From positions 310,337 through 374,336 of the forward strand of contig CAZAZW010000001.1 of assembly GCA_964489875.1 (NCBI GenBank): a DNA stretch of 64,000 nucleotides, in the 5' to 3' direction. Origin of the DNA: an uncultured Gammaproteobacteria bacterium (GTDB lineage Bacteria > Patescibacteriota > Microgenomatia > Daviesbacterales > UBA10151). The notes under the pieces were generated by a model. That model searched no databases. It worked only from the letters and a program-made list of their open reading frames with translations, and was not told the origin of the DNA. Made by a program: the position numbers and the translations under genes. Below, one piece after another: positions 1 through 64,000 of the stretch (positions within the stretch are counted from its first letter, which is position 1; the number at the start of each line of letters is the position of its first letter).

Positions 1-1
1 T

Positions 2-133
2 TTTATTACAATTCTTGCCTGGGTTGTATTTGATATTGCTCATGCCCGCTCCAAAGTAGAAATACCGGAAAAGGTTCAAGAGATAATTGAACCCATTAGT
101 CCGGATTTTAATATCCAAGTTTTAGAAGATTAA
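2..133 (+). CDS. 3' end of an upstream ORF (partial, product unknown)
   Basis: The frame is open from the window edge to TAA at 131-133 (FITILAWVVFDIAHARSKVEIPEKVQEIIEPISPDFNIQVLED*). No recognisable motif. Confidence 0.3.
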   Translation, partial: FITILAWVVFDIAHARSKVEIPEKVQEIIEPISPDFNIQVLED

Positions 134-137
134 ACTT

Positions 138-1070
138 ATGACAAGTTTTATTAACAAATTCAAGATCCCCACCCTTTTGGGTCTCGGCATAATTATACTC
201 GGAATTACAGGAGGAGTTTACTTGGTCCTTAGAGAACAAGCTTTTATTTCCCAAGCAGCACCAAATTTAACCCCAAAAAACATTACTGTCACAAACATTA
301 CTGATAATTCGGTAGTTATCTCCTGGCAGACAAATTCGCCGGCTCCCTCTTTTATAACCTTTGGCAGGGATAACCCTGGAGAACAGACAGCTTTAGATGA
401 CCGCGATATAAATGTTCCAAAATCACACTTAACCCATTATGTCACTCTTAAAAACCTCCTGCCTAAAACAAGTTACAAATTTAAGGTTATCTCAGGCAAG
501 ATAACTTCAGAGTTAGAGAAATTTGAAACTGCTGCACCTCTCACAAATCAAACAGGATTTACACCCATCATCGGTTCGGTATTAGACGGCGGATCTCCTT
601 TAGAAGACGGTTTTGTCTACTTATCTCTACCAGATGCTGCTATTCAATCTTCGTTAGTTAAAACAGGCGGAAATTTCTTAATTCCCCTCGCCGAAATCCG
701 TACAACTGATCTTTCTGATTTATACCAATTAACGGAAGGGGCTGTAGCCAAACTAACTATCCGCTCCAATTCAGGAGAATCAGAAGTCCTTTTTAACTTA
801 AAAGCAGATTCCAATACTCTTCCCTCCATAAAATTAGGTCAGAATATTGACCTGACTACAAAAGAAGCACCTGCTTCCCCTATTACAGATTTGAGTAAAT
901 ATGACCTAAATGAGGATGGGAAAATAAATGTGGCTGATAATGCTACAATTTTGCAAAACTTAGGCAAAAATCCCAAAAATAGAAAAGCTGATCTTAATGA
1001 AGATGGAATAGTTGATCAAAAAGACCGGGATCTAATGACCCAAAAACTCAAGGAGTTAGGCGCCCAGTAA
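138..1070 (+). CDS. Membrane-anchored secreted protein with Fn3-like domain and C-terminal dockerin-type repeats
   Basis: N-terminal TM helix (LLGLGIIILGITGGVYLVL). Fn3/purple-acid-phosphatase-N-like stretch ITVTNITDNSVVISWQTNSPAPSFITFG. Two EF-hand-like repeats, DLNEDGKINVADNATILQNLG and DLNEDGIVDQKDRDLMTQKL. Confidence 0.6.
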   Translation: MTSFINKFKIPTLLGLGIIILGITGGVYLVLREQAFISQAAPNLTPKNITVTNITDNSVVISWQTNSPAPSFITFGRDNPGEQTALDDRDINVPKSHLTHYVTLKNLLPKTSYKFKVISGKITSELEKFETAAPLTNQTGFTPIIGSVLDGGSPLEDGFVYLSLPDAAIQSSLVKTGGNFLIPLAEIRTTDLSDLYQLTEGAVAKLTIRSNSGESEVLFNLKADSNTLPSIKLGQNIDLTTKEAPASPITDLSKYDLNEDGKINVADNATILQNLGKNPKNRKADLNEDGIVDQKDRDLMTQKLKELGAQ

Positions 1071-1725
1071 ACTTATCAACCAACATAAATTCTGCCTGAG
1101 GTTTTTCCAGTAGCCCGGATTTGAACTTGAAATCAATCTCCAAAAGGTCTTTATAAAGATTCTTTATATTTTCCCTGTTAAATCTTATTCTTTGTCTGGC
1201 TAGTTTCTTTCGGACAAAATCAGGAGCATTTTTAGGGGTAGCTATTAAGTTGCGCAGCAGATAAAAAACCATTGTCAGACAGTAATGAATGTCAAAACCG
1301 GCATTTTTAAGTTTCTCCATCTCCAAGAAGGCTTTTTGGTCCTGAGCTGCTAAAAAATCCAAAAACGGAAAAACCGAAACCTCTTTGGCTTCAGGGAAAA
1401 ACAGCGCTTCAAACCCCGGCCACTTTTTAGTATCTACTTCATGATCAAACCACAGAACTAGGGTATAAGCAGAGCTTGCCCCGACTTTGTCGGGGTAGGG
1501 TATGGGGTATAGGGTATAGTTGGCTAATTCTTCTGGAGGGTTTTCTAAGACGATTAATTGTTGGCCGGAAAAAAGAGAAGACGTAACTAAACTACCTTTA
1601 ATAATCTGCAAATCCGTTCCCTCTTCATAAACTACTACACTATTTTGATCAAATCTTCGTTTAAGTTCTACAAGTTTATTTCTTGAAGCAGATTTAGCGG
1701 GCCCGTGCAGAAGCAGTTGCGTCAT
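1048..1725 (-). CDS. DNA polymerase III delta subunit-like protein (tentative)
   Basis: 225 aa. The N-terminal half (LLLHGP...LFSGQQLIVLENPPE) and helical C-terminal half resemble short HolA proteins. This is a weak by-eye match only. Confidence 0.35.
   Translation of the reverse strand: MTQLLLHGPAKSASRNKLVELKRRFDQNSVVVYEEGTDLQIIKGSLVTSSLFSGQQLIVLENPPEELANYTLYPIPYPDKVGASSAYTLVLWFDHEVDTKKWPGFEALFFPEAKEVSVFPFLDFLAAQDQKAFLEMEKLKNAGFDIHYCLTMVFYLLRNLIATPKNAPDFVRKKLARQRIRFNRENIKNLYKDLLEIDFKFKSGLLEKPQAEFMLVDKFTGRLTP
1498..1518. repeat. Heptamer tandem array GGGTATR x3 inside the HolA-like ORF
   Basis: gggtatg gggtata gggtata read directly. It is preceded by a 7-bp-stem hairpin ccccgac-ttt-gtcgggg (about 1480-1496) and a further tagggtata at about 1460. 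Confidence 0.8.
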
Positions 1726-2929
1726 ATTCTGTTATTTCTCCGACGATTATCTTTCTAACATATCCTTGCACGAAAGAGAAGTCATCATCTTCCGATATTA
1801 AAACATATGCCCCGCCATAATCTGAAGCCGGAGGATGTATCAGTAGAGACTTTCTGCCATCAGGCAAACCAACCTTTAAAGAATCATCCAAGACAAAATT
1901 GGAGGTTTTTTCCAGCTTCTTTGATAATTTATAAAAATCTACCGCCTCTTTAATAGAAATATCAGTATCTACACTTTTACCCAATGCTTCTACTAAATCT
2001 GTCAACTTCTTGGGATTTGCTAGCGTTTCCAAGGATAACACTTTATTCCTGACTGCTTCAATCACCTTTTGTTGTCTTTTTGACCTGGCAAAATCCGATC
2101 CCTCGCCATTTGTACCGTGTCTTGAACGTACAAAACTCAGGGCAATCGCCCCATTCATCTGCATCTCACCCTTAGCAAAACCGATATGTTCATATCTGCA
2201 ACTGAAATATTTTATCCCTTTATCTTCTTCCGCTGAATCAGTGGCAATTTGTCCATCTTTTGTAATTAAAACAACTCTCTTCCCTGGCTCGATATTTAAT
2301 TTTTTGGCTTCTTCCTCATTAAATTCCATCTCTTTTTCCGTGTTTTCACACAGGTCATTTTCCTTACCTTGGATTGGATATAAATAATCATCAAAAGGTT
2401 TTTCTACTACTACATCTATCCCGTCTATTGCATCGATTGCCTTTACAAATCCCCTAAAATCTACCCTCAAGGAGTAATGAATCGGTATCCCCAAAATATT
2501 TCCAAAGACTGTTTTAGGGAGTTCCAAACCATCTTTTTCTGAAAGACCGATTTGATAGACTGCATTTGCTTTGCTTTTCAAAGCCGGCAACCACAAATCC
2601 CGAGGGATGGAAAATAAATATACTTGATTAGTTTTCAAATTATACGAGGCAACCATGATGGTATCGGTTAAACTGCTTCCGTCATGCGCTCCACCTGGGA
2701 TCCCTAAAAGTAATACATTAACATATCCATTGGTAGATTTAAGGGAAGTTCCGGAGATTATAGAACTGACATATGAGCTGGTGCCGGATAAAGTTGTCAG
2801 AAAAACAGCCAAGGACATTAAAATACCAATTACTATAAGTATTGGTGCTAATTTTTTAGCAATATTTTTAACCCTTTTATCAGTAGTTTGTTGCTTTTTT
2901 CCCAGTCGCAGGGGCCGCAAATTTTCCAC
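1694..2929 (-). CDS. LytR-CpsA-Psr (LCP) family cell-envelope polymer transferase
   Basis: N-terminal TM helix, then NVLLLGIPGG...LTDTIMVASYNLKTNQVYLFSIPRDLW, the typical LCP core. Confidence 0.8.
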   Translation of the reverse strand: MENLRPLRLGKKQQTTDKRVKNIAKKLAPILIVIGILMSLAVFLTTLSGTSSYVSSIISGTSLKSTNGYVNVLLLGIPGGAHDGSSLTDTIMVASYNLKTNQVYLFSIPRDLWLPALKSKANAVYQIGLSEKDGLELPKTVFGNILGIPIHYSLRVDFRGFVKAIDAIDGIDVVVEKPFDDYLYPIQGKENDLCENTEKEMEFNEEEAKKLNIEPGKRVVLITKDGQIATDSAEEDKGIKYFSCRYEHIGFAKGEMQMNGAIALSFVRSRHGTNGEGSDFARSKRQQKVIEAVRNKVLSLETLANPKKLTDLVEALGKSVDTDISIKEAVDFYKLSKKLEKTSNFVLDDSLKVGLPDGRKSLLIHPPASDYGGAYVLISEDDDFSFVQGYVRKIIVGEITEYDATASARAR

Positions 2930-3667
2930 TTAAATTTTCTCCGAAACAACTTGACATATTTTAATAAACTCTTCTGCGTCTAAAGAAGCATTGCCAACTA
3001 AGACTCCACTGATATTTTCCTCCATTACAAAACCTTCAACATTACTTACAGTCACACTGCCGCCATATATTATTTCTGAGTTTAGTCCATACTTTTGTTT
3101 GAAAAGAGTTGCCATTTTATCAGCATCCTCTGGGGTATCTGCTTTGCCCGCCCCGGGTGTATTATTCAAACCAGTACTTATTGCCCAAATGGGTTCGTAT
3201 GCTACCATAGTAGCGCCTTCAGGTACAGGAGTTTCTTCACCTTGAACACACACCAGCGCACTGATATTGTTTGCCAATGCCTGTTCCGTCTTTTTTGCAA
3301 CCATCTCATCGGTTTCACCAAAGTTTTTTCTCCTCTCGGAATGTCCCAAAATAACCAGATCAATCAACCCATTTAAAAGCTGTGCCGGCTCTTCCCCAGT
3401 ATAAGCTCCTGTTCCAAACGGAGATAAATCCTGCGCTCCCACTAAAAGGGGATAATTGCCTACAGAAATGGCTTTTTTGACTTCCGAAATACTATCAAAA
3501 GCCGGACAAACCACCACTTTTAAATTATCCTGCTTGGGAATTTTTGGACCAACCTCCGAAACCCAATCCAAAGCCTCACTGATAGTTTTGTTGCTTTTCC
3601 AATTGGCTATAATCCAAATATTCTTACCTTCGACAGAAGGCAAGCTTTGCTTAACCAAACCATCCAT
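2930..3667 (-). CDS. tpiA: Triosephosphate isomerase
   Basis: IIANWKSNKT, GHSERR, AYEPIWAISTG and YGGSV motifs. Confidence 0.9.
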   Translation of the reverse strand: MDGLVKQSLPSVEGKNIWIIANWKSNKTISEALDWVSEVGPKIPKQDNLKVVVCPAFDSISEVKKAISVGNYPLLVGAQDLSPFGTGAYTGEEPAQLLNGLIDLVILGHSERRKNFGETDEMVAKKTEQALANNISALVCVQGEETPVPEGATMVAYEPIWAISTGLNNTPGAGKADTPEDADKMATLFKQKYGLNSEIIYGGSVTVSNVEGFVMEENISGVLVGNASLDAEEFIKICQVVSEKI

Positions 3668-3950
3668 ACTTTTCCAAGTTTACCATGAAATCAGATGAAA
3701 CTTCTATTCCTTCTTGCAGGAGAAGCACTTTCTGCAGTTGTTTTGGGTGATCCAAGCATTTGGTGGAAATAAAACCATACCTGTTTACTACTCTATACCA
3801 AGGGCTTCTTTCTCCATAATAATGCAAAATCCCTCCCACCAACCTAGCACCTCTCGGAATTCCGGCTAAAGTTGCCAGAGTACCGTATGTGGTTACCCGA
3901 CCATAAGGAATTTTTCTGACGATTTCAAGTACGCGCTTCCGGAAATTCAA
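3651..3950 (-). CDS. Alkyltransferase-like (ATL) protein, MGMT-family DNA-binding domain without the acceptor Cys
   Basis: IPYGRVTTYGTLA...GIPRGARLVGGIL, followed by PWYRVVN where MGMT has PCHRV (Cys replaced by Trp, as in ATL proteins). Confidence 0.7.
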   Translation of the reverse strand: MNFRKRVLEIVRKIPYGRVTTYGTLATLAGIPRGARLVGGILHYYGERSPWYRVVNRYGFISTKCLDHPKQLQKVLLLQEGIEVSSDFMVNLEKYGWFG

Positions 3951-4204
3951 CTTTGCAACAGTTCTAAAAGATCAGCTTTGGATGTAACCCCAATTTTCCT
4001 ACCCACTTCTTTCTCGTCTTTTAAAATAATGTAGGTAGGAATACTCATCACTCCATGCTCAGCAGTTTTAGCTTGATTCTCATCAACATTAATTTTTTCT
4101 ATTTCTATCTTGCCTGAGAGTTCTTTTTCCAGCTCTTCAATAATAGGTTCCATTATTTTACAGGGTCCGCACCAAGGAGCCCAAAAGTCTAGCAGTTTAA
4201 TCAT
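3947..4204 (-). CDS. trxA: Thioredoxin
   Basis: WAPWCGPCK active site, 85 aa. Confidence 0.9.
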   Translation of the reverse strand: MIKLLDFWAPWCGPCKIMEPIIEELEKELSGKIEIEKINVDENQAKTAEHGVMSIPTYIILKDEKEVGRKIGVTSKADLLELLQS

Positions 4205-4212
4205 AAGTTAAT

Positions 4213-6141
4213 ATGATAACATATAACGCAACTATGCCCCCTCTCTTAGATGATTTAAATCCCGTTCAACAGCAAGCCGTTAAAACTACCGAAGGTCCTT
4301 GCTTAATCTTGGCTGGAGCCGGTTCCGGTAAAACGAAAGTCTTGACCCATCGGGTAGCTTATCTGATCCAGGAGAAAAGTGTACCACCGGAGAGTATTCT
4401 TATGGTCACGTTCACAAACAAAGCCGCCGGCGAGATGAGAGACCGCATAATCAAGCTTCTGAATTTCCAGCTTCCAGCCTCTAGCTTCCAACTTCCAGTA
4501 ATGGGCACTTTCCACAGTTTTTGCGCCAAAATCCTGCGCCGTGAGGGTCAGACCCTGGGATTACCCCCAGGATTTGCCATTTACGACGAAGGTGATGCTT
4601 TGGATGCAGTTAAAGAAGCCATGAGTAATTTAAACATCCCGACTCAAAAAACCTCTCCGGCTGCTGTTAGAAATACCATTTCCGGAGCTAAAAACGAACT
4701 GATTTCTTCCTTGGAATACCCACAATATGCCAGAGGTTATTTCCAGGAAACTGTGGCCAAAATTTATCTAGAATATCAAAAAATTTTAGAGAGAAACCAC
4801 GCCCTGGATTTTGATGATCTATTGTTATACGTCATTAAACTATTCCAGTCTGACCCAAGTATCTTAATCCGCTATCAAATTCAATTTCGCTATATCCTGA
4901 TAGATGAATACCAGGACACTAACCCGGCCCAATATTTAATCAGTAAATATTTATCCAAACGCCACAAAAATATTTGCGTTGTGGGTGACGCCAGCCAATC
5001 AATCTATTCATTCAGAGGCGCAGATTTTCGAAACATAGTAAATTTTCAAAAAGATTATCCGGAGGCACAAGTTTTCAACCTGGAACAAAACTACCGTTCT
5101 ACCCAAAACATCTTAGATGCAGCCTTTGCTGTTATTTCCAAGAATAGATCTCATCCAATTTTAAAACTTTGGACTAATAAAAACGGGGGGGAGAAAATTG
5201 AGGTGATTGAAGTAAGAAACGAAGTTGAAGAAGCCCTGTTTATCCTAAGCGCTATCACTCGCCTCCAAGGTGAAGCCACCACGAACCACGAACCACGAAC
5301 TCTCAACTCATTCGCCATTTTATACCGGACCAATGCCCAATCACGATCCTTAGAAGAACAATTCCTGAAAGCCGGTATTCCCTATCAGTTAGTCGGCGGA
5401 GTCAGTTTCTATGCCAGGAAAGAGATCAAGGATGTCCTGGCCTATCTTCGTCTGTTACAAAACCCCAAAGATTCAGTTTCCCTAAAACGGGCAGAAAAAA
5501 TCGGCAAAGGGAGACTTTCAAAAGTTATGGAACTTTTCACGGAAATTGAGTCCAAATTAGACCAATATGTCACATTAGACTTATTGGATTTAATTCTAAA
5601 TCGCACCGGTTATTTAGCTTATCTGGATGACAACAGTGAAGAAGGTAAGATGCGGATGGAAAATGTTAAGGAACTGCGCTCAGTGGCGGAAGAATTTCCC
5701 AACTTAACGGATTTTTTGGAAAATGTCGCTTTAGTAGAAGCTTCCGATACACAGAGACACCGAGACACTGACACACCAAAAAATGATGCCGTTACTTTAA
5801 TGACTCTGCATTCGGCCAAAGGCTTAGAATTCCCGGTAATTTTTATGGTTGGTATGGAGGAAGGTTTATTCCCTCATTCCAGATCTATGCTGGATGTAGC
5901 TCAGCTGGAAGAAGAAAGAAGGCTTTGCTATGTTGGCATTACCCGGGCCAGAGAAAGATTATATTTAACTTATACCAGACAAAGGTTATATTTTGGACAG
6001 CGCAGTAATAATTTAGTTTCCCGATTCTTAGGAGATATTCCCCAGAACCTAATTGAAAGCAATACCAATTTTAGGGACCAGGATAGTTTCTTAGATGATG
6101 TCAGCAATAAAACAGATGAGGATGATTGGCTGAAGATTTAA
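4213..6141 (+). CDS. pcrA: UvrD/PcrA-type ATP-dependent DNA helicase
   Basis: LNPVQQQAV, AGAGSGKTKVLTHRVAYLI (Walker A), DEYQDTN, VGDASQSIYSFRGA, TLHSAKGLEF, VGITRAR. Confidence 0.9.
   Translation: MITYNATMPPLLDDLNPVQQQAVKTTEGPCLILAGAGSGKTKVLTHRVAYLIQEKSVPPESILMVTFTNKAAGEMRDRIIKLLNFQLPASSFQLPVMGTFHSFCAKILRREGQTLGLPPGFAIYDEGDALDAVKEAMSNLNIPTQKTSPAAVRNTISGAKNELISSLEYPQYARGYFQETVAKIYLEYQKILERNHALDFDDLLLYVIKLFQSDPSILIRYQIQFRYILIDEYQDTNPAQYLISKYLSKRHKNICVVGDASQSIYSFRGADFRNIVNFQKDYPEAQVFNLEQNYRSTQNILDAAFAVISKNRSHPILKLWTNKNGGEKIEVIEVRNEVEEALFILSAITRLQGEATTNHEPRTLNSFAILYRTNAQSRSLEEQFLKAGIPYQLVGGVSFYARKEIKDVLAYLRLLQNPKDSVSLKRAEKIGKGRLSKVMELFTEIESKLDQYVTLDLLDLILNRTGYLAYLDDNSEEGKMRMENVKELRSVAEEFPNLTDFLENVALVEASDTQRHRDTDTPKNDAVTLMTLHSAKGLEFPVIFMVGMEEGLFPHSRSMLDVAQLEEERRLCYVGITRARERLYLTYTRQRLYFGQRSNNLVSRFLGDIPQNLIESNTNFRDQDSFLDDVSNKTDEDDWLKI
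4465..4499. repeat. Heptamer tandem array (TTCCAGC-like x5) inside pcrA
   Basis: ttccagc ttccagc ctctagc ttccaac ttccagt, translated as FQLPASSFQLPV. Confidence 0.8.
5279..5299. repeat. Perfect heptamer tandem array CCACGAA x3 inside pcrA
   Basis: ccacgaa ccacgaa ccacgaa, translated as TTNHEPRT. Confidence 0.85.
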
Positions 6142-6145
6142 CATT

Positions 6146-6841
6146 ATGGAAAGATACTTAGGCGCTCTTTTAATTATCATCCTTGCCATCTTTGCTAAAA
6201 GCTTGTGGCAATCGCCGGCTGTTTTAGGCACTTCTACTCCATCGCCAACTGAAACTTTACCGGTTAACCAATCCGTTACTACTCAGTCCTCTTTTACAGA
6301 AAAACTCCAGGAAGAAACAGAAATCCTACCAAAAGCAACAGTTTATCAGGATGACCCGGAAACAGAAGCCGGTGAGGAAAAAGTTTTAGAAGAAGGGGAA
6401 GATGGCAAAAAAATTAAGATATTTAAAATCACCTATTCTAAAGACGGGGAAGAATACGACAGAGCCTTGGTTTCTGTGGAAACAACTCCGGCAAAAGATA
6501 AAAAAATCCTGCGGGGGACAAAAATTGTCTGGAAAACACTAGCGACTGCGGACGGAGAAATTAGATATTGGAAAAAAAGGCGGGTTTATGCCACTCACTA
6601 TGACTCCCGTTGCCCGGGTTGTGATGAATGGACAGCCATTGGTATGAGAGCCGGCAAAGGGGTAATTGCCGTGGATCCCAAAGTAATCAAGCTTAGGTCA
6701 AAAGTTTATGTCCCGGGATATGGCCTGGCAGTGGCAGGAGACACCGGCGGAGCCATCAAAGGAAATATTATTGACCTAGGTTTTGACGATGCCAGGACTG
6801 CCGGCTGGTCAGCAAGATTTGTAGATATCTACCTACTATAA
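6146..6841 (+). CDS. Secreted G5-domain + 3D-domain protein (cell-wall-associated, RpfB/YabE-like architecture)
   Basis: Signal anchor. G5-like EEKVLEEGEDGKKIKIFKITYSKDGEEYDR...ILRGTK. 3D-domain end VAGDTGGAIKGNIIDLGFDDARTAGWSARFVDIYLL. Confidence 0.75.
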   Translation: MERYLGALLIIILAIFAKSLWQSPAVLGTSTPSPTETLPVNQSVTTQSSFTEKLQEETEILPKATVYQDDPETEAGEEKVLEEGEDGKKIKIFKITYSKDGEEYDRALVSVETTPAKDKKILRGTKIVWKTLATADGEIRYWKKRRVYATHYDSRCPGCDEWTAIGMRAGKGVIAVDPKVIKLRSKVYVPGYGLAVAGDTGGAIKGNIIDLGFDDARTAGWSARFVDIYLL

Positions 6842-7177
6842 CTTAACGCATTTCCCCTGCGCATCGGGATATACCGGTTCCGGATACTGACATTTGTAAC
6901 CGCTGGGACAAGCATATTGACCTTTCTCTCCAGCAAAACCCCCACAAGGTTTACCTTTATCCAAAACACATTGATTATTAATACATTTTGGTTCCCCAGG
7001 ACAGAATCTGGCACATACCTTATCTTGAGTTCTAATCAACTCTTTCCTTACTGATGTACATTTACAAATATTTACCCCACAATCGCTATCGCTGTTACAA
7101 GTGGTTTCATCTTGGGTTTTGGGGTGCAGGACTGACACTGGGAGTTGAAAAAGGAGCTTTGGAAGTTCCCTTCGCAT
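6836..7177 (-). CDS. Cys-rich domain ORF (12 Cys) without its own signal peptide, probably the frame-shifted C-terminal part of 7107-7436
   Basis: TTCNSDSDCGVNICKC...CARFCPGEPKCINNQCV...CGGF...YACPSGYKCQ...GKCVKL. Overlaps the upstream ORF by 71 nt in another frame. Confidence 0.4.
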   Translation of the reverse strand: MRRELPKLLFQLPVSVLHPKTQDETTCNSDSDCGVNICKCTSVRKELIRTQDKVCARFCPGEPKCINNQCVLDKGKPCGGFAGEKGQYACPSGYKCQYPEPVYPDAQGKCVKL

Positions 7178-7436
7178 GGCAAGTACCGATATCCGTGCAA
7201 ACTAGACAAGACGGCCCACTAAGTTCGCAATCTGGGGGACAACCTCCGGGGCCGAATTGCCGGCAATACTGTTCACTACCTTTGGCAAGAAACATAACCC
7301 TTACAGGTAGCGGAACAGCTGACCTTAATGAATGTAACGTTGAGAGGAATGAAGGATCAGATTTTATTAAAAATAACCCCACACCAACTACTATCACTCC
7401 CAGTAAAATCCAGATCCAGCCAAATCCTTTTTGCAT
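7107..7436 (-). CDS. MQKGF-type signal-anchored Cys-rich surface protein (N-terminal part)
   Basis: MQKGFGWIWILLGVIVVGVGLFL anchor, 6-Cys module (CRQFGPGGCPPDCELSGPSCLVCTDIGTC), then a P/S/V linker that ends in the overlap. Confidence 0.45.
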   Translation of the reverse strand: MQKGFGWIWILLGVIVVGVGLFLIKSDPSFLSTLHSLRSAVPLPVRVMFLAKGSEQYCRQFGPGGCPPDCELSGPSCLVCTDIGTCHAKGTSKAPFSTPSVSPAPQNPR

Positions 7437-7688
7437 TTATTTAATTCTGTGGGCTACTGAGGCTGGAGTCGACCAAAGTTCCTTTTGGATCTTTTTAGGA
7501 ACAGTTCTACCTAATTCCTTCAGATACTTTTTCCCATTAAAAATCTCCAGTAAAACCGGCTCGCCGTCTTTGTCTACCTGAACAATCATATCATCCGTAT
7601 CATAAGCGTCATCAATTTTCTTATCACTTAGTTGAATCATTAAAATATCCACATCTTCACTATAGCTAATTCTCTTTCTTGCTTTCAT
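7437..7688 (-). CDS. DUF2283-like small protein (putative antitoxin partner)
   Basis: 83 aa. YSEDVDILMIQLSDKKIDDAYDTDDMIVQVDKDGEPVLLEI resembles the DUF2283 pattern. Overlaps the upstream ORF by 23 nt. Confidence 0.5.
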   Translation of the reverse strand: MKARKRISYSEDVDILMIQLSDKKIDDAYDTDDMIVQVDKDGEPVLLEIFNGKKYLKELGRTVPKKIQKELWSTPASVAHRIK

Positions 7689-7935
7689 ATGTTCCCCTCC
7701 TGGCAGGGTGTATGGTAATTACCCTAATTATATCACCATCTTTCTCAAAAATGACCCGCAAAATATGTTTTTCATCCAGCAAACTCATAGCTGTTTCTTG
7801 ACCAAATCTGGTAACCCCTCGCCATTTAGGCTTCATTATCGTTTGTCTAATTTTTGCTTGAGACACAATCCAACCTAATGCTTTTAATCTCGGAATTTTA
7901 TCTTCCAAAACATGTACCGTTAAAACGATCTTCAC
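7666..7935 (-). CDS. DUF4258-like small protein (putative toxin)
   Basis: 89 aa. The ...HILRVIFEKDGDIIRVITIHPARR C-terminus is typical of DUF4258-type toxins. Translationally coupled to the DUF2283-like ORF. Confidence 0.45.
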   Translation of the reverse strand: MKIVLTVHVLEDKIPRLKALGWIVSQAKIRQTIMKPKWRGVTRFGQETAMSLLDEKHILRVIFEKDGDIIRVITIHPARRGTYESKKEN

Positions 7936-7952
7936 AGAATTATCTTATCATA

Positions 7953-8021
7953 GGAGTTCGCTTTGAGGATGCGCGCACTGCCGGCTGGAGCGCAAGGTTT
8001 GTGTATATTTACCTGCTCTAA
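7953..8021 (+). pseudogene. Orphan relic of a 3D-domain gene 3' end
   Basis: Translates GVRFEDARTAGWSARFVYIYLL*, versus LGFDDARTAGWSARFVDIYLL* at 6775-6841. Many synonymous differences; no upstream ORF. Confidence 0.65.
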
Positions 8022-8078
8022 TGTCATTCTGGAGCGGAGCGAAGAATCTCATTAATAAACCTAAAGACTGTTAAATTG

Positions 8079-8678
8079 CTAAGGATACAGGGCAAAGTCT
8101 ATTTTAGTTTCTTGAGCAGTCGCATCGAAGAACGTTCCAAAACGTCGATTGTTTTTTGTGCAAGTATTACCACCCCCAGCAGCGCTTCTCGGCCCATCAT
8201 ATGATCCAGCTCCTCCACATATCCATCCTGATCCTCCTTCCCGATACCAAGATGTCACTTTGTCATAATCATCCGGCGTTTTCCAAGAATATACCACAGC
8301 ATTACATGTGCTAAAACCATTTTCTTCAGCACCATTCGTACAAGGCACGATAGGTTGTTTTCCTAGATAGATAGCATTGGGATAAATTGGAAAACCTTGT
8401 AACTCATTGGTCATTTCCCCAATACCAGTCGGTGCAGAGCTGACACTGGGAATTGGGGATGGAGTAACTTGAGGAGCTACCACTGGACTTGGTAATGGAG
8501 TTCCACAAGTTAAAACCGGGTTACAAGGGGCCTTAATGCATTGGACTTGCTGGTAATGACAACCAGGGGGAGGAAAATTAGGGATCTGGATGATTTTAGC
8601 ATACCAAGCTCCTGCAGCTCCTAATCCCACTGCTAAAATTCCAATCAAAATAAAAATCCCTGCAAATCCTTTTTGCAT
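8079..8678 (-). CDS. MQKGF-type signal-anchored secreted protein with Cys module and Pro-rich linker
   Basis: Start moved to the internal ATG (MQKGFAGIFILIGILAVG). The 15 nt caaatcctttttgcat are identical to the start region of 7107-7436. Contains PPGCHYQQVQCIKAPCNPVLTCG followed by a PSPVVAPQVTPSPIPSVS linker. Confidence 0.5.
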   Translation of the reverse strand: MQKGFAGIFILIGILAVGLGAAGAWYAKIIQIPNFPPPGCHYQQVQCIKAPCNPVLTCGTPLPSPVVAPQVTPSPIPSVSSAPTGIGEMTNELQGFPIYPNAIYLGKQPIVPCTNGAEENGFSTCNAVVYSWKTPDDYDKVTSWYREGGSGWICGGAGSYDGPRSAAGGGNTCTKNNRRFGTFFDATAQETKIDFALYP

Positions 8679-8679
8679 C

Positions 8680-9393
8680 TTAATTAAATCTGAAGCCAGA
8701 TAAGATTTTATCTCCAACTTCCCCAATTACCCTGAATAAATACATTCTCCCATCCTTAGATATATACATAAATTTCGGAGAACCTGGTTGGTAAGCAACA
8801 ATTTTATATTTTGCTACCTGACCACTCACAGTAGCCTCCTGATCAAGGGCTATATGGCCTTTGGAGGTATAATCAAAAACTCCCCAGACAAAAGGGTAGT
8901 ACCAATATTTATCAAACCAACTCTCAGCTGTTAAATTATTCGGGTTATCAAATACCCAAACCGAAAATGGGTTCTTATCAAAAGATAGATCTTGATCTAA
9001 CACGGCCACCGCTCCCAAGGGTTTAGGCGGCTCATACCCAACATAACCGGTAAAGTTTTTCCTGAAATTCCCATTGCCCCTCTGATTAAACTCCTCTTCC
9101 GAGTCTGTCTTAACACTTAAATTCAAACTATAGTCAAACTTAAATCCAAGCTCTGAATTTGAATAATCGTTAAACTCCGGCTGCTTAGCGGCAGTAATTG
9201 AAGGAATTTGCAAAGAAATATCAGCTTCGGGCTCTTGTTTCTGTGGGGCTTGGTTAGAAACAATCGGTGCATCCGGCGCTTTCTGTAACTCTTTAACAGA
9301 TTTTACTTTACCGAGATAATATACTTCCGCCGTCACCAAAACTAATACTAAAATCCCAACCAATGCAACTATGTGGACAGAACCTCTTTGCAT
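8680..9393 (-). CDS. Signal-anchored secreted protein, unknown function
   Basis: MQRGSVHIVALVGILVLVLV anchor. Ends 1 nt before the next gene's start. Confidence 0.45.
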   Translation of the reverse strand: MQRGSVHIVALVGILVLVLVTAEVYYLGKVKSVKELQKAPDAPIVSNQAPQKQEPEADISLQIPSITAAKQPEFNDYSNSELGFKFDYSLNLSVKTDSEEEFNQRGNGNFRKNFTGYVGYEPPKPLGAVAVLDQDLSFDKNPFSVWVFDNPNNLTAESWFDKYWYYPFVWGVFDYTSKGHIALDQEATVSGQVAKYKIVAYQPGSPKFMYISKDGRMYLFRVIGEVGDKILSGFRFN

Positions 9394-9450
9394 AAAATAA
9401 TCATAATTTAACTATTGCCAAAATACAATTTCTTCTGTTATTATCGGTCA

Positions 9451-10149
9451 ATGGCCAAAAAGGTAACCACAAAAAGCAAAGCAACTAGGACTGCGGAAAA
9501 ATCCAGTTTCCCAGTTAATCAATCAATCTCTCCATTTAGCAAGACCAATAATTTCTTAAATAAGATATCTTCTTACAAGAATTTCCGTTCCTCGAAAACA
9601 TTTTATCTAATTCTGATAGCAGTTGGTTTACTTCTTCTGTTTATTTACAAAAAAAGCTGGTTTGTTGCTGCCATGGTTAACGGCTCACCTATTACTAATT
9701 TAGAATTACAAACGAAACTTAATAAACAATTCCGCTCCCAAATTTTAACCCAGCTAATTAATGAGAAAATTATTCTGGCAGAAGCTGCTAAGAACAATAC
9801 CATCGCAACCGAAGCGGAAATTAGCAATAAAATCTCGGAAATAGAAACCCAAGTGGGAGGAGCCCAGGCTCTGGATGCTCTTCTGACTCAACAGGGCCAA
9901 ACCAGAGATAGCATCAGACAACAAATTAGGCTGCAACTTAGCATTGAAAAGCTATATGCAAATGAGGCTACAGTTTCCGGCGAAGAAGTTGTAGCATTTA
10001 TTGAACAAAATAAGGATCAACTACAGGCCACTGATTCTGCCGGCCAACAAAAAGAGGCAGAAGAAACTTTAAAAAACCAAAAATTATCGCAAATCTTCTC
10101 ACAAAAATTCCAAGACCTCAAACAGAAAGCAGATATAAAGATCTTCTAG
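9451..10149 (+). CDS. SurA-N-like periplasmic/extracytoplasmic chaperone (no obvious PPIase domain)
   Basis: TM helix, then VAAMVNGSPITNLELQTKLNKQFRSQILTQLINEKIILAEAAKNN (SurA_N pattern). Start set at the first ATG. Confidence 0.55.
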   Translation: MAKKVTTKSKATRTAEKSSFPVNQSISPFSKTNNFLNKISSYKNFRSSKTFYLILIAVGLLLLFIYKKSWFVAAMVNGSPITNLELQTKLNKQFRSQILTQLINEKIILAEAAKNNTIATEAEISNKISEIETQVGGAQALDALLTQQGQTRDSIRQQIRLQLSIEKLYANEATVSGEEVVAFIEQNKDQLQATDSAGQQKEAEETLKNQKLSQIFSQKFQDLKQKADIKIF

Positions 10150-10161
10150 TATAATGGTCGA

Positions 10162-11205
10162 ATGGATATTCGACCTATCACCGGCAAACAAAAAGCTGCC
10201 TACAATAAATTAGTCACTCATGTGATCCAATCTTGGGAGTGGGGAGAATTTAGAAAATCTTTGGGGATTCCGGTTTTACGGTACGGCATTTACCAAGGGA
10301 ATAAATTATCTAAAGCTTTTCAGCTAACTTTACATAAAATTCCCTTTACCAACCAATATGTCGGTTATTTACCAAAAGGCCCCTTGCCGGATAAAGAACT
10401 TGCAGAAGCTCTTAAAAAAATTGGTAGAGAAAATAATTGTGCTTTTATAAAAGTTGAGCCGGATGTAGAAACAAATAGACAATGGACAATGGACAATGGA
10501 CAAAAAAAGAATTCTCAATTATCAATTGTCAATTTTCAATTTATTCCATCTCCCAAGCCCCTTTTTACCAAATATAATTTCGTTCTTGATTTAACAAAAT
10601 CAGAAGAGGAACTTTTGAAAAACTTACATCCCAAAACCAGATACAACATTAAAGTGGCTCAAAAACATGGAGTAAAAGTAGAAACTAAAACAGATAATGA
10701 AGCTTTTGAGGTTTATTTAAAACTCTACTTTGAGACCACTAAAAGACAAGGTTATCACGGACACAATGAATATTATCACCGGGAAGTATGGGAAACTTTA
10801 AAAACTGCCGGTATGACAAGATTACTAATTGCTTTTTATGAAGGCAAACCCCTAACCGCCTGGATGCTTTTAAATTTTAAAGACACCCTTTATTATCCTT
10901 ATGGCGGTTCATCCGTTACTCACCGAGAAGTGATGGCTAATAATCTCGTAGCCTGGAAAGCAATAAAATTAGGTAAAAAGTTAGGGCTTAAAAAATTTGA
11001 CATGTGGGGGGCGCTAGGTCCTGATGCCAATCCCAAGGATTCCTGGTTTGGGTTTCACAAATTCAAACAGGGATACGGAGGACAACTTACCGAATACATT
11101 GGCACTTATGATTTAGTTTTTAACTGGCCTGTGTATTTTACTTTTACTATAATTGATCGTTTAACCCCGTTAAAAGTTTTTCTGTTAAGGTTATTGGGGA
11201 AATAA
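10162..11205 (+). CDS. FemAB-family peptidoglycan peptide-bridge aminoacyltransferase
   Basis: SWEWGEFR, LHPKTRYNIKVAQKHGV, YYPYGGS, ANNLVAWKAIKLGK: the FemX/MurM pattern. Confidence 0.8.
   Translation: MDIRPITGKQKAAYNKLVTHVIQSWEWGEFRKSLGIPVLRYGIYQGNKLSKAFQLTLHKIPFTNQYVGYLPKGPLPDKELAEALKKIGRENNCAFIKVEPDVETNRQWTMDNGQKKNSQLSIVNFQFIPSPKPLFTKYNFVLDLTKSEEELLKNLHPKTRYNIKVAQKHGVKVETKTDNEAFEVYLKLYFETTKRQGYHGHNEYYHREVWETLKTAGMTRLLIAFYEGKPLTAWMLLNFKDTLYYPYGGSSVTHREVMANNLVAWKAIKLGKKLGLKKFDMWGALGPDANPKDSWFGFHKFKQGYGGQLTEYIGTYDLVFNWPVYFTFTIIDRLTPLKVFLLRLLGK
10478..10503. repeat. Heptamer tandem array GACAATG x3.7 inside femAB-family gene
   Basis: gacaatg gacaatg gacaatg gacaa, translated as RQWTMDNGQ. 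Confidence 0.85.
10515..10542. repeat. Heptamer tandem array TCAATTN x4 inside femAB-family gene
   Basis: tcaatta tcaattg tcaattt tcaattt, translated as SQLSIVNFQF. Lies 11 nt after the previous array. Confidence 0.85.
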
Positions 11206-11709
11206 ATGGACACAACTTTAATCATTTCCGCCGGAATCTTATTAGGATGCGTCATCGGCCTTTCTTGGTTTGCCGGCTCTGATGCCCCTTATGTCCCAAC
11301 TAAGATGGAGAGAATCAGGAAAATTCTAAAACTGGCTGGTGTTAAAAAGGGCAAAAAATTTTATGAGTTGGGATCAGGAGACGGCCGGGTGGTTTTTGCA
11401 GCAGCCAAACTGGGAGCAAATTCAGTTGGAATAGAACAATCATGGCTTCGTGTGCTCTACTCGCGTTACAAATCGGCTTCCCACTCGTCAAGTGGGAACA
11501 CAAAGTTTTATCATGGCAATATTTTTTCAAGAATTTACGAAGATGCAAATGTAGTCTACATTTATCTTCTGCACAAAGGGGTCAAGAAATTAGAAGAGAA
11601 GCTCCGAAAAGAATTAAAAAAAGGATCAATTGTTATTACTCAAACTTACCACTTTCCGAACTGGAAGCCATCCAAGAAAAACGGGGATTTTTGGATTTAT
11701 ACTAAATAA
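11206..11709 (+). CDS. Class I SAM-dependent methyltransferase with N-terminal TM helix
   Basis: YELGSGDGRVVFAAAKLGANSVGIE (motif I). Starts 1 nt after the femAB-family gene. Confidence 0.6.
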   Translation: MDTTLIISAGILLGCVIGLSWFAGSDAPYVPTKMERIRKILKLAGVKKGKKFYELGSGDGRVVFAAAKLGANSVGIEQSWLRVLYSRYKSASHSSSGNTKFYHGNIFSRIYEDANVVYIYLLHKGVKKLEEKLRKELKKGSIVITQTYHFPNWKPSKKNGDFWIYTK

Positions 11710-12820
11710 CAATCAGTTTCTTTGGTGAAACTGTCAGCTGTCTAAAACCACTTTTTTCTAACACGAACAAGTCTTCAATCCTTCCCCCGCCCGCTTCGAC
11801 TCGCGTCGAGTGAGGCGAGCCAAAATCAGGTACATATATTCCCGGTTCTATGGAAAAAACCATTCCCTCTTTTAAAATCTCTTTACTTTTGGGTGACAAA
11901 CTGGGGTGTTCATGAACTTCCAAACCAATTCCATGACCTAAGGAATGGGGAATTGTCGGAAATCCTTTGGAAGTTATGTAATCCCGGGCTATTTTATCCA
12001 CTTCTGCAGTTTTAATTACTTTACCAGCTCTAATAGTAGAATTGATAAAATTCACTGCTTTTTGTTGGGCTGTCAAAACTGTCTGGTAGATTTCTTTTTG
12101 TTTACCAGCTGGCTCCCCGAAAAATACAGTCCTAGTCATATCAGAACAGTAATTTTCCAGCTTTACCCCGAAGTCCAGTAGAACAAATTCTCCATTTCCG
12201 GTTAATTTAGTTTCACCTGTCTGATGGTGTGGAATGGAAGAATTTTTACCAAAAGCTACAATTGGCGGAAAAGAAATTTCAGCCACTTTATCTTTAATGA
12301 AATTTTCCAGCTCATTTGCCACCTGCTTTTCAGTGACCCCAATTTTGATCTTTTTAAGAGTAAAATCGAAAGCCAAATCTCCAATCCTACAAGCTTTTTC
12401 TATTTTTTTTATTTCCTCTTCAGTCTTAACGCTTCTTAAATGGCCAACATCAAAATGTTTTATCTTTTTGAAGTGTTTGCTTAAAGATTTATGCTCCCCA
12501 ACGGTTAAATTATCTTCTTCAATCCCCAACCGTTTAATTTCTTTGTGGTGTTTTTTAAAAAGTTCCTTGGTGGGATTTATATGACTTCTTTCAAAAATGG
12601 TTAAGTGAGGAACCTCCCTTTTTATTGCCTCTGTATACCTGGCATCAGTAATAATGTAGGCAAAGTCTTTACCGATAAAAATATATGCCTCCCGTTCGTC
12701 CTTGGAAAAATTTGTAAAACCGGAAAGATAACTAATATTGGAAACCGAAGAAATCAAAACACCGTCCAGTTTTGCTTTCAGCAGTTTTTGTCTAATATCT
12801 TTTATCCTCTGCTCAAACAT
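11702..12820 (-). CDS. pepP: M24-family Xaa-Pro aminopeptidase
   Basis: DFG...YCSDMTRT, HGLGHGIGLEVHE, SIEPGIY, GGRIED. Confidence 0.85.
   Translation of the reverse strand: MFEQRIKDIRQKLLKAKLDGVLISSVSNISYLSGFTNFSKDEREAYIFIGKDFAYIITDARYTEAIKREVPHLTIFERSHINPTKELFKKHHKEIKRLGIEEDNLTVGEHKSLSKHFKKIKHFDVGHLRSVKTEEEIKKIEKACRIGDLAFDFTLKKIKIGVTEKQVANELENFIKDKVAEISFPPIVAFGKNSSIPHHQTGETKLTGNGEFVLLDFGVKLENYCSDMTRTVFFGEPAGKQKEIYQTVLTAQQKAVNFINSTIRAGKVIKTAEVDKIARDYITSKGFPTIPHSLGHGIGLEVHEHPSLSPKSKEILKEGMVFSIEPGIYVPDFGSPHSTRVEAGGGRIEDLFVLEKSGFRQLTVSPKKLIVI
11790..11821. repeat. GC-rich mini-element CCCGCTTCG-N13-GAGGCGAGCC inside pepP
   Basis: Read directly. Translated on the minus strand as SPHSTRVEAG, inserted just before the conserved GGRIED. 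Confidence 0.75.
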
Positions 12821-12852
12821 GCCCCCATTTTACCATGATATAATCCTAAACG

Positions 12853-14016
12853 ATGAAACTACTCCATTTTTCCGACCTTCATATTGGCATGGAAAATTAT
12901 GCAAAATTAGATCCGGAAACCGGACTTTCCACTAGGCTGTTGGATTTTTTCAAAACTTTTGATTTTATTGTGGATACTGCCTTTAAAGAAAATGTCGATG
13001 TGGTTATCTTTGCCGGGGATGCCTATAAAACCCGTGACCCCAACCCTACCCAGCAACGGGGTTTTGGGCAGCGGATTGCTAAAATAGCCAAGAAGATACC
13101 GGTAATCTTAGTTGTGGGAAACCATGACACTCCTAATGCCGAAGGCAAGGCCAATACTTTGGATATTTACTCGGCTTTGGAGATAGATAATGTTTGGGTT
13201 TCCAGACACCCGGAAATTTTACAAATCTCTACCAAATCAGGAAATTTGCAAGTGGTCACCCTACCCTGGTTACATAAAAATGATTACAAAACCATTGCAG
13301 AAAAACTAAAATTACTCTACGGCAAAATTAAACCTCCGGCAGCTGCCGGACCTGCTATTTTAGCTTCCCATGCAGAAATAACAGGGGCACAGTTCGGTAG
13401 CGAAAAAGGCATGGCCATTACCAATGATGTCACCATTCCCCTACCGCTGATCCAGGATAAAAAAATATCTTATGTAGCTTTAGGCCACCTACACAAACAC
13501 CAAGTCTTATCAAAACCGGGCGACTCCACTTTAATTGTTTACTCCGGCTCGCCCCAGCGGGTGGATTTCGGGGAAGAAAAAGAGGAAAAGGGGATTTGCT
13601 TAGTGGAAATTTCACCTTCGAACAAGGCCACTTTTAATTTTATTCCCACCAATGCCCGGAAATTTTTAACTATCACCATCAACCTGGATGCCAAAGATAC
13701 CGATCCCACCAAAACCATTATCAAAACAATTGAAAGCAAAGATATCAAAGACAAGATCGTCAAGGTAATAATTAATATTCCGACCGAATGTGAGCAAGAG
13801 TTAAAAATGGACCAGATTAAAAAAGTTTTGAAAGATGCCAATTTTATTGCCGGCATTTCCCGGAATGTGGAAAGGGTTGAACGGGCCAGACTAGAAACTA
13901 GTGAAGTAGAAAGCCTTACTCCTATCCAGGCTTTACAAAAATATTTTGAAAGTAAAAAATACTCCCCCGAAAAACAGAAAAAATTAGAACAATATGCTGC
14001 CTTGTTACTGGAGTAA
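12853..14016 (+). CDS. sbcD: Exonuclease SbcD / Mre11-type nuclease
   Basis: MKLLHFSDLHIG, VIFAGDAY, VVGNHD, GHLH. Confidence 0.85.
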   Translation: MKLLHFSDLHIGMENYAKLDPETGLSTRLLDFFKTFDFIVDTAFKENVDVVIFAGDAYKTRDPNPTQQRGFGQRIAKIAKKIPVILVVGNHDTPNAEGKANTLDIYSALEIDNVWVSRHPEILQISTKSGNLQVVTLPWLHKNDYKTIAEKLKLLYGKIKPPAAAGPAILASHAEITGAQFGSEKGMAITNDVTIPLPLIQDKKISYVALGHLHKHQVLSKPGDSTLIVYSGSPQRVDFGEEKEEKGICLVEISPSNKATFNFIPTNARKFLTITINLDAKDTDPTKTIIKTIESKDIKDKIVKVIINIPTECEQELKMDQIKKVLKDANFIAGISRNVERVERARLETSEVESLTPIQALQKYFESKKYSPEKQKKLEQYAALLLE

Positions 14017-14018
14017 AC

Positions 14019-16190
14019 ATGATACCTGTTAACCTTAAATTATCTAACTTTACCAGCTACGGCGGAAATCCTCCGGAGTTGGATTTTACCAAATTTAAAC
14101 TGGCTGCCATCTCCGGATTAAACGGCGCCGGCAAATCATCACTCCTTGATTCCATTACCTGGTGTTTGTGGGGCACTTCCCGAGCCGGCGACTCCTCTGA
14201 TGATCTTGTCCACTTGGGAAGCCAGGAAATGAGCGTGGAATTCTCTTTTGAACTGGACGGCCACCTTTATACCGTTAAAAGGAAACGGATCAAAAAAGGT
14301 GGCGGCCAAACAGCCCTGGAACTTTGGTCCAATTCCCACAATTTAACAGAAGGCACTATTAAAGCAACCCAAACCAAAATCATTGATGCCCTACATTTAA
14401 GTTTTGAAACCTTTACCAACTCAGCTTACCTTCGCCAGGGCCATGCTGATGAGTTCACCACCAAGGGTCCGACTGACCGGAAAAGAATCCTGGCTGATAT
14501 TTTAGGGCTGGACCACTACGATAAACTGGAAGAGCGAGCCAAGGAAAAATCTAAAGAAGCCCAAACTAAATTGACGCTGCTGGATTACCAGCTGCTGGAA
14601 ATAGAGGCAGAGTTATCCCAAAAAGAAGACCGTTCAGCAAAGAAAAAGGCAACTGAGAATAAAATCACCGAAGTTGAAACACAAATTAAATCCTCGGAAG
14701 AAAAATTAAAAACCCTGCGGGAGCAGCGGGAAGCATTAAGTCTGGCTTCCGAACAAAGAAAAAAATTAGAGCAAAATTATTTGGAAAATAAAAAAGAATT
14801 AGAAGAAATCATCACTCAGGGGAAAAACCGCAAAAGTAAAATTGACTCCCTTAAACTGCAGCTGGAAAAATTGCAGGGAGTTACCGGAGAACTGGAGAAC
14901 TTAAAATCCCTCCAGCAGGAAAAAGAAAATTTGGAAAAAATTAAACAAGAAAAACTGGAAACAGAAAAACAATTATCCGATATTACCGGGGAGATTAATT
15001 TAAAAAAACTTAAAGTTCAAAATATCCAAAATGAAATCGATAAATTAACCTCTCAACTAACAGCATCATCAAAAACAGGAGCCAAGTGTCCTACTTGCGG
15101 ACAGGAAATCGGCAAAGCTGAAAAATCCCATGTGCACAGTCAACTGACAACTCAAATTACAGCTCTAAAAAAAGACCTTTTGAAAATTGACTTTTCCAGG
15201 GAAGAAAAAATATTAACTGAATTAGAGAAAAAATTAAAAACCTTTTTCTTTGATCCTCAAAAATATCAACAAATCCTACTACAACTTAAAAACTTAGAAG
15301 AAATCCAAAAACAAAAAGAGGAAATGCTGCAACTTAAGGCCACTTTGCAAACTGAGGAAAAGGTAGTTTTAGAAATGAGGACACTATTCCAAAACAAAAA
15401 ATCCCAGGTTGATAAGTTATCAGAAGAAATTAATAAACTGCCTGATTTATCGGAAAAAATTATTCACTCAAACAAAGAAATCGCCAGCACGGAAAACGAG
15501 TTAAGCAGTATCCGCGAAGAAGAAAAAGAAGCCCGCGGGATTTTGGGACAAATCAATGAATTAATCTCCCGGACTGCCCAGATGGAAAAACTGCAAAAAA
15601 ATAAAGGTGAAGAAAAATTTAATTTACAAAAAGAAAAAGAGATTTTTGATGAGCTAGCTTTGGCCTTTGGCAAAAAAGGCATCCAGGCCATGATTATTGA
15701 AAATGCCATCCCGGAAATAGAGGATGAAGCCAACAGATTATTGGACAAGTTAACTGAAGGCCGGATGAAAATCAGGTTAGAAACCCAAAAAGAAACTAAA
15801 ACCAAAGTGCTGCTGTCGGAGGGAGAAAAAGGCTATGCCATAGTGGAAACTTTGGAAATTATTATTTCGGATGAAATGGGCGAGCGGCCGTATGAGCTTT
15901 ATTCCGGCGGGGAAACTTTCCGGGTGAATTTTGCCATCAGACTAGCTATCTCAAAATTATTAACCCACCGGGCCGGGGCTAAGTTACAATTTCTAGTCAT
16001 CGATGAAGGTTTCGGCACCCAGGATGCGCCCGGCCGGGCCAGACTCGTGGAAGTTTTGGATACCATCAAAGATGATTTTGAAAAAATTATTGTCATTACT
16101 CATATTGAAGAGCTAAAGGAGGAATTCCCGGTCAGGATTGAAGTCTCCAAAAACTCAGGAGGTTCTACTTTTGAAGTGGTTGGGATTTAA
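14019..16190 (+). CDS. sbcC: SbcC / Rad50-type ATPase
   Basis: GLNGAGKSSLLDSI Walker A, long coiled coil with CPTCGQ zinc hook, YSGGETFR signature, LVIDEGFG Walker B. Confidence 0.85.
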   Translation: MIPVNLKLSNFTSYGGNPPELDFTKFKLAAISGLNGAGKSSLLDSITWCLWGTSRAGDSSDDLVHLGSQEMSVEFSFELDGHLYTVKRKRIKKGGGQTALELWSNSHNLTEGTIKATQTKIIDALHLSFETFTNSAYLRQGHADEFTTKGPTDRKRILADILGLDHYDKLEERAKEKSKEAQTKLTLLDYQLLEIEAELSQKEDRSAKKKATENKITEVETQIKSSEEKLKTLREQREALSLASEQRKKLEQNYLENKKELEEIITQGKNRKSKIDSLKLQLEKLQGVTGELENLKSLQQEKENLEKIKQEKLETEKQLSDITGEINLKKLKVQNIQNEIDKLTSQLTASSKTGAKCPTCGQEIGKAEKSHVHSQLTTQITALKKDLLKIDFSREEKILTELEKKLKTFFFDPQKYQQILLQLKNLEEIQKQKEEMLQLKATLQTEEKVVLEMRTLFQNKKSQVDKLSEEINKLPDLSEKIIHSNKEIASTENELSSIREEEKEARGILGQINELISRTAQMEKLQKNKGEEKFNLQKEKEIFDELALAFGKKGIQAMIIENAIPEIEDEANRLLDKLTEGRMKIRLETQKETKTKVLLSEGEKGYAIVETLEIIISDEMGERPYELYSGGETFRVNFAIRLAISKLLTHRAGAKLQFLVIDEGFGTQDAPGRARLVEVLDTIKDDFEKIIVITHIEELKEEFPVRIEVSKNSGGSTFEVVGI

Positions 16191-16204
16191 GTTACAATGT
16201 ATTC

Positions 16205-16576
16205 ATGGCCAAAATTATTTTCAAAATTCTTCCGGCTTTAGTTTTTTGGGCCAGTTTTGCCTATGTAGTTTTACAGGTGCCTTATCCGGACAGTTTAACC
16301 CAGGCTAATTTCACTCAAATTCTCCCATTTTTTGCTAGCCTTTTTCTGGCTTTAGTATTTACCCTGAACATTCTATTTAAAAATATCCTTTTCTCATCTT
16401 CCATCAGCTTAGGTCTAATTTTCCTATTAATTCTTAGCGCCTTGGACTCTTTAAACATCGTTACCGGTATCTTAATCGTTGTAGCTACTTATTTACTAGC
16501 CAGTTATTTTAGAAAAGCAAAAAGAAAAGGTTTGACTAAACAACCAAAAATCCCTAAACTAACGAAGCACTTATGA
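16205..16576 (+). CDS. Small integral membrane protein
   Basis: Four hydrophobic segments and a basic tail. Overlaps the metG start by 4 nt. Confidence 0.4.
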   Translation: MAKIIFKILPALVFWASFAYVVLQVPYPDSLTQANFTQILPFFASLFLALVFTLNILFKNILFSSSISLGLIFLLILSALDSLNIVTGILIVVATYLLASYFRKAKRKGLTKQPKIPKLTKHL

Positions 16577-18039
16577 ACAAATACTACATTACAACAGCTA
16601 TACCATATGTTAATGCTGCACCGCATATAGGCTTCGCACTTGAACTCGTACAAGCCGATACAATTGCACGCTACCATCGTGACATCTTAAAAGAGGATGT
16701 CTTCTTCTCGTCTGGTTCAGACGAGAATAGTCTGAAAAATGTCCAGGCAGCAGAAAGTGAAAGTATTCCTACTAGAAAATTAGTTGATAAATATGCAAAA
16801 AGGTTTGCGGACCTAAAATCGGTATTAAATATTTCTTATGACGTCTTCAACAGAACTGCCACAGAAGAGCACTTTAAAGGTGCACAGAAATTATGGTTAG
16901 CTTGTAAAAAAGAGGACATTTATAAACAAACTTATACTGGCCTTTACTGTGTTGGTTGTGAAGAATTCTACATTGAAGACGAACTAATAGATGGTCACTG
17001 TCCCGAGCACCCAAACATCATACCGGAGAAAGTAAGTGAGGAGAATTATTTTTTCAAACTAACTAACTATCAAAAAGATTTAGAGAAATTCATAGAGGAA
17101 GATAAAGTCAAAATTGTTCCCCAGACTCGGAAAAATGAAATCTTTTCATTTATAAAACAAGGTCTCAAAGATTTTAGTATTTCCAGATCAGTTGCCCGGG
17201 CTAAAGATTGGGGGGTCCCAGTTCCCAACGACCCCTCCCAAATCCAATATGTTTGGTTCGATGCTTTAGTAACTTACCTTACGGCATTAGGTTATGGAAC
17301 AAATGGGGAACTTTTCCATAAGTATTGGACGGAAGATTCAGAAAAAGTCCACATTATTGGAAAAGGGATTATCAGATTTCATGCAGTATATTGGATAGCA
17401 ATGTTATTGTCAGCAAATTTGCCTTTACCGAATTTAGAATTTGTTCACGGTTATATAACGGTAAACGGCCAAAAGATTAGCAAGTCTCTTGGTAATACAG
17501 TTGATCCATTTGAGTTGGTTCAAAAATACGGCACAGACCCTGTCCGCTATTATCTTCTAAAAGAAATCCCTGCTTATGGTGATGGCGATTTCTCTGAAGA
17601 AAAATTTAAAGAACTTTACAATGCTGACCTAGCAAATGGTTTGGGTAATCTAGTGGCCAGAGTAGCCAAACTTTGCGAAAAAATTAACCTTAACGTTTCA
17701 TTTACATCAGGGAATTTTTATACAATCGTGGAAAAGTCACTCGCTGATTTTCGCTTTGATATAGCTCTACATTATATATGGACACAAATTGCTCAAGTCG
17801 ATTCTATTATTAATCAAGAAAAACCATGGACATTAAAGGAAGACGATCTCCGTGTAGTTTTAGAGGCGGACTTGGTAAAGAAAATCCAACAAATTGCCTT
17901 TAATCTGCAGCCATTTTTACCTGAAACAGCCGAAAAAATCTTAAAACAATTTTCCGGACAAATTAAATCCGCCCCACCGCTTTTTCCCCGCCTGCCATCG
18001 CCTAGCGGCGAAGCAATTGGCGGGCAGGCCAGGCTATGA
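16573..18039 (+). CDS. metG: Methionine--tRNA ligase (short form)
   Basis: YITTAIPYVNAAPHIGFA (HIGH), CxxC knuckle CVGCEEF...CPEH, KISKSLGN (KMSKS). Confidence 0.9.
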   Translation: MNKYYITTAIPYVNAAPHIGFALELVQADTIARYHRDILKEDVFFSSGSDENSLKNVQAAESESIPTRKLVDKYAKRFADLKSVLNISYDVFNRTATEEHFKGAQKLWLACKKEDIYKQTYTGLYCVGCEEFYIEDELIDGHCPEHPNIIPEKVSEENYFFKLTNYQKDLEKFIEEDKVKIVPQTRKNEIFSFIKQGLKDFSISRSVARAKDWGVPVPNDPSQIQYVWFDALVTYLTALGYGTNGELFHKYWTEDSEKVHIIGKGIIRFHAVYWIAMLLSANLPLPNLEFVHGYITVNGQKISKSLGNTVDPFELVQKYGTDPVRYYLLKEIPAYGDGDFSEEKFKELYNADLANGLGNLVARVAKLCEKINLNVSFTSGNFYTIVEKSLADFRFDIALHYIWTQIAQVDSIINQEKPWTLKEDDLRVVLEADLVKKIQQIAFNLQPFLPETAEKILKQFSGQIKSAPPLFPRLPSPSGEAIGGQARL

Positions 18040-18926
18040 AATTAGTTGATACTCATACCCATCTTTATTGGGATTCATATACGGCAGATTTTGATGAAAT
18101 AATCCAAAGGGCTGTTGATACCGACATCTCCACCATTATTAACATCGGCGTGGATATTGAAACAAGCCAGAAAGCATTAGATCAAGCCAAAAACACCACA
18201 TGGCCTACAGGTTTATTAGTTTACTCCACCATTGGCATACATCCCCATGAATCATCTAAATATGATTCTAATGAATTTCTGCAACAAGCTATGGAAAAAC
18301 TAGAACAAATCTATCTTTCCGATAAGCGAAGCTTGAAAGTCAACCTTTCAAGCAAACTTTCAAGGTTTCCTTATAAAACAAGGGTGGTCGGGATTGGTGA
18401 ATGCGGTCTGGATTTCTTTTCCACCTCCGAGGTGGGCTTTGACTCCTCGGAGGTATTTAGTCAGAAAAAACTCTTTAAAGCCCACATTGATTTGGCCAAA
18501 AAACTAAACCTTCCTTTAATCGTCCATTGCCGGGATGACAGGTCAAAAGATCCAAACAATTCTGAAGCCTGGGGTGAAGTAATAAAAATGGTCGGCAACC
18601 AACCTGCCATCTTACATTGTTATAGTGGACTTTCCCAAACTACCAACTACCTACTACGAACTGCAAACTTATTTGTTTCTTTTGCAGCCAATCTCACTTA
18701 CCCCAAAAATGAATATTTAAGAGAAGCTGTTAAGACCCTACCTCTTAACAGAATTCTTTTAGAAACAGACTCCCCTTTTTTGGCTCCCCAAAGTAAAAGA
18801 GGCCAAAGGAATGAACCATCTGCAGTCAAAGAAATCGCCGAGTTAATTGCAAACTTAAAAGGAGTATCTCTGGAAGAAGTCGCCGACCAAACCACAGCAA
18901 ACGCTAATAAAATATTTGCTTTCTGA
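18036..18926 (+). CDS. tatD: TatD-family metal-dependent hydrolase
   Basis: VDTHTHL, IGECGLDF, IVHCRD, LLETDSPFL. Confidence 0.85.
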   Translation: MKLVDTHTHLYWDSYTADFDEIIQRAVDTDISTIINIGVDIETSQKALDQAKNTTWPTGLLVYSTIGIHPHESSKYDSNEFLQQAMEKLEQIYLSDKRSLKVNLSSKLSRFPYKTRVVGIGECGLDFFSTSEVGFDSSEVFSQKKLFKAHIDLAKKLNLPLIVHCRDDRSKDPNNSEAWGEVIKMVGNQPAILHCYSGLSQTTNYLLRTANLFVSFAANLTYPKNEYLREAVKTLPLNRILLETDSPFLAPQSKRGQRNEPSAVKEIAELIANLKGVSLEEVADQTTANANKIFAF

Positions 18927-18957
18927 GGCTAAAAAAAGTACACTTAGGGGTACATCT

Positions 18958-20733
18958 ATGCGGATTTTACTGTTCTTTTTTATTGGCTTCCTGTCCTTTT
19001 TTTATTTTGCGGAAATTTTAAAGCGAATCACACACGGAGTCCGCTATAGTTTTATTGGCATAATTTTTGCTCTGGCAGGGCTTTTGGTTGGATTTCTTGG
19101 CCAAAGCTATTTAAACGGCGGCTTAAATGTTTTAGTAGCCTTTTTGCTGGTAGGTGCAGGTCTGGGACTCATTATTCATCACCTGCTATCTCAAAGATTT
19201 ATCTTTTTCGAAAAGACGGAGCAAGAATTTGTTTTAAAACACGAGAATGGATTTGAAAGGTTTCTGGAAATCCTGCCCGGCAGCTTAACTTGGCTGGCTT
19301 TAACCTCCCCTATTTGGCTTTCATTCACGCTGCCTTACGCCGTAGCTTACTTAATTTTGATCGCTGATGTCTATTGGCTGTTGACCGCTTTTCGGATTGC
19401 CATCTTAATCCTGATCGGCTACAAAAAAATGGAGTGGGCAAAGGGGCAGAATTGGCAAAAGCTCTTGCAAAAAGATTTTCCGGAAGAATCTAAAAAGTAT
19501 TATCAGCTGATATTGGTTCCCACTTATAAAGAAGCGCTGTATATCTTAAAACCCACTTTTGATGCGATCATAAATTGCACCTACCCCAAAAATAAAATTC
19601 TTATCGCAGTCGGGTTTGAAGAAAGGGATGACCCGCAAAAAATTCAAGAAACAAAAGACTATCTTAAAAAAATTGAGAAAAAAGTAGCTGGTGTATTTAT
19701 TACAGTCCACCCTTATGGACTTCCCGGTGAAGTAGCTGGCCAGGGATCAAATAAAAATTGGATGATCAACCATCTTGTACCAAAACTTAAAGAGAAAGAT
19801 ATCCAAATTGAGGATGTTTTCGTTACTACCCTGGATGCTGATTTCGTCATCCACCGGGAGTTTCTCTCCGGAGCACTGCACAAATACTTATCTTTACCCG
19901 CGCCGGAGCGGGATAAAAGAACCTTTACCGGAGTGTTTCTATATCATAATAACTATTGGCAAACACCCACCCCGATGCGGCTGATGGCCACCGGCACTTC
20001 CCTTTGGCAGCTAGCTGAAATGGTCGGCTCTGATAAATATATGAATTATTCTTCCATGTCTTTAAGCCTTAAAGCACTGCTCGATATCGGCCTTTGGATA
20101 CCGGATAAAGTTAACGACGATAATGGTTTTTATTGGAAAGCCTATTTCCACTTTAACGGAGACTATAAGGTCGTCCCTCACTTTCTTCCCCTTTCCGCTG
20201 ACGCCGTTCAAGACACCACCCTCTTAAAAACCTTTCAGAACCAATATTTACAAATTAAAAGATGGGCTTACGGAGTGGAACATATTCCTTTTATTGTCAA
20301 GCAATACTTCACCAAAGAGATTGATTTTTGGGACAAGACCGACAAAGTCTTGTTTAAAATTTGGGGAGATTTAAAATGGGGATTTTTGGCTATCTTTGTC
20401 ACTTTTGGCAGCCTCTTGATCCCTATTATCAATCCTGGTTTTAGATCATCCGTGCTATCAGTAAATTTACCAGTTGTCTCTTCATGGATATTAACGGTAA
20501 CCTTCTTCGGGCTTTTTGCCACCATATTTGTCCATGAGAAAACAGCTCCCAAAAGACCGGCGCACTGGTCTATCCTGACAAAAATCTGGTCATACATCCA
20601 ATGGCTTTTAATACCACTTATCCTAATTACTATCTCCTCGCTGCCGGCAATTGATGCCCAAACTTCTCTAATGTTCGGCAGGAAACTGGAATTTAGAGTA
20701 ACTAACAAGGCAAGATTACTCGAAAAAGCTTAA
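18958..20733 (+). CDS. Multi-pass membrane glycosyltransferase (GT2-like)
   Basis: N- and C-terminal TM bundles flank a cytoplasmic domain with LVPTYKE...TLDADFVIHREF (DxD). Start set at the first ATG (MRILLFFF). Confidence 0.55.
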   Translation: MRILLFFFIGFLSFFYFAEILKRITHGVRYSFIGIIFALAGLLVGFLGQSYLNGGLNVLVAFLLVGAGLGLIIHHLLSQRFIFFEKTEQEFVLKHENGFERFLEILPGSLTWLALTSPIWLSFTLPYAVAYLILIADVYWLLTAFRIAILILIGYKKMEWAKGQNWQKLLQKDFPEESKKYYQLILVPTYKEALYILKPTFDAIINCTYPKNKILIAVGFEERDDPQKIQETKDYLKKIEKKVAGVFITVHPYGLPGEVAGQGSNKNWMINHLVPKLKEKDIQIEDVFVTTLDADFVIHREFLSGALHKYLSLPAPERDKRTFTGVFLYHNNYWQTPTPMRLMATGTSLWQLAEMVGSDKYMNYSSMSLSLKALLDIGLWIPDKVNDDNGFYWKAYFHFNGDYKVVPHFLPLSADAVQDTTLLKTFQNQYLQIKRWAYGVEHIPFIVKQYFTKEIDFWDKTDKVLFKIWGDLKWGFLAIFVTFGSLLIPIINPGFRSSVLSVNLPVVSSWILTVTFFGLFATIFVHEKTAPKRPAHWSILTKIWSYIQWLLIPLILITISSLPAIDAQTSLMFGRKLEFRVTNKARLLEKA

Positions 20734-20739
20734 AAAATT

Positions 20740-21069
20740 ATGTCTAATAAATTACATCTTTGGATTGGACTAACCATATTAATTTTAAGTTTGAGTATTG
20801 CCGCAGTTATCATTACCACCTTTAGATTCTTACCTCCCCGTCTGCCGCTGTTTTATTCTCTACCCTGGGGTGAGGCGCAACTGGCAACCCATCAACAGTT
20901 TTTAGTAATCCCAGCCAGCATCAGCGTAGTTGCCCTGCTTAATCTCTTGATTGCCTGGCAACTACATCCCTCTCAATCATTTTTCAAAAAGGCACTCCTT
21001 ATATCATCGGTTGCGGTCAGCTTAATATTGACTGTAGCCTTTATTAAAGTAATTCTAAATTTTGTCTAA
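20740..21069 (+). CDS. Small integral membrane protein
   Basis: Three or four hydrophobic helices, in an operon between two glycosyltransferase genes. Confidence 0.4.
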   Translation: MSNKLHLWIGLTILILSLSIAAVIITTFRFLPPRLPLFYSLPWGEAQLATHQQFLVIPASISVVALLNLLIAWQLHPSQSFFKKALLISSVAVSLILTVAFIKVILNFV

Positions 21070-21071
21070 AT

Positions 21072-22130
21072 ATGGACTTAAGCCTACCCATTATTGTCTC
21101 GTTTCTCGCTACAGTCTGCTCTTTCCCTCTTACTATCAAACTGGCAAAAAAATTTAAATTACTGGATAACCCTGAGACCAGACCCCATCCTGCGCATACA
21201 CAAGAGCGGATTGTCCCTCGAGCAGGAGGGTTGCCGGTATTTATCGGCATTACCATTTCAATACTGATCTTTACGCCTTTCAAAAGCTATACCGTGGGAA
21301 TTTTGGCAGGGCTTTTTATCTTACTGCTGGTAGGTCTTCTTGATGATAGACACCAAAAACTTTCGCCATACCTTAGATTACTCGCTCAATTCATTGCAGC
21401 CGCAGTTGCAATAGGCAGCGGTATCGGTATTGACTTTATCACTAACCCCTTTGGAGGAATTATCCATCTTGATGCTACCCCCCAAATTGCTCTGTTAGCC
21501 GATGTCTTAGCCGTGATTTGGATTGTTTGGGTAATGAACATGATCAATTGGTCAAAAGGGGTAGACGGCCAAATGCCAGGGATTATCACAGTCTCGGCCC
21601 TAATCTTGGGGTTATTATCTTTGAAACTTAACCTCTCTTCCGATCCGGCACAAACAAATTTAGCCAAACTTTCATTTATTACTGCCGCTTCCGCTTTTGG
21701 ACTGCTTATTTTTAATTGGCATCCGGCCAAAATTTTTCCGGGATTTTCCGGCTCCACAATTTTAGGATTTATGATTGCAATTTTGGCAATTTTATCCGGA
21801 GGAAAATTGGCTACTGCCGGACTGGTACTTTTAATCCCAGCCACTGATTTTGCTTACACATTCCTTCGAAGGATTTTACAAGGTAAATCACCTGTCTGGG
21901 GAGACAGAGGACATCTGCATCATAAATTACTGGAAAAAGGATTTTCTCATGAGCAGATAGCCTTGTTTTACATTTTAGGAAGTGTTATCCTGGGGGCAGC
22001 AGCCTTAAATTTGTCCAGTTCCGGCAAATTATTCGCAGCATTGCTCGTCGGTTTAAGTTTATTAGGGGGTATTTTATGGTTAAACTTTTTTGGGGATTAT
22101 TCAAAACAGCCCGCCCCAGACAATGGATAA
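21072..22130 (+). CDS. Polyprenyl-phosphate sugar-1-phosphate transferase (MraY/WecA GT4 family)
   Basis: LLDDRHQKLSPYLRLLAQF, NMINWSKGVDGQMPG, and a multi-TM topology. Confidence 0.8.
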   Translation: MDLSLPIIVSFLATVCSFPLTIKLAKKFKLLDNPETRPHPAHTQERIVPRAGGLPVFIGITISILIFTPFKSYTVGILAGLFILLLVGLLDDRHQKLSPYLRLLAQFIAAAVAIGSGIGIDFITNPFGGIIHLDATPQIALLADVLAVIWIVWVMNMINWSKGVDGQMPGIITVSALILGLLSLKLNLSSDPAQTNLAKLSFITAASAFGLLIFNWHPAKIFPGFSGSTILGFMIAILAILSGGKLATAGLVLLIPATDFAYTFLRRILQGKSPVWGDRGHLHHKLLEKGFSHEQIALFYILGSVILGAAALNLSSSGKLFAALLVGLSLLGGILWLNFFGDYSKQPAPDNG

Positions 22131-23008
22131 AAAACTTCGCGGTTTTTGCTGCCCTAATTTTCTCCGGGACGCTTTTTGATCCTACAAATCAATTCAAATC
22201 CTTGGCGGCTTTCTTCCTTTTTTGCATCTTTTCATCCGCCACTTACTTTTTAAATGACGTCTTTGATATTGAAAGAGATCAACTTCACCCATTTAAGAAA
22301 AAACGGCCAATTGCCTCAGGGCTTATTCCTGTACCTTTAGCAGTAACCACAGCTCTCATCTTAATCATCGTCTCTCTGCCGCTATCTTACGCACTATCTC
22401 CAGCCTTTTTCTTCGCCGCGCTAGCTTATTTAATTCTACAACTTTTTTACTCAAGCTATCTTAAGCAAGTTATCTTAGTTGATGTTTTGGTAATTGCCGC
22501 CGGTTTTGTGCTCCGGGTTTATGCGGGCGTTTGGGCCATAGATGCTCACTTAAATGTCTGGTTCCTTTTGTCTATCACCAGTTTTGCCCTGTTTTTAGCA
22601 GTAGGAAAAAGGCGATCCGAGCGAACGTTAATGACTTCCCAGGCTTCTCGCCACCGGGAAACCCTGCTCCACTATCCGGAAAGTTTATTAGACAGTCTCA
22701 CTACTATGTTTGCTAATTCTGCCTGGTTAACTTATGCTTTCTTCGCCTTTTTGCAACCACCCATTCAAGCGCGGCGGGTAGTTTCAAATTTATTGGGAGG
22801 GTTTGAGTTACCTTTTGCCGAAGCTAAGTATCTCATGGCCACAGTACCGCTAGTACTTTACGCCGTCATGAGGTATCTCTATATTATTTATGAGAAAAAA
22901 GAGGGTGAATCCCCGGAACGGGTTATCTTAACCGACACTCCACTGCTTATCGCTGTTTTAACATGGGGAGTCTTAGTGCTAGGAATTATCTATTTTCTGG
23001 GAGTATAG
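22076..23008 (+). CDS. UbiA-family prenyl-phosphate phosphoribosyltransferase (decaprenyl-phosphate PRPP transferase-like)
   Basis: ARPRQWIKNFAVFAALIF, YFLNDVFDIERDQLHPFKKKRPIASG (NDxxDxxxD), 8-9 TM segments. Confidence 0.7.
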   Translation: MVKLFWGLFKTARPRQWIKNFAVFAALIFSGTLFDPTNQFKSLAAFFLFCIFSSATYFLNDVFDIERDQLHPFKKKRPIASGLIPVPLAVTTALILIIVSLPLSYALSPAFFFAALAYLILQLFYSSYLKQVILVDVLVIAAGFVLRVYAGVWAIDAHLNVWFLLSITSFALFLAVGKRRSERTLMTSQASRHRETLLHYPESLLDSLTTMFANSAWLTYAFFAFLQPPIQARRVVSNLLGGFELPFAEAKYLMATVPLVLYAVMRYLYIIYEKKEGESPERVILTDTPLLIAVLTWGVLVLGIIYFLGV

Positions 23009-23020
23009 CGACTAAAGATA

Positions 23021-23680
23021 ATGGAGCAGCAGATTTACGAGAAATTAAATAAATTTTTCTCGGGATTTAAAAAATTATCGTTTAAAAAAGGTCAGCTCAT
23101 CCTACGGGCAGGTGATAAACCTCCTGGTATTTTCTATTTAAAAAAAGGTTACACCAGACTTTACTCACTTTCTAAAGATGCCCAAGAGCTGACTTTGATT
23201 ATCTTCAAAGCGGGGAACATCTTCCCGTTAATGTGGACCATGAATGATGCCCCGAATACGTACTACCTGGAGGCCATCACCGCTGTTGAACTCCACCAGG
23301 CGCCGAAAGAGGAATTTTTAAAGTTTATCAAAAACGATAATGAGGTGTTATTTGAGCTAACCCGCCGCATTCTCATGCGTTTTGGGGGAGTCTTAAACCG
23401 AATGGAATATGCAATATTCGGCCATGCCCGCAGCAAAGTCGCCTCCATAATTTTAATTTGCGCTGAGAGATTCGGCATTAAGGATAAACAGGGTATCATT
23501 ATCCAGGTACCTCTAACTCATCAGGACATTGCCAATCTGATTGGAGTAGCCAGGGAAACTGTCAGTATTGAAATGGAAAAACTGCAGAAAAAGGGTTTCA
23601 TTAACCACCAAGGTAAATACTTGATAATAAAAAATATTCAAAAACTTAAAGAAGAGTGTGCCCTTGAATCAATTACCTAA
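23021..23680 (+). CDS. Crp/Fnr-family transcriptional regulator
   Basis: cNMP-binding-like N-terminal domain, and C-terminal HTH THQDIANLIGVARETVSIEMEKLQKKG. Confidence 0.8.
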   Translation: MEQQIYEKLNKFFSGFKKLSFKKGQLILRAGDKPPGIFYLKKGYTRLYSLSKDAQELTLIIFKAGNIFPLMWTMNDAPNTYYLEAITAVELHQAPKEEFLKFIKNDNEVLFELTRRILMRFGGVLNRMEYAIFGHARSKVASIILICAERFGIKDKQGIIIQVPLTHQDIANLIGVARETVSIEMEKLQKKGFINHQGKYLIIKNIQKLKEECALESIT

Positions 23681-24483
23681 GGATTTTTCTTTTCCACGTA
23701 GGTAGAAGAAACATAACCTTCTCTTCCATCAGATAAACGTATCCTGTCCCAAGATCCTAACTCTTCTAAAAGTATTAGTGTCTCCCCGGGTTTCACCTGG
23801 GCAATCTCTTTCCCATTCAAATTTGGTTTATCCCGGACTCTTAAAAAACCTGTGGGGGTTTGTTTGACTACAATCTCCGGTGTTTGAGTAATAACAGGGG
23901 TGGGGGTAGTCGTGGTTAAATCTGCTTCAGACAAGCTTAAATCTACCGAAACTGTCAAATTAAAATTTTCCGGAAAATAAGCCTTAATACTTCTTTTTAA
24001 ATAATTCTGCTGGCTAACTAATAAGGTGTATTCACCGCTATCAATATCCAGAGTAATTGGAGTATTGCCGTAAGATTTCCCTTCTATTTCCACTAAAGCT
24101 CCGCTCGGATTAGAAACAATAGTTAACCCCTTCCCTCTATTTAAAGTTAAAGTTTCCCCGGCAGAAGAAGCAGAATCAAAACTTAAATCCCTATTCACCA
24201 CCGTGACAGTTCCAGCCGAGAGCCTAACTCTCCCCTCCCAGAAAGCCTTCTCTTTTTCTAGTTTAATACTGTGATCGCCTACTTCTAAACCTTTCTCTTC
24301 ATAAGGCGTTTTACCAACCTCTTGACCATCCAAAAAGACTGTCGCCCCGGTGGGTTCAGATAAAACAGAAATACCGCTTGTTTGTTTAATACCGAGAAAA
24401 AATTCCGCTAATCTGTCACTGAAACGAAACACTAACGCTACCAAACTAATAAACACCAGCAGCCAAATAATTATTTTTTTCAT
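23677..24483 (-). CDS. Signal-anchored PEGA-domain + SH3b-domain protein
   Basis: LSEPTGATVFLDGQEVGKTPY and VSNPSGALVEIEGKSYGNTPI (PEGA). C-terminal LRVRDKPNLNGKEIAQVKPGETL...GYVSSTYV (SH3b). Confidence 0.65.
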   Translation of the reverse strand: MKKIIIWLLVFISLVALVFRFSDRLAEFFLGIKQTSGISVLSEPTGATVFLDGQEVGKTPYEEKGLEVGDHSIKLEKEKAFWEGRVRLSAGTVTVVNRDLSFDSASSAGETLTLNRGKGLTIVSNPSGALVEIEGKSYGNTPITLDIDSGEYTLLVSQQNYLKRSIKAYFPENFNLTVSVDLSLSEADLTTTTPTPVITQTPEIVVKQTPTGFLRVRDKPNLNGKEIAQVKPGETLILLEELGSWDRIRLSDGREGYVSSTYVEKKNP

Positions 24484-24506
24484 TATTTAATTATACCTTA
24501 AAATCT

Positions 24507-24535
24507 TTGACATTAATCCTAAAATTTGCTATCAT
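24507..24535 (+). promoter_or_regulatory. Sigma-70-type promoter TTGACA-17-TATCAT
   Basis: ttgaca at 24507-24512 and tatcat at 24530-24535. The ORF-track start codon is actually the -35 hexamer. Confidence 0.55.
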
Positions 24536-24572
24536 ACGCACTCACCCTGCACCGAACGGTACAGGGTTTGTT

Positions 24573-25232
24573 TTGAAAAGTCAAAACAAAAACCTTCTGT
24601 CTAAGATAATTTCTGAAAGGGACGCCCTAAACAGCAAATTATCTAAAATCAAGCCAAGGTTCTTAAATAAGTTTACAAAGCTTGCCATAATATTATTTTT
24701 TTCTCTCACTTTACTCGGATACTATCCAGCTTTTTCTATCCCGCCTATAAAACACTCTGTGGTGAAAGCTGCCTCAGACGAACAAAAAGGAGAAATTATT
24801 GCAAATAACTTTTCTAAACCTCTTATTCTACCGCATCCCGGATACCTGTCAACCAGATTTTCTACTTGGCATCCTGGTTTGGATATTGCCACTGGTTTGG
24901 GAATGCCTATTCATCCTATTATTGACGGGGAAATCCTCCAAGTCGGCAGAGATTTTTGGGGTCTAGGGAACTTTGTGGAAGTTGGTCACGAAAACGGTTT
25001 TAAATCAAAATATGCCCACATGGGCAAAATTTTCGTTAAAGTGGGAGATAAAGTCACGGAGGAGAGCACCTTAGGTGAAGTTGGCTTAACCGGCCGCACT
25101 TCCGGCTCGCACACCCACCTGGAAGTAACCTTAAATGGAAATTATGTAAATCCGCAACCTTTGCTTCCGGAAATTCCTGACATGCCCGCTTCGACTCTGC
25201 GAGGCGAGCCAATAATCGCAGTCAAGAAATGA
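24573..25232 (+). CDS. M23-family peptidoglycan endopeptidase
   Basis: HPGLDIA (HxxxD), GRTSGSHTHLEV (HxH), TM anchor. No in-frame ATG, so the start is placed at TTG 24573 downstream of the promoter (uncertain). Confidence 0.75.
   Translation: MKSQNKNLLSKIISERDALNSKLSKIKPRFLNKFTKLAIILFFSLTLLGYYPAFSIPPIKHSVVKAASDEQKGEIIANNFSKPLILPHPGYLSTRFSTWHPGLDIATGLGMPIHPIIDGEILQVGRDFWGLGNFVEVGHENGFKSKYAHMGKIFVKVGDKVTEESTLGEVGLTGRTSGSHTHLEVTLNGNYVNPQPLLPEIPDMPASTLRGEPIIAVKK
25185..25210. repeat. GC-rich mini-element CCCGCTTCG-N7-GAGGCGAGCC at the 3' end of the M23 gene
   Basis: Read directly. Translated as PASTLRGEP. Confidence 0.75.
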
Positions 25233-25818
25233 TCTCACCTTCTACTTCTGTCAGGGTCGCCCCCCGCAGTCCAAATTGTTCTCTTTCTCTGTTAATCAGT
25301 CTCTCCAGCAAATTTTTAAGCTCCAGAGGATAGTCTACAAACTGTAGCACTATCTCTCCTTTACTGACACCGGCGGTGTTAACAACAATAGTACCATGAT
25401 GTAGTAACAATCTATCTATCATTGACTGATCCACTACTAGGTTCGTAATTTTGTCATAAAGCGCTGCAGTTAATCTAACGGACAGCAACCCCTTTTTAAT
25501 AATAATTCTTCTGGTAGTTAGTAAATACCGATTGGCATGATAGGTGTGCATAGTTTTAACAGTTGCAGATAAAAACATGCCTCCTATCCCTAAAACCAAA
25601 GCCCAGATTTTACCTAAACCCAAAACCCATCCCAACCCTAGGCCTAATCCTAAAAAAAGCATACCGGGAAAAAGAAGGTAAAGTATGAACTTAGACCTAA
25701 TGTAAGCTTGAGATAAACCGGTGACTAAAACTAACTCTTCATCCTCTGAAAGATATTTTTTGAAAGTATTTTTTTGCTTCTGGGTAGGAGATTCACGGTA
25801 ATGAAACTTGGCCATCAA
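25222..25818 (-). CDS. Membrane protein with bacterial PH (bPH_2/YdbT-like) domain
   Basis: Two TM helices, then YLLTTRRIIIKKGLLSVRLTAALYDKITNLVVDQSMIDRLL. Confidence 0.55.
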   Translation of the reverse strand: MMAKFHYRESPTQKQKNTFKKYLSEDEELVLVTGLSQAYIRSKFILYLLFPGMLFLGLGLGLGWVLGLGKIWALVLGIGGMFLSATVKTMHTYHANRYLLTTRRIIIKKGLLSVRLTAALYDKITNLVVDQSMIDRLLLHHGTIVVNTAGVSKGEIVLQFVDYPLELKNLLERLINREREQFGLRGATLTEVEGEIIS

Positions 25819-25845
25819 GTAGATTGTACCAGAATCAGTCTAAAA

Positions 25846-27462
25846 CTAATATTCAGGCATGCCGCCGGGGGGCATTTGAGGAGCTTTTTCCGGTTCTGGT
25901 TTGTCTGTAATTAAACAATTCGTAGTCATCACCATCACTGCCACTGAGGCTGCATTCTGCAGCGCAGATCTTGCTACCTTGACCGGATCAATAATACCAA
26001 CTTTAACTAAGTCTTTAACTTCGCCGTCTAGTACATCAACTCCCATATTTCCGGAACTGGCCATCACCTTAGAAAGGGCAATTCCATCATCCATGCCGGC
26101 ATTTTTGACTAATATCCTAAAGGGTTGTTCCAGGGCTTTTTTAACTATTTCTACCCCGACCGCTTCCTCGCCGAAAGCTGTAACATTATCCAAAGCTTTG
26201 GCAGCCCTAAGGAGTGCCACCTCTCCGCCTGCCACAATTCCCTCTTCTATGGCAGCTTTGGTGGCAGCCACCGCATCAATCACTCTTTCTTTTTTCTCTT
26301 TCAGTTCTACCTCTGTGGCAGCTCCCACATTAATCACCGCTACCCCGCCGGTAAGTTTTGCTAATCTTTCCTGCAATTTTTCTTTATCAAATTCGCTGTC
26401 AGATGAGGCCAGCTCTCTTTTAATTTGAGAGATTCTGGCTTCAATTTTACCCTTTGCGCCTTTGCCGTCTACAATCAGGGTATTATCTTTATCGGAAGTC
26501 ACCCTACCGGCTCTACCCAACTCATCCATCTCGACTGACTCGAACTTTCTGCCGGTATCTTCAGACAAAACTGCTCCGCCGGTCAAAATAGCAATGTCTT
26601 CCAACATCTCCTTGCGGCGGTCACCAAATCCCGGAGCTTTCACAGCCAACACATTGAATGTCCCTCGTAGTTTATTGACCACCAAAAGAGCCAGCGCTTC
26701 TCCTTCCACCCCGTCGGCAATAATTACCAGGTTTTTGCTGACAGCCACAAATTTCTCGAGGAATGGCACTAAATCCGCCGCGGAAGAAATTTTCTTGTCG
26801 GTAATTAAAACATAGGCATCTTCAATTGAAGCTTCCATTTTATCAGTATCAGTCACAAAATATGGGGACACAAACCCTTTATCAAACTCCATCCCTTCTT
26901 TATAATCCACACTCATCTCTAAAGTTTTACCTTCTTCCACCGTGACCACTCCGTCTTTGCCAACTTTTTGCAAACTTTCCGCAATCAGGTTGCCTATTTG
27001 CTGGTCAGCTGCAGAGATGGTCGCGACTTGAGCCACTTCTTCCTGTGAGACAATTTTCTTGCTCATTTTCTTGAGTTCTTCCACTAAAATAACCACTGCT
27101 TTTTCAATGCCGTGTTTTAAGATCATCGGATTGCTGCCGGCCTGAATATTTTTTAAGCCTTCAGTTACAATGGCTTTGGCCAAAATTGTGGCAGTGGTGG
27201 TGCCGTCTCCGGCCACATCGGCAGTTTTAGAAGCAGCTTCTTTCAGAAGCTGGGCTCCCATATTTTCAAACGGGTCTTCCAAATCTATTTCTTTGGCTAC
27301 AGTCACGCCGTCATGGACCACATTTGGCGCCCCCCATTTTTTATCCAAAGCTACGTTTCGGCCTTTGGGCCCCAGAGTGGTTGCCACAGCCTCTGTCAGG
27401 GTATTAATACCCTTGAGTAACTTCTCTCTTGCTTCAGAATCAAATTTCAATATTTTTGCCAT
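25846..27462 (-). CDS. groL: Chaperonin GroEL
   Basis: [11 protein letters not shown]..., [19 protein letters not shown]-terminal GGMPEY. Confidence 0.95.
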
Positions 27463-27464
27463 AT

Positions 27465-27764
27465 TTATTGCCCTACATTTTCTGCTATAAGAGTTGCTTC
27501 ATCTTTTATTACTATTCCAGCCATCAACCTTGAATAAGGACCAACTGCATCAGGTGGTAACACTCCAGCCCCTATAGAGAAACCTAGTTGAAAAATTTCC
27601 AGTTCCTTCAGCCTATTAGTTGGAGACTCGAGCATATCAGCTGTGTAACAAGCACCAGCTGTAGCTTTAATATCGTCTTTTACTCTCTTTACTCTAACAT
27701 CAATTTGGGAGACAACGTCTAGGGCTTGTCTTATTGTTAATTTACTTTCTATTTTTCTTTCCAT
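27465..27764 (-). CDS. Unknown 99-aa protein encoded between groES and groEL
   Basis: Same strand as groESL. The ORF fills the 332-nt spacer, with a 30-nt gap to groES and a 2-nt gap to groEL. No motif recognised. Confidence 0.5.
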
Positions 27765-27794
27765 ATTTTTAAGAGCGTAGCTAGCAAGCTTTGC

Positions 27795-28115
27795 TTACTC
27801 CAATATTGCCATCAAATCATCGAATTTTACGAGTTTTAATTCTTTTCCGTCAACTTTGATTTCATCTCCACCCCATTTTTTATAAACCACCTTATCTCCC
27901 GGTTTGACAGAAGCTTTCAAAACTTTGCCATTTTCAAATACCATATCATCACCAACTGCTAAAACTATTCCCTGGGCTGGTTTTTCCTGGGCTGATTCTG
28001 GAAGAATTATTCCGGAAGCGGTTTTACTTTCAGCGCCGGACGGCTCAACTAACACATACCCCATCAAGGGTTTAATCGACGCTTTTGTACCTATATTCTT
28101 TTTCACTTTTGGCAT
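27795..28115 (-). CDS. groS: Co-chaperonin GroES
   Basis: IKPLMGYVLVEP...SGIILPESAQEKPAQGIVLAVG...GDKVVYKKWGG. Confidence 0.9.
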   Translation of the reverse strand: MPKVKKNIGTKASIKPLMGYVLVEPSGAESKTASGIILPESAQEKPAQGIVLAVGDDMVFENGKVLKASVKPGDKVVYKKWGGDEIKVDGKELKLVKFDDLMAILE

Positions 28116-28160
28116 ATGGAACTTTTAAGAGGGCAGACTAGGAATGATTTATACCAAAAC

Positions 28161-28187
28161 TTAGCACTACTTGTCAAGGGGTGCTAA
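28161..28187 (-). promoter_or_regulatory. CIRCE-like HrcA operator overlapping the groES promoter
   Basis: TTAGCACTA-N9-GGGTGCTAA, versus consensus TTAGCACTC-N9-GAGTGCTAA. On the minus strand, TTGACA (28172-28177) is followed after 18 nt by TATAAA (28148-28153). Confidence 0.7.
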
Positions 28188-29791
28188 CGAATTAGTGGCG
28201 GCTGGGTTGAACGGTCAAGCCGAGTGTTCCTGATTACTTCCGGACTCACCCGTGATTCTATAACTGATATTTTATTCAGTAAGACTGGTATTTGTTCATA
28301 AAACCTTAAATTTGCCGCTATTTTTTTATAGGCAAGATACTCACTGATGTTAAACGCCTGCCAGCTTATTCCCTCTTCCGTGCCATATTTACCCAACAGA
28401 TAATCTTTTCTTTCCTGAAGCTTGCGGAGCGTATAGTTCCGATAGTAGAGCTGTCTGTTTTGCTCAGTTGAAATATTGGCAATCCCCTCGAGGCGGGAAA
28501 CAGTTTCTATGGAGTCTTCAATCGCCGGCTGCCAGGACTGCTCGCCGTCAGGAGATAAATTAGCAAGATAATAATAATCAATTTCGCCGTTAACAGTTGG
28601 TTTATAGGAGGTGGCTATCAACCCATCAACATTGATGACGTTTACAAGTATCAAGACAAATAGTGTTGCCGCCACGATGCTCCCAAAAAACCATTGTTGT
28701 TTTACTCTTTGAAAAAGTTTGACCAGAAAAATTATTAGTAAAATACCTAACCACACCAAAAATATAAAGCCAAAGACCCGAGCCCTGGTCAATCCATGAG
28801 CATCTGCATATAATAGTAAACGCTTTACCGCCGAAAGTAGCAAAAATCCTGTCTCAATAGTCAAGATCGTTCCGAAAAGGTGAACAACTGCTGCCAATTT
28901 GCCCCTCAGCTGCTTAATGTAACGCAATACATAGAGCAACAAGCCACAAGCAACACTTGAGGCAACCAGTAATTCAAAGAATCCTTTCCTGACATATTCT
29001 GAATAGGTCAAACTATTAATTCCCAGCTCTGCCAGCTCCCGTTCACCCACTGATGAAAAAAGATAGCGAAACTGCACCAGAATAAAAGCGGCAAACAGGA
29101 GAGTCACTGAACCGGTGATCACTATCAGCTCATGTGATTTACCTTCTGCTATCTTTTCTTCCGAAGTTTGTTCTTGCAGTTTGTAAGTTGCCAGCCCAAA
29201 TCCTAAAAGGGTCAAAAATAAAACTACAGACTTCACCGCCCTTTCCCCAATGCCCGAGAAAAGGTTTTGGGTCAATTTATCAAAAATCGGGTCTGCTTGA
29301 ACCAATAACAAAAGCAAAACCACAAATACCGGTATAGTAATGACTAAACCACGTATCAGTGAAGATGTACTTTTGTGTTCGAAAGGAGTTTCGGACCAAC
29401 TACCTGCTTGAAACAATTTGAAAAATCCACCCACAGAGGAAACAAGGACAACCAAGGGAAGACCAATAAAATGCGCTATCTGAAAGGAAAGTTGGCCTTG
29501 ATATTTATAAAAATAAAGTGCCACTAAAGAGAAAAAGACAGCGGCAGCTATATCAATCAGTTGGACAACACCGCTGGCCCTAAGAATAAACAAAAAGGCA
29601 AAAATAATACTGACTACAGAAGCTAAAACTGCAACAGACAAATTCTTAGCGTTAGTATCTTTGACAGTAAAAAAGTAGAGATTGAGAAACAAAAAAAGCA
29701 GTCCTGTCCCAAGACCCGGTTGGGTATGGAAAAATAACAGATTATACAGGACAACAAACAGTGCGCTTAAAGCAATTGTTCTCGTGATCAT
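28184..29791 (-). CDS. Large polytopic membrane protein (DUF4173-like, tentative)
   Basis: About 12 hydrophobic helices followed by a soluble C-terminal domain. The family call is from memory only. Confidence 0.45.
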   Translation of the reverse strand: MITRTIALSALFVVLYNLLFFHTQPGLGTGLLFLFLNLYFFTVKDTNAKNLSVAVLASVVSIIFAFLFILRASGVVQLIDIAAAVFFSLVALYFYKYQGQLSFQIAHFIGLPLVVLVSSVGGFFKLFQAGSWSETPFEHKSTSSLIRGLVITIPVFVVLLLLLVQADPIFDKLTQNLFSGIGERAVKSVVLFLTLLGFGLATYKLQEQTSEEKIAEGKSHELIVITGSVTLLFAAFILVQFRYLFSSVGERELAELGINSLTYSEYVRKGFFELLVASSVACGLLLYVLRYIKQLRGKLAAVVHLFGTILTIETGFLLLSAVKRLLLYADAHGLTRARVFGFIFLVWLGILLIIFLVKLFQRVKQQWFFGSIVAATLFVLILVNVINVDGLIATSYKPTVNGEIDYYYLANLSPDGEQSWQPAIEDSIETVSRLEGIANISTEQNRQLYYRNYTLRKLQERKDYLLGKYGTEEGISWQAFNISEYLAYKKIAANLRFYEQIPVLLNKISVIESRVSPEVIRNTRLDRSTQPPLIR

Positions 29792-29815
29792 AATTGCTGA
29801 AGTCTTAAGAGGACA

Positions 29816-30775
29816 CTATTGTAGCACAACAAGTAAATTTCGTTGATATTCAGATAAGATTTTACTGCGGCAATCTTCGGGATGAAAATACAACGCCCCG
29901 TCTTCTATTCTCTCCAAACCTTTTGGTTTTTGCATAATTTTCAGCTGCAACTTTTTAGCCAAAATCTCTAACAACAAAGGGAGGCTGCCTCCGAACGCAG
30001 CGAGCCTTAGACGATCCGCCGACAGGCGGAGAGCGTATCCGAGGCGATTAGCCACAGGACGCTTGCGTTGGTGAGCAAGTGAGCGGGGCTGCCGACCGAA
30101 ATCACCAGAACCCAGACGAGCTTCCCCGACACCCACCCAGTTTGGTAAAAATTTAAAAGCCCAGGAGTTTCTCTCCAGGTATTTTGCATAAATCCCATCC
30201 CTTTGCCACAGCACCTTCATTTGTAGCACCTCGTGTGCAACAAAGATATCTTTGTTCTGTTGCTCCAATCGGTCTTCTTCGAGTAAAATATTAAGACACA
30301 GCTTCCCGGCAATTTTTTTACCCTTTTCCCCAACTTTTCTTCTTTGTCCTATTAAAGACAGTAACACCAAAGCCAACAGCCGGGAAATCCATAAGCGATT
30401 TTTAGCAGTAATAATAAAAAGATCAATATCATCTTTTTTAGAAGCATTACATAAAGCCAGTCCCCCTGATATCCCCACCAATTTTATCCAGGGAATTATT
30501 TTTAAAATCTGACAGAGTATTTTAGCTTTTCGGAAATACTTAGCGGACTGACCTTCCCGGCGTTTTCTTTTTATTATTAAACCATTCTTCCCCGGCAAAA
30601 AGTAATATCCTCCTTGTATTTTTAGCTTTGAATTTTCAACTAATCGACCTATGGCCGACTCCACCTGCCTTAGGTTAGCTTTCCTGCCTATCAACCACTT
30701 ATGAATATCATTCATCTTTAAGGGATAATCAAAAATATCAGCATAAATTAAAGTTTTTAATATAGCTTTTTCCAT
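29816..30775 (-). CDS. Hypothetical protein with Pol-beta-type nucleotidyltransferase-like motif
   Basis: VGISGGLALCNASKKDDIDLFIIT (GS...DxD pattern). Carries the 110-nt GC-rich insert. Confidence 0.4.
   Translation of the reverse strand: MEKAILKTLIYADIFDYPLKMNDIHKWLIGRKANLRQVESAIGRLVENSKLKIQGGYYFLPGKNGLIIKRKRREGQSAKYFRKAKILCQILKIIPWIKLVGISGGLALCNASKKDDIDLFIITAKNRLWISRLLALVLLSLIGQRRKVGEKGKKIAGKLCLNILLEEDRLEQQNKDIFVAHEVLQMKVLWQRDGIYAKYLERNSWAFKFLPNWVGVGEARLGSGDFGRQPRSLAHQRKRPVANRLGYALRLSADRLRLAAFGGSLPLLLEILAKKLQLKIMQKPKGLERIEDGALYFHPEDCRSKILSEYQRNLLVVLQ
29993..30102. repeat. GC-rich ~110-nt element, copy A, in-frame inside a minus-strand ORF
   Basis: Shares gaacgcagcga.c..tagacga, gcgtatccgag, a tccgcc...ggcgga hairpin, and a 48-nt 3' core (30055-30102) that is 45/48 identical to 43137-43184. 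Confidence 0.8.
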
Positions 30776-30805
30776 GTCGCTAATTTACCATGTATAATTA
30801 ACCAC

Positions 30806-31756
30806 ATGCAATTTCAAGATAACTATCCATTAAAAAATATAACCACTTTAGGTATTGGCGGTCCTGCTAAGAAATTAGCGGCAGTAAAAACCAAAGAAGA
30901 GTTAATCGAAGCTATCCAATATGCCAAGGGTCAAAAATTATCCTTTCTGGTAGTCGGTGGCGGCAGTAATCTACTGATCTCAGACGAAGGAGTAGATTAT
31001 TTGGTTATTAAAAATGAAATTGCAGGAATAGTACAAAACGGCACTGAAATCACAGTTAAAAGCGGCACTCCGCTACAAGTTCTTGTGGATTACACCATCA
31101 GTCACGGACTCGCAGGGCTCCAAAAATTAACCGGTATTCCCGGAACTGTTGGCGGAGCAATCTATGGTAATGCCGGAGCCTATGGTCAAACAATAAGCGA
31201 TTTTTTAATAGAAGTTAGTGTCTTTGACGATGAAAAAATAGTTACTTTATCAACAAACCATTGTAGCTTTAACTACAGAGACAGCATCTTCAAAAAAAAT
31301 GAGCAAGCTCTTTCCTTCGGAAATAAATTTACCATTCTGGAAGCCAAATTCCGGCTGGAACCGGGAGATACCAATGCGCTGCAACAAGAAGCGGAGGATG
31401 TTTTGTCCAAAAGATTAGTGAAATACCCTCCCGGGATTAAATGCCCGGGCAGTTTTTTCAAAAATCTGGTGGTATCGGAAATCCCCCCCGAACTCCTAAA
31501 AAATATCCCCAAGGGAAAAATTGTTTACGGGAAAGTACCTGCCGGAGCGCTGCTGGAAGAAGTCGGCGCCAAAGGACAATCCGTAGATGGAATAGAAATC
31601 GCTTCTTATCATGCCAATTTATTTATTAATGAAGGAACAGGCACAGCAGATTCTTTTTATAATTTAGCCAAAACTTATGCTGAAAAAGTGAAAGAAAGAT
31701 TCGGCATCACCTTAGAACCCGAAGTCCAATTAATCAACTTGCCACCCTTACTCTAA
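30806..31756 (+). CDS. murB: UDP-N-acetylenolpyruvoylglucosamine reductase
   Basis: TTLGIGGPAK, VVGGGSNLL, GIPGTVGGAIYGNAGAYG, NLFINEG. Confidence 0.85.
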   Translation: MQFQDNYPLKNITTLGIGGPAKKLAAVKTKEELIEAIQYAKGQKLSFLVVGGGSNLLISDEGVDYLVIKNEIAGIVQNGTEITVKSGTPLQVLVDYTISHGLAGLQKLTGIPGTVGGAIYGNAGAYGQTISDFLIEVSVFDDEKIVTLSTNHCSFNYRDSIFKKNEQALSFGNKFTILEAKFRLEPGDTNALQQEAEDVLSKRLVKYPPGIKCPGSFFKNLVVSEIPPELLKNIPKGKIVYGKVPAGALLEEVGAKGQSVDGIEIASYHANLFINEGTGTADSFYNLAKTYAEKVKERFGITLEPEVQLINLPPLL

Positions 31757-32071
31757 TTCTTCCTCGTCAATTAACTCGTAAATCTCCAGGGGTATTTCTT
31801 CATAAGGATGAGCTTTCCTAATGGCTGCCACGACAGCCTTTAGTTTTTCTTTTTGACAGATCATTTCTATTCTTTCTTCTTCCACTTCCTCCAATTTCCC
31901 CACTTCTCCAATGGCCGGACGAGCTCCAGCAGTTGGCATAAACCTACCAACTCCTTTAGTTGAAAAAGAAGCATGGGTGTAATTACCTAACACTCCTGCT
32001 CCGGCATCTCCCATAGCCACTCTCACTTTTCCCACATCTTTTACCGGTACAAAGGTGATAATCTTAAACAT
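31748..32071 (-). CDS. Small PII-fold-like protein related to the NIF3/YqfO insert domain (tentative)
   Basis: 107 aa. FVPVKDVGKVRVAMGDAGAG...NYTHASF...G.F.P...A.P.IGE...EE.RIE pattern. Confidence 0.4.
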   Translation of the reverse strand: MFKIITFVPVKDVGKVRVAMGDAGAGVLGNYTHASFSTKGVGRFMPTAGARPAIGEVGKLEEVEEERIEMICQKEKLKAVVAAIRKAHPYEEIPLEIYELIDEEELE

Positions 32072-32073
32072 AT

Positions 32074-33381
32074 TTATGGTGAAACGGCCGGCTGTGGCCT
32101 GGTATATTTATCTAACACCTGTTTAACCCCTTGATCAACTGTCTGCAAAGCAGCTCTTGGGTCTATCCCGGCCAACGTGGCATTGATGCCGTCTTCGAAA
32201 TACTTAATCATTTCATCATTAATTCCAAGATCAAAAGTATTTGATGACAGATACCAGGATTTATAAATAGGTCCTTGAGTCACAAAAGCCCCTACAACTG
32301 GATCACTTGCCAACTCCCCTCCTAAAGAAACTAGCGAATACGGCTCGCCAAATAACCTAATCTTAGCAGCTTCCTGATAAGCTAACTTTTCCGTCTCAGC
32401 TGAGGTTAAAAATTTGACAAATTTCCAGGCTTCAAGGGAGTTTTTAGATTTGCCAGAAACTGCCTCGCCCCAAAAGCTGGCCCAAGCAGTAGCTTTACCA
32501 GATAATTGCGGCACCGCCACAACTTTAAATTTTAAGTTAGGACTAACTACCCGCAGTTCATGCGCCCTCCAGGAAGGAGCAAAGTAAAAGCCTAATCTTC
32601 CCTGGGCAAACATGTCGGTAGATTTAGGCAAATTCACATCCCAGGTTTTCTTTTTAGGATCAGTTATGAAACCTGTGTAAAACTGCAGCACTTCTGCCAC
32701 CTGAGACGTCGCCACGTTGTTAAGATCCACCCCCGGCTGCTGCTGCAGCAGCAGCCCCAAAATATCCGACCAGTGGTCAACATTGCCGGCAGTTCCCAGA
32801 GCTGCCCCGGCAGTCTTAATCCCGCTGGCATCTTTAACTGTCATTTTGGTAGCAAGATCGATAAACTCCTGCCAATTCCTGGGTGGGCTACCGCCAATAC
32901 CGTTCAGCATCTCTTCATTAATAAATAGGGCTAATCCATCTATTTCCATTGGCGCAGCGTAAATTTGATCTCCTTTGATAAAACTTTCCGCCGCTACCGG
33001 ATAAAACATTTTCCTGTAATCAGCCACTGTAAATACACTGGCCGGAGCGCTGGCTAAATCAGCTTGAAACATCGGCAACCAGGAATTGTGAATCCGGAAA
33101 ACATCCGGACCTACCCCTTCCCGAATCTGTGTTTGGGCTCTGGTCCGATAATTTAGAGAAGATTTCTTTTCGTAATTGACGGTAATCTTGGGATTTTGTT
33201 TTTGATACTCGGCGATAATTGGTTTAATTAAATTGTCATCCTCCCACAGTCCCCAATAGGTTAAAGTGATCGGACTCTCCTCTTTGGGTTTGTTAAATAA
33301 AGAGATGCTGGGGGCAAATTTCCAAAAAATAAATCCTAAAACAATACTGAGGCTCAGAACAATAATGATAATACGCTTCAT
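32074..33381 (-). CDS. ABC-transporter extracellular solute-binding protein (family 1, sugar-type), orphan
   Basis: Signal anchor, ITLTYWGLWEDD, 435 aa. No permease or ATPase gene adjacent. Confidence 0.7.
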   Translation of the reverse strand: MKRIIIIVLSLSIVLGFIFWKFAPSISLFNKPKEESPITLTYWGLWEDDNLIKPIIAEYQKQNPKITVNYEKKSSLNYRTRAQTQIREGVGPDVFRIHNSWLPMFQADLASAPASVFTVADYRKMFYPVAAESFIKGDQIYAAPMEIDGLALFINEEMLNGIGGSPPRNWQEFIDLATKMTVKDASGIKTAGAALGTAGNVDHWSDILGLLLQQQPGVDLNNVATSQVAEVLQFYTGFITDPKKKTWDVNLPKSTDMFAQGRLGFYFAPSWRAHELRVVSPNLKFKVVAVPQLSGKATAWASFWGEAVSGKSKNSLEAWKFVKFLTSAETEKLAYQEAAKIRLFGEPYSLVSLGGELASDPVVGAFVTQGPIYKSWYLSSNTFDLGINDEMIKYFEDGINATLAGIDPRAALQTVDQGVKQVLDKYTRPQPAVSP

Positions 33382-33417
33382 CTTTTAAATTATACCTTAA
33401 AACTGTACAATATCGCC

Positions 33418-35145
33418 GTGGCTAAACATAAGAAAAAATCAAATTTAATTCGGATTAAACAGCAGGTTTTACCGATCATATTATCTTTGCTGCTTTTTTC
33501 TTTAACTCTGCTAACCTACCAAACAGTTTTAGCGGATAAATACTTACCACTAACTTACGTGGGAGACACCAACATTTCTTTTCTAACACAGGGCCAAGCC
33601 ATCAGAAAAGTCCAAGCCAGTTTTCAAAATAGGCTGACACAAAAACTGCAATTTGATTCTTTTACCATTGACTTAGCCACCTCATCAGCCGCTCTTGATT
33701 ATTCAGCCCTAAGTCAAGACTTTAAACAAAGCCACGCCGGTCCGCTTAATCTGTTCAGAAATTCTAAAATCACTCCAAAAATTACTTTCAATATAGACCA
33801 ACAATTAGCTAAGGTAGCTTCAGTTGTAGATAAGCCGCCCCAAAATGCCCAGTTGATATTTGATGAAACACCCAACCCGGAAGGTACCCCCTCAGCCCGC
33901 ATTCAAATCAAGGAAGGTGTAAACGGCCAGTCTTTGGATAAAGTGGCTGTAGAAAATTTGGTCAACGAATATCTTTTAACCGGTAAATTTAAATCAGAGC
34001 TTCCTATCAAAGTGACCGATCCCAAAATTACCACCAACCAAATGATCAAAGCTAAGACGGTCCTGGAAAACATCATTAAAGAACCTTTAAAACTCGTGTT
34101 TAACGAAAGTAGCTGGGTTTTGGATGTTAAACAGCTTTTGACGCTCCTGGACACGGCAAAAGGAGGCGATTTAATTTTAGATAAAGACCAGACACTTGCC
34201 TTTCTGGGAAGAATAGCTCAAGAAATAGACAGGGAAGTCCAGGAGGGATTGTTTGAATTTAATCCTGCCACTAAAAGGGTTACTACTTTTAAACCATCAC
34301 AAGAAGGTCAAAAATTAGATGTTAATAAAACTTTTTTCCTGATTAATGATGCGTTGGCTTCCACTTCCACCAAAACCATTACTTTGCCGGTTGATATTGT
34401 CAAACCGAAAATTGCCACCTCTGATGTGAACAGTTTGGGTATTAAGGAGCTATTGGGACGGGGGATTTCCAACTTTGCCGGCTCTATCGCTAACAGGATC
34501 TACAACATCGGCCTGACTGCTTCAAGAATCAATGGGGTATTAGTTCCTCCGGGTGAAATTTTTTCTTTTAATCAAACAATTGGTGATATCTCTGCTGCCA
34601 CCGGTTTTAAACAGGCTTATGTGATTAAAGAGGGCCGGACAGTGTTAGATGACGGAGGTGGTGTTTGTCAGGATTCAACTACCCTTTTCCGAGCGGTATT
34701 AAATGCGGGGCTTCCGGTTGTAAAAAGAACCGCTCATGCTTATCGGGTCAGTTATTATGAGCAGGGTTTTCCGCCGGGCCTGGATGCCACAGTTTTTTAC
34801 CCCAGTGTGGACTTTCAGTTTAAAAATGACACCGGCGCCCATATTTTAATCCAGGCCTATACTTCCGGGACAACTCTATATTTTGATTTATACGGCACGC
34901 CGGATGGCAGGGTAGTCAGTTTGACTAAACCAATCGTCACCAACCAAACTCCGCCGCCTCCGGAACTCCGCCAGGATGATCCGACGCTACCCAAAGGCAC
35001 AGTCAAACAAGTTGATTGGGCAGCCTGGGGAGCTAATGTCAGCTTTAAAAGGGTAGTTACCAGAAACGGGCAGGAAATTATAAATGAAACCTGGAGATCT
35101 AACTTCAAACCCTGGCAGGCAGTATTTTTGGTGGGAACCCAGTAA
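33418..35145 (+). CDS. VanW-family protein with C-terminal G5-like domain
   Basis: VLVPPGEIFSFNQTIGDIS...GGGVCQDSTTLFRAVLNAGLPVVKRTAHAYRVSYY, with C-terminal PKGTVKQVDWAAWGANVSF. Confidence 0.8.
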   Translation: MAKHKKKSNLIRIKQQVLPIILSLLLFSLTLLTYQTVLADKYLPLTYVGDTNISFLTQGQAIRKVQASFQNRLTQKLQFDSFTIDLATSSAALDYSALSQDFKQSHAGPLNLFRNSKITPKITFNIDQQLAKVASVVDKPPQNAQLIFDETPNPEGTPSARIQIKEGVNGQSLDKVAVENLVNEYLLTGKFKSELPIKVTDPKITTNQMIKAKTVLENIIKEPLKLVFNESSWVLDVKQLLTLLDTAKGGDLILDKDQTLAFLGRIAQEIDREVQEGLFEFNPATKRVTTFKPSQEGQKLDVNKTFFLINDALASTSTKTITLPVDIVKPKIATSDVNSLGIKELLGRGISNFAGSIANRIYNIGLTASRINGVLVPPGEIFSFNQTIGDISAATGFKQAYVIKEGRTVLDDGGGVCQDSTTLFRAVLNAGLPVVKRTAHAYRVSYYEQGFPPGLDATVFYPSVDFQFKNDTGAHILIQAYTSGTTLYFDLYGTPDGRVVSLTKPIVTNQTPPPPELRQDDPTLPKGTVKQVDWAAWGANVSFKRVVTRNGQEIINETWRSNFKPWQAVFLVGTQ

Positions 35146-35154
35146 CCCCCCGAT

Positions 35155-35574
35155 ATGAAAGAAGAAGTTGATCTATTTTTAGAAAATTTCAAGCAATGGG
35201 CGACCAGTCAGGATAACATTGAGACAGTTGCTTTGGTTGGTTCATATACCAAAGGCGCAGCTAAACCGGATTCTGATATTGACCTGGTAATTATTACTAA
35301 TGATCCAAAATCGCTTTTAAAAGATGCCCTATGGCTAAAAAACTTTGGGCAGATTAAGGAAATTAAGAATGAAGACTGGGGTTTGGTCCAATCCCTACGG
35401 GTATTTTACAACAATGGTCTAGAAGTAGAATTCGGCATCACCACTCTCGAGTGGGCTAAAACAAATCCGGTTGACCCGGGAACTAAACGTGTGATCTCAA
35501 ACGGAGTAAAAATTATCTATGACAAAAATGGCATTTTACAATCTCTACTAAATACTCTGCCTCTTCTTCCTTAA
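35155..35574 (+). CDS. Minimal nucleotidyltransferase (Pol-beta superfamily)
   Basis: ALVGSYTKGAAKPDSDIDLVIIT (GS-x9-DxD). Confidence 0.65.
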   Translation: MKEEVDLFLENFKQWATSQDNIETVALVGSYTKGAAKPDSDIDLVIITNDPKSLLKDALWLKNFGQIKEIKNEDWGLVQSLRVFYNNGLEVEFGITTLEWAKTNPVDPGTKRVISNGVKIIYDKNGILQSLLNTLPLLP

Positions 35575-35601
35575 ATCCACCCACCTCCAAAAACTCTAAA
35601 T

Positions 35602-36261
35602 TTATTTCTCGTTTAGAAATTTTAAAAGCTTTTCAGATAGATTCGTATTTATGTCGAACATCTTCTCCATACAATCATCTATTTTACTTACCTCTTTCTT
35701 TATTTTTGTTTTCCATGCCAAACTCGCTTTATAATACCCTACATCTTCTGGGTTTATATCTGGCATAAAATGGGGATTATACGAATCATAATATACTCTG
35801 TGTGACATAGACTTTCTCGTATTCAATAATTCTGCTACTTCGTCAACCTTAAATCTTTTTAATTCTGTATCTACATGAAATTGCTTCACTAAATCATTTG
35901 CCATTAGCTTATCTAACAGTCCATCATCCGACTCAGAATAACCAACCTTCATTACGAGATTTATAAACATACATATTTTATCTCTATATGAGTGAACTCT
36001 ATAAATAAAGTTTTCTATATGATAATGAAGTTCAGAAAAATCTTCATCATGAATCGTGGGATTTTTAATTCTAAAACCTTGTTTTCTGCTACCTAATATA
36101 CGAATTATATTCTCGCAAACAGCCAATTTCTGATTAATTTTTCTGACTATACTTAACATATCATTAGTTAAGTGGGACACCTCATGTCTGTACGTTTTCG
36201 ATTTTTTATTTAGTTTTCTATGACTAAAATCTAAATAACGCGGGTCATATTTTCTTTTCAT
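35602..36261 (-). CDS. AT-rich hypothetical protein with R-x4-H (HEPN-like) motif
   Basis: 219 aa, helical. RKSMSH at residues 149-154 (nt 35800-35817). Composition is visibly AT-richer than the flanking genes. Confidence 0.3.
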   Translation of the reverse strand: MKRKYDPRYLDFSHRKLNKKSKTYRHEVSHLTNDMLSIVRKINQKLAVCENIIRILGSRKQGFRIKNPTIHDEDFSELHYHIENFIYRVHSYRDKICMFINLVMKVGYSESDDGLLDKLMANDLVKQFHVDTELKRFKVDEVAELLNTRKSMSHRVYYDSYNPHFMPDINPEDVGYYKASLAWKTKIKKEVSKIDDCMEKMFDINTNLSEKLLKFLNEK

Positions 36262-36296
36262 TTCAAGCAGATTCTACACTTCAACTGCGCTCAGTG

Positions 36297-36332
36297 CAAA
36301 TTGCGTTTTTCGCCGGAAAAATAAAAGCTCTT
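36297..36332. repeat. Direct repeat copy 1 flanking hicAB
   Basis: caaattgcgtttttcgccggaaaaataaaagctctt, containing the small hairpin tttttc-gccg-gaaaaa. Confidence 0.8.
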
Positions 36333-36347
36333 TTTTAGGAAAATTGT

Positions 36348-36545
36348 CTAAAGTTCCTCTTGTTTAATCCCTGATTGTCTTAAAATATTTTGAAATGTAC
36401 CTGATTTCAAATCTTTATTGTGATATGGCACTGTTACCCGTAAATCTTCTTTTCTATACAACCTATGGCTACCCTTTTGTCTGATAAATTTAAATCCTTT
36501 TTGCTCCAAGACTTTAATTATCTGTCTTGGTTTAACGGATTTCAT
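36348..36545 (-). CDS. hicA: HicA-family mRNA interferase toxin
   Basis: IIKVLEQKGFKFIRQKGSHRLYRK...VTVPYHNKDLKSGTFQNILRQSGI. Confidence 0.8.
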   Translation of the reverse strand: MKSVKPRQIIKVLEQKGFKFIRQKGSHRLYRKEDLRVTVPYHNKDLKSGTFQNILRQSGIKQEEL

Positions 36546-36784
36546 ATAACAACTTGCACCGGAGAAACAACAATGGGCTTTTCTTCCTTGGGGATTTCAG
36601 ATTCTTTTAAGTCTTCAAGGTAAAGTTCTGCTGCCTCTTTTATATTAGTAAGGGCTTCCTCAAAATTTTCGCCTTGTGAAATACATCCGGGCAAAGCAGG
36701 AATGATAACAGAGTATCCTCCGGATTTCTCAGGTTCAAAAATAGCAGTATATTGAAAAACTTTTGCGACTTTTTTCTTAGCCAT
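36542..36784 (-). CDS. hicB: HicB-family antitoxin
   Basis: YTAIFEPEKSGGYSVIIPALPGCISQGENFEEALTNIKEAAELYLE. Overlaps hicA by 4 nt. Confidence 0.8.
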   Translation of the reverse strand: MAKKKVAKVFQYTAIFEPEKSGGYSVIIPALPGCISQGENFEEALTNIKEAAELYLEDLKESEIPKEEKPIVVSPVQVVI

Positions 36785-36814
36785 ATACGCTTAATTATAC
36801 CACTTTATCCCAGA

Positions 36815-36852
36815 CAAATTCTACGTTTTTCGCCGGAAAAATGAAAGCTCTT
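36815..36852. repeat. Direct repeat copy 2 flanking hicAB
   Basis: caaattctacgtttttcgccggaaaaatgaaagctctt. Confidence 0.8.
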
Positions 36853-36868
36853 CTCCAATCTTAAAATT

Positions 36869-37276
36869 CTATGGCTTTCCTGCAACTCCCGATGTTAGAA
36901 TCTCATTCGGTTTCTTTTTTAAATCTTTAACTCTTTCTAAAAATGCCTGAACTTCCTTACTGTCTTTACGTTCTTTTATTTGCGCTAAATTGGCATTAAA
37001 TTCATCCACTAACCGATCAAATGCCGCCACTGTTTCCGGATTACTACTTTCCATGGTAGCCTCAAACAAACCCGGTTTTCCGATCTTTTCATATATTTGA
37101 TCTTGTTCTCTGAAATATTCACCGTAGTGCTGAACAGGTACCAATGCATCAAATCTTCCCAAGAGAGCACGGGTATAATCTATCATCCAAGCATTAATAA
37201 CGTCACCATCTATACCGGTTTCCGTAAAAACAGATTTAACACCGGGGATTATTTCTATTGGCTGACCTTCTGACAT
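36869..37276 (-). CDS. Hypothetical protein
   Basis: 135-aa ORF, no recognised motif. Confidence 0.4.
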   Translation of the reverse strand: MSEGQPIEIIPGVKSVFTETGIDGDVINAWMIDYTRALLGRFDALVPVQHYGEYFREQDQIYEKIGKPGLFEATMESSNPETVAAFDRLVDEFNANLAQIKERKDSKEVQAFLERVKDLKKKPNEILTSGVAGKP

Positions 37277-37328
37277 GAAAATATTATACCAACATACTGG
37301 TATTCATTTTTATTGTATACTTAAAACC

Positions 37329-38261
37329 ATGATTACAGTTACCGGATCTCTAGCTTTTGATCATATTATGGATTTTCCTGGCAAATTTTCCGATCATATT
37401 ATGCCGGATAAAATCCACCAGATAAACTTATCTTTTTTAGTTAATACTTTAAGTAAGCAAAAAGGCGGTACTGCCGGAAACATTGCCTATAATTTAGCTC
37501 TTCTAAAAACTCCTGTTTCCGTTGTAGGGATGGCTGGCCATGATTTTCCGGAATACGCCAAATTCCTGGAAAATACCGGTGTTGATATTTCAAAGATCCA
37601 AACAGCCGAAAATAATCTAACCTCTTCTGCTTTTATTATGACCGACAAAGCAGATAATCAGATTACAGCCTTTTACCCTGGCGCCATGAAAGATGCAACC
37701 CAACTTTCTCTGGATGGACTCACCACGGATTTTGTTGTTGTCTCTGCCAATAACCCGGAAGCCATGGTTAAATTTGCCAAACAGTGCCAAGAACTTAATA
37801 TCAAATACATGCTGGATCCCGGCATGCAGCTTCCCCGGCTGACAGATGAGGAGTTACGAAGCGGCATTAAAGGCGCAGAAATCCTAATTGGCAATGATTA
37901 TGAAATTTCTCTTCTGAAAGAAAAACTGATGCTGGACGACAAACAACTGCTGGAACAAGTAAAAATTCTAATTACCACCTTGGGTGAAAAAGGCTCAACT
38001 ATCCAAACCAAAAACCAGACGCTGCAAATTCCGGCTGCTAAACTAAACCAGGTACTTGACCCCACCGGTGCCGGTGATGCTTTTCGGGCCGGATTTTTGG
38101 CAGGATTTACCAAAGGGTTAAACCTTCAAGCTTGCGGACAAATAGGATCTGTAGCTGCTTGTTACGCGATAGAAAAATATGGTACAACTAATCACAAGTT
38201 TACGATTGAGGAATTTAAGGAAAGATACCACCAGAATTTTGGAAGGGAATTGAACTTATGA
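37329..38261 (+). CDS. PfkB-family carbohydrate/nucleoside kinase (adenosine-kinase-like)
   Basis: [42 protein letters not shown]. Start set at the internal ATG. Confidence 0.75.
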
Positions 38262-39544
38262 TCAAATATGACATCAAAGACAAAAACCTAGCAGCAAAAG
38301 GCAAACTTAAGATTGAATGGGCCGGATCCCAGATGAAAGTGCTGGAACTTATCAAGAAGCGCTTCTCAGAAGAGAAACCCCTCAAAGGTATCACTTTAGG
38401 AGCCTGCCTTCATGTTACAAGCGAAACTGCCAATTTAATGATTACACTTAAGGAAGGTGGAGCTGAATTAGCTTTGTGTGCCTCAAATCCCCTTTCCACC
38501 CAGGACGAAGTAGCCGCCTCTTTGGTAGAAGACTACCACATTCCTACTTTTGCCATAAAAGGTGAGGATAAAGATACCTATTATAAACACTTAAATACTG
38601 TCTTAGACTTTAATCCCCAAATTACCATGGATGACGGAGCAGATCTGGTCACGCTGCTTCACACCGAGCGAAAATCCCAACTCAAAGATGTCATTGGCTC
38701 ATCAGAAGAAACCACTACCGGAGTGATTAGACTTAGAGCAATGCTAAAAGATGGGACACTCAAGATTCCTGTCATGGCAGTCAATGATAGTAGCACCAAG
38801 CACATGTTTGATAACCGCTATGGCACAGGACAGTCCACCATTGATGGGATCATCAGGGCTACTAATGTACTGTTGGCTGGCAAAAAGTTTGTGGTAGTGG
38901 GTTACGGCTGGTGCGGCAGAGGCCTGGCCCAACGGGCCAGAGGTATGGGATCTTTAGTAATAATTACTGAAGTTGACCCCTTAAAAGCTTTGGAAGCAAC
39001 CATGGACGGATATGATGTAATGCCCATAAACGAGGCTATCGAAGTAGCTGACATCATCTGCACTGCCACCGGCAATAAAACCGTTCTCTCGGTGGAACAC
39101 TTCAAAAAAATGAAAGACGGCGCCATTGTGGCCAATACCGGACATTTCAACGTGGAATTTGATTATGAGGGCCTGCTTAAAATAGCCAAAAAGAAACGCC
39201 TGCTAAGGGATAATTTGGAGGAAATTACCCTGGAAGACGGCTCGCCTCGCTTCGCGGGCGAAGCGGGTAAAAAAGTCTTCGTACTGGGGGAGGGCCGGTT
39301 AATTAATTTGAGCGCAGCCGAAGGCCATCCACCGGATGTAATGGATATGTCCTTTGCCAACCAAGCCCTAGCAGCAGAATTCTTGGTAAAAAATAAAGGT
39401 AAACTTAAAACAGATGTTTATAGAGTACCAAAAGAATTAGATGACATGATCGCCGAGCTAAAACTTAAATCTTTGGGTATTTCCATTGATACTCTGACGG
39501 AAGACCAGAAAAAATACCTCGCCTCCTGGCATGAGGGGACTTGA
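38258..39544 (+). CDS. ahcY: Adenosylhomocysteinase
   Basis: [57 protein letters not shown]. Confidence 0.9.
39239..39267. repeat. GC-rich mini-element (reverse orientation) GGCTCGCCTC-N10-CGAAGCGGG inside ahcY
   Basis: Contains a perfect 8-bp hairpin cgcttcgc-gg-gcgaagcg. Translated as [10 protein letters not shown]. Confidence 0.75.
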
Positions 39545-39587
39545 CAGAAAATTTTAAATATAGGCATACTGATAAAGCCCATCAGGT

Positions 39588-40874
39588 ATGTTAGCTGTTG
39601 CTGAAAGGCCAATTTTAAATCAGGTAGCCTCAGGTGAAAAGATTACCATTCTACGGGGGCTTGTAGCCACTAGTTTCAGATTACTAAAAGATCATCAATT
39701 TCCTAATGGCACCATTCCTGCATCCCTGGGGCGCAATGACGATCATCACTTTAAAGATACTGTCTGGATAAAAGATGCTGCGCGTGCCGTACAATTTGCG
39801 CTTGATCCGGATTTTAGACAAGCGTTTCCCCGTCTAATAGAAGGTGCTGAAAAACTTTATCTGTCTACAATTGGAGGGTTACTCGAAATACAAACTAACC
39901 CCGAGCAAATGGAGAGACTCAAAACAAGACCAAGCTGTCCAGACGGAAATGGATATTGTAGTATTGATGATCAACAAGCTCCTGCAATTAAATTTTATGG
40001 TCCTGATGGCAGTATTGTCCGTGATTGGGGACACAACCAACCGGATAACTGGGGTATCTTGCTTTTGGAAGCCGGAAAAGGCATTGAGGCGGGCCTACCG
40101 ATGTTGGAAGCTGAAAAATTCAACCCAGGAGAGGTTTTAGCTAATATCACTTCCTATGTCGCGAATCTGAAAGTTGAACGACTCAATTGCAGATCAATTT
40201 GGGAACAAGATATTATCTGGTCATCATACTCGACCAGGCGCATTGTCTTGGCCGGCTTAGAGCAGATGTTAAAGGTATGGGATCAGATAGAACAAGATGG
40301 TCATACAAAAGGTTACGAAGTGACTGTTCAAAAACAAGGTGTTTCTACAGCAATTCAGAATTTAAGGCCTTCAGTAAAAGAGCATCGTGGTGATTATACT
40401 AGTTCAACAGGTCACCATTTTGCAGGAGATTTAGCTTCATTGATAGTCTTGAATGATATAGAACTACCCCCAGAAGAACAATTAGAAATCATCAGAAAAA
40501 TTGCCGAAGGAGAATTGGAAAATAGTCTTGGTTTCTACCGATGGTTGGGAGATACCTGGAAAAAAGGCGGAACTGAAGCAAAATGGACCATGGGTAAACC
40601 AATATTAGCAAGATACTATTTTAGAAAAGCCATGGAATTAGCTTCTGTTCACCCTACAGCAAGTCTTAGAAGTCTTGATCACGGCTTAGATCGAATGCAG
40701 GATATTCTCGATATTAACGATAAGTATGGTTACATTCCAGAGCTTTTTGAACACGGCTCTGGAATAGGTATTTACTACCCTAATAGAAATGACCTGGGCT
40801 GGACCAGATCTTACTTAGTAGAAGCGGCAAGCTCTGGCATTAATGCTTTACAAATAATTACAAAAGCTGCATGA
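39588..40874 (+). CDS. Glycoside hydrolase family 15-like (alpha/alpha)6-barrel protein (tentative)
   Basis: TVWIKDAARA, WGHNQPDNWG, RSIWEQD: resemble GH15/glucoamylase-type motifs by eye. Confidence 0.45.
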   Translation: MLAVAERPILNQVASGEKITILRGLVATSFRLLKDHQFPNGTIPASLGRNDDHHFKDTVWIKDAARAVQFALDPDFRQAFPRLIEGAEKLYLSTIGGLLEIQTNPEQMERLKTRPSCPDGNGYCSIDDQQAPAIKFYGPDGSIVRDWGHNQPDNWGILLLEAGKGIEAGLPMLEAEKFNPGEVLANITSYVANLKVERLNCRSIWEQDIIWSSYSTRRIVLAGLEQMLKVWDQIEQDGHTKGYEVTVQKQGVSTAIQNLRPSVKEHRGDYTSSTGHHFAGDLASLIVLNDIELPPEEQLEIIRKIAEGELENSLGFYRWLGDTWKKGGTEAKWTMGKPILARYYFRKAMELASVHPTASLRSLDHGLDRMQDILDINDKYGYIPELFEHGSGIGIYYPNRNDLGWTRSYLVEAASSGINALQIITKAA

Positions 40875-40928
40875 GATTTTTCAAGACCGAAGGTCGCAAA
40901 GAACCGACCTTATGATATATTAATAAAT

Positions 40929-41489
40929 ATGCGCTTTTTTATAGCCCTAGAAATACCGAAGGAGAATTTACCGGAGTTTCAATCTATTCAGGTTAAATTG
41001 CACACATTAATTCCTCAGGCAAAATTAACTGCTCTAGATAAGATTCATCTAACTTTAGCCTTTGTAGGAGAACAACCAGAGGAGCTAAAGGAAAATTTAA
41101 TTCAGGTCATTGCGGGTTCAACAAATGGGGTACTTACTTTCCAGGTTACCCCGGCTTATATTGATGGTTTTCCCCAAATCCACCACCCGGAGGTTTTATG
41201 GGTAGGTGTCAAGGGAGATATAGATAAAATTCACATCATCAGGGAAAGAATTAAAGATGGATTGAAAAGTTTACATTTACCGGTAGATGAACGACGTTTT
41301 ATCCCGCATATTTCCGTAGCCAAATTCAGCAAACCTTTTAACATTGGCAATGGCTTGGAAGATAGTTTTGAAAAAATCATGTCCGCCCCTTTTGCTCCAA
41401 TTCAAATCTGCTCCATCAAACTATTTGAATCTGCTCCTGAAAACGGCATCCACTACCACAACACCCTGGCAGAAATTAAGCTTTTTTAG
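40929..41489 (+). CDS. thpR: RNA 2',3'-cyclic phosphodiesterase (2H phosphoesterase, LigT/ThpR)
   Basis: Two HxT/S motifs: HLTLAF and HISVAKF. Confidence 0.8.
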   Translation: MRFFIALEIPKENLPEFQSIQVKLHTLIPQAKLTALDKIHLTLAFVGEQPEELKENLIQVIAGSTNGVLTFQVTPAYIDGFPQIHHPEVLWVGVKGDIDKIHIIRERIKDGLKSLHLPVDERRFIPHISVAKFSKPFNIGNGLEDSFEKIMSAPFAPIQICSIKLFESAPENGIHYHNTLAEIKLF

Positions 41490-42320
41490 ATTGATCCAAA
41501 AAATATATATCTTTCTTAAAACTTTCATCGGAAAACTGAAACTCGCCTTTACCATCAATGACTGCCTGGTAATTTTTGCAATCATTACATAAATCATCCC
41601 CCTTAATACACACCCAATTGTCCTCCCCGATTGCCTGTTTAATCTGTAAGGCTTTATCCTTAAGCCACTCCAGTTTTTCTTCCAACTCATCTAAAACTGC
41701 CTCTTTTGGGACAGACTCCCGATCCAAATACCAATAACTTATTTTCGAGACTCTTTTTTGTAGATTGGATTCCGCCAGAATGGCATAAGTGTGCAGTTGG
41801 GTAGAATCCTCCTCCTCTTTTGAGCCGGTCTTAAAATCCAGGATATGCAGGCTGCCATCCGGTAGCTCTCCCACAAAATCCACTCTACCATTTAAAACAA
41901 TCTTTTCATCTAATCTAAACCTAAGAAAATCAAACAAAGGAACATGAGGCCCCAGGTGTTTAACATTATTTAAAAAATTATCCAGCATTTGCAAACCCCG
42001 TTTGCCAAATTCAGCCTCTTCTTCGCGCGAGCTAAAACCACCCCTTTTGCCTCGGTACTTTAACCAGTGGTTTTTATATTGCTTAATCACACTGTCTTGA
42101 TCAGCCATTCTGCCGGTTTGCAAATACCACTTGATAGCGTCATGGACCAGGGAACCTAAAGTCATCGGAGCTGAAGCTATTTGTAGACGATTCCCGGTTT
42201 TCGGGTCTCTGTACCTATTTTTAAGGTAATAGGCACGGGGACATCTTAAAAAGTCTTTCAGTCCGGTATATGAAATCCACAAAGCATCCTTAATATATTC
42301 ATGTTTTTGCCTGGGGATCA
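41476..42320 (-). CDS. PD-(D/E)XK nuclease, Cas4/RecB-like with Cys cluster
   Basis: ISYTGLKDFLRCPRAYYL, GRVDFVGELPDGSLHILDFKTG, C-terminal CIKGDDLCNDC. Start trimmed to GTG at about 42320 to avoid a 100-nt overlap with tsaD (uncertain). Confidence 0.6.
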
Positions 42321-42359
42321 CAATCTTAATTCTTACTACAAATTTGCTACAATAACAAC

Positions 42360-43490
42360 ATGGTAATCTTGGGAATTGAAACCAGTTGTGATGAAACGGC
42401 AGCTGCAGTAGTGCAAAAGTCCGGAGAAAGGGTAAAAATTTTATCCAATGTTGTGGCATCCTCAGCTGCGCTGCAAGCTAAATACGGCGGTGTAATCCCC
42501 GAACAAGCTGCCAGAGAACAAATAAAATCTATTATTCCTGTTATCCAAGAGGCACTTTCTGAAGCATTTCCCCAACTACCAACTACTAACTACCAACTAC
42601 ATATTCCTATTGATGCAATAGTAATTACCTACGGTCCCGGACTTATCGGCTCACTTTTAGTAGGCGTCGAAACAGCCAAAACCCTGGCCATGGTCTGGAA
42701 CAAACCACTCATTCCGGTAAACCATTTACTGGGCCATTTCTATGCGAATTGGATTAATGATCAGCCTACCCTCCCCTGCCTTGGCTTGCTTATCTCCGGC
42801 GGGCATACTGATTTAGTTTTATTCAAAAGCCATGATAAATACGACTACCTAGGTGGAACCCGGGATGATGCAGCCGGGGAATGTTTTGACAAATGCGCCA
42901 GGCTTTTAAATTTACCTTATCCTGGTGGGCCGGAAATTTCTAAATTAGCCACACGTGGAGATGCTTCAAGGTTCAATCTCCCCAGACCTATGATTGATTC
43001 CAAAGACTTTGATTTTTCATTTTCCGGCTTAAAAACTGCGGTTTCTAACCTTTTAAAAAATGAGGGGGTGCTGTCCCTGAACGCAGCGAACTCTAGACGA
43101 GCGAAGCGAGCGTATCCGAGTCCGCCAGGGCGGACGCAGGACGCTTGCGTTAGTGAGCAAGTGAGCGGGATTGCCGACCGAAATATTCTCCAGGATTTAT
43201 CCGCTTCCATAGAACAAGCTATTGTTGATGTTTTAATTACCAAAACCCTCAAGGCCGCCCAGAAATATAAAGTCAAGCAAATAATGGTGGCTGGTGGAGT
43301 TGCTGCCAACCAAAAACTAAAAAGTGACTTAAGATTAAAAATTAATGATTTAGGATTAAAAATTAAATTGCACATCCCTACGCCTGAACTCTGTACTGAC
43401 AATGCTGCCATGATTGCTACGGCTGCCTTTTTTAACTACCACCCCACTGATCCCTTAACCCTCCAAGCCAACCCCAATTTATCCCTGTGA
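42360..43490 (+). CDS. tsaD: tRNA N6-adenosine threonylcarbamoyltransferase
   Basis: ILGIETSCDETAAAVV, NHLLGH, GGHT, FSFSGLKTAV, VAGGVAAN, CTDNAAMIA. Confidence 0.9.
   Translation: MVILGIETSCDETAAAVVQKSGERVKILSNVVASSAALQAKYGGVIPEQAAREQIKSIIPVIQEALSEAFPQLPTTNYQLHIPIDAIVITYGPGLIGSLLVGVETAKTLAMVWNKPLIPVNHLLGHFYANWINDQPTLPCLGLLISGGHTDLVLFKSHDKYDYLGGTRDDAAGECFDKCARLLNLPYPGGPEISKLATRGDASRFNLPRPMIDSKDFDFSFSGLKTAVSNLLKNEGVLSLNAANSRRAKRAYPSPPGRTQDACVSEQVSGIADRNILQDLSASIEQAIVDVLITKTLKAAQKYKVKQIMVAGGVAANQKLKSDLRLKINDLGLKIKLHIPTPELCTDNAAMIATAAFFNYHPTDPLTLQANPNLSL
42572..42599. repeat. Heptamer tandem array CCAACTA x4 inside tsaD
   Basis: ccaacta ccaacta ctaacta ccaacta, translated as QLPTTNYQLH. Confidence 0.85.
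43079..43184. repeat. GC-rich ~106-nt element, copy B, in-frame inside tsaD
   Basis: Same modules as 29993-30102 in the same DNA orientation, but here the host gene is on the plus strand. Translated as NAANSRRAKRAYPSPPGRTQDACVSEQVSGIADRN. Confidence 0.8.
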
Positions 43491-43493
43491 GGC

Positions 43494-43522
43494 TTGACAA
43501 AGTTTAGATAACCAAGTAAAGT
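43494..43522 (+). promoter_or_regulatory. Sigma-70-type promoter TTGACA-17-TAAAGT
   Basis: Begins 4 nt after the tsaD stop. Shares the 11-mer GAGGCTTGACA with the promoter at 46541. Confidence 0.55.
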
Positions 43523-43529
43523 ACTTTAC

Positions 43530-43654
43530 TCAATGGTTAAGTTATCTGTAAGTTGTTGTCCTGCAATGACTACCCTTAAAGAGGGAGGTTTTGCAGTGTA
43601 ATTTTGATGAACAATCAAAAAAAAGCTTGAGCCTCCCACTAGGGAGGTTTTTTT
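43530..43654 (+). ncRNA. Candidate structured leader / small RNA (attenuator-like)
   Basis: Imperfect hairpin at 43561-43596 (ctgcaa..ccct-taaag-aggg..ttgcag). The 6-mer GGGAGG occurs twice (43583-88 and 43642-47) and can pair alternatively with CCTCCC at 43632-37. Ends in an intrinsic terminator. Confidence 0.45.
43632..43654 (+). terminator. Rho-independent terminator
   Basis: cctccc-acta-gggagg followed by T7, ending 11 nt before the ATG at 43666. Confidence 0.65.
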
Positions 43655-43665
43655 ATGAGGAGAAT

Positions 43666-44043
43666 ATGGAAAGAGAACAATCACCAAAGATAAAAGAACA
43701 TGAATTACATCCGGCTGCAAGAGCCTGGATGGGCATGGAACAAGTAGATCCGAGGACAAGTTACAATCGCTGCCTAATCGCTTCTGGAAATCGCGGCAAA
43801 ACAACAATCACCTTCCGTGGTTTAGGCTTAAAAGAAGTTGTTTTTGAAGATCAGGATGTTAATACTCCTGTTATGACTGAACATCTTGTCCCTGTTTCTG
43901 CGCCCGCTTGCCTTGATACCAGAGTTTTTGGCTATAACTTACGAGACGAATCGCAATGGTTAACTCATCGACCCGATGAACCAGTTAAATTAGACAAACC
44001 TTATCGAACACTTTATCCTGAGCTGAATTCTCTAGACGAGTAG
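43666..44043 (+). CDS. Hypothetical protein (125 aa)
   Basis: ATG preceded by GAGGAG (43657-43662). No recognised motif. The ORF-track N-terminal extension covers the leader and terminator, so it was trimmed. Confidence 0.45.
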   Translation: MEREQSPKIKEHELHPAARAWMGMEQVDPRTSYNRCLIASGNRGKTTITFRGLGLKEVVFEDQDVNTPVMTEHLVPVSAPACLDTRVFGYNLRDESQWLTHRPDEPVKLDKPYRTLYPELNSLDE

Positions 44044-44098
44044 TTCGATATCTCAAGATCAAATTGCTTCCAGCTTCAATTAATCATATACTTACCAT

Positions 44099-44434
44099 AT
44101 GGCTCGAGAAAAACATATAGATTTTGTTCTAGAAGGTGGAATCTTAAACCAGCGCATTAAAGAAGCTGGGTTGGGAGCGGCAAGAGTAATTCTGCCAAAT
44201 TACGATTGGAAGGAAATCAGAGAACGATGGCAAATGGCAAGCGCTCATACCAGAACCGCTGCTTTAGTTTTAAGGAGAAATCAACTTACTCAAGGCGTTA
44301 ATCTTGTAATGGCGACAGAACTTCTTACTCATTATATGGAAGAAGCGGAAGAATTAGAGATAAACACAAGTGGTCAAACTAGAATCATACCCTCCAGTCG
44401 AGCAATATGGAATAACAATCTCTATAAGGAATAG
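44099..44434 (+). CDS. Hypothetical protein (111 aa)
   Basis: Helical, no recognised motif. Its stop is 1 nt before the valS ATG. Confidence 0.4.
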   Translation: MAREKHIDFVLEGGILNQRIKEAGLGAARVILPNYDWKEIRERWQMASAHTRTAALVLRRNQLTQGVNLVMATELLTHYMEEAEELEINTSGQTRIIPSSRAIWNNNLYKE

Positions 44435-44435
44435 T

Positions 44436-46544
44436 ATGGACAAGGTATATAACCAGGCTAAAGCTGAAAGTAAATGGTACAAATTCTGGGAAGAGAATGG
44501 TTTTTTTAAACCGGAAGTAAATCCGGAAGGCCAACCCTACACCATCATTCTCCCTCCCCCTAATGCCAATGCTCCACTTCACTTTGGCCATGCCATGTAC
44601 ACAGTAGAGGATATTTTAATCCGCTACCACCGCATGAAAGGGTATTCTGCTCTTTGGTTGCCCGGTTCAGACCATGCCGGCTTTGAAACTCAAGTGGTGT
44701 TTGAAAAACAACTAGAGAAAGAGGGTAAATCCCGCTTTGATTTTGACCGGCCAACTTTATATCAAATGATCTGGGACTTTGTTCAAGCTAACAAAGGCAC
44801 TATGGAGAGGCAACTTAAAAGACTTGGCTTTTCCCTGGACTGGTCCCGGCAAAAATTTACCCTTGATCCGGAAATAGTCAAAGTGGTCTATAAAACCTTT
44901 AAAAAAATGTACTCCGACGGCCTAATTTACCGGGGCCTCAGATTGGTTAATTACTGCACCAAACACGGTACCAGCTTTTCCGACCTGGAAGTGCTTTACG
45001 AAGACCGGACTACCCCGCTTTATTACATCAAGTATGGACCCCTTACCTTGGCTACAGTCCGACTGGAAACCAAATTCGGTGATACAGCCGTGGCTGTGCA
45101 TCCGGATGACAGCCGCTACCAAAAATACGTCGGTCATGCAATAGATATTGAAACAGTTCTGGGCCCGGCCAAAATTAAAGTTATTGCCGACGAAGCAGTG
45201 GACCCCGACTTTGGTACCGGAGTTATCAAGGTTACCCCGGCCCATGCGATGGTGGATTTTGAAATTGGCCAGCGGCACAACCTAGAAATTAGGCAGGTTA
45301 TCGGCTATGACGGCCGCTTAAATGAGAAAGCCGGCAAATTTGCCGGTATGAAAGTTAAAGAAGCCCGGGCTGCCATAGCTAAAGAAATGCAGGAAAAAGG
45401 CTTAATTGAAAAAGTAGATGAAAATTACCAAAACCGGGTGGGGGTTTGTTATAAATGCGGCAGCGAAATAGAGCCGCTGCCCTTGGAGCAGTGGTTTATC
45501 AAAATGGAAAACCTGGCTAAAAAGGCCATTGAAGTAGTTAAAAATAAAGCGGTCAAAATTTATCCAAAAAACTGGGAATCTACTTATTATTCTTGGCTAA
45601 ACAATATTAAAGATTGGAACATTTCCCGCCAAATTGTCTGGGGTATGCAAATTCCGGCCTGGAGATGTTTAAGTTGTAACCTGTGGACCGTCACAGAAGG
45701 TGAGACTCCTACCCAGTGCCAAAATTGCGGCAACACAACGCTGGAACGGGATTCCGACGTATTTGATACCTGGTTTTCCTCCGGTCAGTGGCCTTTTGCT
45801 ACTCTTCAAACCACCAAAGAGGGAGATTTTGATAAATTCTACCCTACTTCAGTCATGGAAACTATGTATGATATTTTGCTCTTTTGGGTAGCCAGAATGG
45901 TCATGTTGGGTCTTTATTCTACCGGCAAAATTCCTTTTAAAGATATCCTACTGCATGGTAAAGTATTAGACCCGCTTGGTAAGAAAATGAGCAAGTCCAA
46001 AGGTAATGTGGTTGACCCGATTGAAATTGCCGACCAGTACGGCGCAGATGCCCTCAGAATGGCTCTAGTATATGGCACGGCTTTTGGCCATGACCAAGCC
46101 TTATCCCATCCTAAACTGCAAGCCATGAGGAATTTTACCAATAAACTCTGGAACATTGGCCGCTTTATCATTGATTTTGCCCCGGAAGACGCCAAACATG
46201 TTGACAAAAACTTAACGATCGTCAATAGTTTGTCAAATCCAGACGACAAAAGAATTATAGAAATGCTGGCAGAAACCGTTCGAAAAACAACTACAGCTTT
46301 GGATTCTTACCGCTTCCATGATGCCTCAGATGCCTTATATGAATTTATCTGGCATAAGTTTGCTGATAAATACATTGAGTCAACTAAAAATAGACGTGCT
46401 GAAGCCCAACCCGTTTTGGAACATGTTTTCAAAACCAGTCTGGAACTACTACATCCATTTATGCCATTTCTGACCGAAGAACTCTGGCAAAAACTACCCC
46501 ATGCAGAAAAATCGATCATGGTAACAAAATGGCCAGAGGCTTGA
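44436..46544 (+). CDS. valS: Valine--tRNA ligase (short, lacks C-terminal coiled-coil)
   Basis: PPPNANAPLHFGHA (HIGH), TPAHA..., DVFDTWFSSGQWPF, KMSKSKGN. Start set at MDKVYNQAKAESKWYKFWE. Confidence 0.9.
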   Translation: MDKVYNQAKAESKWYKFWEENGFFKPEVNPEGQPYTIILPPPNANAPLHFGHAMYTVEDILIRYHRMKGYSALWLPGSDHAGFETQVVFEKQLEKEGKSRFDFDRPTLYQMIWDFVQANKGTMERQLKRLGFSLDWSRQKFTLDPEIVKVVYKTFKKMYSDGLIYRGLRLVNYCTKHGTSFSDLEVLYEDRTTPLYYIKYGPLTLATVRLETKFGDTAVAVHPDDSRYQKYVGHAIDIETVLGPAKIKVIADEAVDPDFGTGVIKVTPAHAMVDFEIGQRHNLEIRQVIGYDGRLNEKAGKFAGMKVKEARAAIAKEMQEKGLIEKVDENYQNRVGVCYKCGSEIEPLPLEQWFIKMENLAKKAIEVVKNKAVKIYPKNWESTYYSWLNNIKDWNISRQIVWGMQIPAWRCLSCNLWTVTEGETPTQCQNCGNTTLERDSDVFDTWFSSGQWPFATLQTTKEGDFDKFYPTSVMETMYDILLFWVARMVMLGLYSTGKIPFKDILLHGKVLDPLGKKMSKSKGNVVDPIEIADQYGADALRMALVYGTAFGHDQALSHPKLQAMRNFTNKLWNIGRFIIDFAPEDAKHVDKNLTIVNSLSNPDDKRIIEMLAETVRKTTTALDSYRFHDASDALYEFIWHKFADKYIESTKNRRAEAQPVLEHVFKTSLELLHPFMPFLTEELWQKLPHAEKSIMVTKWPEA

Positions 46545-46569
46545 CATTAAGTTATAAAGAAGATATTAA
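46541..46569 (+). promoter_or_regulatory. Sigma-70-type promoter TTGACA-17-TATTAA
   Basis: The -35 overlaps the valS stop codon. The -10 ends 8 nt before ATG 46578, implying a leaderless or near-leaderless mRNA. Confidence 0.5.
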
Positions 46570-46577
46570 TTAATTGT

Positions 46578-46907
46578 ATGGCAGTTAGAATTGAGGATAG
46601 AGAAATTGTTCAGTCGATCGCCCACATGCTTGGTGAAAACATTCCAGAAAGTCCTCATAAAACAATATTTTTTAATGGTCCCGATGGAGCCGGTAATCAA
46701 GTTTTTGTTAAAGCAAAACAAATCACAGAGGCTGTACAGTTATTAGAGGTAGGTATTCGAAACCCAAGAGGCGAATTAAAAGGCAGTACTGACTTAGTAA
46801 ATGGAGAACTCCAACTAGGAAAAAAGGGGATCGTAATCAAGGATGTTAAAAATGATCGACTTGTAATTGGTCCTAGACTGGCAGCTATTGTTCATCCCCG
46901 CCGATAA
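46578..46907 (+). CDS. Hypothetical protein (109 aa)
   Basis: ORF with its own promoter. No recognised motif. Confidence 0.4.
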   Translation: MAVRIEDREIVQSIAHMLGENIPESPHKTIFFNGPDGAGNQVFVKAKQITEAVQLLEVGIRNPRGELKGSTDLVNGELQLGKKGIVIKDVKNDRLVIGPRLAAIVHPRR

Positions 46908-46958
46908 ACATTCCCAGGCACGATTTACCGCAAAATTAACGCAAATTATCCGCAGAGA

Positions 46959-47756
46959 TTATTCTTTTTGAGGCTCTTCTCCGCCTTTTCCAGTCTCCCC
47001 TTGTGATTGTTCGCCCTCTGTTGTAGCTTCACCTTCTGCAACTTCTTCTCCTTCAGCAGCTTCAGCGCCTTCAGCCGCTTCTTCAGCTTTCTCTGCGCCT
47101 TCTTCAGTCTCAGCAGCGGCCGCTGCAGTCTCTGCAGCCTGCTCTTCCATCAACTGCTGCATCTCAGCTGTCACAGCCGGAGCTAGCTTAACCACGATAT
47201 CTTCCTCAACAGCATCAATAGTTAGCTTACTTCTGTCATAATTTAGCTGGCCAACTGTAATAGCATCATCAATATTCTTTAAAGAGGTAATATCAACTTC
47301 AATATTTTCCACCAAATCAGTCGGCAAAGCTTCCATCTGCACCTCATTTAAGGTTTGCAACACGATTGTCTCCCCTAACTTGACTGATTCCGGCTGCTCC
47401 CCGACCAAAACCAACGGCACCGGCACCTTAACTTTCTGAGTCAGGTTAACCTGATAAAAATCAATGTGGACAGGCTCATCTGAAACCGGGTCATATTGCA
47501 CTCCCCGCACCATCACCGGTCTCACCTTTTCAGTATCGACTGCGTCAGCAGCAAGCTTGCTTATCTTAAGATCAATTAAACCTGTCTCCCCCGCCTCTTT
47601 AAAGATTTTCAGGAAAGTCTTACCGTCAACTGATACATGTTCTGTTTCCAAGCCCTTACCAAAAACATGGCCCGGCAGCTTGCCGTCTTTTCTTAAATTC
47701 TTAACTTTTTTGCCTAAGAGTATTCTCTCCTCGGCATTTAAACTTAATCTGTCCAT
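46959..47756 (-). CDS. rplY: Ribosomal protein L25 / Ctc with long acidic C-terminal tail
   Basis: LNAEERILLGKKVKNLRKDGKLPGHVFGKG, PVMVRGVQYDPVSDEPVHIDFYQV, and a tail rich in E/A/G. Confidence 0.8.
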   Translation of the reverse strand: MDRLSLNAEERILLGKKVKNLRKDGKLPGHVFGKGLETEHVSVDGKTFLKIFKEAGETGLIDLKISKLAADAVDTEKVRPVMVRGVQYDPVSDEPVHIDFYQVNLTQKVKVPVPLVLVGEQPESVKLGETIVLQTLNEVQMEALPTDLVENIEVDITSLKNIDDAITVGQLNYDRSKLTIDAVEEDIVVKLAPAVTAEMQQLMEEQAAETAAAAAETEEGAEKAEEAAEGAEAAEGEEVAEGEATTEGEQSQGETGKGGEEPQKE

Positions 47757-47812
47757 ATTTTAGTGAAGGTAATTTAACACATTTGGGCTTCCTGTTCAAG
47801 CCTCAGGCAAAA

Positions 47813-48079
47813 TCATGGGGTCTCCAATTGGCTAGGATCAATCTTTATTTTTAAGTTTAGTGAATCTACCGTACATTCATTACCGGTACAAGCTACTCTT
47901 TTTTCCTGACCGTTTTGATCCTGCTCCGTAATTTCAAAAGCATTGTAAATTTGCTGGGAGGCTTTTGGTTTAAATATTTGCCTTTGTTGCACTAAATAAA
48001 CAGCCAGTACCAAACCTAAAAGAAGGATAACAAGAATGATTAATGATTTTTTATCTAAAAGAATATCCTTAATATTCAT
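47813..48079 (-). CDS. Small signal-anchored protein
   Basis: TM helix LIILVILLLGLVLAVYLV followed by a short ectodomain with CTGNEC. Confidence 0.35.
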   Translation of the reverse strand: MNIKDILLDKKSLIILVILLLGLVLAVYLVQQRQIFKPKASQQIYNAFEITEQDQNGQEKRVACTGNECTVDSLNLKIKIDPSQLETP

Positions 48080-48120
48080 TATCTTTAGTTTATCATCTTA
48101 ATTACTGAATTTCACTGCTG

Positions 48121-51100
48121 TCAATTCTGACACTGCCCTTGATCTCCCAAATCTTCTTGCTCATACCTTAAGGTATTCCCCTGACAATCCTTAACCCTGG
48201 TAATCAGATATGTATGGGCCGGATCTTTATCTTCCAAGCCTACTGTCCCCCCGCATTGGGGATACTGGTCGCTTCTATCTTCAGGGCACTGCTCTAATGC
48301 AGGTTCTGTAGACTGCTCAGGGATAGGACACCAGGAAGCGCAACCCTCATCATATTGAGATTCAACAATCGGAGTGTAATTACCACAGCTATCTTGAGAT
48401 ATTCTCCTTGAGGTATTGCAGGCAGTACATTCATTATATTGTCTAATTTCTGTACACCCAGGGGCTACCGAAGATTGCGGCTGATATTTAAAAGTATAGG
48501 CTAAGGGCCTGGAACTACCATCAGAGTAATAAACCACCACCGGAATAGAGAAAACCTGAGGTTGACCAGCCACACCCGGAAGGTCTAACCTAAAACCGGA
48601 ATAAAGTTCAGTCGGATCAATTTCCTGTTCATTAACAGTTACTCTGACTATTTTTTTACTGACTTCAGGTGAGGGAGAACTGGAACACCATGATTCACAA
48701 GCTGGATCTGTACCCGGATTAACCTCGGTATTATCAAACCGACCGCAGCTGTCCTGAAGGACTCTACGAGACTGATTACAAGCAAAACATTCATTATACT
48801 TAAAGGTGAAATCTCCACAGCCAGGAGCAGATGAAACAAATGGCTCTGCAGTAGGTTGAGGTACACCGCTGGATGGCTGAACCAAGCTAGCAGATACTAG
48901 AGGCGTGGCCTGAGCATCACTCTGAGGCTGATAATTTATCAGTAACGCAGAATAAACCACCTCCCCATCTGAATATTCAATTACAAAGGGAAGACTAAAC
49001 CTTTGTGCTTGTCCCGCATTTCCCGGCAAACGGGTGATGATTTCTTGAGGGTTATTTATATCTATCTCCTGGTCTTGCCCGTTGACAGTAACGGTCAGCC
49101 TGACAACTTTTTTAACCATCTTAGCTTGAATATTAATACCGGCTACTGTAACCATTTCGCCATCTCTCATCTCCAGCGGTTCATAATCTTTATACTCTTC
49201 ACCGGTAATAACCCTCACAAAAACCCGTCTTGTAGGAGAGGGAACTAAGGTACTGAGTTTCCATGTTATGGTTTGCCCGCTGGGGTTGTTAATAGCGACA
49301 GTTGGGCTACCTGCATCTGTCGGTGCATTATCGCTCCTAAAATCAACATAGTTGGAGATTAAAACCTGAGTTGATTCGGATACAGAAGTCGGAGTAGGTT
49401 CACTTGAACTGAAAGGTGTAGCCAGCGGAGTTACGATTGGAGTAGATGTCGGCGTCGGTTCAGCGCTTGAGGATGGAATAGGAGTGGGTTTTGTACTAGC
49501 ACTGGTAGGACAACTAACAAGTGGTCCACAAGAATAAGCACAACCTGCGGTTGGATTTAAACAAGTATCATTTATCCAAGTACAAGTACTTGTATCGCTG
49601 GTATAACCACTGTAACACTTATCACCTTGGCTATAAACACAGTTATCCGCAGCAGCAGGGCAAATGGATGCTGGAGTGTTAGTGGGACTTGGTTCCACTG
49701 TGCCAGAAGGTACCGGCATTATACTTCCTGATGGAATTGGACTAGGTGTAGACTGACTATCAGCTGCTGCGGGACATGAGGGATCAAAAAACTGCACATT
49801 GCCTATCTTTTCGCCCGCCTGGATATCCTGAGCATTTAAAGTATAAGTCTCTATTATATGACCAACTCCTGATACTGATCTACCATCCAATTGATACTGA
49901 GTTCCCACCACAGGATTATTAATACCTAAGCTTATTTCTCCTTTGCCGGTTAGCTTATCTGTAAAGGTGGAAGTACCGATAAGTTTATTCGGATCCGGCC
50001 CCCCAAACAGGTTGAATTCTGCGGCAAGCGGTTTTTTCTCTGCTCCGCAAGCGGCTAATAGAGTTACTGTCAGAATTAAAGCAGGCTTATTAAAATCTTT
50101 GCCTTGAATGATAAAATCTTTGTCTGCTTGGAATAATGCCCCATCCGCCGTGGTAACTTGCATAGTCCACCGGCTTTGCGCCGCGGGCGATACGGCATTA
50201 TCCTTTATGAAAATTCCAATCCCGATACCATTCCAATTCTTAACTTCATAACTGTCCGGTGGCAAGGTGGTGGTTTTGTCTACAGTGGATATAAACTCAA
50301 TTTTCCCGGGCTTTTCCCCGAAAAGTTTATCGCCATTGAAAAGATTATATACTGTTCCGGCCTGGACAATTTGTTCCGAACCCAAACGAAAAACGGTAGG
50401 TGCTTTCACTCCGGAATCAACAGTAGGCTCAGGAGCCGGATCGTTCTCCGAATTAATAAAAGGGCTTTTGTAAAGTTTTGTAATTTCCGGATTTGCGAAG
50501 GTATTATTGAATCTAATATTGGGAAACTCTGTAAAGGGTGTTCCATACCCCATCACACTTGTCCATTCTTGAGCTGGCGGAAGTGGTTGTGGAGTTCCAT
50601 CAATACATTCTCCAGTACTTACTTCTGTACAGGGATGGCCCTTGCCATAACCGCTATAGTTCAATCCAAAAGCATGCCCTAGTTCATGAGCTAGAGCATA
50701 CTTACTCCATTGCTTCGCATCAAAACCCAGATCGCCACGAGCATTAAATAAATCCACATAAGGCATTACCACTAAACTTGTATCAAGCCGTCCCACAGAG
50801 TTTGCGAAGGCATAAGCCTTTCCCGAAGTATTCGAACCTATAATCCAAATCGCCTGTATTTTATTAAGTTGGTAAGGTATCAATTGCTTCCCAGTAGAAT
50901 CTAAAATATTAAGATAATCGAACACCTTTTCTATCTCTCCGCTAGTATTAAAGACTTCTTTATCACTGTAAACAACTTCTACTGTGTTAGCAAAATTAAA
51001 ACTCTTACCATTCAGTCTGGTGGCAAAAAATTGCTGAGCACTTCCTAAATTACTTACAATAACTTGCTTGTAACTCTGTATGCCCTCGGCACTCTCCCTG

Positions 51101-51231
51101 TCTTTCCAATCCTTTGGTATTAGAATAATAGGCTGTACTATATACACATCAGTTGCATAAGAAGGAATCGATATTATCAGAGGAGATATCATCAACAGAA
51201 AAAATAGAAATAACTTGCTTGCAATTTTCAT
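48121..51231 (-). CDS. Large secreted metzincin-like zinc metalloprotease with Cys-rich repeat modules
   Basis: Signal peptide MKIASKLFLFFLLMISPLIISIPSYA. HELGHAFGL (nt 50674-50688) followed by SVMGYG (Met-turn-like). P/T/S linkers. Duplicated modules in the C-terminal third. Confidence 0.6.
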   Translation of the reverse strand: MKIASKLFLFFLLMISPLIISIPSYATDVYIVQPIILIPKDWKDRESAEGIQSYKQVIVSNLGSAQQFFATRLNGKSFNFANTVEVVYSDKEVFNTSGEIEKVFDYLNILDSTGKQLIPYQLNKIQAIWIIGSNTSGKAYAFANSVGRLDTSLVVMPYVDLFNARGDLGFDAKQWSKYALAHELGHAFGLNYSGYGKGHPCTEVSTGECIDGTPQPLPPAQEWTSVMGYGTPFTEFPNIRFNNTFANPEITKLYKSPFINSENDPAPEPTVDSGVKAPTVFRLGSEQIVQAGTVYNLFNGDKLFGEKPGKIEFISTVDKTTTLPPDSYEVKNWNGIGIGIFIKDNAVSPAAQSRWTMQVTTADGALFQADKDFIIQGKDFNKPALILTVTLLAACGAEKKPLAAEFNLFGGPDPNKLIGTSTFTDKLTGKGEISLGINNPVVGTQYQLDGRSVSGVGHIIETYTLNAQDIQAGEKIGNVQFFDPSCPAAADSQSTPSPIPSGSIMPVPSGTVEPSPTNTPASICPAAADNCVYSQGDKCYSGYTSDTSTCTWINDTCLNPTAGCAYSCGPLVSCPTSASTKPTPIPSSSAEPTPTSTPIVTPLATPFSSSEPTPTSVSESTQVLISNYVDFRSDNAPTDAGSPTVAINNPSGQTITWKLSTLVPSPTRRVFVRVITGEEYKDYEPLEMRDGEMVTVAGINIQAKMVKKVVRLTVTVNGQDQEIDINNPQEIITRLPGNAGQAQRFSLPFVIEYSDGEVVYSALLINYQPQSDAQATPLVSASLVQPSSGVPQPTAEPFVSSAPGCGDFTFKYNECFACNQSRRVLQDSCGRFDNTEVNPGTDPACESWCSSSPSPEVSKKIVRVTVNEQEIDPTELYSGFRLDLPGVAGQPQVFSIPVVVYYSDGSSRPLAYTFKYQPQSSVAPGCTEIRQYNECTACNTSRRISQDSCGNYTPIVESQYDEGCASWCPIPEQSTEPALEQCPEDRSDQYPQCGGTVGLEDKDPAHTYLITRVKDCQGNTLRYEQEDLGDQGQCQN

Positions 51232-51245
51232 CTTCGAATATTTTG

Positions 51246-51788
51246 TTATACCATCCTCCCAGTCCAAATTAACTTATCGCCTTTATTTTCCGGAATATAC
51301 ACCTTAATTACAGAATTGGGCCGATATATGACAACCACCTCAAAATTAAAAGTCCCTTGGGAAGTTTGTATAATCTTTTTAAGAGTAACCCCCCAACTGC
51401 TTTGTAGTAGCTCTCTTTCCTTTGATATCACCTCAATTTTATAAACAAATGCAGCGTTGGAAACATCCTTAGGTTGACTGGGATACAAAGGAACTAAATC
51501 CGCCTTAATTCTTCCTGTGTCACGTTGAATAACTGAACCGCTTTTTGGATCGTATTCTAAATTGGCAAAAAAGAAGTCTTGCTCAGCTGGATCCGCAATT
51601 TGGTTAATCTTGCCCTCCCGAATTACTTTCGGAGTAGTTGAGAGTTTTAGGTTTAAAGGAAAAAACTTCTGTTTAATCTGATCTCTAAAGAACAAGGTGA
51701 CCAAAGGGATTGAAATTGAAAAAAGCAAAAATAAAAAAATAATTGATAAAAACTTTTTATCCTTAAGAGGAGAGAATCCTAGACCCAT
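51246..51788 (-). CDS. Signal-anchored protein, unknown function
   Basis: TM helix FLSIIFLFLLFSISIPLVTLFF. Lies immediately upstream of the metalloprotease gene on the same strand. Confidence 0.4.
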   Translation of the reverse strand: MGLGFSPLKDKKFLSIIFLFLLFSISIPLVTLFFRDQIKQKFFPLNLKLSTTPKVIREGKINQIADPAEQDFFFANLEYDPKSGSVIQRDTGRIKADLVPLYPSQPKDVSNAAFVYKIEVISKERELLQSSWGVTLKKIIQTSQGTFNFEVVVIYRPNSVIKVYIPENKGDKLIWTGRMV

Positions 51789-51829
51789 ACATCCAGTTTA
51801 GGAACTACCGGAAACAATGTCAACTTAGC

Positions 51830-52672
51830 TTAAGCAAAACCTAAGACTGCCACCCCACCCAACAGTATGATTGCCCCTATTAAAACCTGTAGCCTGGCTT
51901 TTGTGTTTACCACTTCTTTAAAATAAAACAGCCCCCAAAGTACCGCTACCAAAACAGCTAACTGAGTAACCGGTAAGCCCCTGGCCAGACCAATTGCGGC
52001 AATAGCAAAAACCGCCAGTAAATTACCAATCGCCCAAATTACCCCGCTTAACAGGCTTGCCAAAACTGCCTTGTTTTGAAATTTAATCCTATTTATGAAA
52101 CTGATTACCATGGCGGTGGCAAATATTCCCACAGTCATGGAGAAAAAATAATCTTTGGGGTTAACCTGTCCAATTTTTACCGGTACAAACTGGCTGCCCC
52201 AGATTAAACCGGCCAGCATCGCTGTCAAGAATCCCCTTTTAATATTTTGGCTCTCTGTTTTACTAGATGAGGCCACTATCACCACTCCCAAAATAATAAA
52301 AACAATTGCCAAAAATCCCAAGGACAAACCCTTTGACATTTCTCCAAAAACTAAAGCTCCCCAGGAGAAAGAAACCAAAATCACCAAGGATGACATGATC
52401 GGCACTGCCCGGGCAATTCCCAAATTTGCAACTGCTATAAGAGACAGCGCATTCGGTATTGCCCACAATACTCCAGACAAGAGTCCCCAGATATTGGGCG
52501 CTAGCGCAAATTTAAAAAGTAAAGAAATAACAAAACCTGACACTAAGATCCCCAAAGCCATCACCGCTTGGAATAAAACCAGATTCTGAGAGCGGGATTT
52601 TTTAAAAGGAACAAGATAAGAACCCCAACAAAGCGCCGCAGCAACTGCTGCCAAAATCCCTAAATTGTTCAT
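51830..52672 (-). CDS. 10-TM transporter (GRP/EamA-like sugar uptake family, tentative)
   Basis: 280 aa, two 5-TM halves. N-terminus ILAAVAAALCWGSYLVPFKKS resembles GlcU/RbsU-type proteins. Confidence 0.5.
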   Translation of the reverse strand: MNNLGILAAVAAALCWGSYLVPFKKSRSQNLVLFQAVMALGILVSGFVISLLFKFALAPNIWGLLSGVLWAIPNALSLIAVANLGIARAVPIMSSLVILVSFSWGALVFGEMSKGLSLGFLAIVFIILGVVIVASSSKTESQNIKRGFLTAMLAGLIWGSQFVPVKIGQVNPKDYFFSMTVGIFATAMVISFINRIKFQNKAVLASLLSGVIWAIGNLLAVFAIAAIGLARGLPVTQLAVLVAVLWGLFYFKEVVNTKARLQVLIGAIILLGGVAVLGFA

Positions 52673-55554
52673 TTCCTAAATTCTACCTCAAAACTCCTAT
52701 CCATAGATAGGTCTGTAGAAATCTTTCTCTCCTGTGGCCCAACTTGCCCAGTCTGATCTGAGGCTATCTTGAAGCTAAGAGGATAACTTAAGGTCCACTG
52801 GAAGGGATCTTTACCTGTACCGGCTTGCTTAACTACATCCAGCTTATAAGCAGCCTTGTTATCTTTAAAATCCAATTTGACCGGCACCGAATAATCCAGC
52901 ACCAAAGTTTTTTGTTCTTTTGGGGCCAGTTCCAAAACAAAAGAATAACCGGACCGGCCGAAATCCACAAAACTGCTGACCGCTCTTGTAATATCAGCTT
53001 CCCCCCATAAAACCCGGCTGAGTTGACTGCCAAACGGCAAATAAAGGCGCATTCTGTTTTTATACTTGCCCCCGGGAAAGGTATCAGACGGGCTTCTGTT
53101 AGTATAATTTATGCGGAGGCGATGCTTAATCTCTCCGTATTTCCCCACCACTGTTTCCAAATTGTAGCTTCTATCAAGGTAGTAATTTACTTTATTTGCC
53201 CCCAAATTTGCCTCAACTATACTTAAAAAATCTTGATTCTTATTTTGATCTGTTTGGCGAGGCATAATATGAGTCCAGTTTTGAGAAACCAAAAACGAGA
53301 AAAGTTTAGGATCATTTAAGTAAATGCTGATGTGTTTTTCGTCTAAAGATTTACCCAAGGCTGTTAAAATCGCCGGCCAATTATTTTGCGGCAGGAAGAA
53401 GATTTTTTCAAACACTTGTGAAGTTAACGCTGTCAAAAAGCTTTTTTTGGCCTGAGTACCCGGGAAAAAGCTAAGTTCTGCGTGAGTCACAGCTCTCTCA
53501 AACAGATTTTCCGAAGTAATCTTTTCTTTATAATCAGGGAGATCCAGCGGGCCGATACTTTCAAGTAAACTTTCCATGGCAGAAACATCTAAAGCCACCA
53601 CCCCTTCTACTCGCTCTCCTGTTTCTTTGGTATAAAACCACTGCGCTTGCCGGGCAGCAGTCGGGAAATCAGGCTCCCAGTTACTATCCCGTAAAAAGAA
53701 ATCCTTTTGGCCCAAATCTTCTTTTATCTCCTTCGGCGGCTCAACATGAATCGGCAGTTGTCCATCAATGGCATAAATATCATTAACATCCAATTTTTTC
53801 ATCTTCCCTCCTTCAAAAGAGACCTTGGCAAAAGAACCAATAAACCCTCCTGTGGGACGAAGTTCCATATTATTCTGAAGCAACACCAAATAACTCTTAC
53901 TACCTTCCATAGCCACCAGCTGCGGCAGCAGAACACTCATTGCCTGAGCTTTGCTGATTAATTTGCTATAGATAGATAATTTCTCAGAAAGACGATCAAC
54001 TGTTTGCAATAAAACCTTTGGCAACCCCCTCTTAAAGCTTTCACTCTTTAATATGGCTTCAGCTTTAGACAGATCCTCCTTAGCCGAATTTAACTCAACT
54101 TGGGCGCTGCTAAAGTAACTAGCAGGTGACTGCGTCATCTCTCCGGTGACTGCTTTGATACCTTTGAGTAATGCCTGAATACCCAAAGTGGTATTTCTGG
54201 CAGAGCTGCCGTAAAGTACGGATAAATTAACCAGGCTATCCCCTGTTTCAAATTGATCCTTAAAAAGATGCATTTTCCTGATTGGTTCCAAACTCTCATA
54301 GATAGCTTGAGCCTCAGTGAAACTCATATTTGCCTGATTAATACTCTTTAGGCTTTCTTCCAGCTTCCCTTTCTCTAAATTCGCTAGTCCCTCATTTAAG
54401 TTGTACTGAAAAGCAAAAATCCCCCATCCTAAGATTATGGCCGGCCAGATCAGCGCATAAGTAATTAAAATTAAACACAACATTAAGGATATCTTTGATA
54501 AAGATATTGGAAATTTTGGTAGTTCTTTTCCCCTTTTTGCCAGCTTTTTACTCTTTAACTGCCTCCCATCTTGTTTAAATGCTTCTAGAACCTCTTTTTT
54601 ATCTTGATGCCAACTCTCTTCCTTTCTTCCAGCATCCAACTTCTCGCCTCCATCTTCCAACTCAGGCACCTCTATCTCATTATCCTTAAAAAACTTCAGG
54701 GTTTTCCGCAAATTAGTTACTAATTTCTGGCTGGGGTACCAATTTAGCGTCTTCTCGGTCTTTTCAAGGTTTGGGGTCGGCCAAGGAGGTAGCTCCGAGG
54801 GGGTAAAATCTTTTTGTTCATACCAAACAGGATCCAGCAAAACCTGCTTTATTTCTGACACTTTTAAGGGAGTTGGTGAAACCCCGTCAAAAATCTTTTG
54901 AGCGGTGCTACCGGCAAAGATAGTCCTGATACACAAATCTACCGCATCAGCAATATAAAGAGCTCTTGAGGAAAATTCCAAAGAAACATCCTTTTGGAGT
55001 TCCCCTTTTAGCGCCTGGGCAATTAACCGTATCAACGGATCCTTAAGTTTAAAATCCATCCTCGGTCCGTAAACAGGCCCTAGTCTCAGCACCCGGGCGT
55101 TTAAATCATTATCACCGGCAAACTTTGCCACTTTTCCTTCTGCCTGCTTAAACGAGCTAAGATCTCCTCCTCCATTATCCTTTTCGTAGAGGTTGATAGA
55201 AGAAATCAGCAGTAATCTGCACTTGTGCTTCTTAAATAGTTCCAGTGCTTTTCCTAGATGCCATTTCCCCGGTGAAGTTATAAACAGATAATCCAATCTT
55301 GGCAGATCCAAATCCAACTCATCCGGGGATTCAATTAACAAATGAAAGTTTTTATTTCCCGTTGCCTCCTGTAAGTTTTGTTTTTTCCCATATTCCAAAT
55401 CATCAATCCCGATTACCTGTATTCCCTTATCAAGTAGCTGATCCACTAAATGTGAGCCTAAAAACCCCGCAGCTCCCACAACTAAAGCTACCGGACTATT
55501 TCGCGAAAGCGAAATACTAGTTTTTTTATTGATAGAGTTGTCTATTTCGCCCAC
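52669..55554 (-). CDS. Fusion protein: NAD(P)-binding epimerase/dehydratase-like domain + TM + DUF4012-like ectodomain
   Basis: VVGAAGFLGSHLVDQLLDKG Rossmann motif at the N-terminus, a TM helix near residue 350, and a long C-terminal domain of the kind annotated DUF4012 (from memory). Confidence 0.6.
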   Translation of the reverse strand: MGEIDNSINKKTSISLSRNSPVALVVGAAGFLGSHLVDQLLDKGIQVIGIDDLEYGKKQNLQEATGNKNFHLLIESPDELDLDLPRLDYLFITSPGKWHLGKALELFKKHKCRLLLISSINLYEKDNGGGDLSSFKQAEGKVAKFAGDNDLNARVLRLGPVYGPRMDFKLKDPLIRLIAQALKGELQKDVSLEFSSRALYIADAVDLCIRTIFAGSTAQKIFDGVSPTPLKVSEIKQVLLDPVWYEQKDFTPSELPPWPTPNLEKTEKTLNWYPSQKLVTNLRKTLKFFKDNEIEVPELEDGGEKLDAGRKEESWHQDKKEVLEAFKQDGRQLKSKKLAKRGKELPKFPISLSKISLMLCLILITYALIWPAIILGWGIFAFQYNLNEGLANLEKGKLEESLKSINQANMSFTEAQAIYESLEPIRKMHLFKDQFETGDSLVNLSVLYGSSARNTTLGIQALLKGIKAVTGEMTQSPASYFSSAQVELNSAKEDLSKAEAILKSESFKRGLPKVLLQTVDRLSEKLSIYSKLISKAQAMSVLLPQLVAMEGSKSYLVLLQNNMELRPTGGFIGSFAKVSFEGGKMKKLDVNDIYAIDGQLPIHVEPPKEIKEDLGQKDFFLRDSNWEPDFPTAARQAQWFYTKETGERVEGVVALDVSAMESLLESIGPLDLPDYKEKITSENLFERAVTHAELSFFPGTQAKKSFLTALTSQVFEKIFFLPQNNWPAILTALGKSLDEKHISIYLNDPKLFSFLVSQNWTHIMPRQTDQNKNQDFLSIVEANLGANKVNYYLDRSYNLETVVGKYGEIKHRLRINYTNRSPSDTFPGGKYKNRMRLYLPFGSQLSRVLWGEADITRAVSSFVDFGRSGYSFVLELAPKEQKTLVLDYSVPVKLDFKDNKAAYKLDVVKQAGTGKDPFQWTLSYPLSFKIASDQTGQVGPQERKISTDLSMDRSFEVEFRK

Positions 55555-55613
55555 GCGTAAATCGTAGCACGCAAAAAATAAATTGCAAGGGTGATCAAAG
55601 GTGACATTCTATG

Positions 55614-56033
55614 TCATTTCGAGTTTCGGTAATCCAAAGCAAGGTTAGCTAACCGATCTGCTTCGCTGTTATGAGATCTTGGGATGTGTGTATGGACTAC
55701 CCCTCCTAGTTCAATTGCCAAAATTTTAATTTGTTCAAAAATTTGTTTAAGATGCGGACTTTTCATTTTATACCTTCCGGATAACTGCTCCACTACTAAC
55801 TTAGAATCTGCATAAAGTTCAATGGACAATGGATTACTTTTGGCAAATTTCCCTTTTATATATCTTAAGGCTTCTAAAACTGCCGTATATTCTGCCACAT
55901 TATTAGTGGTAATACCAATATATTTACCTTCTTCATAGAGCAGCTTACCTTGGTCATCAGAAATAGTAAAACCGTAACTGGCATGGCCGGGATTTCCCCT
56001 TGAGGCTCCGTCTGTGTAAATAATCAGCTTCAT
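55614..56033 (-). CDS. rnhA: Ribonuclease HI family protein
   Basis: MKLIIYTDGASRGNPGHASYGF, NNVAEYTAVLEAL, YADSKLVV, HNSEADRLAN. ATGA overlap with the upstream gene. Confidence 0.8.
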   Translation of the reverse strand: MKLIIYTDGASRGNPGHASYGFTISDDQGKLLYEEGKYIGITTNNVAEYTAVLEALRYIKGKFAKSNPLSIELYADSKLVVEQLSGRYKMKSPHLKQIFEQIKILAIELGGVVHTHIPRSHNSEADRLANLALDYRNSK

Positions 56034-57253
56034 AGTTGATCCTTTTTTCGCTCGATGATTAATACTACTATCTGCATCCCTAAAATGAAATATTCGGAAA
56101 CTACCGTTATCCAAGAGGCAGCAATAAAAGAATAGCTTGGTATGAAAATAAAATTAAGAATCAAATTTAAAATCAGTCCCGATATGTAAAGGAGTAACAT
56201 ACTTTTATACCTCCCCGTGGCAATTAGAATCCACATAAGAAGGGCGGAAACAAAATAAGCCGGAAACCCTAAGGAAAGAATTTGTAAAGATGATATTGAC
56301 CCGGTAAATCCACCGCCTGTTAAAATTTCTACAACAACAGGCGCAAAAAAGAAAGTTATCGCAGTCGCCAATAAAGATACGGCCAAAAGGCCCAACAACA
56401 TCCACTTTATTCCATGAAAAGTTTTTAACATCAGCGGATAATAAGCATTCATAATAAAAGTCGGTAGTACTAAGGCGGATTGAAAAACCGAATAAGCAAC
56501 ATTATAAATCCCCACGTCGGAAATCGGTTTAAAATAGGCGATCAAAAAAGAATCTGCCCGGAAATATAAAACATTCAAAGATAGTGTCGCCGCCATGGGC
56601 CAGGTTTGCTTAAATAAATTCAGCGAATACTGAAGGTTGAATATCGGAGTAATAACACGGAGAAATCTGCGTACCAATAAAAGTGCAGTAGCGGCAATTA
56701 CCAGCCAACCAATTAAATGGGCGATCAGTAAAAAAGGAATCGGGGATTTGAAATTAGATATTAATACAAAAGCTGCCAAACTCACCAAAGTCCCAAAACT
56801 GGATGCCGAAACAGATAAATCGTAGCGCAGCTTACCTTGAAAAATCAAATTAGCAGTTACAAATACTGATGAGGCAATAATTGCCAGACTACCCAAAAAA
56901 ACTGCCGTATTAAAATCCTTGGTAGCAAACGGCCAAAAGGGGAGCAGTCCAACCGCCAAAATTACCAACATCCCGGACCACAGAAGCCTTGTTCCCAACA
57001 ACTCGTTCCATTCAGTTTTGATCTTTGATCCTTGATCTTTGATCTTGCGTAGTACATGCGCATTAAATCCAAAATCCGCCAAAATATAGAAAATTGAAAG
57101 GTAAGTCAGTGCCAGCGTAAAAACTCCGGTCCCGCCGGTGCCGTAATTCCTGGCCACCAAACCTAGAATCATAAAAGTGGAAAGGGAGGTTACAACCTTA
57201 CCTAAAACCTGCCAAAAAGTCTGCTGAAAAATCTTAAGTGTTTGACTCACCAA
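56030..57253 (-). CDS. MOP/Wzx-type polysaccharide flippase
   Basis: About 12 TM segments, with the FWQVLGKVVTSLSTFMILGLVARNYG N-terminus typical of polysaccharide biosynthesis proteins. Confidence 0.65.
   Translation of the reverse strand: MVSQTLKIFQQTFWQVLGKVVTSLSTFMILGLVARNYGTGGTGVFTLALTYLSIFYILADFGFNAHVLRKIKDQGSKIKTEWNELLGTRLLWSGMLVILAVGLLPFWPFATKDFNTAVFLGSLAIIASSVFVTANLIFQGKLRYDLSVSASSFGTLVSLAAFVLISNFKSPIPFLLIAHLIGWLVIAATALLLVRRFLRVITPIFNLQYSLNLFKQTWPMAATLSLNVLYFRADSFLIAYFKPISDVGIYNVAYSVFQSALVLPTFIMNAYYPLMLKTFHGIKWMLLGLLAVSLLATAITFFFAPVVVEILTGGGFTGSISSLQILSLGFPAYFVSALLMWILIATGRYKSMLLLYISGLILNLILNFIFIPSYSFIAASWITVVSEYFILGMQIVVLIIERKKDQL
57018..57045. repeat. Heptamer tandem array TTGATCY x4 inside the flippase gene
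   Basis: ttgatct ttgatcc ttgatct ttgatct, translated on the minus strand as KIKDQGSKIK. Confidence 0.85.
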
Positions 57254-58460
57254 AATATTTTAACATGGAAAAAGAAAGTCCCCATACCAAAAATAGTAAA
57301 CGATAACCTTGGGATAAAGTTAAAAAGTAGTGGTCAAACAGACCGAGGAAAAGGATAATAATCCAGGGCAGTAAAGTAGGGTATAGGATGTAGGATTTGG
57401 GGTGTAGTCGAGAAAGCCATAAAATAGGCAATCCTATGAGACCTATCAGTCCAATTAGACCTACCAACCCTGTTTCAGATAAAGCTAACAAGAAAATATT
57501 ATGGACCGGCTGCAAAAATCTGCTGGGGCCAATGGTTAAGTCAGTTGATACAGTAGGGATAAAATTATTTAGGCCTATTCCCAAAACAGGATGATGCAAA
57601 AATATCTGCCAGGCACTTCCTATTTGCTCCTCACGTCTAAGCAAAGTCAAATTATCAAAATTTAGTAGACTTGAAAATCTGGTAAAAAGAATGGGGGATA
57701 ACAACAAAATTAAAACCGTCATTAAAATCCGCCATTTTCTTTTAAGTAAAACTAAAGCTGCGCCAACTCCTGCCAGGATAGCTACTCTGGACATGGTAGC
57801 AAACACAGTCATACTCCCCAGAATTAACGCCAGGTTAATCAACTGCTTCTTTTCCCTTGCTACCTGATACATAATACACGTCCCAACCAAAACAAAGCCT
57901 GCTAGCACGTTGGGGTGAGGAAACGTTGCATAAGGCCGGAGGAATTGCCATCCATAAAGATCAAACTTGGCAATCCCAGGGGTGGAAATGCTAAAAGTTC
58001 TTTCCCCTAAAATCCAAAAACCTAAAGTTTCCCCCTTTATAAACTGCAATATGGCTAAAGTTGTCTCCCCTAATAGTGCCAAAGCAAGCGGCAAATAAAT
58101 TTTCTTAAGATCTTTAAAATTCTGTGAGGCAATGAAAACCCCAAAAAGTCCGGAAATCGTATACTGCTCCAATCTAGCAAGCCCAGCTCCCATATTCTCA
58201 GCTGCCAGCAAAGATAATCCTTGAGATAGTAAAAAAAATAAAAATAAATTTAAGGCTAATTTATTAACCGCCGGCTTTTGCAAAAACCAAACCAGAAGCA
58301 ATCCTGCTACCAACAGGTCCCAAAAATATAAGGTGGGGGATAAATAGTCAATTTTTAGGGAATATATAAAAGAAAAATCCGGCCAAAAATGCTTACCGAG
58401 TTGGGTCGGAAGGAAAAGTACAACTAAAAATAAGAGTGCCCTCTCTAAGCGAATTAGCAT
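57234..58460 (-). CDS. O-antigen ligase / Wzy-like polymerase family membrane protein
   Basis: Polytopic, with MSRVAILAGVGAAL and a large loop, as in Wzy_C proteins. Confidence 0.65.
   Translation of the reverse strand: MLIRLERALLFLVVLFLPTQLGKHFWPDFSFIYSLKIDYLSPTLYFWDLLVAGLLLVWFLQKPAVNKLALNLFLFFLLSQGLSLLAAENMGAGLARLEQYTISGLFGVFIASQNFKDLKKIYLPLALALLGETTLAILQFIKGETLGFWILGERTFSISTPGIAKFDLYGWQFLRPYATFPHPNVLAGFVLVGTCIMYQVAREKKQLINLALILGSMTVFATMSRVAILAGVGAALVLLKRKWRILMTVLILLLSPILFTRFSSLLNFDNLTLLRREEQIGSAWQIFLHHPVLGIGLNNFIPTVSTDLTIGPSRFLQPVHNIFLLALSETGLVGLIGLIGLIGLPILWLSRLHPKSYILYPTLLPWIIILFLGLFDHYFLTLSQGYRLLFLVWGLSFSMLKYFGESNT
57376..57403. repeat. Imperfect heptamer tandem array (NTAGGRT x4) inside the O-antigen-ligase gene
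   Basis: gtagggt ataggat gtaggat ttggggt, translated on the minus strand as HPKSYILYPT. Confidence 0.7.
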
Positions 58461-58611
58461 TACTTGTTAAAAGCAGCGAAGTCACAAGTGAACAAAAAAT
58501 GTTGAGGATTTCGTGCAATCATTCTTAATAATTCGAGGTTTCTGGCAGACACAAAATACTCACAAGTGAGCAAGTCCCAACCGTGCGAGCGATTTTTTGT
58601 ACTGTGACGAG

Positions 58612-59067
58612 CTAGCTTTTCTGCACCGGCTTAATCACAATATGCCTATCTCTTCCCTCTCCCACACTCTCAGACTCCAATCCCTTCATCTCGGAAATAG
58701 TCATATGAACCACCCGTCGCTGCCACGAAGACTGCGGCTCAAGCTCCAAAGGTTTCCCGGACTCTAAAACCTGTTCACCCCAACTCTGTGCACTTTTAAT
58801 GAGCTCCTCTTCTTTCTGTTTTCTCCAACCCTCTACATCTATAACCACTCTTTTAAACCCCGTCTCTCCTACTTTTCTGGCTACCATTTGGTTAACTAAA
58901 AGTTGCAGGGCATCCAGTGACTCCCCCCTTGCTCCAATTAGTCTGCCGGCATCTTTAGTTTCAATAGACACCAGGAAACTTTCTTCTGTTTCCTCCATGT
59001 CGTAACTTCCTTCTAGAAGAAGCATTCCCAGTAAATTGTCTAATACTTCACCAAGTTGATTTTCCAT
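58612..59067 (-). CDS. jag: Jag/KhpB RNA-binding protein (KH + R3H)
   Basis: LIGARGESLDALQLLVNQMV (KH), and QRRVVHMTISE in an R3H context. Confidence 0.8.
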   Translation of the reverse strand: MENQLGEVLDNLLGMLLLEGSYDMEETEESFLVSIETKDAGRLIGARGESLDALQLLVNQMVARKVGETGFKRVVIDVEGWRKQKEEELIKSAQSWGEQVLESGKPLELEPQSSWQRRVVHMTISEMKGLESESVGEGRDRHIVIKPVQKS

Positions 59068-59158
59068 ATAGTTAGTGACTAGTCGCTAAGACTTGCTCCT
59101 TGCAAGTCGCAAGGTCTTGCGAACTTGTGAGCAAGTTCTTAGAATCTAAAGTCTTGAT

Positions 59159-60001
59159 TTATTTCACTTGACTCTTGACTCTAGTCACTAGACTCTCCAA
59201 TCCTCCCCAACCTGACACCCGATGCTGCTGAACTATTCCCAGTATTGTATACGTATTCCAATAAATTGCAAGCCCGATGGGAAAAGTAAAGGCAAAATAA
59301 CCAATCATGATCGGCATTAAATACACCATCTGAGATTGAACCGCGCCCATGCTTTCTTCAATTCCCTCTTTCTCCTTTGCTTCCTTGGGAGAGTCAGTTG
59401 GGTAGTGCTTAACCGGTTTCGGCAAAGTCATCTTCGATTGAATAAAAGTTAACACTGCTGTCAGAAGGGGGATTAACAGTAAACCAACTCCCAAACTGGC
59501 AAACTCAGAGGGTTTAGCGCCTAAATTAAGTCCGAAAAAATTCGGATCCAGGGTAGAAGGAAGCTTAAGTTGCGGAAAATATAACAAAGAATTTATTTTA
59601 TCAATATGACCGCCTGCCCCGGGTAAAATATTAATAATTGATTGATATAAAGCTATAAATACCGGGATCTGAATTAAAGCCGGCAAACAACCGCCGGCCG
59701 GATTGACACCGTGCTCCTTATAAAGTGCCATCTGAGCGCTGGCAAAAGCTTGCTTATCTCCTTTGTGCTTCTGCTTTAGCGCATCCAGGTGCGGCTTTAA
59801 ATCAGCCATCTTTTTAGTAGCCTTAATCTGAGAAGCCATAAATGGCCAAACCAAAATCCTGATTAAAACAGTCAGAGCCAGTATGGAAAAACCCAGCGCC
59901 CCCGGGATATGCAAACTGGAAAGTCCCTGGAAAATTAATACCAGCAGGTTAATAACCGGACCAAAAAATATTAAGTTAAAAAGATCAATAATAGCACCCA
60001 T
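59159..60001 (-). CDS. yidC: Membrane protein insertase YidC
   Basis: Conserved YidC/Oxa1 core (PFMASQIKATKKMADLKP, GGCLPALIQIPVFIALY, GLAIYW). Start set at the ATG that shares an A with the yidD stop (TAATG). Confidence 0.9.
   Translation of the reverse strand: MGAIIDLFNLIFFGPVINLLVLIFQGLSSLHIPGALGFSILALTVLIRILVWPFMASQIKATKKMADLKPHLDALKQKHKGDKQAFASAQMALYKEHGVNPAGGCLPALIQIPVFIALYQSIINILPGAGGHIDKINSLLYFPQLKLPSTLDPNFFGLNLGAKPSEFASLGVGLLLIPLLTAVLTFIQSKMTLPKPVKHYPTDSPKEAKEKEGIEESMGAVQSQMVYLMPIMIGYFAFTFPIGLAIYWNTYTILGIVQQHRVSGWGGLESLVTRVKSQVK
59167..59194. repeat. Imperfect heptamer tandem array at the yidC 3' end
   Basis: cttgact cttgact ctagtca ctagact, translated on the minus strand as SLVTRVKSQV. 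Confidence 0.7.
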
Positions 60002-60201
60002 TATCTGCAGCTCCAAATTCTTTTGATTCCCAACCAACCTCCCCTGAATACCCCGAATTCCCCGATTTTCTGCTTGGTATATTCAGAACAGCTGACTTCA
60101 TACTTGCATGCTCCACCCGGGGCAAAAATAGCTAAAACTCCTCTGTCAAAGGATAAATAATTTTGATAAAACTCGATTATATTAACTAATAATCTTCTCA
60201 T
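60001..60201 (-). CDS. yidD: Membrane protein insertion efficiency factor YidD
   Basis: FYQNYLS...CKYEVSCSEYTKQKI...G..LGIKRIWSC. Confidence 0.8.
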   Translation of the reverse strand: MRRLLVNIIEFYQNYLSFDRGVLAIFAPGGACKYEVSCSEYTKQKIGEFGVFRGGWLGIKRIWSCR

Positions 60202-60520
60202 TTCTTAAAACTGCCTCCACATCCAAAAGCAGATCACCTGATTTTACATTAAGTACCCCGGCTTTGGGAAGAGCTAATATATTGATCCGCTGCGGAAGAC
60301 TAGCGTAAAGCGCTTCAAAAACAGCCGAGGTCAATCTTCTGGCTCTGTTTCGCTCCACAGCTTTCTTAAAAGATTTTCCGGAAATAGCTATACCTATCCT
60401 CGGTAACTGATTATCGCCCAGTTTAACAAAAATCTTTAAATACTTTGTCTCTAGTCTTTTTCCAGCAGCCGCCCACTTGAAATCTTTTTTTAAACTTAAA
60501 CGTTGAGACTTAGGGAGCAT
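60182..60520 (-). CDS. rnpA: Ribonuclease P protein component
   Basis: LPKSQRLSLKKDFK...; sits between rpmH and yidD as is canonical. Confidence 0.8.
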   Translation of the reverse strand: MLPKSQRLSLKKDFKWAAAGKRLETKYLKIFVKLGDNQLPRIGIAISGKSFKKAVERNRARRLTSAVFEALYASLPQRINILALPKAGVLNVKSGDLLLDVEAVLRNEKIIS

Positions 60521-60657
60521 TAGACTGTAAGACGAGCTCTACCGGTTGCCCTTCTTCTTTTTAAAACTTTTCGGCCACCGGCAGTGGCTTTCCTGGCCAT
60601 AAAGCCATGCTTTTTAGCTCTTTTTAATTTTTTTGGTTGATATGTCCTCTTTGGCAT
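60520..60657 (-). CDS. rpmH: Ribosomal protein L34
   Basis: Hand translation: [45 protein letters not shown]. Absent from the ORF track because it is under 60 aa. Its stop shares 1 nt with the rnpA start. Confidence 0.9.
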
Positions 60658-60834
60658 TTGTTTATATTAGCAGAAAATTTCAGCCTTGTATAGCTATCTT
60701 CTAAATCTGCAATTGATCTACTTATTTATAGTTTCTCTATATTGTCAAGGTTGACAATCTGAACTAAATTGTGGATAACTGATTTTGACTTTGTGGATAA
60801 GTCAAAATCATAATTCTATTACTTGCCCCAATCT
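60658..60834. other. oriC part 1 / dnaA promoter region with DnaA boxes
   Basis: AT-rich stretch at 60660-60740. Palindrome attgtcaa-gg-ttgacaat (60741-60758). Perfect TGTGGATAA boxes at 60770-60778 and 60792-60800, and a 1-mismatch box TATGGATAA at 60834-60842. Confidence 0.7.
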
Positions 60835-61839
60835 ATGGATAACCTACGCCTTTGGCATAAATTTTTATCAACCATTAAACCCCAGGTTGGAAATGACAAC
60901 TTTAAGGCATACTTTTTAAAAACCCTGTTAAAATCCTCCAATAACGATCTGATCGTCTTAAGCGCTCCCTCAGCATTCATAAAAGAGAATCTGGATCAAA
61001 AATTCAAGACCATTATCAAGCAAGCCTTTGCTAGTCTTTTAGGCAAAAAGGTGGAGGTTGAATTTATTGTCAAAGAGACCGAAAGGATGACAGAGGAAGT
61101 GGAGGAAGATTTTTTCCAGCCTATCCAGACCACACCCAGCGCTTTAAACCCCAAATATACCCTGGAAAACTTTGTGGTTGGACCCTCTAATAATGTAGCT
61201 TATGCTGCGGCCCAGGCAGTAGTGCAGAATCCGGGAACAAGTTATAATCCGCTATTTTTATACGGGGGGACCGGGGTAGGAAAAACTCACTTAATGCTGG
61301 GTATCGGTAACGCCCTGTTAGCAAAAAAGGGGCATCTTAAAGTTATCTACTGCTCTTCGGAGAAATTCATGAATGATTATGTCACCGCCATCCAGGAACA
61401 TAAAATGGGGGATCTGAGAAAAAGATACCGTATGGCTGATATACTACTGATTGACGATATCCAATTTTTCTCCGGTAGGGAAGGAACGCAGGAAGAGTTT
61501 TTCCACACTTTTAATGAGTTGCAATCCAAAAACTCGCAAATGATCCTAACTTCAGACCGACCTCCGCAAGAAATTGCCAAACTGGAGGATCGACTTAAAA
61601 GTCGTTTTACCGGAGGACTGATGATAGACATCCAATCACCTGACTTTGACACTCGGGTGGCAATTTTACGGGCTAAGTGTGCTGAACAAGGAAATATGCT
61701 ACCTGAAGACGCTCTTAAATTAATAGCTTCTTCCCTAGATTCCAATATCAGAGAACTGGAGGGTAAGCTAATCCAAATCTTACAATCCTTAAAAGCCCAA
61801 GCAAGTTTTATCTGTAATCTGCAGCTTCTTCGACGTTAG
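60835..61839 (+). CDS. dnaA: Chromosomal replication initiator DnaA, domains I-III (reading frame ends prematurely)
   Basis: GGTGVGKTHLM (Walker A), LLIDDIQF (Walker B), LTSDRPP, RLKSRF, IRELEG (sensor II). Stop at 61837-61839 before domain IV. Confidence 0.85.
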   Translation: MDNLRLWHKFLSTIKPQVGNDNFKAYFLKTLLKSSNNDLIVLSAPSAFIKENLDQKFKTIIKQAFASLLGKKVEVEFIVKETERMTEEVEEDFFQPIQTTPSALNPKYTLENFVVGPSNNVAYAAAQAVVQNPGTSYNPLFLYGGTGVGKTHLMLGIGNALLAKKGHLKVIYCSSEKFMNDYVTAIQEHKMGDLRKRYRMADILLIDDIQFFSGREGTQEEFFHTFNELQSKNSQMILTSDRPPQEIAKLEDRLKSRFTGGLMIDIQSPDFDTRVAILRAKCAEQGNMLPEDALKLIASSLDSNIRELEGKLIQILQSLKAQASFICNLQLLRR

Positions 61840-62074
61840 CTTAAAGGATTTAACCGGACCAAAAAGGCAAAAAGAGCTGGTGCTGCCGCGCCACATTGCG
61901 ATGTATATACTCTCAGAAGAACTAAGGCTAACGGTAGAAAAAATCGGACAAGTACTGGGGGGCAGAGATCACACCACAGTCATGCACGGTAGGGATAAAA
62001 TGAAACAACTGATTAATAAGGACCGGGAAGTACAACGGATGTTTATCGAAGTAAAACAGAAAATAATGAGTTAG
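61772..62074 (+). pseudogene. dnaA: DnaA domain IV in the +1 frame (frame-shifted continuation of dnaA)
   Basis: The frame is open from 61772: ...KQVLSVICSFFDVSLKDLTGPKRQKELVLPRHIAMYILSEELRLTVEKIGQVLGGRDHTTVMHGRDKM. The ORF track shows only the GTG-initiated 64 aa from 61880. Confidence 0.8.
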
Positions 62075-62249
62075 ACTTTATCCACCAGATAAAGTTATTT
62101 ATCCACAATTTATCCACCATTTTTAAACAAGCATTTAACACGAAAATTTACCAAAAAGTGAACCGGAAATCTTTAGTTACCAACAAATCCACAGACTATA
62201 TTATTACTACTATTGTTTAATAAATTGTGTAGTATAATCGAACATACTT
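62075..62249. other. oriC part 2: DnaA-box cluster between dnaA and the next gene
   Basis: TTATCCACC at 62078-62086, perfect TTATCCACA at 62099-62107, TTATCCACC at 62110-62118, AAATCCACA at 62185-62193, TGTGGACAA at 62249-62257. AT-rich stretch at 62119-62160. Confidence 0.7.
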
Positions 62250-62708
62250 GTGGACAAGTATAACTTACTTTTTATTGGAATAATTATTCTTCTTTTAATA
62301 ATCACTTATTTAATTGGCAGGTTACATGGAAGAAAACCAACTGATATTCCGACTGATTTAATTGATCTTTATAAAGGGGTACAGGATTTACCTGCAAAAG
62401 TATTACAAGCTATACAAGGATCAATCAATCCACAAAAGGGTAAAATGGCAGAACTGCTGACTTATGCCGAACTTCGCTATGATTATGACCGGATTATTCC
62501 ACTTGGCTGGCCGATTGATTTTATCGGAATCAAAAATAATGAGCGGATTGACTTTATTGAAGTAAAATCCGGAGTAGCTCACCTCTTGACAGATGAAGAA
62601 AAACACATTAAAAACCTTATTGCGGCAGGACGGGTTAATTTTAGATTGATTAAGGTGAGCGAAGATGAGGTCCAAAGGTTTGTATCTGCCAGAAAGGAAT
62701 CGGACTGA
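62250..62708 (+). CDS. Membrane-anchored PD-(D/E)xK endonuclease-like protein (archaeal Hjc-related type, tentative)
   Basis: GTG start. N-terminal TM helix LLFIGIIILLLIITYLIG. KGKMAELLTYAEL...PIDFIGIKNNERIDFIEVKSG (D...E-x-K). Confidence 0.45.
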   Translation: MDKYNLLFIGIIILLLIITYLIGRLHGRKPTDIPTDLIDLYKGVQDLPAKVLQAIQGSINPQKGKMAELLTYAELRYDYDRIIPLGWPIDFIGIKNNERIDFIEVKSGVAHLLTDEEKHIKNLIAAGRVNFRLIKVSEDEVQRFVSARKESD

Positions 62709-62759
62709 GTGAAGAGAAATTATAATCTCTTATTAATTTCTCTAAACGAAGGAGATCGC

Positions 62760-62792
62760 TTGCAAAAATTGCGGATAAGCAATTTTTGACAA
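62760..62792. promoter_or_regulatory. DnaA-box-like site embedded in a palindrome upstream of dnaN
   Basis: ttgcaaaaattgc-GGATAA-gcaatttttgacaa. TGCGGATAA (62770-62778) has 1 mismatch to TGTGGATAA. Confidence 0.45.
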
Positions 62793-62802
62793 GGGAAAAG
62801 CT

Positions 62803-63903
62803 ATGAAGTTTACAGTTTTACAGCAAGATTTACTGCCGCCGCTTCAGGCAGTAGCCAGATCTGTTGGCATTAGGTCGACTTTGCCGGTTTTAGACAATGT
62901 ATTATTATCTCTTGAAGATAAGAAATTAAAAATCGCTGCCACTAATTTAGAGATCGGAGTGGTTAAGTATGTCAATGTAGAGATAGAGGCGCCTGGTGAA
63001 ATTACTGTTCCTGCCAAAACTTTAGTTGAGCTGATTTCCGGTTTAGGGCAAAACAAAGTGAGTTTGACTGCAGAAAGCGAGGTTTTAACTGTGCAGTCAG
63101 GTAAATTTAAGGCCAGTGTTAACGGTATAGCTGCAGCCGAGTTTCCGGCTATTCCTATGTCCGAAGATAAAGGAATAAGTTTTCCTAAAGAAGCTTTTTT
63201 AACTTCCTCACAAATCCTTTTTGCCTCAGCCTCTGATGAAGGCAGGCCGGTTTTAACCGGAATCCTGACTGAGGTTTCCAACGGCAAGTTAGATTTTGTG
63301 GCTACTGATGGATTTAGACTGGCCCACCGGCAGGTAGATTTACCAAAAGACACGGCACAGTTTAAAAGTTTAATCCCCAGAAGGACTTTTGAAGAGCTGC
63401 ATCGGCTGATTTCGGAGGAAGAAATTGAAGAAGTGAGTATTGCCACCAGTGAAAACCAAAACCAAGTGGTATTTAATCTGGGGAGCACTCTGATTTCGTC
63501 CAGGCTAATTGAGGGACAATTTCCGGCCTGGGGAAAGATTATACCGGAGAAAATTGTGGCGCGGGCCTTAGTGGAAAAAGATGAACTGTTAAAGGGAGTT
63601 AAACTAGCAGCTATTTTTGCCAAAAATGAGGCTAATGTGGTAGTTTTAACCACCAAAAAGGGATTGTTGAAGCTGGAATCTCATGCTAAAGAGTTAGGCA
63701 GTCAGGAAAACGAGGTTGAAGGAGAAATAGATGGAGAAGAACTTAAAATTGCTTTTAATACCAAATTTTTACTGGATGCACTATCAAATGCTCCTTCTTC
63801 GCAGATAATGATGGAGTTTTCCGGAGCCTTATCTGCTGCTTTGATAAAACCAGTCGGGGTGGTGGGTTTAGAGTATATTGTAATGCCAGTGAGACTTAGT
63901 TAA
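62803..63903 (+). CDS. dnaN: DNA polymerase III beta sliding clamp
   Basis: MKFTVLQQDLL...ATNLEIG...ATDGFRLA...; 366 aa, immediately downstream of the origin region. Confidence 0.9.
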   Translation: MKFTVLQQDLLPPLQAVARSVGIRSTLPVLDNVLLSLEDKKLKIAATNLEIGVVKYVNVEIEAPGEITVPAKTLVELISGLGQNKVSLTAESEVLTVQSGKFKASVNGIAAAEFPAIPMSEDKGISFPKEAFLTSSQILFASASDEGRPVLTGILTEVSNGKLDFVATDGFRLAHRQVDLPKDTAQFKSLIPRRTFEELHRLISEEEIEEVSIATSENQNQVVFNLGSTLISSRLIEGQFPAWGKIIPEKIVARALVEKDELLKGVKLAAIFAKNEANVVVLTTKKGLLKLESHAKELGSQENEVEGEIDGEELKIAFNTKFLLDALSNAPSSQIMMEFSGALSAALIKPVGVVGLEYIVMPVRLS

Positions 63904-64000
63904 ACTCCGCGATAAGTAATTGTTTTAAAATGGTAGATCTTTTCTTCTCCCCATCTGCCTACTCCATCAAATTTTGTTTCAGTCCCTATAAATAATGTAT
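63900..64000 (-). CDS. 3' end of a convergent ORF running off the window (product unknown)
   Basis: The minus-strand frame is open from the window edge: ...TLFIGTETKFDGVGRWGEEKIYHFKTITYRGV*. The stop overlaps the dnaN stop. Confidence 0.25.
   Translation of the reverse strand, partial: TLFIGTETKFDGVGRWGEEKIYHFKTITYRGV

Follow-up and report, generated by a model that had tools for sequence, protein, structure and literature searches.

Orphan 3' ends of a G5/3D-domain gene beside toxin-antitoxin-like cassettes in Candidatus Daviesbacteria suggest sequential displacement of a conserved gene end

The window analysed in this study is a 64-kb stretch of DNA from a Candidatus Daviesbacteria (CPR) bacterium. 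The region of interest lies around and behind a gene for a G5/3D-domain protein and comprises the following features, listed by position in the window together with the source of each assignment.

6146..6841, plus strand: intact G5/3D-domain gene, 231 aa (Pfam G5 2e-14, 3D 2e-14)
6773..6841, plus strand: left copy of a direct repeat, comprising the present final 22 codons and stop of the G5/3D gene (aligned codon by codon with the relic)
6836..7436, minus strand: frameshifted gene encoding a small Cys-rich secreted protein, anchored in the membrane by its N-terminal 'MQKGF' segment (P0188 alignment)
7437..7688, minus strand: DUF2283 protein, 83 aa, presumed antitoxin, second gene of the pair (Pfam PF10049)
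7666..7935, minus strand: presumed toxin, 89 aa, RelE/ParE (BECR) fold, GTG start (AlphaFold2 model)
7942..7951, minus strand: conserved box ATCTTATCAT (on the toxin strand ATGATAAGAT), lying 7-16 nt before the start of the toxin gene (conserved in all contexts)
7953..8021, plus strand: orphan G5/3D 3' end (the relic), ending in TAA, with firm homology over 7962-8021 (tblastn, nhmmer, codon comparison)
8023..8050, plus strand: GC-rich motif GTCATTCTGGAGCGGAGCGAAGAATCTC, a short hairpin with the stem ATTCT/AGAAT (motif search, folding, relatives)
8079..8678, minus strand: second gene for a 'MQKGF' membrane-anchored Cys-rich secreted protein, probable start ATG at 8678 (ORF list)
8680..9393, minus strand: conserved right-hand neighbour, a 237-aa membrane-anchored protein, followed by a SurA-like gene (adjoins the slot at most Daviesbacteria loci)

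The G5/3D protein has 2276 homologues, of which the nearest named ones are from Candidatus Daviesbacteria, and the gene order trx-uvrD-G5/3D is kept across this group. Its NCBIfam matches are to the C-termini of EntA-D and SpsC, and it is putatively a cell-wall-binding protein resembling lytic transglycosylases. The 3' end of the gene reads ...GFDDARTAGWSARFVDIYLL up to the stop codon. Within it, the V-D-I-Y codons form the near-palindrome GTAGATATCTAC, and the gene-end hairpins covary, namely a stop-codon hairpin and a conserved GAAAGTACTGAG...CGAAGTGCTGG hairpin.

Four minus-strand ORFs had originally been predicted behind this gene, a DUF4258-like/DUF2283-like pair and two overlapping Cys-rich ORFs. 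The toxin-antitoxin (TA)-like pair and the Cys-rich coding sequence were recovered, but the genes number three, as the Cys-rich ORFs 7107-7436 and 6836-7177 are a single gene with a frameshift near 7110-7130. The 201-aa protein P0188 aligns at 63% over 100% of the fused reading and crosses the junction, and the frameshifted sequence recurs with 99.9% identity in an independent assembly (L081; related loci are designated by L numbers). The stop of the Cys-rich gene lies within the final codons of the 3D gene, and the Cys-rich product matched no Pfam or NCBIfam family. The GC content of the block, 0.36-0.47, falls within the local range of 0.31-0.49, so that the comparison with the flanks proposed as a check does not mark the block as an outlier.

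The DUF2283 assignment of the presumed antitoxin is confirmed by Pfam at 1e-8 (PF10049, 35.6 bits against a curated cut-off of 23). Its co-oriented partner, which overlaps it by 23 nt and accompanies it in every context found, had been proposed to be DUF4258-like. This family was not detected by Pfam or NCBIfam, and searches with the 89-aa protein gave no Pfam (E<=0.1), NCBIfam (E<=1) or PDB sequence match. On the other hand, an AlphaFold2 model with a pLDDT of 93.3 suggested a RelE/ParE fold: YoeB, ParE, HigB, RelE and BrnT toxins make up all of the 20 best fold matches in the PDB, with Foldseek probabilities up to 0.99, a TM of ~0.54 and E-values of just 0.02-0.2. The role as a toxin is presumed. 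The family is small, with 67 proteins. The box upstream of the toxin gene is kept ahead of the toxin start in every context, relic-free loci (L086, L088, L091, and L092) included. It may be a -10-like promoter element of the TA pair, and it marks the right end of the DNA that travels with the module. A consensus scan at the box found no canonical -35/-10 pair.

Directly behind the box lies the orphan gene end, which reads ...FEDARTAGWSARFVYIYLL and the stop over 7953-8021. Its core, 7962-8021, is a copy of the last 19 codons and the stop of the G5/3D gene, with 47/60 identical nucleotides (50/69 over 7953-8021). An orphan second copy of the 3D gene end on the same strand had been noted, and it is found within the window by tblastn with E=1.6e-7, far above chance, and by an nhmmer profile of 55 gene ends with E=1.3e-12. 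No other gene of the 64-kb window has its 3' end repeated. The divergence is of the coding type, in agreement with the predicted origin from a diverged allele: eight codons differ synonymously, e.g. TCA/AGC for Ser, and only two of the 19 residues are changed, D to E and D to Y. The Asp replaced by Tyr (8004-8006) is invariant among 120 homologues. Because of these 13 mismatches in 60 nt, eight synonymous codons, and two residue changes, the two copies must have diverged as functional genes in separate lineages and met recently.

The possibility that the relic belongs to a longer, frameshifted gene was raised in the original prediction. The rest of the G5/3D gene was sought upstream of 7947 and no resemblance was found, and therefore the relic is not part of such a gene. 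Translation of the relic itself was considered and rejected, since its frame relative to the conserved box varies among genomes and no start codon is consistently present. Halves of the window relic were also compared by eye for mosaicism with L082, L099, and L001, none of which is a close enough relative for this purpose.

The GC-rich motif that had been noted behind the relic is present and occurs once in the window. Its fold is weak when taken alone (-8.2 kcal/mol, z -0.9), but comparison with relatives identifies it as the native post-stop hairpin: in L016, L017, L009, L008, L037, and L178 a homologous motif sits directly behind the intact gene or another relic. The motif is a probable terminator-type hairpin and part of a displaced native end. 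A search of 6000-9500 against Rfam gave no match at E<=1, and a scan of the 64 kb for the stem-GAG...CGA-stem hairpin class gave just two matches, both unrelated. Promoter and terminator consensus searches near the relic gave nothing above background. A genome-wide repeat element was rejected because the motif is unique in the window and no other window gene has a 3'-end relic.

Comparison of 65 distinct related loci showed that the slot behind the G5/3D gene is variable, with 0 to ~5 kb of differing content, and that the 237-aa gene forms its right border. The two closest relatives with data, L082 and L176, whose 3D proteins are ~90% identical to that of the window, have an empty slot in which the 3D gene abuts the 237-aa gene. 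Because these loci run straight from the gene into the 237-aa neighbor, 6847-8692 of the window is extra DNA, in contrast to the predicted limits of 6842-7952. The second Cys-rich gene, missing from L082, belongs to the variable slot. Across the loci different cassettes lie between the same conserved flanks (the G5/3D gene on one side, the 237-aa or SurA genes on the other) without mobility genes, and insert sizes range from ~71 nt to ~3 kb.

Orphan gene ends recur in many of these genomes. One to three orphan G5/3D 3' ends are present in 18 of the 65 loci, always on the strand of the gene and between it and the next conserved gene. They encode the same conserved residues as the functional end. 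Their starting points vary, lying at about codon 62 in L115, where the second copy is 5'-truncated from there on, and at about 25, 23, 18, 12, and 7 codons before the stop elsewhere. The junctions of long relics fall in the most conserved nucleotide block of the gene end (mean pairwise identity 0.81-0.83). In about 13 short relics the junction is the same, at the Trp codon (GC|TGG), and is accompanied by a conserved hairpin spacer of 35 nt, the stem of which shows compensatory changes. Stop-codon read-through into these short relics was rejected, as the frames vary among genomes. The relics are also of very different preservation: that of L099 is 91% identical to the resident end, and its two copies have a 29-nt identical block, whereas those of L031 and L020 are nearly erased. 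The Asp to Tyr change (GAT to TAT) is found in four relics. Damaging changes are apparently more common in the cassette-side half of TA-linked relics, an observation that is confounded by the definition of the relic start.

The flanks of the relics are colinear with those of intact genes. The window relic and its right flank correspond to an intact gene end with its hairpin in L017 (77.6% over 85 nt) and L178 (77.5% over 80 nt), and also in L009 and L016, and displaced ends in other genomes likewise retain their own covarying hairpin partner. The relic is therefore most likely the former end of the resident gene and was not imported with the cassette, a reading based on comparison of these sequences. 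The reverse arrangement is seen on the left side. In the window, the current end of the 3D gene overlaps the 3' end of the Cys-rich gene, and this stretch is colinear with a displaced relic and the same Cys-rich gene in L175 (75% over 640 nt; ~93% at the junction by eye), where the end that is functional in the window has been displaced by an MNT/HEPN cassette. This suggests that the left repeat copy, 6773..6841, came in with the cassette. In L110 and L112, a displaced long relic is followed by the complement of its own variable codons (9 and 8 bp, respectively) and then by an older short relic. A homologue of the second Cys-rich gene is located directly behind a TA-linked relic in L001, which has the same order of TA pair, relic, and Cys-rich neighbor as the window. 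As both relics look young, either independent events are needed or the relic has been refreshed by recombination.

Long relics always adjoin a TA-like pair. At least five TA-like families were found as cargo, including DUF2283 with the RelE/ParE-fold toxin, HicAB (HicA), MNT/HepT, AbiEii, and DUF5678; Pfam and the ORF lists revealed TA-like and secreted proteins only. The modules are discordant with the host phylogeny when their sequences are compared: between L011 and L020 the TA modules agree at 85% and the host 3D sequences at 63%, whereas between the window and L011 the corresponding values are 52 and 77%. At other loci the same TA family has the box but no relic, and the idea that the relic is an intrinsic part of the TA module was rejected on this ground. 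The occurrence of the same genes without a relic had been named as evidence against a recombination scar. At loci of the TA family without an obvious relic, a decayed one is usually visible (L020, L031, and L036), but L100, with an internally truncated toxin gene, has none. Translation of 102 kb of slot DNA (73 loci) in all six frames turned up no tyrosine- or serine-recombinase motifs, and inspection of the slot ORF lists by eye revealed no recombinase-like ORFs. A viral origin or attP site was rejected, as an exact-pattern scan of IMG/VR did not contain the degenerate gene-end pattern.

The proposal that the arrangement is a cassette scar from recombination at the conserved 3' end of the 3D gene is supported by the comparison with ~65 loci and the relics in 18 of them. 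We consider it probable that the locus arose by sequential 3'-end displacement through homology-anchored recombination at the 3' border of the conserved gene, which would act as a recombination hot spot. The donor would be DNA of another Daviesbacteria strain that carries the uvrD-G5/3D region with different downstream genes, in the case of the window the Cys-rich secreted-protein gene and the RelE/ParE-fold and DUF2283 pair. This DNA would pair with the resident chromosome via the homologous G5/3D gene, possibly in dependence on RecA and natural transformation, and the right-hand joint would land within the last codons of the resident gene. Genes for competence and homologous recombination have been reported in Patescibacteria (PMC12455944). 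The joint could be illegitimate (homology-facilitated illegitimate recombination), could result from a single crossover with a circular intermediate bearing part of a gene end, or could form by homologous pairing of a pre-existing relic of the donor with the functional end of the recipient. In each case the gene would remain intact with the incoming 3' end, and the old end, presumably the native copy, would be moved downstream together with its own hairpin and neighbors, where it would be untranslated and decay. Retention of the insert would be favored by an addictive TA pair, which may thus contribute to fixation, and repeated events would lead to arrays of orphan ends. The nearest relative of the window is only ~79% identical in DNA, so that the exact joints, the donor tract, and the order in which things happened at this locus are inferred and not directly seen.

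Some observations sit less easily with sequential displacement. A homologous crossover in 60-75 nt at 70-90% identity should be very inefficient. The common junction and spacer of the ~13 short relics look more like the product of site-directed than of random events and are not fully explained. Homology-facilitated illegitimate recombination was rare where measured (PMC5361080). A more tentative extension, which we regard as possible but rather doubtful, is that the direct repeats make each TA cassette a self-contained mobile unit without a recombinase. The conserved piece of gene end would then serve as a portable homology arm. Once looped out, or once taken up as DNA, the cassette could return to this gene in any Daviesbacteria through the homologous recombination of the host. 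Each insertion would turn the functional end of the host gene into a fresh relic, TA addiction would drive fixation, and the hairpins might mark or promote the joint.

The features that look site-directed lead to the question whether the gene 3' end is instead an attachment site, at which cassettes with a replacement end are mobilized by a tyrosine, serine, or Xer-type recombinase whose gene lies elsewhere in the genome or on a helper element. Such site-specific integration would account for an insert flanked by direct repeats, the restored target gene, and the tandem accretion of relics, and the shared GC|TGG junction with its compensated hairpin spacer, the near-palindrome in the V-D-I-Y codons, and the 29-nt identical block in both L099 copies are compatible with it. 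Yet the junctions are spread between codon 62 and a point 7 codons short of the stop, the smallest inserts are ~71 nt, and the common core is no greater than coding constraint accounts for. As neither the 102 kb of slot DNA contains a recombinase motif or ORF nor any IMG/VR viral contig the gene-end pattern, we consider this explanation unlikely. A second G5/3D gene, inherited in tandem and eroded from its 5' side down to its 3' end, would explain that every relic retains the 3' end and loses the 5' side, as well as the longer, 5'-truncated copy of L115. An intact frame and stop with mostly synonymous differences are not expected in an old neutral remnant, however, and relics that range from 91% identical to nearly erased imply many events of differing ages. 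Together with up to three nested relics per locus with differing junctions, and the native post-stop flanks that relics retain, this makes decay of a tandem paralogue quite improbable.

That the relic starts 2-10 nt from the -10-like box of the toxin in several genomes, and that four relics have the identical Asp to Tyr change, could also indicate a selected non-coding element, either a promoter or operator of a divergent TA operon or an RNA or terminator signal. Relics adjoin unrelated TA families in either orientation, however, vary at synonymous sites, and are completely decayed in some genomes, and the TA family at other loci has the box without a relic. As neither a sigma-70-type promoter nor an Rfam family was found there, selection for such an element appears highly improbable. 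The layout of a non-coding near-copy beside the gene 3' end matches in addition that of a diversity-generating retroelement or a silent cassette, in which the relic would be a template or reserve copy that varies the C terminus. Here the mismatch spectrum is effectively a refutation, with relic adenines at just 1 of the 13 mismatches. Synonymous changes yield no protein diversity, the ORF lists show a reverse transcriptase in none of the slots, and the copies are all direct and none inverted, so that this explanation can be practically dismissed.

Sequential displacement has parallels in known systems. For the 'C-terminal displacement' arrays of Rhs genes, homologous recombination with circular intermediates and no integrase has been proposed (Jackson et al. 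2009, PMC2935791). As in the present locus, an intact gene is followed by same-strand, 5'-truncated fragments in which the conserved part extends for a varying length to the former end, and laterally acquired new ends displace the incumbent downstream. Displaced Rhs tips, however, are variable and functional, carry toxin domains with immunity genes, and diversify the protein, whereas here the residues are conserved and the protein is unchanged. The host gene is a polymorphic toxin in one case and a housekeeping cell-wall gene of a CPR bacterium in the other, and the payload of the window locus is the downstream genes (TA pairs and secreted proteins), with repeats of mostly only 20-75 nt. The effector-immunity modules of the Vibrio cholerae T6SS similarly show repeated insertion at one conserved border, older modules shifted downstream, and no integrase found. 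[quoted passage not shown] 2017, PMC5361080), and completed arrays are subsequently transferred by ordinary homologous recombination (PMC5361080). They differ in that the old effector is replaced and not duplicated, and in that the retained orphan immunity genes have selective value, whereas here a non-functional gene end is retained.

The minimal mobile elements of Neisseria are variable cassettes between conserved genes that are exchanged by transformation and homologous recombination (a concept cited in PMC3787668). The present slot resembles them in that it holds small cassettes which vary from genome to genome, TA modules among them, and no mobility genes. By analogy, the slot contents may be exchanged here by transformation and homologous recombination in the flanks. 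Classical minimal mobile elements have no duplicated flank, whereas the relics show that at least some events had one joint within the flanking gene. Islands that an integrase has placed at the 3' end of a tRNA, tmRNA, or protein gene likewise supply a replacement end, keep the old one on the far side as a partial direct repeat, and occur with tandem remnants. They differ from the inserts of ~71 nt to ~3 kb described here, for which the slots searched contained no integrase and the long relics start at many positions.

To our knowledge, the movement of TA pairs and other cassettes between genomes without a transposase or integrase is poorly understood, and the uncultivated CPR/Patescibacteria are nearly blank in this respect. 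The locus is a readable record of such movement: in dozens of genomes, the one conserved gene is trailed by nested displaced ends of differing ages, and the long relics lie next to TA pairs. By analogy with the Rhs and T6SS loci, it suggests that displacement as known from polymorphic-toxin loci is more general, and may also take place at a housekeeping gene whose protein is left unchanged while cargo is loaded behind it. Relics of this kind are a cheap marker of recent lateral insertion and of recombination borders in metagenome-assembled genomes, and the locus could serve to measure rates of recombination and decay in CPR populations.

The 231-aa product of the G5/3D gene matches the Pfam domains G5 and 3D (2e-14 each) and, in NCBIfam, the C-termini of the wall-binding EntA-D and SpsC proteins; its nearest homologues are from named Candidatus Daviesbacteria (CPR/Microgenomates lineage). 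The last codons and stop of the gene are repeated downstream as an orphan copy, here called the relic, and the region is organized as follows.

6146-6841, plus strand: G5/3D gene
6836-7177 and 7107-7436, minus strand: two ORFs of one Cys-rich gene, with a frameshift near 7110-7130
7437-7688, minus strand: antitoxin candidate (DUF2283, Pfam 1e-8)
7666-7935, minus strand: toxin candidate
7953-8021, plus strand: relic, with a firm core at 7962-8021
8023-8050, plus strand: GC-rich motif
8680-9393, minus strand: 237-aa gene, right border of the variable slot that begins after the G5/3D gene

The original prediction of an orphan 3' end proved to be real. The relic is identical to the gene end at 50 of 69 nt over the predicted span and at 47 of 60 nt in the firm core, and it is recovered both by tblastn within the window (E=1.6e-7) and by an nhmmer profile of 55 gene ends (E=1.3e-12). 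Eight codons differ synonymously, TCA/AGC among them, and two residues differ, one being an Asp to Tyr exchange at a position invariant in 120 homologues. Upstream of 7947, nothing matches the remainder of the G5/3D gene. No 3'-end copy of any other gene was found in the 64-kb window. Four separate relics share the GAT to TAT change at the invariant Asp (F-V-D-I-Y-L-L): window 8004-8006, L012 about 9184, and both the short relic (about 8747) and the long relic (about 9090) of L112, L-numbers denoting related loci. The change abolishes a GATATC-centred palindrome. This recurrence may reflect chance, a mutational hotspot or selection.

All genes between the two copies lie on the minus strand. 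The Cys-rich ORFs had been described as two overlapping ORFs, but a 201-aa homologue (P0188) aligns across the frameshift junction with 63% identity to the whole fused reading, so that they are one frameshifted gene. The frameshifted sequence recurs in L081, where the same strain was assembled independently. The frameshift (window 7107-7177) sits in a stretch rich in C and A (coding strand: CCCCAAAACCC), and the gene could be a pseudogene or contain a programmed or slippage-prone frameshift. Its product has an 'MQKGF' N-terminal membrane anchor, as do most slot genes of relatives. The slot proteins are small and belong to a large family that diverges fast; they have an 'MQKGF/MQKGQ' anchor, a Pro/Ser/Thr linker and often 'ETANWKTY', and none matches a Pfam or NCBIfam family. 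In the window the family is represented at 8079-8678 and 8680-9393, and in relatives in the slots of L001, L008, L009, L014, L016, L017, L036 and L037.

The toxin candidate has no sequence match in Pfam, NCBIfam or PDB. Its AlphaFold2 model (pLDDT 93.3) adopts a RelE/ParE-type fold, and the best 20 PDB fold matches are all YoeB, ParE, HigB, RelE or BrnT toxins, with probabilities up to 0.99 and weak E-values. Together with the DUF2283 match of its neighbor, this makes a putative toxin-antitoxin (TA) pair a reasonable assignment, as originally predicted; the accompanying DUF4258 label found no sequence-level support. Base composition, one of the checks proposed, showed nothing unusual, the block being no outlier against its surroundings. 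In every context (window 7942-7951; equivalent sites in L086, L088, L091, L092, L011, L014 and L099) the toxin start is preceded, at a distance of 7-16 nt, by a conserved box that reads ATGATAWGAT (TGnTAWGAT-like) on the toxin strand and would suit an extended -10 promoter of a leaderless or near-leaderless mRNA.

The locus was compared across 65 distinct Daviesbacteria loci with a gene end, collected from one species-representative genome scan and one metagenome-contig scan; look-ups of specific proteins added some further loci. The conserved order is trx-uvrD-G5/3D-[slot]-237-aa protein-SurA-FemAB-methyltransferase-PepP, with slots ranging from nothing to about 5 kb. The slot is empty in L082 and L176, which are the nearest relatives with data and have a 3D protein about 90% identical; against these two, window 6847-8692 is extra DNA. 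Relics recur in 18 of the 65 loci, one to three in each (nhmmer E<0.01), always on the gene's strand and between the G5/3D gene and the next conserved gene; weaker or partial cases are L009, L030, L115, L152 and L175. At L002:8697-8800, directly 3' of the 3D stop, a unit of about 33 nt (caagctctgcttaattccgagtcttcgaggaat) is tandemly repeated in at least 3 copies and occupies the place of the hairpins or relics of other genomes. At L018:5822-6906, the gene that precedes the 3D gene, encoding a uvrD/PcrA-type helicase, is interrupted between alignment residues 264 and 263 by about 1.08 kb that could be an intein, intron or homing-endonuclease insertion.

In many relatives the 3D stop codon lies in the loop of a hairpin, which the current gene end of the window lacks. 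Its 5' arm is formed by variable codons (x-A-x-F) and its 3' arm by the immediate post-stop sequence, and from genome to genome the two arms covary (p=5e-5 by permutation). Downstream, a second hairpin has a conserved sequence with compensatory stem changes. The 13 two-hairpin units (for example L011:8655-8729, L022:8667-8741 and L110:3469-3543) have folding z of -2.7 to -3.8, and the hairpins are putative terminators.

Each long relic adjoins a TA-like pair, as listed below.

DUF2283-type pair: window, L011, L014, L099, L036
DUF2283-type pair, toxin gene decayed: L001
DUF2283-type pair, relic decayed but still visible: L020, L031
HicA-containing pair: L012, L112, L110
MNT/HepT: L037, L175
AbiEii: L073
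DUF5678 and an aspartyl-protease-like protein: L009

Elsewhere in genomes the window's TA family keeps the box, and no relic accompanies it at those sites (for example the S10 operon, a Carb_kinase neighbor and a Gottesmanbacteria contig); the relic thus goes with the locus and not with the module. At L088:1848-2349 (also L089 and L090), rpsJ (S10) and rplC (L3) are separated by inserted small genes, among them the same toxin/DUF2283 pair, which is about 75% identical in nucleotides to that of the window; the interior of this ribosomal-protein operon is an unusual site for accessory genes. TA similarity is discordant with host similarity (L011 and L020: TA 85%, host 3D 63%; window and L011: TA 52%, host 77%); TA modules have crossed from one lineage to another.

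Four lines of evidence from other genomes suggest that the relic and its right flank are a former functional gene end. The relic with the GC-rich motif (7960-8044) is colinear with the intact end and post-stop sequence of L017 (77.6%, 85 nt), and likewise of L009 and L016; it also matches L178 (77.5% over 80 nt), whose layout of gene end, hairpin, MQKGF gene and 237-aa gene is the state predicted before insertion. In 13 units from relatives the post-stop sequence is the reverse complement of the unit's own x-A-x-F codons, with complementary runs of 7.15 nt on average, compared with 4.16 nt when units are mismatched (p=5e-5 by permutation), and in L110 and L112 the displaced long relic keeps its own partner (9 and 8 bp), with an older short relic still downstream. 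The window's functional arrangement, in which the last codons of the gene overlap the stop of the Cys-rich gene, occurs in L175 in displaced form, as a relic behind an MNT/HEPN cassette. Finally, relics differ in their state of preservation, that of L099 being 91% identical to the resident end and that of L031 nearly erased, as expected if such events happened repeatedly, at different times, and the displaced ends then decayed neutrally. A functional role for the relic is unlikely, and so is a decayed tandem paralogue. For the window, the direction of events and the exact joints are read from these other genomes.

As to how the joint forms, a six-frame scan confined to the slots of 73 loci (102 kb) revealed no dedicated recombinase motif; slot ORFs encode TA-like or secreted proteins, and the gene-end pattern occurs in no viral contig searched. 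A DGR is an improbable source. Junction positions differ among relics, with starts at about 25, 23, 18, 12 or 7 codons before the stop, and long-relic junctions fall within the best-conserved nucleotide block of the gene's end. L115 has a second, 5'-truncated copy (3389-3891) that follows a HicAB pair and an AbiEii gene fragment and begins near codon 62. Its identity to the first copy is about 65% and then rises to 100% in the final 123 nt, which run to the contig end; this suggests a recent crossover or conversion tract, or an assembly-breaking repeat. The same architecture is known from Rhs genes, where 'C-terminal displacement' is attributed to homologous recombination and circular intermediates carrying partial core (PMC2935791), and from T6SS effector-immunity modules, where 'sequential displacement' is attributed to homology-facilitated illegitimate recombination (PMC5361080). 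Homologous-recombination and DNA-uptake genes have been reported in Patescibacteria (PMC12455944). Given slots free of recombinase motifs, the scattered junctions, these precedents and these genes, homology-anchored recombination is moderately favored: incoming DNA would recombine via a homologous anchor, with the right-hand joint in the resident gene's last codons, and the TA pair probably aids retention of the insert.

A site-directed mechanism stays a rival, if a rather doubtful one, on account of the regularity of the short relics. About 13 of these share one junction, at a Trp codon, and a 35-nt spacer between the new stop and the relic. The spacer consists of the stop-codon hairpin arm and the second hairpin (GAAAGTACTGAG...CGAAGTGCTGG) and is more conserved than the flanking coding-like repeats, its stem showing compensatory changes. 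In L001, L003 and L110, relics that are shorter still, with starts at the V-D codons, follow a second module type, composed of TT, the complement of the V-D codons and CCCTGAGCGAAGTCGAAGGG.

Homology-anchored recombination agrees with the original reading of the arrangement as a scar of recombination, which was right in essence, as the empty relatives, recurrent relics and colinear flanks indicate. The arrangement is one case of a Daviesbacteria hot spot at which gene 3' ends are displaced repeatedly and without an integrase, a variation on the known process of displacement at polymorphic-toxin loci.

What the first reader, a model, noticed from the sequence alone, without database searches (positions are those of the whole stretch)
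10478..10542. Period-7 micro-arrays with different unit sequences sit in-frame inside conserved genes (at least nine loci)
The following arrays are read directly from the sequence:
- 1498-1518: GGGTATR x3, in the HolA-like gene.
- 4465-4499: TTCCAGC-like x5, in pcrA.
- 5279-5299: CCACGAA x3, perfect, in pcrA.
- 10478-10503: GACAATG x3.7, and 10515-10542: TCAATTN x4, both in the femAB-family gene.
- 42572-42599: CCAACTA x4, in tsaD.
- 57018-57045: TTGATCY x4, in the flippase gene.
- 57376-57403: NTAGGRT x4, in the O-antigen ligase gene.
- 59167-59194: CTTGACT/CTAGNCN x4, at the yidC 3' end.

The unit sequence differs at every locus, but the period (7 nt) and size (21-35 nt) are constant. Each array lies inside an ORF and is translated as an odd peptide such as FQLPASSFQLPV, TTNHEPRT, RQWTMDNGQ, SQLSIVNFQF, QLPTTNYQLH or KIKDQGSKIK. 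As far as I recall these families, those positions are not conserved core.

Seven is not a multiple of three, so gain or loss of one unit would frameshift essential genes. That makes persistence of the arrays surprising. I know of no described element or mechanism that generates unit-variable, period-constant heptamer arrays in coding DNA.
Basis: seen in the sequence. Interest (0 to 1): 0.75.

Follow-up and report, generated by a model that had tools for sequence, protein, structure and literature searches.

The report
Heptamer repeats inside CPR bacterial genes
Short runs of 7-base tandem repeats really are scattered in-frame through essential genes of this Candidatus Daviesbacteria (CPR) genome and its relatives; they look like a coding-region version of the known but unexplained bacterial excess of heptanucleotide repeats, not a new element.

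Summary
The window has 11 period-7 arrays by TRF against about 1.5 in shuffles. Lag-7 autocorrelation finds 9 segments against 0-3 at other non-harmonic lags. An E. coli control has none. The organism is a Candidatus Daviesbacteria (CPR/Microgenomates).

In 1.39 Mb around femAB orthologues from 80 related genomes, period 7 is the dominant repeat period, though patchily. The arrays are not concentrated in genes: density is about three times higher outside ORFs.

In femAB, pcrA, tsaD and the holA-like gene the arrays fill lineage-variable loops; in tatD one overlays a normally helical segment. Orthologues carry different units at the same site, usually at similar length, with concerted unit changes. 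Close relatives have identical arrays.

Units are not fully site-specific. The same unit recurs at unrelated sites of one genome (p=0.0008), and CCAACTA (peptide QLPTTNY) dominates.

Best reading: heptanucleotide simple-sequence repeats of the cyanobacterial STRR kind, made by 7-nt-register slippage or template switching and filtered in coding DNA. Heptamer excess in prokaryotes is published; this coding, CPR form appears undescribed. The cause of the 7-nt register and of unit sharing is unresolved.

The parts
1496..1519 (-). Heptamer array, sense unit CTATACC x3.4, peptide NYTLYPIPY, in the HolA-like ORF 1048-1725.
   Evidence: TRF (88% match). Lag-7 scan. Frame and peptide. Orthologues carry other units at the same site (L007 CACCCTA, L001 ACTCATC, L002 CCAACTA), and distant relatives have no array.
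4465..4498 (+). Heptamer array TTCCAGC x4.9, peptide FQLPASSFQLP, at pcrA site 1, between the TFTNKAA motif and MGTFHS.
   Evidence: Orthologues carry CCAACTA (L005), AACCTAY (L009), ACCCTAT (L008) and CTACSAA (L021) at the same site and similar length. Distant relatives and the PcrA structure 1pjr have a loop about 5 aa shorter.
5278..5300 (+). Perfect heptamer array ACCACGA x3.3, peptide TTNHEPR, at pcrA site 2.
   Evidence: L002 has ACTACGA x3.6 at the same site, a concerted one-base difference. Many orthologues lack the segment, and it is about +5 aa relative to 1pjr.
10474..10503 (+). Heptamer array GACAATG x4.3, peptide NRQWTMDNGQ, in the variable loop of the femAB-family gene.
   Evidence: AlphaFold gives pLDDT below 50 and no secondary structure for residues 98-139.
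10510..10542 (+). Heptamer array TCAATTN x4.7, peptide NSQLSIVNFQF, in the same femAB loop. Its CAAT phase is offset by +1 nt from the first array, across an A8 run at 10502-10508.
   Evidence: The phase was read directly. That the two arrays are one old array with a 1-nt compensating indel is inference.
18638..18662 (+). Heptamer array AACTACC x3.6, peptide TTNYLLRT, in tatD. It overlays the segment after HCYSG that array-less relatives conserve.
   Evidence: The alignment to TatD structure 1j6o places it on SDYEWAKKFIDL-G.
28935..28955 (-). Marginal period-7 row, TGTTGCT x3, in the DUF4153 membrane-protein ORF. Possibly chance.
   Evidence: TRF score 35. Not recovered by the lag-7 scan.
42572..42600 (+). 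Heptamer array CCAACTA x4.1, peptide QLPTTNYQL, at tsaD site 1.
   Evidence: The array is identical, including its variant third unit, in L081. Absent from many orthologues.
43334..43367 (+). Degenerate period-7/21 array ATTAAAA, peptide RLKINDLGLKIK, near the tsaD C-terminus. A similar LKLKIxNLKLxI segment occurs in most close relatives aligned.
   Evidence: TRF (period 7, 74% match; period 21, 90%). Alignment.
57017..57046 (-). Heptamer array, sense unit AAGATCA x4.3, peptide KIKDQGSKIK, in the flippase (Polysacc_synt) ORF.
   Evidence: Orthologues were not examined.
57376..57403 (-). Weak, degenerate heptamer array (ACCCCAA ATCCTAC ATCCTAT ACCCTAC), peptide HPKSYILYPT, in the Wzy/O-antigen-ligase-like ORF, C-terminal to the Wzy_C match.
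   Evidence: Sequence and frame. Below TRF threshold. The Pfam match ends at residue 339 and the array is at residues 353-362.
59167..59194 (-). Heptamer array, sense unit AGTCAAG-like x4 (two clean copies), forming the last 10 codons of yidC.
   Evidence: The Pfam 60KD_IMP match ends at residue 272 and the array is at residues 282-291 of 292.

Best explanation
The arrays are heptanucleotide simple-sequence repeats of the kind known from other prokaryotes, such as cyanobacterial STRRs. They are not an element with defined ends.

**Proposed mechanism.** A replication or repair process in this lineage (Daviesbacteria, Levybacteria, Curtissbacteria) mis-aligns nascent and template strands in a 7-nt register. 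This turns short tracts of about 24-34 nt into (XY)nX arrays and keeps homogenising them. The process acts genome-wide. In coding DNA, selection keeps only outcomes that meet three conditions:
- no stop codon on the sense strand;
- a net length change that is a multiple of three;
- a location in a tolerant segment: a variable loop, a terminus, or a replaceable helix.

**A frame property.** Because 3 is invertible modulo 7, an array encodes the same cyclic heptapeptide in every frame. Orientation and net length are therefore the only coding constraints.

**Result.** Lineage-specific peptides such as QLPTTNY arise in otherwise conserved enzymes.

**Shown:** the periodicity excess, the lineage distribution, the location in variable sites, unit turnover with concerted change, short-term stability, and higher density outside ORFs.

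**Inferred:** slippage or template switching as the generating step, and selection as the filter.

**Unexplained:** why the register is 7 nt, and why units are shared between unrelated sites.
For: **Periodicity excess**
- Period 7 gives 11 rows against 1.55 in shuffles.
- Lag 7 gives 9 segments against 0-3 at other lags.
- In 1.39 Mb of related loci, period 7 gives 111 rows and period 14 gives 58; the next most frequent period is 12, with 41 rows.
- Perfect runs: 122 at period 7, 14 at period 8 and 9 at period 9.

**Lineage specificity**
- Density per 10 kb: Levybacteria 2.4, Curtissbacteria 1.5, Daviesbacteria-like 1.15, other Patescibacteria 0.64. The E. coli control has none.

**Signs of a genome-wide process pruned in genes**
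- Density is 0.96 per 10 kb inside ORFs and about 2.9 per 10 kb outside.
- Non-ORF arrays often contain stop codons and abut gene ends.
- Array lengths cluster at 24-25 and 30-34 nt, the (XY)nX form expected from microhomology-seeded duplication.

**Tolerant sites**
- Arrays sit in variable loops of femAB, pcrA, tsaD and the holA-like gene.
- The femAB segment has pLDDT below 50.

**Concerted evolution**
- ACCACGA x3 in the window against ACTACGA x3 in L002.
- AATACAN x4 in L015 against ACTACNN x4 in four other lineages.

**Other points**
- No RNA structure: z-scores from -1.8 to +1.1.
- No conserved flanks.
- Published precedent and the slippage hypothesis: PMC4679880 and PMC4692102.
Against: - Local slippage predicts units set by the local sequence. 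Instead, identical units recur at unrelated sites of one genome: 10 pairs against 2.75 expected, p=0.0008. These units are not consistently abundant as single k-mers.
- Median copy number is 4.4 both inside and outside ORFs. The size of about 30 nt is therefore not simply a +21-nt frame filter.
- Orthologous sites with and without arrays often have nearly the same length. That needs paired gain and loss, or a conversion-like step, rather than simple expansion.
- In-ORF arrays are A-rich and G-poor on the sense strand (A 0.41, G 0.11). Stop avoidance alone predicts A 0.27 and G 0.18.
- No copy-number polymorphism was seen. No read data were available, and the one DNA-level comparison (L081) plus three same-90%-cluster protein families showed identical arrays or hot-spot content.
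Confidence: 0.55

Rival explanations
1. The arrays are very small propagating repeats. Tracts of a few preferred heptamer units are copied between unrelated sites, then kept only where they are in frame and stop-free. Copying could be by ectopic gene conversion or template switching seeded by microhomology, or by an unknown element-like mechanism as proposed for cyanobacterial small dispersed repeats. Local slippage would then be secondary.
For: - The same unit occurs at unrelated sites with unrelated flanks in one genome. Examples: L069 TTTCGGA at three sites, GAATTAG at two and AAATTTC at two; L037 (CAGAGAC)3CAG at both femAB hot spots; L072 CCAAGAT at three sites.
- Within-locus identical-unit pairs: 10 against 2.75 expected, p=0.0008.
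- Between loci, identical units are 4.6 times the random expectation, and AACTACC occurs 9 times.
- Arrays often replace rather than lengthen a segment.
- The size mode is the same inside and outside ORFs.
- Unit k-mers are not generally abundant outside arrays.
Against: - There are no conserved ends, no flanking signature and no fixed block length. The three L069 TTTCGGA arrays are 23, 31 and 33 nt.
- No associated gene was identified.
- Tolerated heptapeptides form a restricted set, so survivorship could inflate recurrence.
- The permutation test does not control for composition differences between genomes.
- Control heptamers of the same composition also occur as four-copy arrays in viral contigs: 7 hits for the target against 5 and 1 for two controls.
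Confidence: 0.25
2. The heptamer periodicity is itself functional. It could be, for example, tandem binding sites on mRNA or single-stranded DNA for a protein that binds one heptamer per monomer, or deliberately unstructured mRNA tracts that modulate translation.
For: - Several arrays are completely unstructured as RNA, with a minimum free energy of 0.
- There is a sense-strand A-rich, G-poor bias.
- Periodicity is retained at orthologous sites while the unit sequence changes.
- Binding of cold-shock proteins to heptamer repeats is discussed in PMC4679880.
Against: - Unit sequences differ freely between orthologues, so no sequence-specific binder is conserved.
- Many orthologues lack the array altogether.
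- Presence is patchy even within a class: 0 to 3.8 arrays per 10 kb.
- Arrays occur in unrelated housekeeping genes with no common regulation.
Confidence: 0.05
3. The arrays are phase-variation (contingency) repeats that switch genes on and off by gaining or losing 7-nt units.
For: Heptanucleotide repeats do drive phase variation in Haemophilus influenzae HMW1A (PMC8262952, listed). A 7-nt step does shift the reading frame.
Against: - Host genes are essential housekeeping genes (pcrA, tsaD, yidC, holA-like).
- Arrays have 3-5 mostly imperfect copies.
- They lie mid-gene.
- They are identical in the close relatives examined.
- No frameshifted alleles were seen.
Confidence: 0.03
4. The arrays are a chance, compositional or assembly artefact.
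For: A few listed arrays are weak: 28935, 57376 and part of 59167.
Against: - Enrichment is seven-fold over shuffles.
- The signal is specific to lag 7.
- It recurs in dozens of independent assemblies from different studies.
- The arrays, at about 30 nt, are far shorter than sequencing reads.
- ORFs stay intact through them.
Confidence: 0.02

Closest known systems
Over-representation of heptanucleotide long simple-sequence repeats in prokaryotic genomes (Mrazek, Guo and Shah 2007, as summarised in PMC4679880 and PMC4692102)
   Same: - The repeat class with a 7-nt unit is the most abundant long SSR.
- Many different units occur.
- The effect is genome-specific and phylogenetically scattered.
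- The proposed cause is slippage tied to a roughly 7-nt polymerase contact.
   Different: - The published cases are mainly intergenic, and coding regions were reported to favour units that are multiples of three.
- Here 85% of arrays lie inside ORFs of a gene-dense CPR genome, including essential genes.
- Copy numbers are low, at 3-6.
Cyanobacterial STRR sequences (short tandemly repeated repetitive heptanucleotides; Mazel et al. 1990; recalled, and mentioned in PMC4692102)
   Same: - Tandem heptamers.
- Several distinct unit families per genome, each recurring at many loci.
- Mechanism unknown.
   Different: - The host phylum differs.
- STRRs are largely intergenic and can be long, for example 26 copies in Nostoc.
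- STRR families are few and highly reiterated. Here unit diversity is high and family sharing is statistical.
TAACTGA direct repeats of marine Beggiatoaceae and cyanobacteria (PMC4679880)
   Same: - Heptamer arrays of 2-6 copies.
- Stop codons in one orientation restrict where arrays can lie in genes.
- The other orientation is translated as a repeating heptapeptide (LSVISYQ).
- Similar units occur here: TCAATTN in the window and TCAGCTA in L004.
   Different: - That system has one dominant unit, concentrated upstream of start codons, with a suggested regulatory role.
- Here there are many units, mostly within coding sequence.
Borg amino-acid tandem repeats (bioRxiv 10.1101/2022.05.18.492195)
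   Same: - Genome-specific bursts of tandem repeats inside ORFs.
- They create new, probably disordered peptide segments.
- An A bias is reported.
   Different: - All Borg repeats within ORFs have unit lengths divisible by three, and their units are nearly all unique.
- Here the unit is 7 nt, so the frame is preserved only at the level of the whole array.
In-frame insertion of small repeats into genes: Rickettsia palindromic elements and cyanobacterial small dispersed repeats (Elhai et al. 2008). Both are recalled from memory; the Elhai paper could not be retrieved.
   Same: - Very short repeated DNA is tolerated in frame inside conserved genes at variable positions.
- Elements can be nested: L005 has hairpin inserts inside heptamer arrays.
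   Different: - Those elements have a conserved sequence and a hairpin structure.
- The heptamer arrays have neither.

Membership tests
Heptanucleotide SSR / STRR-type repeats | Head-to-tail tandem copies of a 7-nt unit, in excess over other periods | tested here: met
Heptanucleotide SSR / STRR-type repeats | Several distinct unit families per genome, each recurring at multiple loci | tested here: met
   Within-locus identical-unit pairs: 10 against 2.75 expected, p=0.0008. Only 21-64 kb per genome was sampled.
Heptanucleotide SSR / STRR-type repeats | Predominantly intergenic location | tested here: not met
   133 of 156 arrays are fully inside ORFs. Per base, however, density is about three times higher outside ORFs.
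Heptanucleotide SSR / STRR-type repeats | Length variation between related strains, as expected of slippage-prone SSRs | tested here: inconclusive
   Arrays are identical in the few close pairs available. No relatives above 90% identity have DNA for most sites, and there are no reads.
Phase-variable contingency repeats | Long, near-perfect tract in or upstream of a surface or host-interaction gene, with on/off frame switching | tested here: not met
   Arrays have 3-5 mostly imperfect copies, lie mid-gene and sit in housekeeping genes. No frameshifted alleles were seen.
Amino-acid tandem repeats (Borg-type aaTR) | Unit length divisible by three within ORFs | tested here: not met
   The unit is 7 nt. 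Definition.
MITE / palindromic in-frame insertion elements (RPE-like) | Conserved element sequence with terminal inverted repeats or a stable hairpin | tested here: not met
   No significant folding. No shared flanks or ends. The MITE-like motif seen in relatives is at chance level in the window.
Transposon footprints (accumulated 7-bp target-site duplications) | An inserted element flanked by a duplicated unit; arrays growing by one unit per insertion-excision cycle | tested here: not met
   L005 has a 48-nt insert inside an array, yet the same total of 4.4 units as L001, so no extra unit was created. This rests on a single informative case.

The most novel reading that the evidence does not exclude
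Microgenomates may possess a lineage-specific DNA-copying activity with a fixed 7-nt register. It could be a template-switching or conversion process, possibly enzyme- or RNA-templated. It would rewrite tracts of about 30 nt of coding and non-coding DNA and spread a small set of preferred units between unrelated genes. That would amount to a new class of ultra-small propagating repeat that continually remodels protein loops in reduced genomes.
Probability: 0.2. Interest if true: 0.8.

Novelty: new variant of a known kind. Interest (0 to 1): 0.55.

Why it matters
The excess of heptamer repeats in bacteria has been known since 1990 and 2007 but remains mechanistically unexplained.

This CPR lineage offers an unusually informative case:
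- The repeats sit inside conserved genes, so orthologue alignments give exact boundaries, ancestral states and rates.
- Selection on reading frame exposes which mutational steps actually occur (single units, triple units or conversion).
- The patchy distribution across hundreds of available Patescibacteria genomes allows a gene presence/absence screen for the responsible factor.

The repeats are also a practical caveat. These arrays, and the MITE-like inserts that share their sites in relatives, account for some of the lineage-specific segments and length variation seen here in CPR proteins. They need no functional explanation.

Tried and rejected
**Mechanisms considered and set aside**
- Transposon footprint or 7-bp target duplication. 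The L005 nested insert adds no unit, and single-unit steps would be frameshifts.
- A simple rule that each array equals a +21-nt insertion. Sites with and without arrays often have the same length, and non-ORF arrays have the same copy-number mode.
- Hairpin or RNA structure. No significant folding was found.
- Stop-codon avoidance as the cause of the composition bias. Exact enumeration predicts A 0.27 and G 0.18, not the observed 0.41 and 0.11.
- Array units as hyper-abundant genomic k-mers. Results were mixed.
- A trans template carrying the CCAACTA complement elsewhere in the window. None was found outside the arrays.

**Searches that did not settle the question**
- Strain-level copy-number variation. 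The window's FemAB protein forms a single-member 90% cluster, and the next relative is about 80% identical. No locus pair exceeds about 92% DNA identity. Members of the same 90% cluster showed no variation at the arrays.
- Special status of CCAACTA. Exact (CCAACTA)x4 is found in more than 120 metagenome contigs with GC from 33% to 67%. Same-composition control arrays also occur in viral contigs, at 7 against 5 and 1, so no claim is made.
- The MITE-like palindromic motif of relatives, searched in the window, is at chance level.
- The Elhai 2008 and Mrazek 2007 papers could not be retrieved.
- Orthologues of yidC, Wzy and the flippase were not examined.
Full report

Yes. TRF on the window reports 39 rows, 11 of them with period 7.

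Forty dinucleotide-preserving shuffles give a mean of 1.55 period-7 rows. A separate lag-autocorrelation scan, requiring at least 16 of 21 matches, finds 9 segments at lag 7, against 0-3 at other lags and 5 at the harmonic lag 14. Fifty kilobases of E. coli K-12 give no period-7 row, against 9 in the first 50 kb of the window.

Pfam confirms the host genes: FemAB, UvrD/PcrA, TsaD, TatD, YidC, a Wzy_C protein, a Polysacc_synt flippase and a weak HolA-like match.

**2. Organism and breadth**

FemAB homologues identify the source as Candidatus Daviesbacteria (CPR, Microgenomates). The next relatives are about 80% identical.

I fetched 80 loci (1.39 Mb) around femAB orthologues from species-representative genomes. 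Across them, period 7 is the commonest tandem-repeat period: 111 rows, plus 58 at period 14, against 41 at period 12 and 23 or fewer at any other period. Perfect runs of at least two copies plus 2 nt number 122 at period 7, 14 at period 8 and 9 at period 9.

The distribution is patchy, from 0 to 3.8 arrays per 10 kb. By group, density per 10 kb is Levybacteria 2.4, Curtissbacteria 1.5, Daviesbacteria-like 1.15 and other Patescibacteria 0.64. This is therefore a feature of the lineage, not of this window.

**3. Where the arrays sit**

Arrays are not concentrated in genes. Of 156 arrays, 133 are fully inside stop-to-stop ORFs of at least 90 aa, and these ORFs cover 94.6% of the DNA. That gives about 0.96 arrays per 10 kb inside ORFs and about 2.9 per 10 kb outside. 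Arrays outside ORFs often carry stop codons and abut gene ends.

Inside genes they occupy variable positions:
- **femAB.** The array site lies between the conserved blocks CAFIKvEPD and SPKPLF. In 28 homologues that are otherwise 74-83% identical, this stretch is hypervariable in sequence and length. An AlphaFold model gives pLDDT below 50 and no secondary structure for residues 98-139. A second hot spot holds CCAACTA-type arrays in other genomes.
- **pcrA.** Both sites are extensions of about 5 aa relative to the PcrA structure 1pjr. Distant relatives have shorter loops.
- **tsaD.** Site 1 is absent from many orthologues.
- **yidC and Wzy.** These arrays lie beyond the Pfam domain matches.
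- **tatD (an exception).** The array overlays, with only +1 aa, the segment after HCYSG that array-less relatives conserve. The alignment to TatD structure 1j6o places it on SDYEWAKKFIDL-G. From the TIM-barrel fold I infer that this segment is a helix.

**4. Evolutionary behaviour**

The same site carries different units in different lineages, at similar length:
- **pcrA site 1:** TTCCAGC (window, L001), CCAACTA (L005), AACCTAY (L009), ACCCTAT (L008), CTACSAA (L021).
- **femAB site 1:** GACAATG plus TCAATTN (window), CAGGTTA/CAGGCAA (L001, L005, L006, L009), TCAGCTN (L004), AAATCAA (L013).

Changes are concerted:
- ACCACGA x3 in the window against ACTACGA x3 in L002.
- In tatD, AATACAN x4 in L015 against ACTACNN x4 in four other lineages. 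That requires at least four parallel substitutions.

Over short distances the arrays are stable. The tsaD array, including its variant third unit, is identical in L081. Members of the same 90% protein clusters have identical hot-spot content. No relatives close enough to show single gain or loss events were available.

**5. Units are not independent of each other**

The commonest unit is AACTACC (the same as CCAACTA, peptide QLPTTNY), with nine arrays plus several one-off variants. It appears in tatD, tsaD, pcrA, the holA-like gene and both femAB hot spots, in different genomes.

Identical-unit pairs between loci are 4.6 times more frequent than for random stop-free heptamers. Within a locus, identical-unit pairs number 10 against 2.75 expected under permutation (p=0.0008).

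Examples with unrelated flanks are L069 TTTCGGA at three sites, L037 (CAGAGAC)3CAG at both femAB hot spots, L072 CCAAGAT at three sites, and window AACTACC at 18638 and 42572. These units are not consistently over-represented as single k-mers.

**6. Other properties**

- **Length.** Array lengths cluster at 24-25 and 30-34 nt, the (XY)nX form with n = 3 or 4. Median copy number is 4.4 both inside and outside ORFs.
- **Composition.** In-ORF arrays are A-rich and G-poor on the sense strand (A 0.41, G 0.11), against A 0.32 and G 0.18 in their host ORFs. Stop avoidance alone predicts A 0.27 and G 0.18.
- **Structure.** The arrays have no significant RNA structure, and several fold to a minimum free energy of 0.
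- **Frame invariance.** This follows directly from arithmetic. Successive codons start at offsets +3 modulo 7, so an array encodes the same cyclic heptapeptide in all three frames. The two L037 arrays illustrate it: RDQRLET and QRPETRDQ are rotations of one cycle.
- **The two femAB arrays in the window.** Both share the core CAAT, but their phases differ by +1 nt across an A8 run (read). They may be one old array with a compensating 1-nt indel. This is inference.

**7. Interpretation**

The most economical reading is heptanucleotide simple-sequence repeats made by mis-alignment in a 7-nt register during replication or repair. These arise genome-wide. In coding DNA they are filtered to outcomes that are stop-free, have a net length change that is a multiple of three, and fall in tolerant positions.

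This matches the published picture:
- Heptanucleotide repeats are the most abundant long SSR class in many prokaryotes, with slippage over a roughly 7-nt polymerase contact proposed as the cause.
- Cyanobacterial STRRs and Beggiatoaceae TAACTGA repeats are multi-locus heptamer families (PMC4679880 and PMC4692102).

Arrays of 3-5 mostly imperfect copies are not expected to be very unstable, and frameshifted variants in essential genes would be purged.

Simple slippage leaves four things unexplained: unit sharing between unrelated sites, homogenisation at constant length, the common size mode, and the A-rich, G-poor bias. A copying or conversion process between arrays is therefore a serious rival, to which I give 0.25. 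I found no ends, flanks, structure or associated gene that would define a mobile element.

**8. Novelty**

Full-text searches for heptamer or tandem repeats in CPR, Patescibacteria, Microgenomates, Daviesbacteria or Levybacteria returned nothing relevant. Known heptamer repeats are described as mainly intergenic, and coding regions were reported to favour units that are multiples of three. Borg repeats inside ORFs are all divisible by three.

The coding-region, CPR form is therefore best called a new variant of a known kind. The features that set it apart are site-specific turnover and concerted evolution inside essential genes.

**9. Limits**

- Only 21-64 kb per genome was sampled.
- Gene calls are crude stop-to-stop ORFs.
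- The permutation test does not control for composition differences between genomes.
- Orthologues of yidC, Wzy and the flippase were not examined.
- No read-level data were available.
- The metagenome scan for (CCAACTA)x4 hit more than 120 contigs with GC from 33% to 67%. It cannot be interpreted without controls. In viral contigs the target gave 7 hits, against 5 and 1 for two same-composition controls.

Noticed in passing
L002 10277-10432; L003 2914-3069; L007 10277-10435; L008 5492-5584; TsaD homologues P0123, P0125, P0158, P0211: In relatives, the loops that hold heptamer arrays in the window instead hold in-frame palindromic MITE-like inserts. Their termini resemble GTCATCCTGAG...CTCAGAATGAC or GTCATTGCGAG...CTCGCAATGAC. 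They give recurrent peptides such as SEGSLANAS..EILR.AQND and VIASEAKQS..EIATSP..PRND. The motif is at chance level in the window itself.
   Followed up: partly
L005 about 10320-10367 and 10704-10737: Two small inserts are nested inside heptamer arrays of femAB. One is 48 nt and contains TAAGCAGAGCTT twice. The other is a 34-nt hairpin-like sequence, CCCGCAATGCTAGCGCAAGCGCTGCAGGCGGG. Both preserve the reading frame, and the array continues on both sides.
   Followed up: partly
window 43053-43185 (tsaD): An insert of about 44 aa (LKNEGVLSLNAANSRRAKRAYPSPPGRTQDACVSEQVSGIADRN) sits at a third hypervariable tsaD site. Only two of the homologues examined share it. It has no heptamer periodicity and no inverted repeat.
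   Followed up: partly
L081 (P0122) against L082 (P0125): Two groundwater TsaD genes are identical over the C-terminal 230 aa but diverged in the N-terminal third. The L081 N-terminal part is nearly identical to the window around the array. This points to recombination between strains or a chimeric assembly.
   Followed up: no
L087, L102, L148 and other contigs of sample ERZ1740052: One metagenome has many contigs of about 38% GC and similar coverage that are packed with different heptamer arrays: AACTACC, AATTACC, AACTCCT, AATGCCC, and the TAACTGA unit known from Beggiatoaceae and cyanobacteria. The organism was not identified.
   Followed up: no
window 47027-47089: A period-9/18 repeat encodes the acidic Ala/Glu-rich C-terminal tail of an ORF (46959-47756, minus strand) that looks like ribosomal protein L25/Ctc by inspection; no family search was run. 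It is an ordinary multiple-of-three coding repeat.
   Followed up: yes
window 1-64000: There is no tRNA gene and no Rfam family match in 64 kb. GC skew is negative across almost the whole window, regardless of gene strand.
   Followed up: no

Follow-up and report, generated by a model that had tools for sequence, protein, structure and literature searches.

Three short GC-rich palindromes lie in frame in protein-coding genes of the window (the whole 64-kb stretch of DNA that was analysed), which comes from a small, AT-rich, Daviesbacteria-like genome; the three genes look essential. The palindromes are probably, at roughly 60%, members of a family of ultra-short (18–33 bp), quasi-palindromic insertion elements whose action is at the level of DNA and which persist in genes through their translatability. 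The element may best be read as a non-autonomous coding micro-palindrome, a bacterial counterpart of the GC clusters of yeast mitochondria and of Rickettsia palindromic elements (RPEs).

The pattern CCCGCTTCG-N13/N7/N10-GAGGCGAGCC has three exact matches in the window, one each in pepP, an M23 peptidase gene and ahcY, as the original prediction had proposed for this family, and the chance expectation is 0, with no match in 100 dinucleotide-preserving shuffles. The N13 copy (11790..11821, + strand; a 30-nt unit plus the shared CC) lies in pepP, the gene for an Xaa-Pro peptidase of family M24 (11702..12820, − strand); the N7 copy (25185..25210, +; a 24-nt unit plus the shared CC) lies in the gene for an M23 family peptidase (24507..25232, +); and the N10 copy (39239..39267, −; a 27-nt unit plus the shared GG) lies in ahcY, encoding adenosylhomocysteinase (38258..39544, +). 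All are in frame with the host gene, and the inserts of 30 nt (pepP), 24 nt (M23) and 27 nt (ahcY) are stop-free multiples of three. Each pattern match exceeds the inserted unit by 2 nt, since unit and target have the terminal CC/GG in common. GC content reaches 0.72–0.79 in the three elements vs 0.37–0.44 in their 200-nt flanks, in agreement with the enrichment first noticed, and the perfect hairpin described for the ahcY copy, CGCTTCGC-GG-GCGAAGCG, is present. A search of the window with one or two mismatches allowed per arm gave no copy beyond the known three. Their density, three in 64 kb, is modest and counts against the mobile-element reading, and about 108 kb of related loci held no copy outside the three known sites. 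A GC island at 13546 (GGCTCGCCCC...AGCGGG), encoding YSGSPQRVDFGE within sbcD, was set aside as a chance resemblance, and we take the YSGSPQRVDFGE stretch to be part of SbcD's own conserved sequence. The same window also carries a longer GC-rich repeat family, about 110–125 nt in length, that has short modules in common with the mini-element.

All three window copies are clean insertions: close orthologues have a single GG/CC where the filled alleles have one on each side. In gene sense, the pepP insert is GGC TCG CCT CAC TCG ACG CGA GTC GAA GCG (GSPHSTRVEA), followed by GGGRIED, and the translation across the copy is GSPHSTRVEAG. The insert corresponds to a 10-residue gap against PDB 3q6d, and the empty site in a related locus, L136, reads GAT TTT GGC GGC GTC; relatives are labelled Candidatus Daviesbacteria. 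The copy had been placed right before the metal-ligand motif; it does stand before RIED, but the precise site is the F|GG turn that precedes GG(V/G)RIED. The ahcY insert is GGC TCG CCT CGC TTC GCG GGC GAA GCG (GSPRFAGEA), flanked by LED and GKK, with a 9-residue gap against PDB 7o5l and an empty site, GAG GAC GGT AAA AAA, in the related locus L120. Solved homologues of AhcY and PepP lack the 9 and 10 residues at the insert positions. The ahcY copy had also been said to interrupt a conserved strand, which was not borne out: its position is a sequence-variable D/N-G between two strands predicted by a low-confidence AlphaFold model (mean pLDDT 51) that served for the strand-loop-strand context alone. 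The M23 copy splits a Pro codon in the C-terminal tail (PDM-P[ASTLRGEP]-IIAVKK; translation PASTLRGEP), downstream of the Pfam M23 domain, which ends at residue 216, and this site is empty (ATG CCG ATT...) in most orthologous loci resolved there.

The unit is an imperfect inverted repeat of the half-site CYCGCYTCG with the arms CCCGCTTCG and CGAGGCGAG, in which CGCTTCG pairs with CGAGGCG over 7 bp including one G.T. The centre between the arms is variable, with 1, 4, 7, 10, 13 or 16 nt, and the units range from 18 to 33 bp and encode 6–11 residues. Taken over its full length, the N13 unit forms an imperfect dyad (11/15), and many centres are loop-less dyads, for instance, AAAGCTTT and GGAGCTTC; hairpin stability is only moderate (z = −1 to −2), which is a point against the mobile-element reading. 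Kinship between the centres can be recognised, and they fall into recurrent subfamilies common to several genomes. A pre-existing GG (= CC) dinucleotide adjoins the unit and is then present on both sides; the target may have been duplicated over 2 bp, or the insertion may simply have abutted GG, as two bases fit both. The base after GG is a pyrimidine in 57 of the 61 copies among the matches listed, and there is a weak preference for YYTR in the tetranucleotide just 5' of the hairpin. L071 contains four perfect tandem units with a 30-nt period, in which neighbouring units share CC, and nested forms occur in L138 and also with the flanks cccgcctg...ggcgaggcagg.

A scan with exact arms gave at least 63 family copies, the three of the window included, in sources that are AT-rich, with a local GC content of up to 0.56. 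At least about 60 exact-arm copies thus exist in other AT-rich genomes, mostly Patescibacteria of many classes, and the recurrence anticipated for the pattern was found; its matches in GC-rich genomes have random spacers and are chance-like. One non-CPR case was verified in argH on a Melioribacteraceae contig (Ignavibacteriota). The 9-residue argH insert is missing in 119 of the 119 homologues resolved there, including those with 71–81% identity, several of which are named Ignavibacteriales, Melioribacteraceae or Bacteroidota. Records labelled uncultured Gammaproteobacteria, Lentimicrobiaceae, Thermodesulfobacteriota and Pirellulales are further putative carriers outside CPR. Among the core genes that host copies are those of LeuRS, AspRS, Lon, PNPase and EF-Ts (by Pfam) and of CopA and FtsK (from translations read by eye). 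The N10 centre CCCGCGAAGC occurs in the ahcY of the window, in the pepP of L137, and in L043 and L107, while the N7 centre CCGAATC was found in several loci with differing phylum labels, as recorded. Most source records are metagenome-assembled genomes, and one is a single-cell genome, SAG AM-311-M21. Viral contigs, considered as a vector, gave chance matches in GC-rich contigs and one family-like copy (L130, on a contig with 61% GC), and this candidate was dropped; cultured phage and plasmid records gave nothing meaningful for the element pattern. As far as the literature on CPR bacteria was searched, neither the sequence of the element nor the phenomenon is described.

Within genes, the copies are compatible with coding. 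Among the matches listed, the unit length is 3n for 41/41 copies in ORFs with 150 codons or more vs 14/22 elsewhere (Fisher p = 8e-5), which agrees with the expectation of multiples of 3 nt. The eight non-3n copies are all non-coding and have no long open frame to their left or right; frameshifting or bypass of a gene at these copies was considered, and no such gene was found. A preference for ORFs, also proposed, was not seen, since 41 of the 63 listed copies lie in such ORFs vs a coding density of about 90%; long ORFs tolerate copies rather than attract them. The dominant reading frames are PAS..RGEP and GSPR..EAG, and the two frames predicted for the window were recovered (GSPHSTRVEAG in PepP and GSPRFAGEA in AhcY; PASTLRGEP in the M23 peptidase). 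The two preferred frames account for 29 of the 41 coding copies (71%), whereas the codon phase of CC/GG would predict 33% (p = 1e-6), and this phase was rejected as the sole cause of the bias. Statistically, only 3n, stop-free units survive within genes, and both main frames restore the codon struck by the insertion, Gly (GGN) or Pro (CCN), and add a small loop of G/S/P/A/E/R. Orientation relative to the gene is 21:20 among the 41 coding copies; therefore, the element would act at the DNA rather than the RNA or peptide level.

The occupied sites show a patchy history. Orthologue alignments of AhcY and PepP had been suggested as a check, and most sequences proved to be without the extra residues, with empty-site DNA found for all three genes. 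In AhcY, 111 of 120 orthologues are without the insert and 9/120, scattered in the tree, have N1, N4, N10, degenerate or CCTGCC-type inserts. In PepP, about 100 of 120 are without it, and N4, N10, N13 or nested forms are scattered over 18/120 at the F|GG site. The M23 site holds N7 in the window and an N4 variant in L165, and the pepP insert of L137, a close relative, is identical (27/27) to the ahcY insert of the window. The pepP F|GG site is filled only within the Daviesbacteria-like clade (18/120 vs 0/133 more distant representatives; Fisher p = 2e-6, run with a count of 17 rather than 18); universal homing into it was rejected on the 0/133, and general site-specific homing is disfavoured because of this restriction. 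As the target is only GGY, repeated use of one site per gene would need selection of permissive positions, descent with precise loss, or conversion. Orthologous copies are 97% identical vs 77–79% for the host genes, and synonymous changes affect 1/20 codons inside the element vs 267/651 outside (p = 7e-4). A transfer of alleles through homologous recombination was not supported as the source of this conservation, as codons flanking the pepP copy are about 83% identical and the element 97% (window vs L072). Such strong nucleotide conservation could instead signal function and is counted against the mobile-element reading.

A function of this kind could be that of a DNA motif useful to the host, either an uptake sequence or a binding site for a dimeric protein, kept by selection or molecular drive, and coding copies in frame would then merely mark the places able to accommodate it. 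Orthologous copies are much better conserved than the synonymous positions of the host gene, and the copies in the window all have perfect arms, with no slightly degraded ones there; orientation is irrelevant (21:20 among coding copies), and loop-less dyad centres such as AAAGCTTT and GGAGCTTC would suit the recognition of double-stranded DNA. CPR bacteria rely on competence machinery, and the copies occupy tolerated frames, as uptake sequences of Pasteurellaceae do. However, they originate as clean insertions of 18–33 nt and not as substitutions, most orthologues of each host gene are without the element, an identical sequence exists in Patescibacteria and on the Ignavibacteriota contig, and the perfect tandem arrays and nested forms resemble the behaviour of an element. 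Uptake sequences (DUS/USS) are very dense in the genome, with roughly one in every kb, and originate by substitution; the density of the mini-element is far lower, at about 1 per 20–80 kb, with three copies per 64 kb and none elsewhere in the roughly 108 kb of related loci. A host motif is regarded as unlikely. It is also improbable that each site had one ancient insertion or a local palindrome accident that has evolved in place by 3-nt steps of the centre and by precise deletions across the hairpin, with no present transposition, although the pepP F|GG site is filled only within the Daviesbacteria-like clade and the N1, N4 and N10 centres at the ahcY site are interconvertible by simple internal insertions. 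Palindromes between short direct repeats are known deletion hotspots, which would serve this explanation as well. It is opposed by identical variants in unrelated genes and distant lineages (e.g., CCCGCGAAGC and CCGAATC); by N13 and N10 pepP centres that are unrelated in sequence yet stand in sister alleles with the rare GGGRIED flank; by the argH insert, missing in every close relative found; and by the decay at the synonymous rate that is expected of a neutral old insert and was not seen.

Constant arms around centres that vary in length and sequence could also be what a larger mobile element (an IS, an intron or a homing element) left behind on excision or after internal deletion, with its two termini preserved, the centre being a repair junction and in-frame scars alone surviving in genes, and the modules shared with the 110–125 nt GC-rich repeat family of the window would fit this origin. 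It is nevertheless quite improbable: the centres form recurrent subfamilies across genomes and not unique junctions, perfect tandem units are present, 515 kb of AT-rich loci contain no arms more than 40 nt apart other than those of short copies with slight divergence, and a large insertion in ahcY, pepP or an aminoacyl-tRNA synthetase would probably be lethal before excision. A role at the RNA or peptide level, through a ribosome-pausing, excised or bypassed mRNA hairpin or through a peptide module, appears very unlikely. Genic copies are always in frame and stop-free, and translation is able to skip relatives of GC clusters in yeast (PMC8811140); against this, the two equally common orientations give different RNAs and different peptides, coding copies are all 3n, which bypass or excision would not need, hairpin stability is modest, and Rfam gave no match in the window and nothing above chance level in the surroundings of two copies. 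An artefact of assembly or sequencing has a negligible probability; metagenome-assembled genomes are indeed most of the sources, but the records come from different projects and assemblers (by name) and include the single-cell SAG AM-311-M21, centres vary, genic copies are always in frame, and orthologous copies differ by point substitutions.

Among known systems, the GC clusters of yeast mitochondria come close to the insertion-element reading. They are short GC-rich palindromes in an AT-rich genome with terminal AG/TAG repeats read as a target duplication, in-frame insertion polymorphism in var1, fast-changing loops, merging or nesting, and no known transposase; byps are mentioned beside them (PMC8811140). 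The mini-elements resemble them as GC-rich palindromes in AT-rich genomes with terminal GG/CC repeats, in-frame polymorphism in genes and nesting. Unlike GC clusters, which belong to fungal mitochondria (M/G/V classes) and are mostly intergenic, they are found in bacterial chromosomes, in numerous classes of Patescibacteria and in one or more further phyla, the sampled copies are mostly inside genes, and they are shorter (18–33 nt), strictly 3n in genes and without sequence similarity to the clusters. RPEs are palindromic repeats of about 100–150 bp, found in Rickettsia only, that lie in frame in unrelated housekeeping genes, encode roughly 30–50 residues as a fold-compatible peptide and have no known autonomous partner (PMC10969869). 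Similar to RPEs, the mini-elements are inserted in frame in unrelated protein genes with the ORF preserved, but their 18–33 bp, 6–11 residues, GC-rich sequence in AT-rich genomes and occurrence in several phyla set them apart in size and sequence family.

Bacterial MITEs (Correia, RUP, Nezha) are generally 50–500 bp, derive from identifiable IS families and are occasionally in frame in genes (PMC10969869). The mini-elements share terminal inverted repeats with MITEs, and where MITEs have a short target duplication, they have GG/CC on both sides, two bases that fit a duplication or an element-borne end; they are, however, far below the size range of MITEs, and no parent IS was found in 515 kb. 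REP/REPIN sequences are extragenic GC-rich imperfect palindromes of 20–40 nt with a GTAG-type tetranucleotide, usually in inverted doublets, and are associated with a RAYT (TnpA-like) gene. Both kinds are GC-rich imperfect palindromes in many copies, and REPs, which are recognised at the DNA level, may be compared with the weak 5' YYTR preference of the mini-element; unlike REPs, 41/63 of the listed copies lie in long ORFs, there is no fixed tetranucleotide, and where REPs co-occur with RAYT, no RAYT-like gene was seen at the loci inspected (L039 and L008). Methanocaldococcus jannaschii has palindromic repeats of its own, the lineage-specific MJRE, most of which lie between genes. The mini-elements are similar to MJRE and byps as short palindromic repeats able to sit within coding regions. 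The mitochondrial byps of Magnusiomyces are skipped by the ribosome and need not be 3n, whereas 41/41 coding copies of the mini-element are 3n and stop-free.

If the copies are indeed insertion elements, an activity provided in trans would copy them from site to site and at times from one lineage to another. Their similarity would be due to re-insertion in recent times or to conversion among copies that is confined to the element, and they would be lost through precise deletion across the hairpin. Together, copying, homogenising and precise loss would lead to the patchy presence and absence at the same sites in pepP, ahcY and the M23 gene and to the replacement there of one length variant by another, and the encoded peptide would be a passenger rather than a function. 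Against this reading, no transposase or other mobilising enzyme was found in the loci examined, and 515 kb of AT-rich loci contained no longer element with the same arms. Between the inverted copies in L039 and L008, there is no RAYT-like ORF; the ORFs there are ordinary genes. Rfam gave no gathering-score match in the window and only chance-level matches around the two copies searched.

A bolder version is doubtful but deserves mention, namely, that these are the first bacterial equivalents of GC clusters, an active population of coding micro-palindromes of 18–33 bp, far smaller than any MITE, that spreads within and between phyla (Patescibacteria and neighbours or hosts such as Ignavibacteriota), depends on the hairpin or dyad, targets GGY, exchanges variants, and adds and removes loops of essential proteins; shared copies might then even be traces of DNA passing between CPR episymbionts and the cells that host them. 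If the insertion-element reading is true, some of the smallest known bacterial genomes tolerate selfish DNA that is hidden in essential genes by being translatable, and this would account for some of the numerous short insertions that are specific to single lineages in the proteins of CPR bacteria. The copies would also be a natural catalogue of insertion-tolerant positions in AhcY, PepP, aminoacyl-tRNA synthetases, Lon, PNPase and EF-Ts. The puzzle would be what moves and homogenises a 24–30 bp palindrome across phyla; it is decades old for mitochondrial GC clusters and Rickettsia RPEs and might be easier here, with thousands of genomes and time-series metagenomes. Such elements can confound orthologue alignments and gene-length statistics of CPR bacteria and could serve as strain-level markers.

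A composite relative of the mini-element lies at the 3' end of metG (16573..18039, +), a putative short-form methionyl-tRNA synthetase gene. Its outer arms CCTGCC...GGCAGG (17991..18028, +) enclose a degenerate N4 core at 17998–18014 in opposite orientation, and this core, TCGCCTAGCGGCGAAGC, agrees with the family's N4 variant except for one mismatch (0 expected); the hairpin is related to the mini-element, as had been proposed. The composite encodes the last residues of MetG, ..RLPSPSGEAIGGQARL*, and folds as DNA at −14.6 kcal/mol (z = −1.7).

The mini-element is a short GC-rich palindromic insert made up of two conserved arms and a variable centre of N nt, and its pattern, CCCGCTTCG-N-GAGGCGAGCC, has exactly three matches on the two strands of the window: an N13 copy at 11790-11821 (+) in pepP (11702-12820, -), read through as GSPHSTRVEAG; an N7 copy at 25185-25210 (+) in the M23 peptidase gene (24507-25232, +), read through as PASTLRGEP; and an N10 copy at 39239-39267 (-) in ahcY (38258-39544, +), whose read-through includes GSPRFAGEA. 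The identities of these host genes were taken from Pfam and PDB matches. The pattern was absent from 100 dinucleotide-preserving shuffles of the window, and one to two mismatches allowed per arm brought no extra mini-element in it. The GC content of the copies is 72-79%, against 37-44% in their flanks and 40.7% in the whole window. The original prediction of a three-copy family, GC-richer than its surroundings and translated in frame within the host ORFs, was thus confirmed. The window is Daviesbacteria-like, its AhcY sharing 91% identity (BLASTP) with protein P0003 of Candidatus Daviesbacteria. Directly downstream of ahcY, a 428-aa ORF (39588-40874) matches nothing in Pfam at E <= 1e-5.

The inserted residues are missing from solved homologues, as expected of the predicted inserts: AhcY structures (e.g., 7o5l) show, when aligned, a gap of nine residues that coincides exactly with GSPRFAGEA, and PepP/prolidase structures (3q6d, 5cdl) one of ten residues preceding GG(V)RIED. 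In a low-confidence model (pLDDT 51), the AhcY insert would lie between predicted strands 321-325 and 338-342. Empty sites were taken from the DNA of close relatives. In ahcY, empty GAG GAC GGT AAA AAA (database locus L120) corresponds to filled GAA GAC [GGC TCG CCT CGC TTC GCG GGC GAA GCG] GGT AAA AAA, a unit of 27 nt; in pepP, GAT TTT GGC GGC GTC (L136) corresponds to GAT TTT [GGC TCG CCT CAC TCG ACG CGA GTC GAA GCG] GGC GGG (30 nt); and in the M23 peptidase gene, ATG CCG ATT (L143 and most other loci resolved there) corresponds to ATG CC[C GCT TCG ACT CTG CGA GGC GAG CC]A ATA (24 nt). The single GG (= CC) of the empty site is found once on each side of the filled site, and the comparison of filled with empty DNA indicates an inserted unit of N+17 nt. 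This length is confirmed by a Buchananbacteria locus (L071), where four perfect, identical head-to-tail N13 units with a 30-nt period and a CC common to neighbours (4867-4989) encode (PASTRVERGE)x4 in a 997-codon ORF; two further, slightly diverged mini-elements lie at about 2383 and 3195 of the same locus. Among the matches listed, a purine stands 5' of CCCGC in 57 of 61 mini-elements, giving a target of about GGY.

Orthologue alignments of AhcY and PepP bear out the inserted nature of these residues. AhcY has no insert in 111 of 120 Daviesbacteria-like orthologues, and the nine that carry one have it at the same codon boundary and are scattered through the tree (all trees being NJ on shallow alignments). 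The DNA at this site holds N10 (the window and L121), N4 (L126), N1 (L125), a degenerate form (L124), or hairpins of the CCTGCC...GGCAGG type (L122 and L123). PepP is empty in about 100 of 120 orthologues; the site between F and GG is occupied in 18 by N4, N10, N13, or nested forms of 16-19 residues, and a second site carries an LPAGRQG-type hairpin in three, one of which (protein P0190) also has the F-GG insert, both kinds being scattered in the tree. Farther afield, 133 PepP representatives could be read at the F-GG site and none of them has the insert (Fisher, 17/120 versus 0/133, p = 2e-6; the recount is 18), so that its occupancy is confined to the window's clade; LPAGRQG-like inserts occur at the second site in two of 133 more distant representatives. 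A near relative (L137), whose pepP has the rare GGGRIED flank in common with the window, holds an N10 insert identical at 27/27 positions to the window ahcY insert; the window pepP holds N13. The same Pro codon of the M23 peptidase gene is occupied by N7 in the window and by N4 in L165.

Orthologous copies are 97% identical (1/33 and 1/30 nt differ) in host genes that are 77-79% identical, and synonymous changes were counted in 1 of 20 codons inside the element versus 267 of 651 outside it (p = 7e-4). The codons adjoining the element are only about 83% identical, which argues against a recombination tract as the source of this conservation. At least one of three explanations is needed for the polymorphism and the conservation together: permissive sites acquired the element recently and repeatedly, conversion acted within the element only, or the sequence itself is under constraint.

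Among the matches listed, 41 of 63 copies from AT-rich sources lie inside ORFs of >=150 codons, and all 41 are multiples of three (3n), versus 8 of 22 elsewhere that are not (Fisher p = 8e-5). Neither side of these eight shows a long open frame; they are therefore intergenic, not frameshifts or bypass sites. A preference for ORFs was not seen among these matches, as the ORF share of 65% compares with a coding density of about 90%; mini-elements are tolerated in ORFs, not enriched. The conserved arms are stop-free in all six frames. Two frames, PAS..RGEP (element forward) and GSPR..(G/V)EAG (reversed), account for 29 of the 41 coding copies listed, versus 33% expected from the CC/GG codon phase in the window's genome (excess p = 1e-6), and both restore the Pro or Gly codon hit. 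Insertion sites typically adjoin Gly or Pro, such as D-G in AhcY, CopA, and a YfcE-like phosphoesterase, F-GG in PepP, GP-DG in a sorbosone-dehydrogenase-like protein, and G-W in AspRS. Among the matches listed, the two orientations with respect to the gene are balanced at 21:20, which argues that the conserved entity is DNA rather than RNA or peptide. Pfam confirmed LeuRS, AspRS, Lon, PNPase, and EF-Ts among the hosts, and EF-Ts carries two copies.

Beyond the window, the family recurs widely: an exact-arm scan that took a single genome from each species gave at least 119 loci, chance-like GC-rich matches included. Among the matches listed, those in GC-rich genomes have random spacer length and sequence and look like chance; where the local GC of the source does not exceed about 0.56, recognisable subfamilies of centres appear (e.g., N7 CCGAATC; N10 CCCGCGAAGC; N13 CCGGAGCTTCAGC and ACTCGCGTCGAGC). 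By record titles and labels, the listed carriers are Daviesbacteria, Saccharibacteria, Giovannoni-, Moran-, Kuenen-, Nealson-, Komeili-, and Buchananbacteria, other Patescibacteria, and one single-cell genome, together with carriers labelled outside the candidate phyla radiation (CPR), including Melioribacter/Melioribacteraceae, Lentimicrobiaceae, Bacteroidetes, uncultured Gammaproteobacteria, Thermodesulfobacteriota, and Pirellulales. Homologue comparison backs the label of one, the Melioribacteraceae contig L053, whose argH fragment has 71-81% identity to its eight best homologues, several of them named Ignavibacteriales, Melioribacteraceae, or Bacteroidota by their sources. Its GSPRFGVEA insert is missing in 119/119 homologues resolved at the site. 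This copy is the one occurrence outside CPR verified by sequence comparison, and the mini-element is evidently present in at least two phyla.

Many of the copies listed are enclosed by an outer hairpin (cccgcctg...ggcgaggcagg), which stands alone at the AhcY site of L122, and in L138 a 21-nt unit is nested in an N13 copy. The proposed kinship of the hairpin at the metG 3' end (17991-18028) also found support: it appears to be a composite, in which CCTGCC...GGCAGG arms enclose a core with one mismatch to the N4 variant. A sister hairpin family, CC(T/C)GCCTGCC-GGC(G)AGGCA(A)GG, translated as (L)PAGRQG or APPAGEA, occupies the AhcY site (L122 and L123) and the second PepP site after EPGIYL (proteins P0170, P0184, P0190, P0373, and P0380), distant PepP included. 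Two other positions of the PepP of L072 (Daviesbacteria JACPDA010000004.1) hold additional residues, which derive from CCTTCGACTC..TTCGCTCAGGA-type sequences, possibly a further mini-insert family that is AT-richer or decayed.

Insertion takes place beside GG, which afterwards stands on both sides, under a 3n and stop-free filter in genes and with a preference of frame; variants turn over at one site, and units grow in tandem and by nesting. Copying might be carried out by a trans-acting activity recognising the dyad or hairpin, homogenisation could proceed via re-insertion or conversion, and loss may occur precisely across the hairpin. The DNA hairpins are moderately stable (-5 to -9 kcal/mol, z = -1 to -1.9), and many centres are dyads with no loop (AAAGCTTT, GGAGCTTC), a form that fits recognition as duplex DNA or as cruciforms. 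The AT-rich loci inspected contained no parent element and no RAYT-like gene, and no signal was found in viral contigs or in cultured phage and plasmid records. The sbcD and sbcC genes (12853-16190), for the hairpin/palindrome-cleaving nuclease SbcCD, directly adjoin pepP, a coincidence worth noting, not evidence.

The closest analogues are the GC clusters of yeast mitochondria, which are likewise short, palindromic, and GC-rich in an AT-rich setting, have AG/TAG repeats at their ends, are polymorphic in frame in var1, and merge and shuffle (PMC8811140), and the Rickettsia palindromic elements, inserted in frame into housekeeping genes (PMC10969869). The mini-element family behaves like both, yet is a member of neither; it differs from MITEs in size and in showing no parent IS in the loci inspected, and from REPs in not being confined to extragenic DNA. 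No prior description of its sequence or of the phenomenon in CPR bacteria was found by full-text searches.

Other repeats were also observed in the window. A longer GC-rich family of about 110-125 nt lies inside ORFs at 29975-30102 (a 319-aa ORF of no known identity, - strand) and 43065-43184 (tsaD, 42360-43490), with conserved blocks GAACGCAGCGA.C..TAGACGA, GAGCGTATCCGAG, and CAGGACGCTTGCGTT.GTGAGCAAGTGAGCGGG..TGCCGACCGAAAT, variable nested hairpins TCCGCC..GGCGGA, and short modules common with the mini-element. A 35-nt repeat rich in AACTACCAACTAC (86% identical) is found at 18631-18665 in a tatD-like gene and at 42567-42601 in tsaD; similar aactacaaacta-type strings flank the mini-element in L010. 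A probable replication origin (60765-62130) has three perfect DnaA boxes (TTATCCACA) flanking dnaA, with dnaN following at 62803, yidC upstream, and a GC skew sign change near 62 kb. The dnaA gene (60823-62074) appears frameshift-split, its N-terminal and AAA+ part ending at 61839 and its domain IV (..LPRHIAMYILSEEL..GGRDHTTV..) following at about 61842-62074 in a different frame. The break itself holds no GC-rich element, and the split may be genuine or stem from an assembly error. A 60-nt direct repeat (78% identical) is found at 6782-6841 and 7962-8021, both copies ending in TAA, and the first ends a G5/3D-domain ORF (6146-6841).
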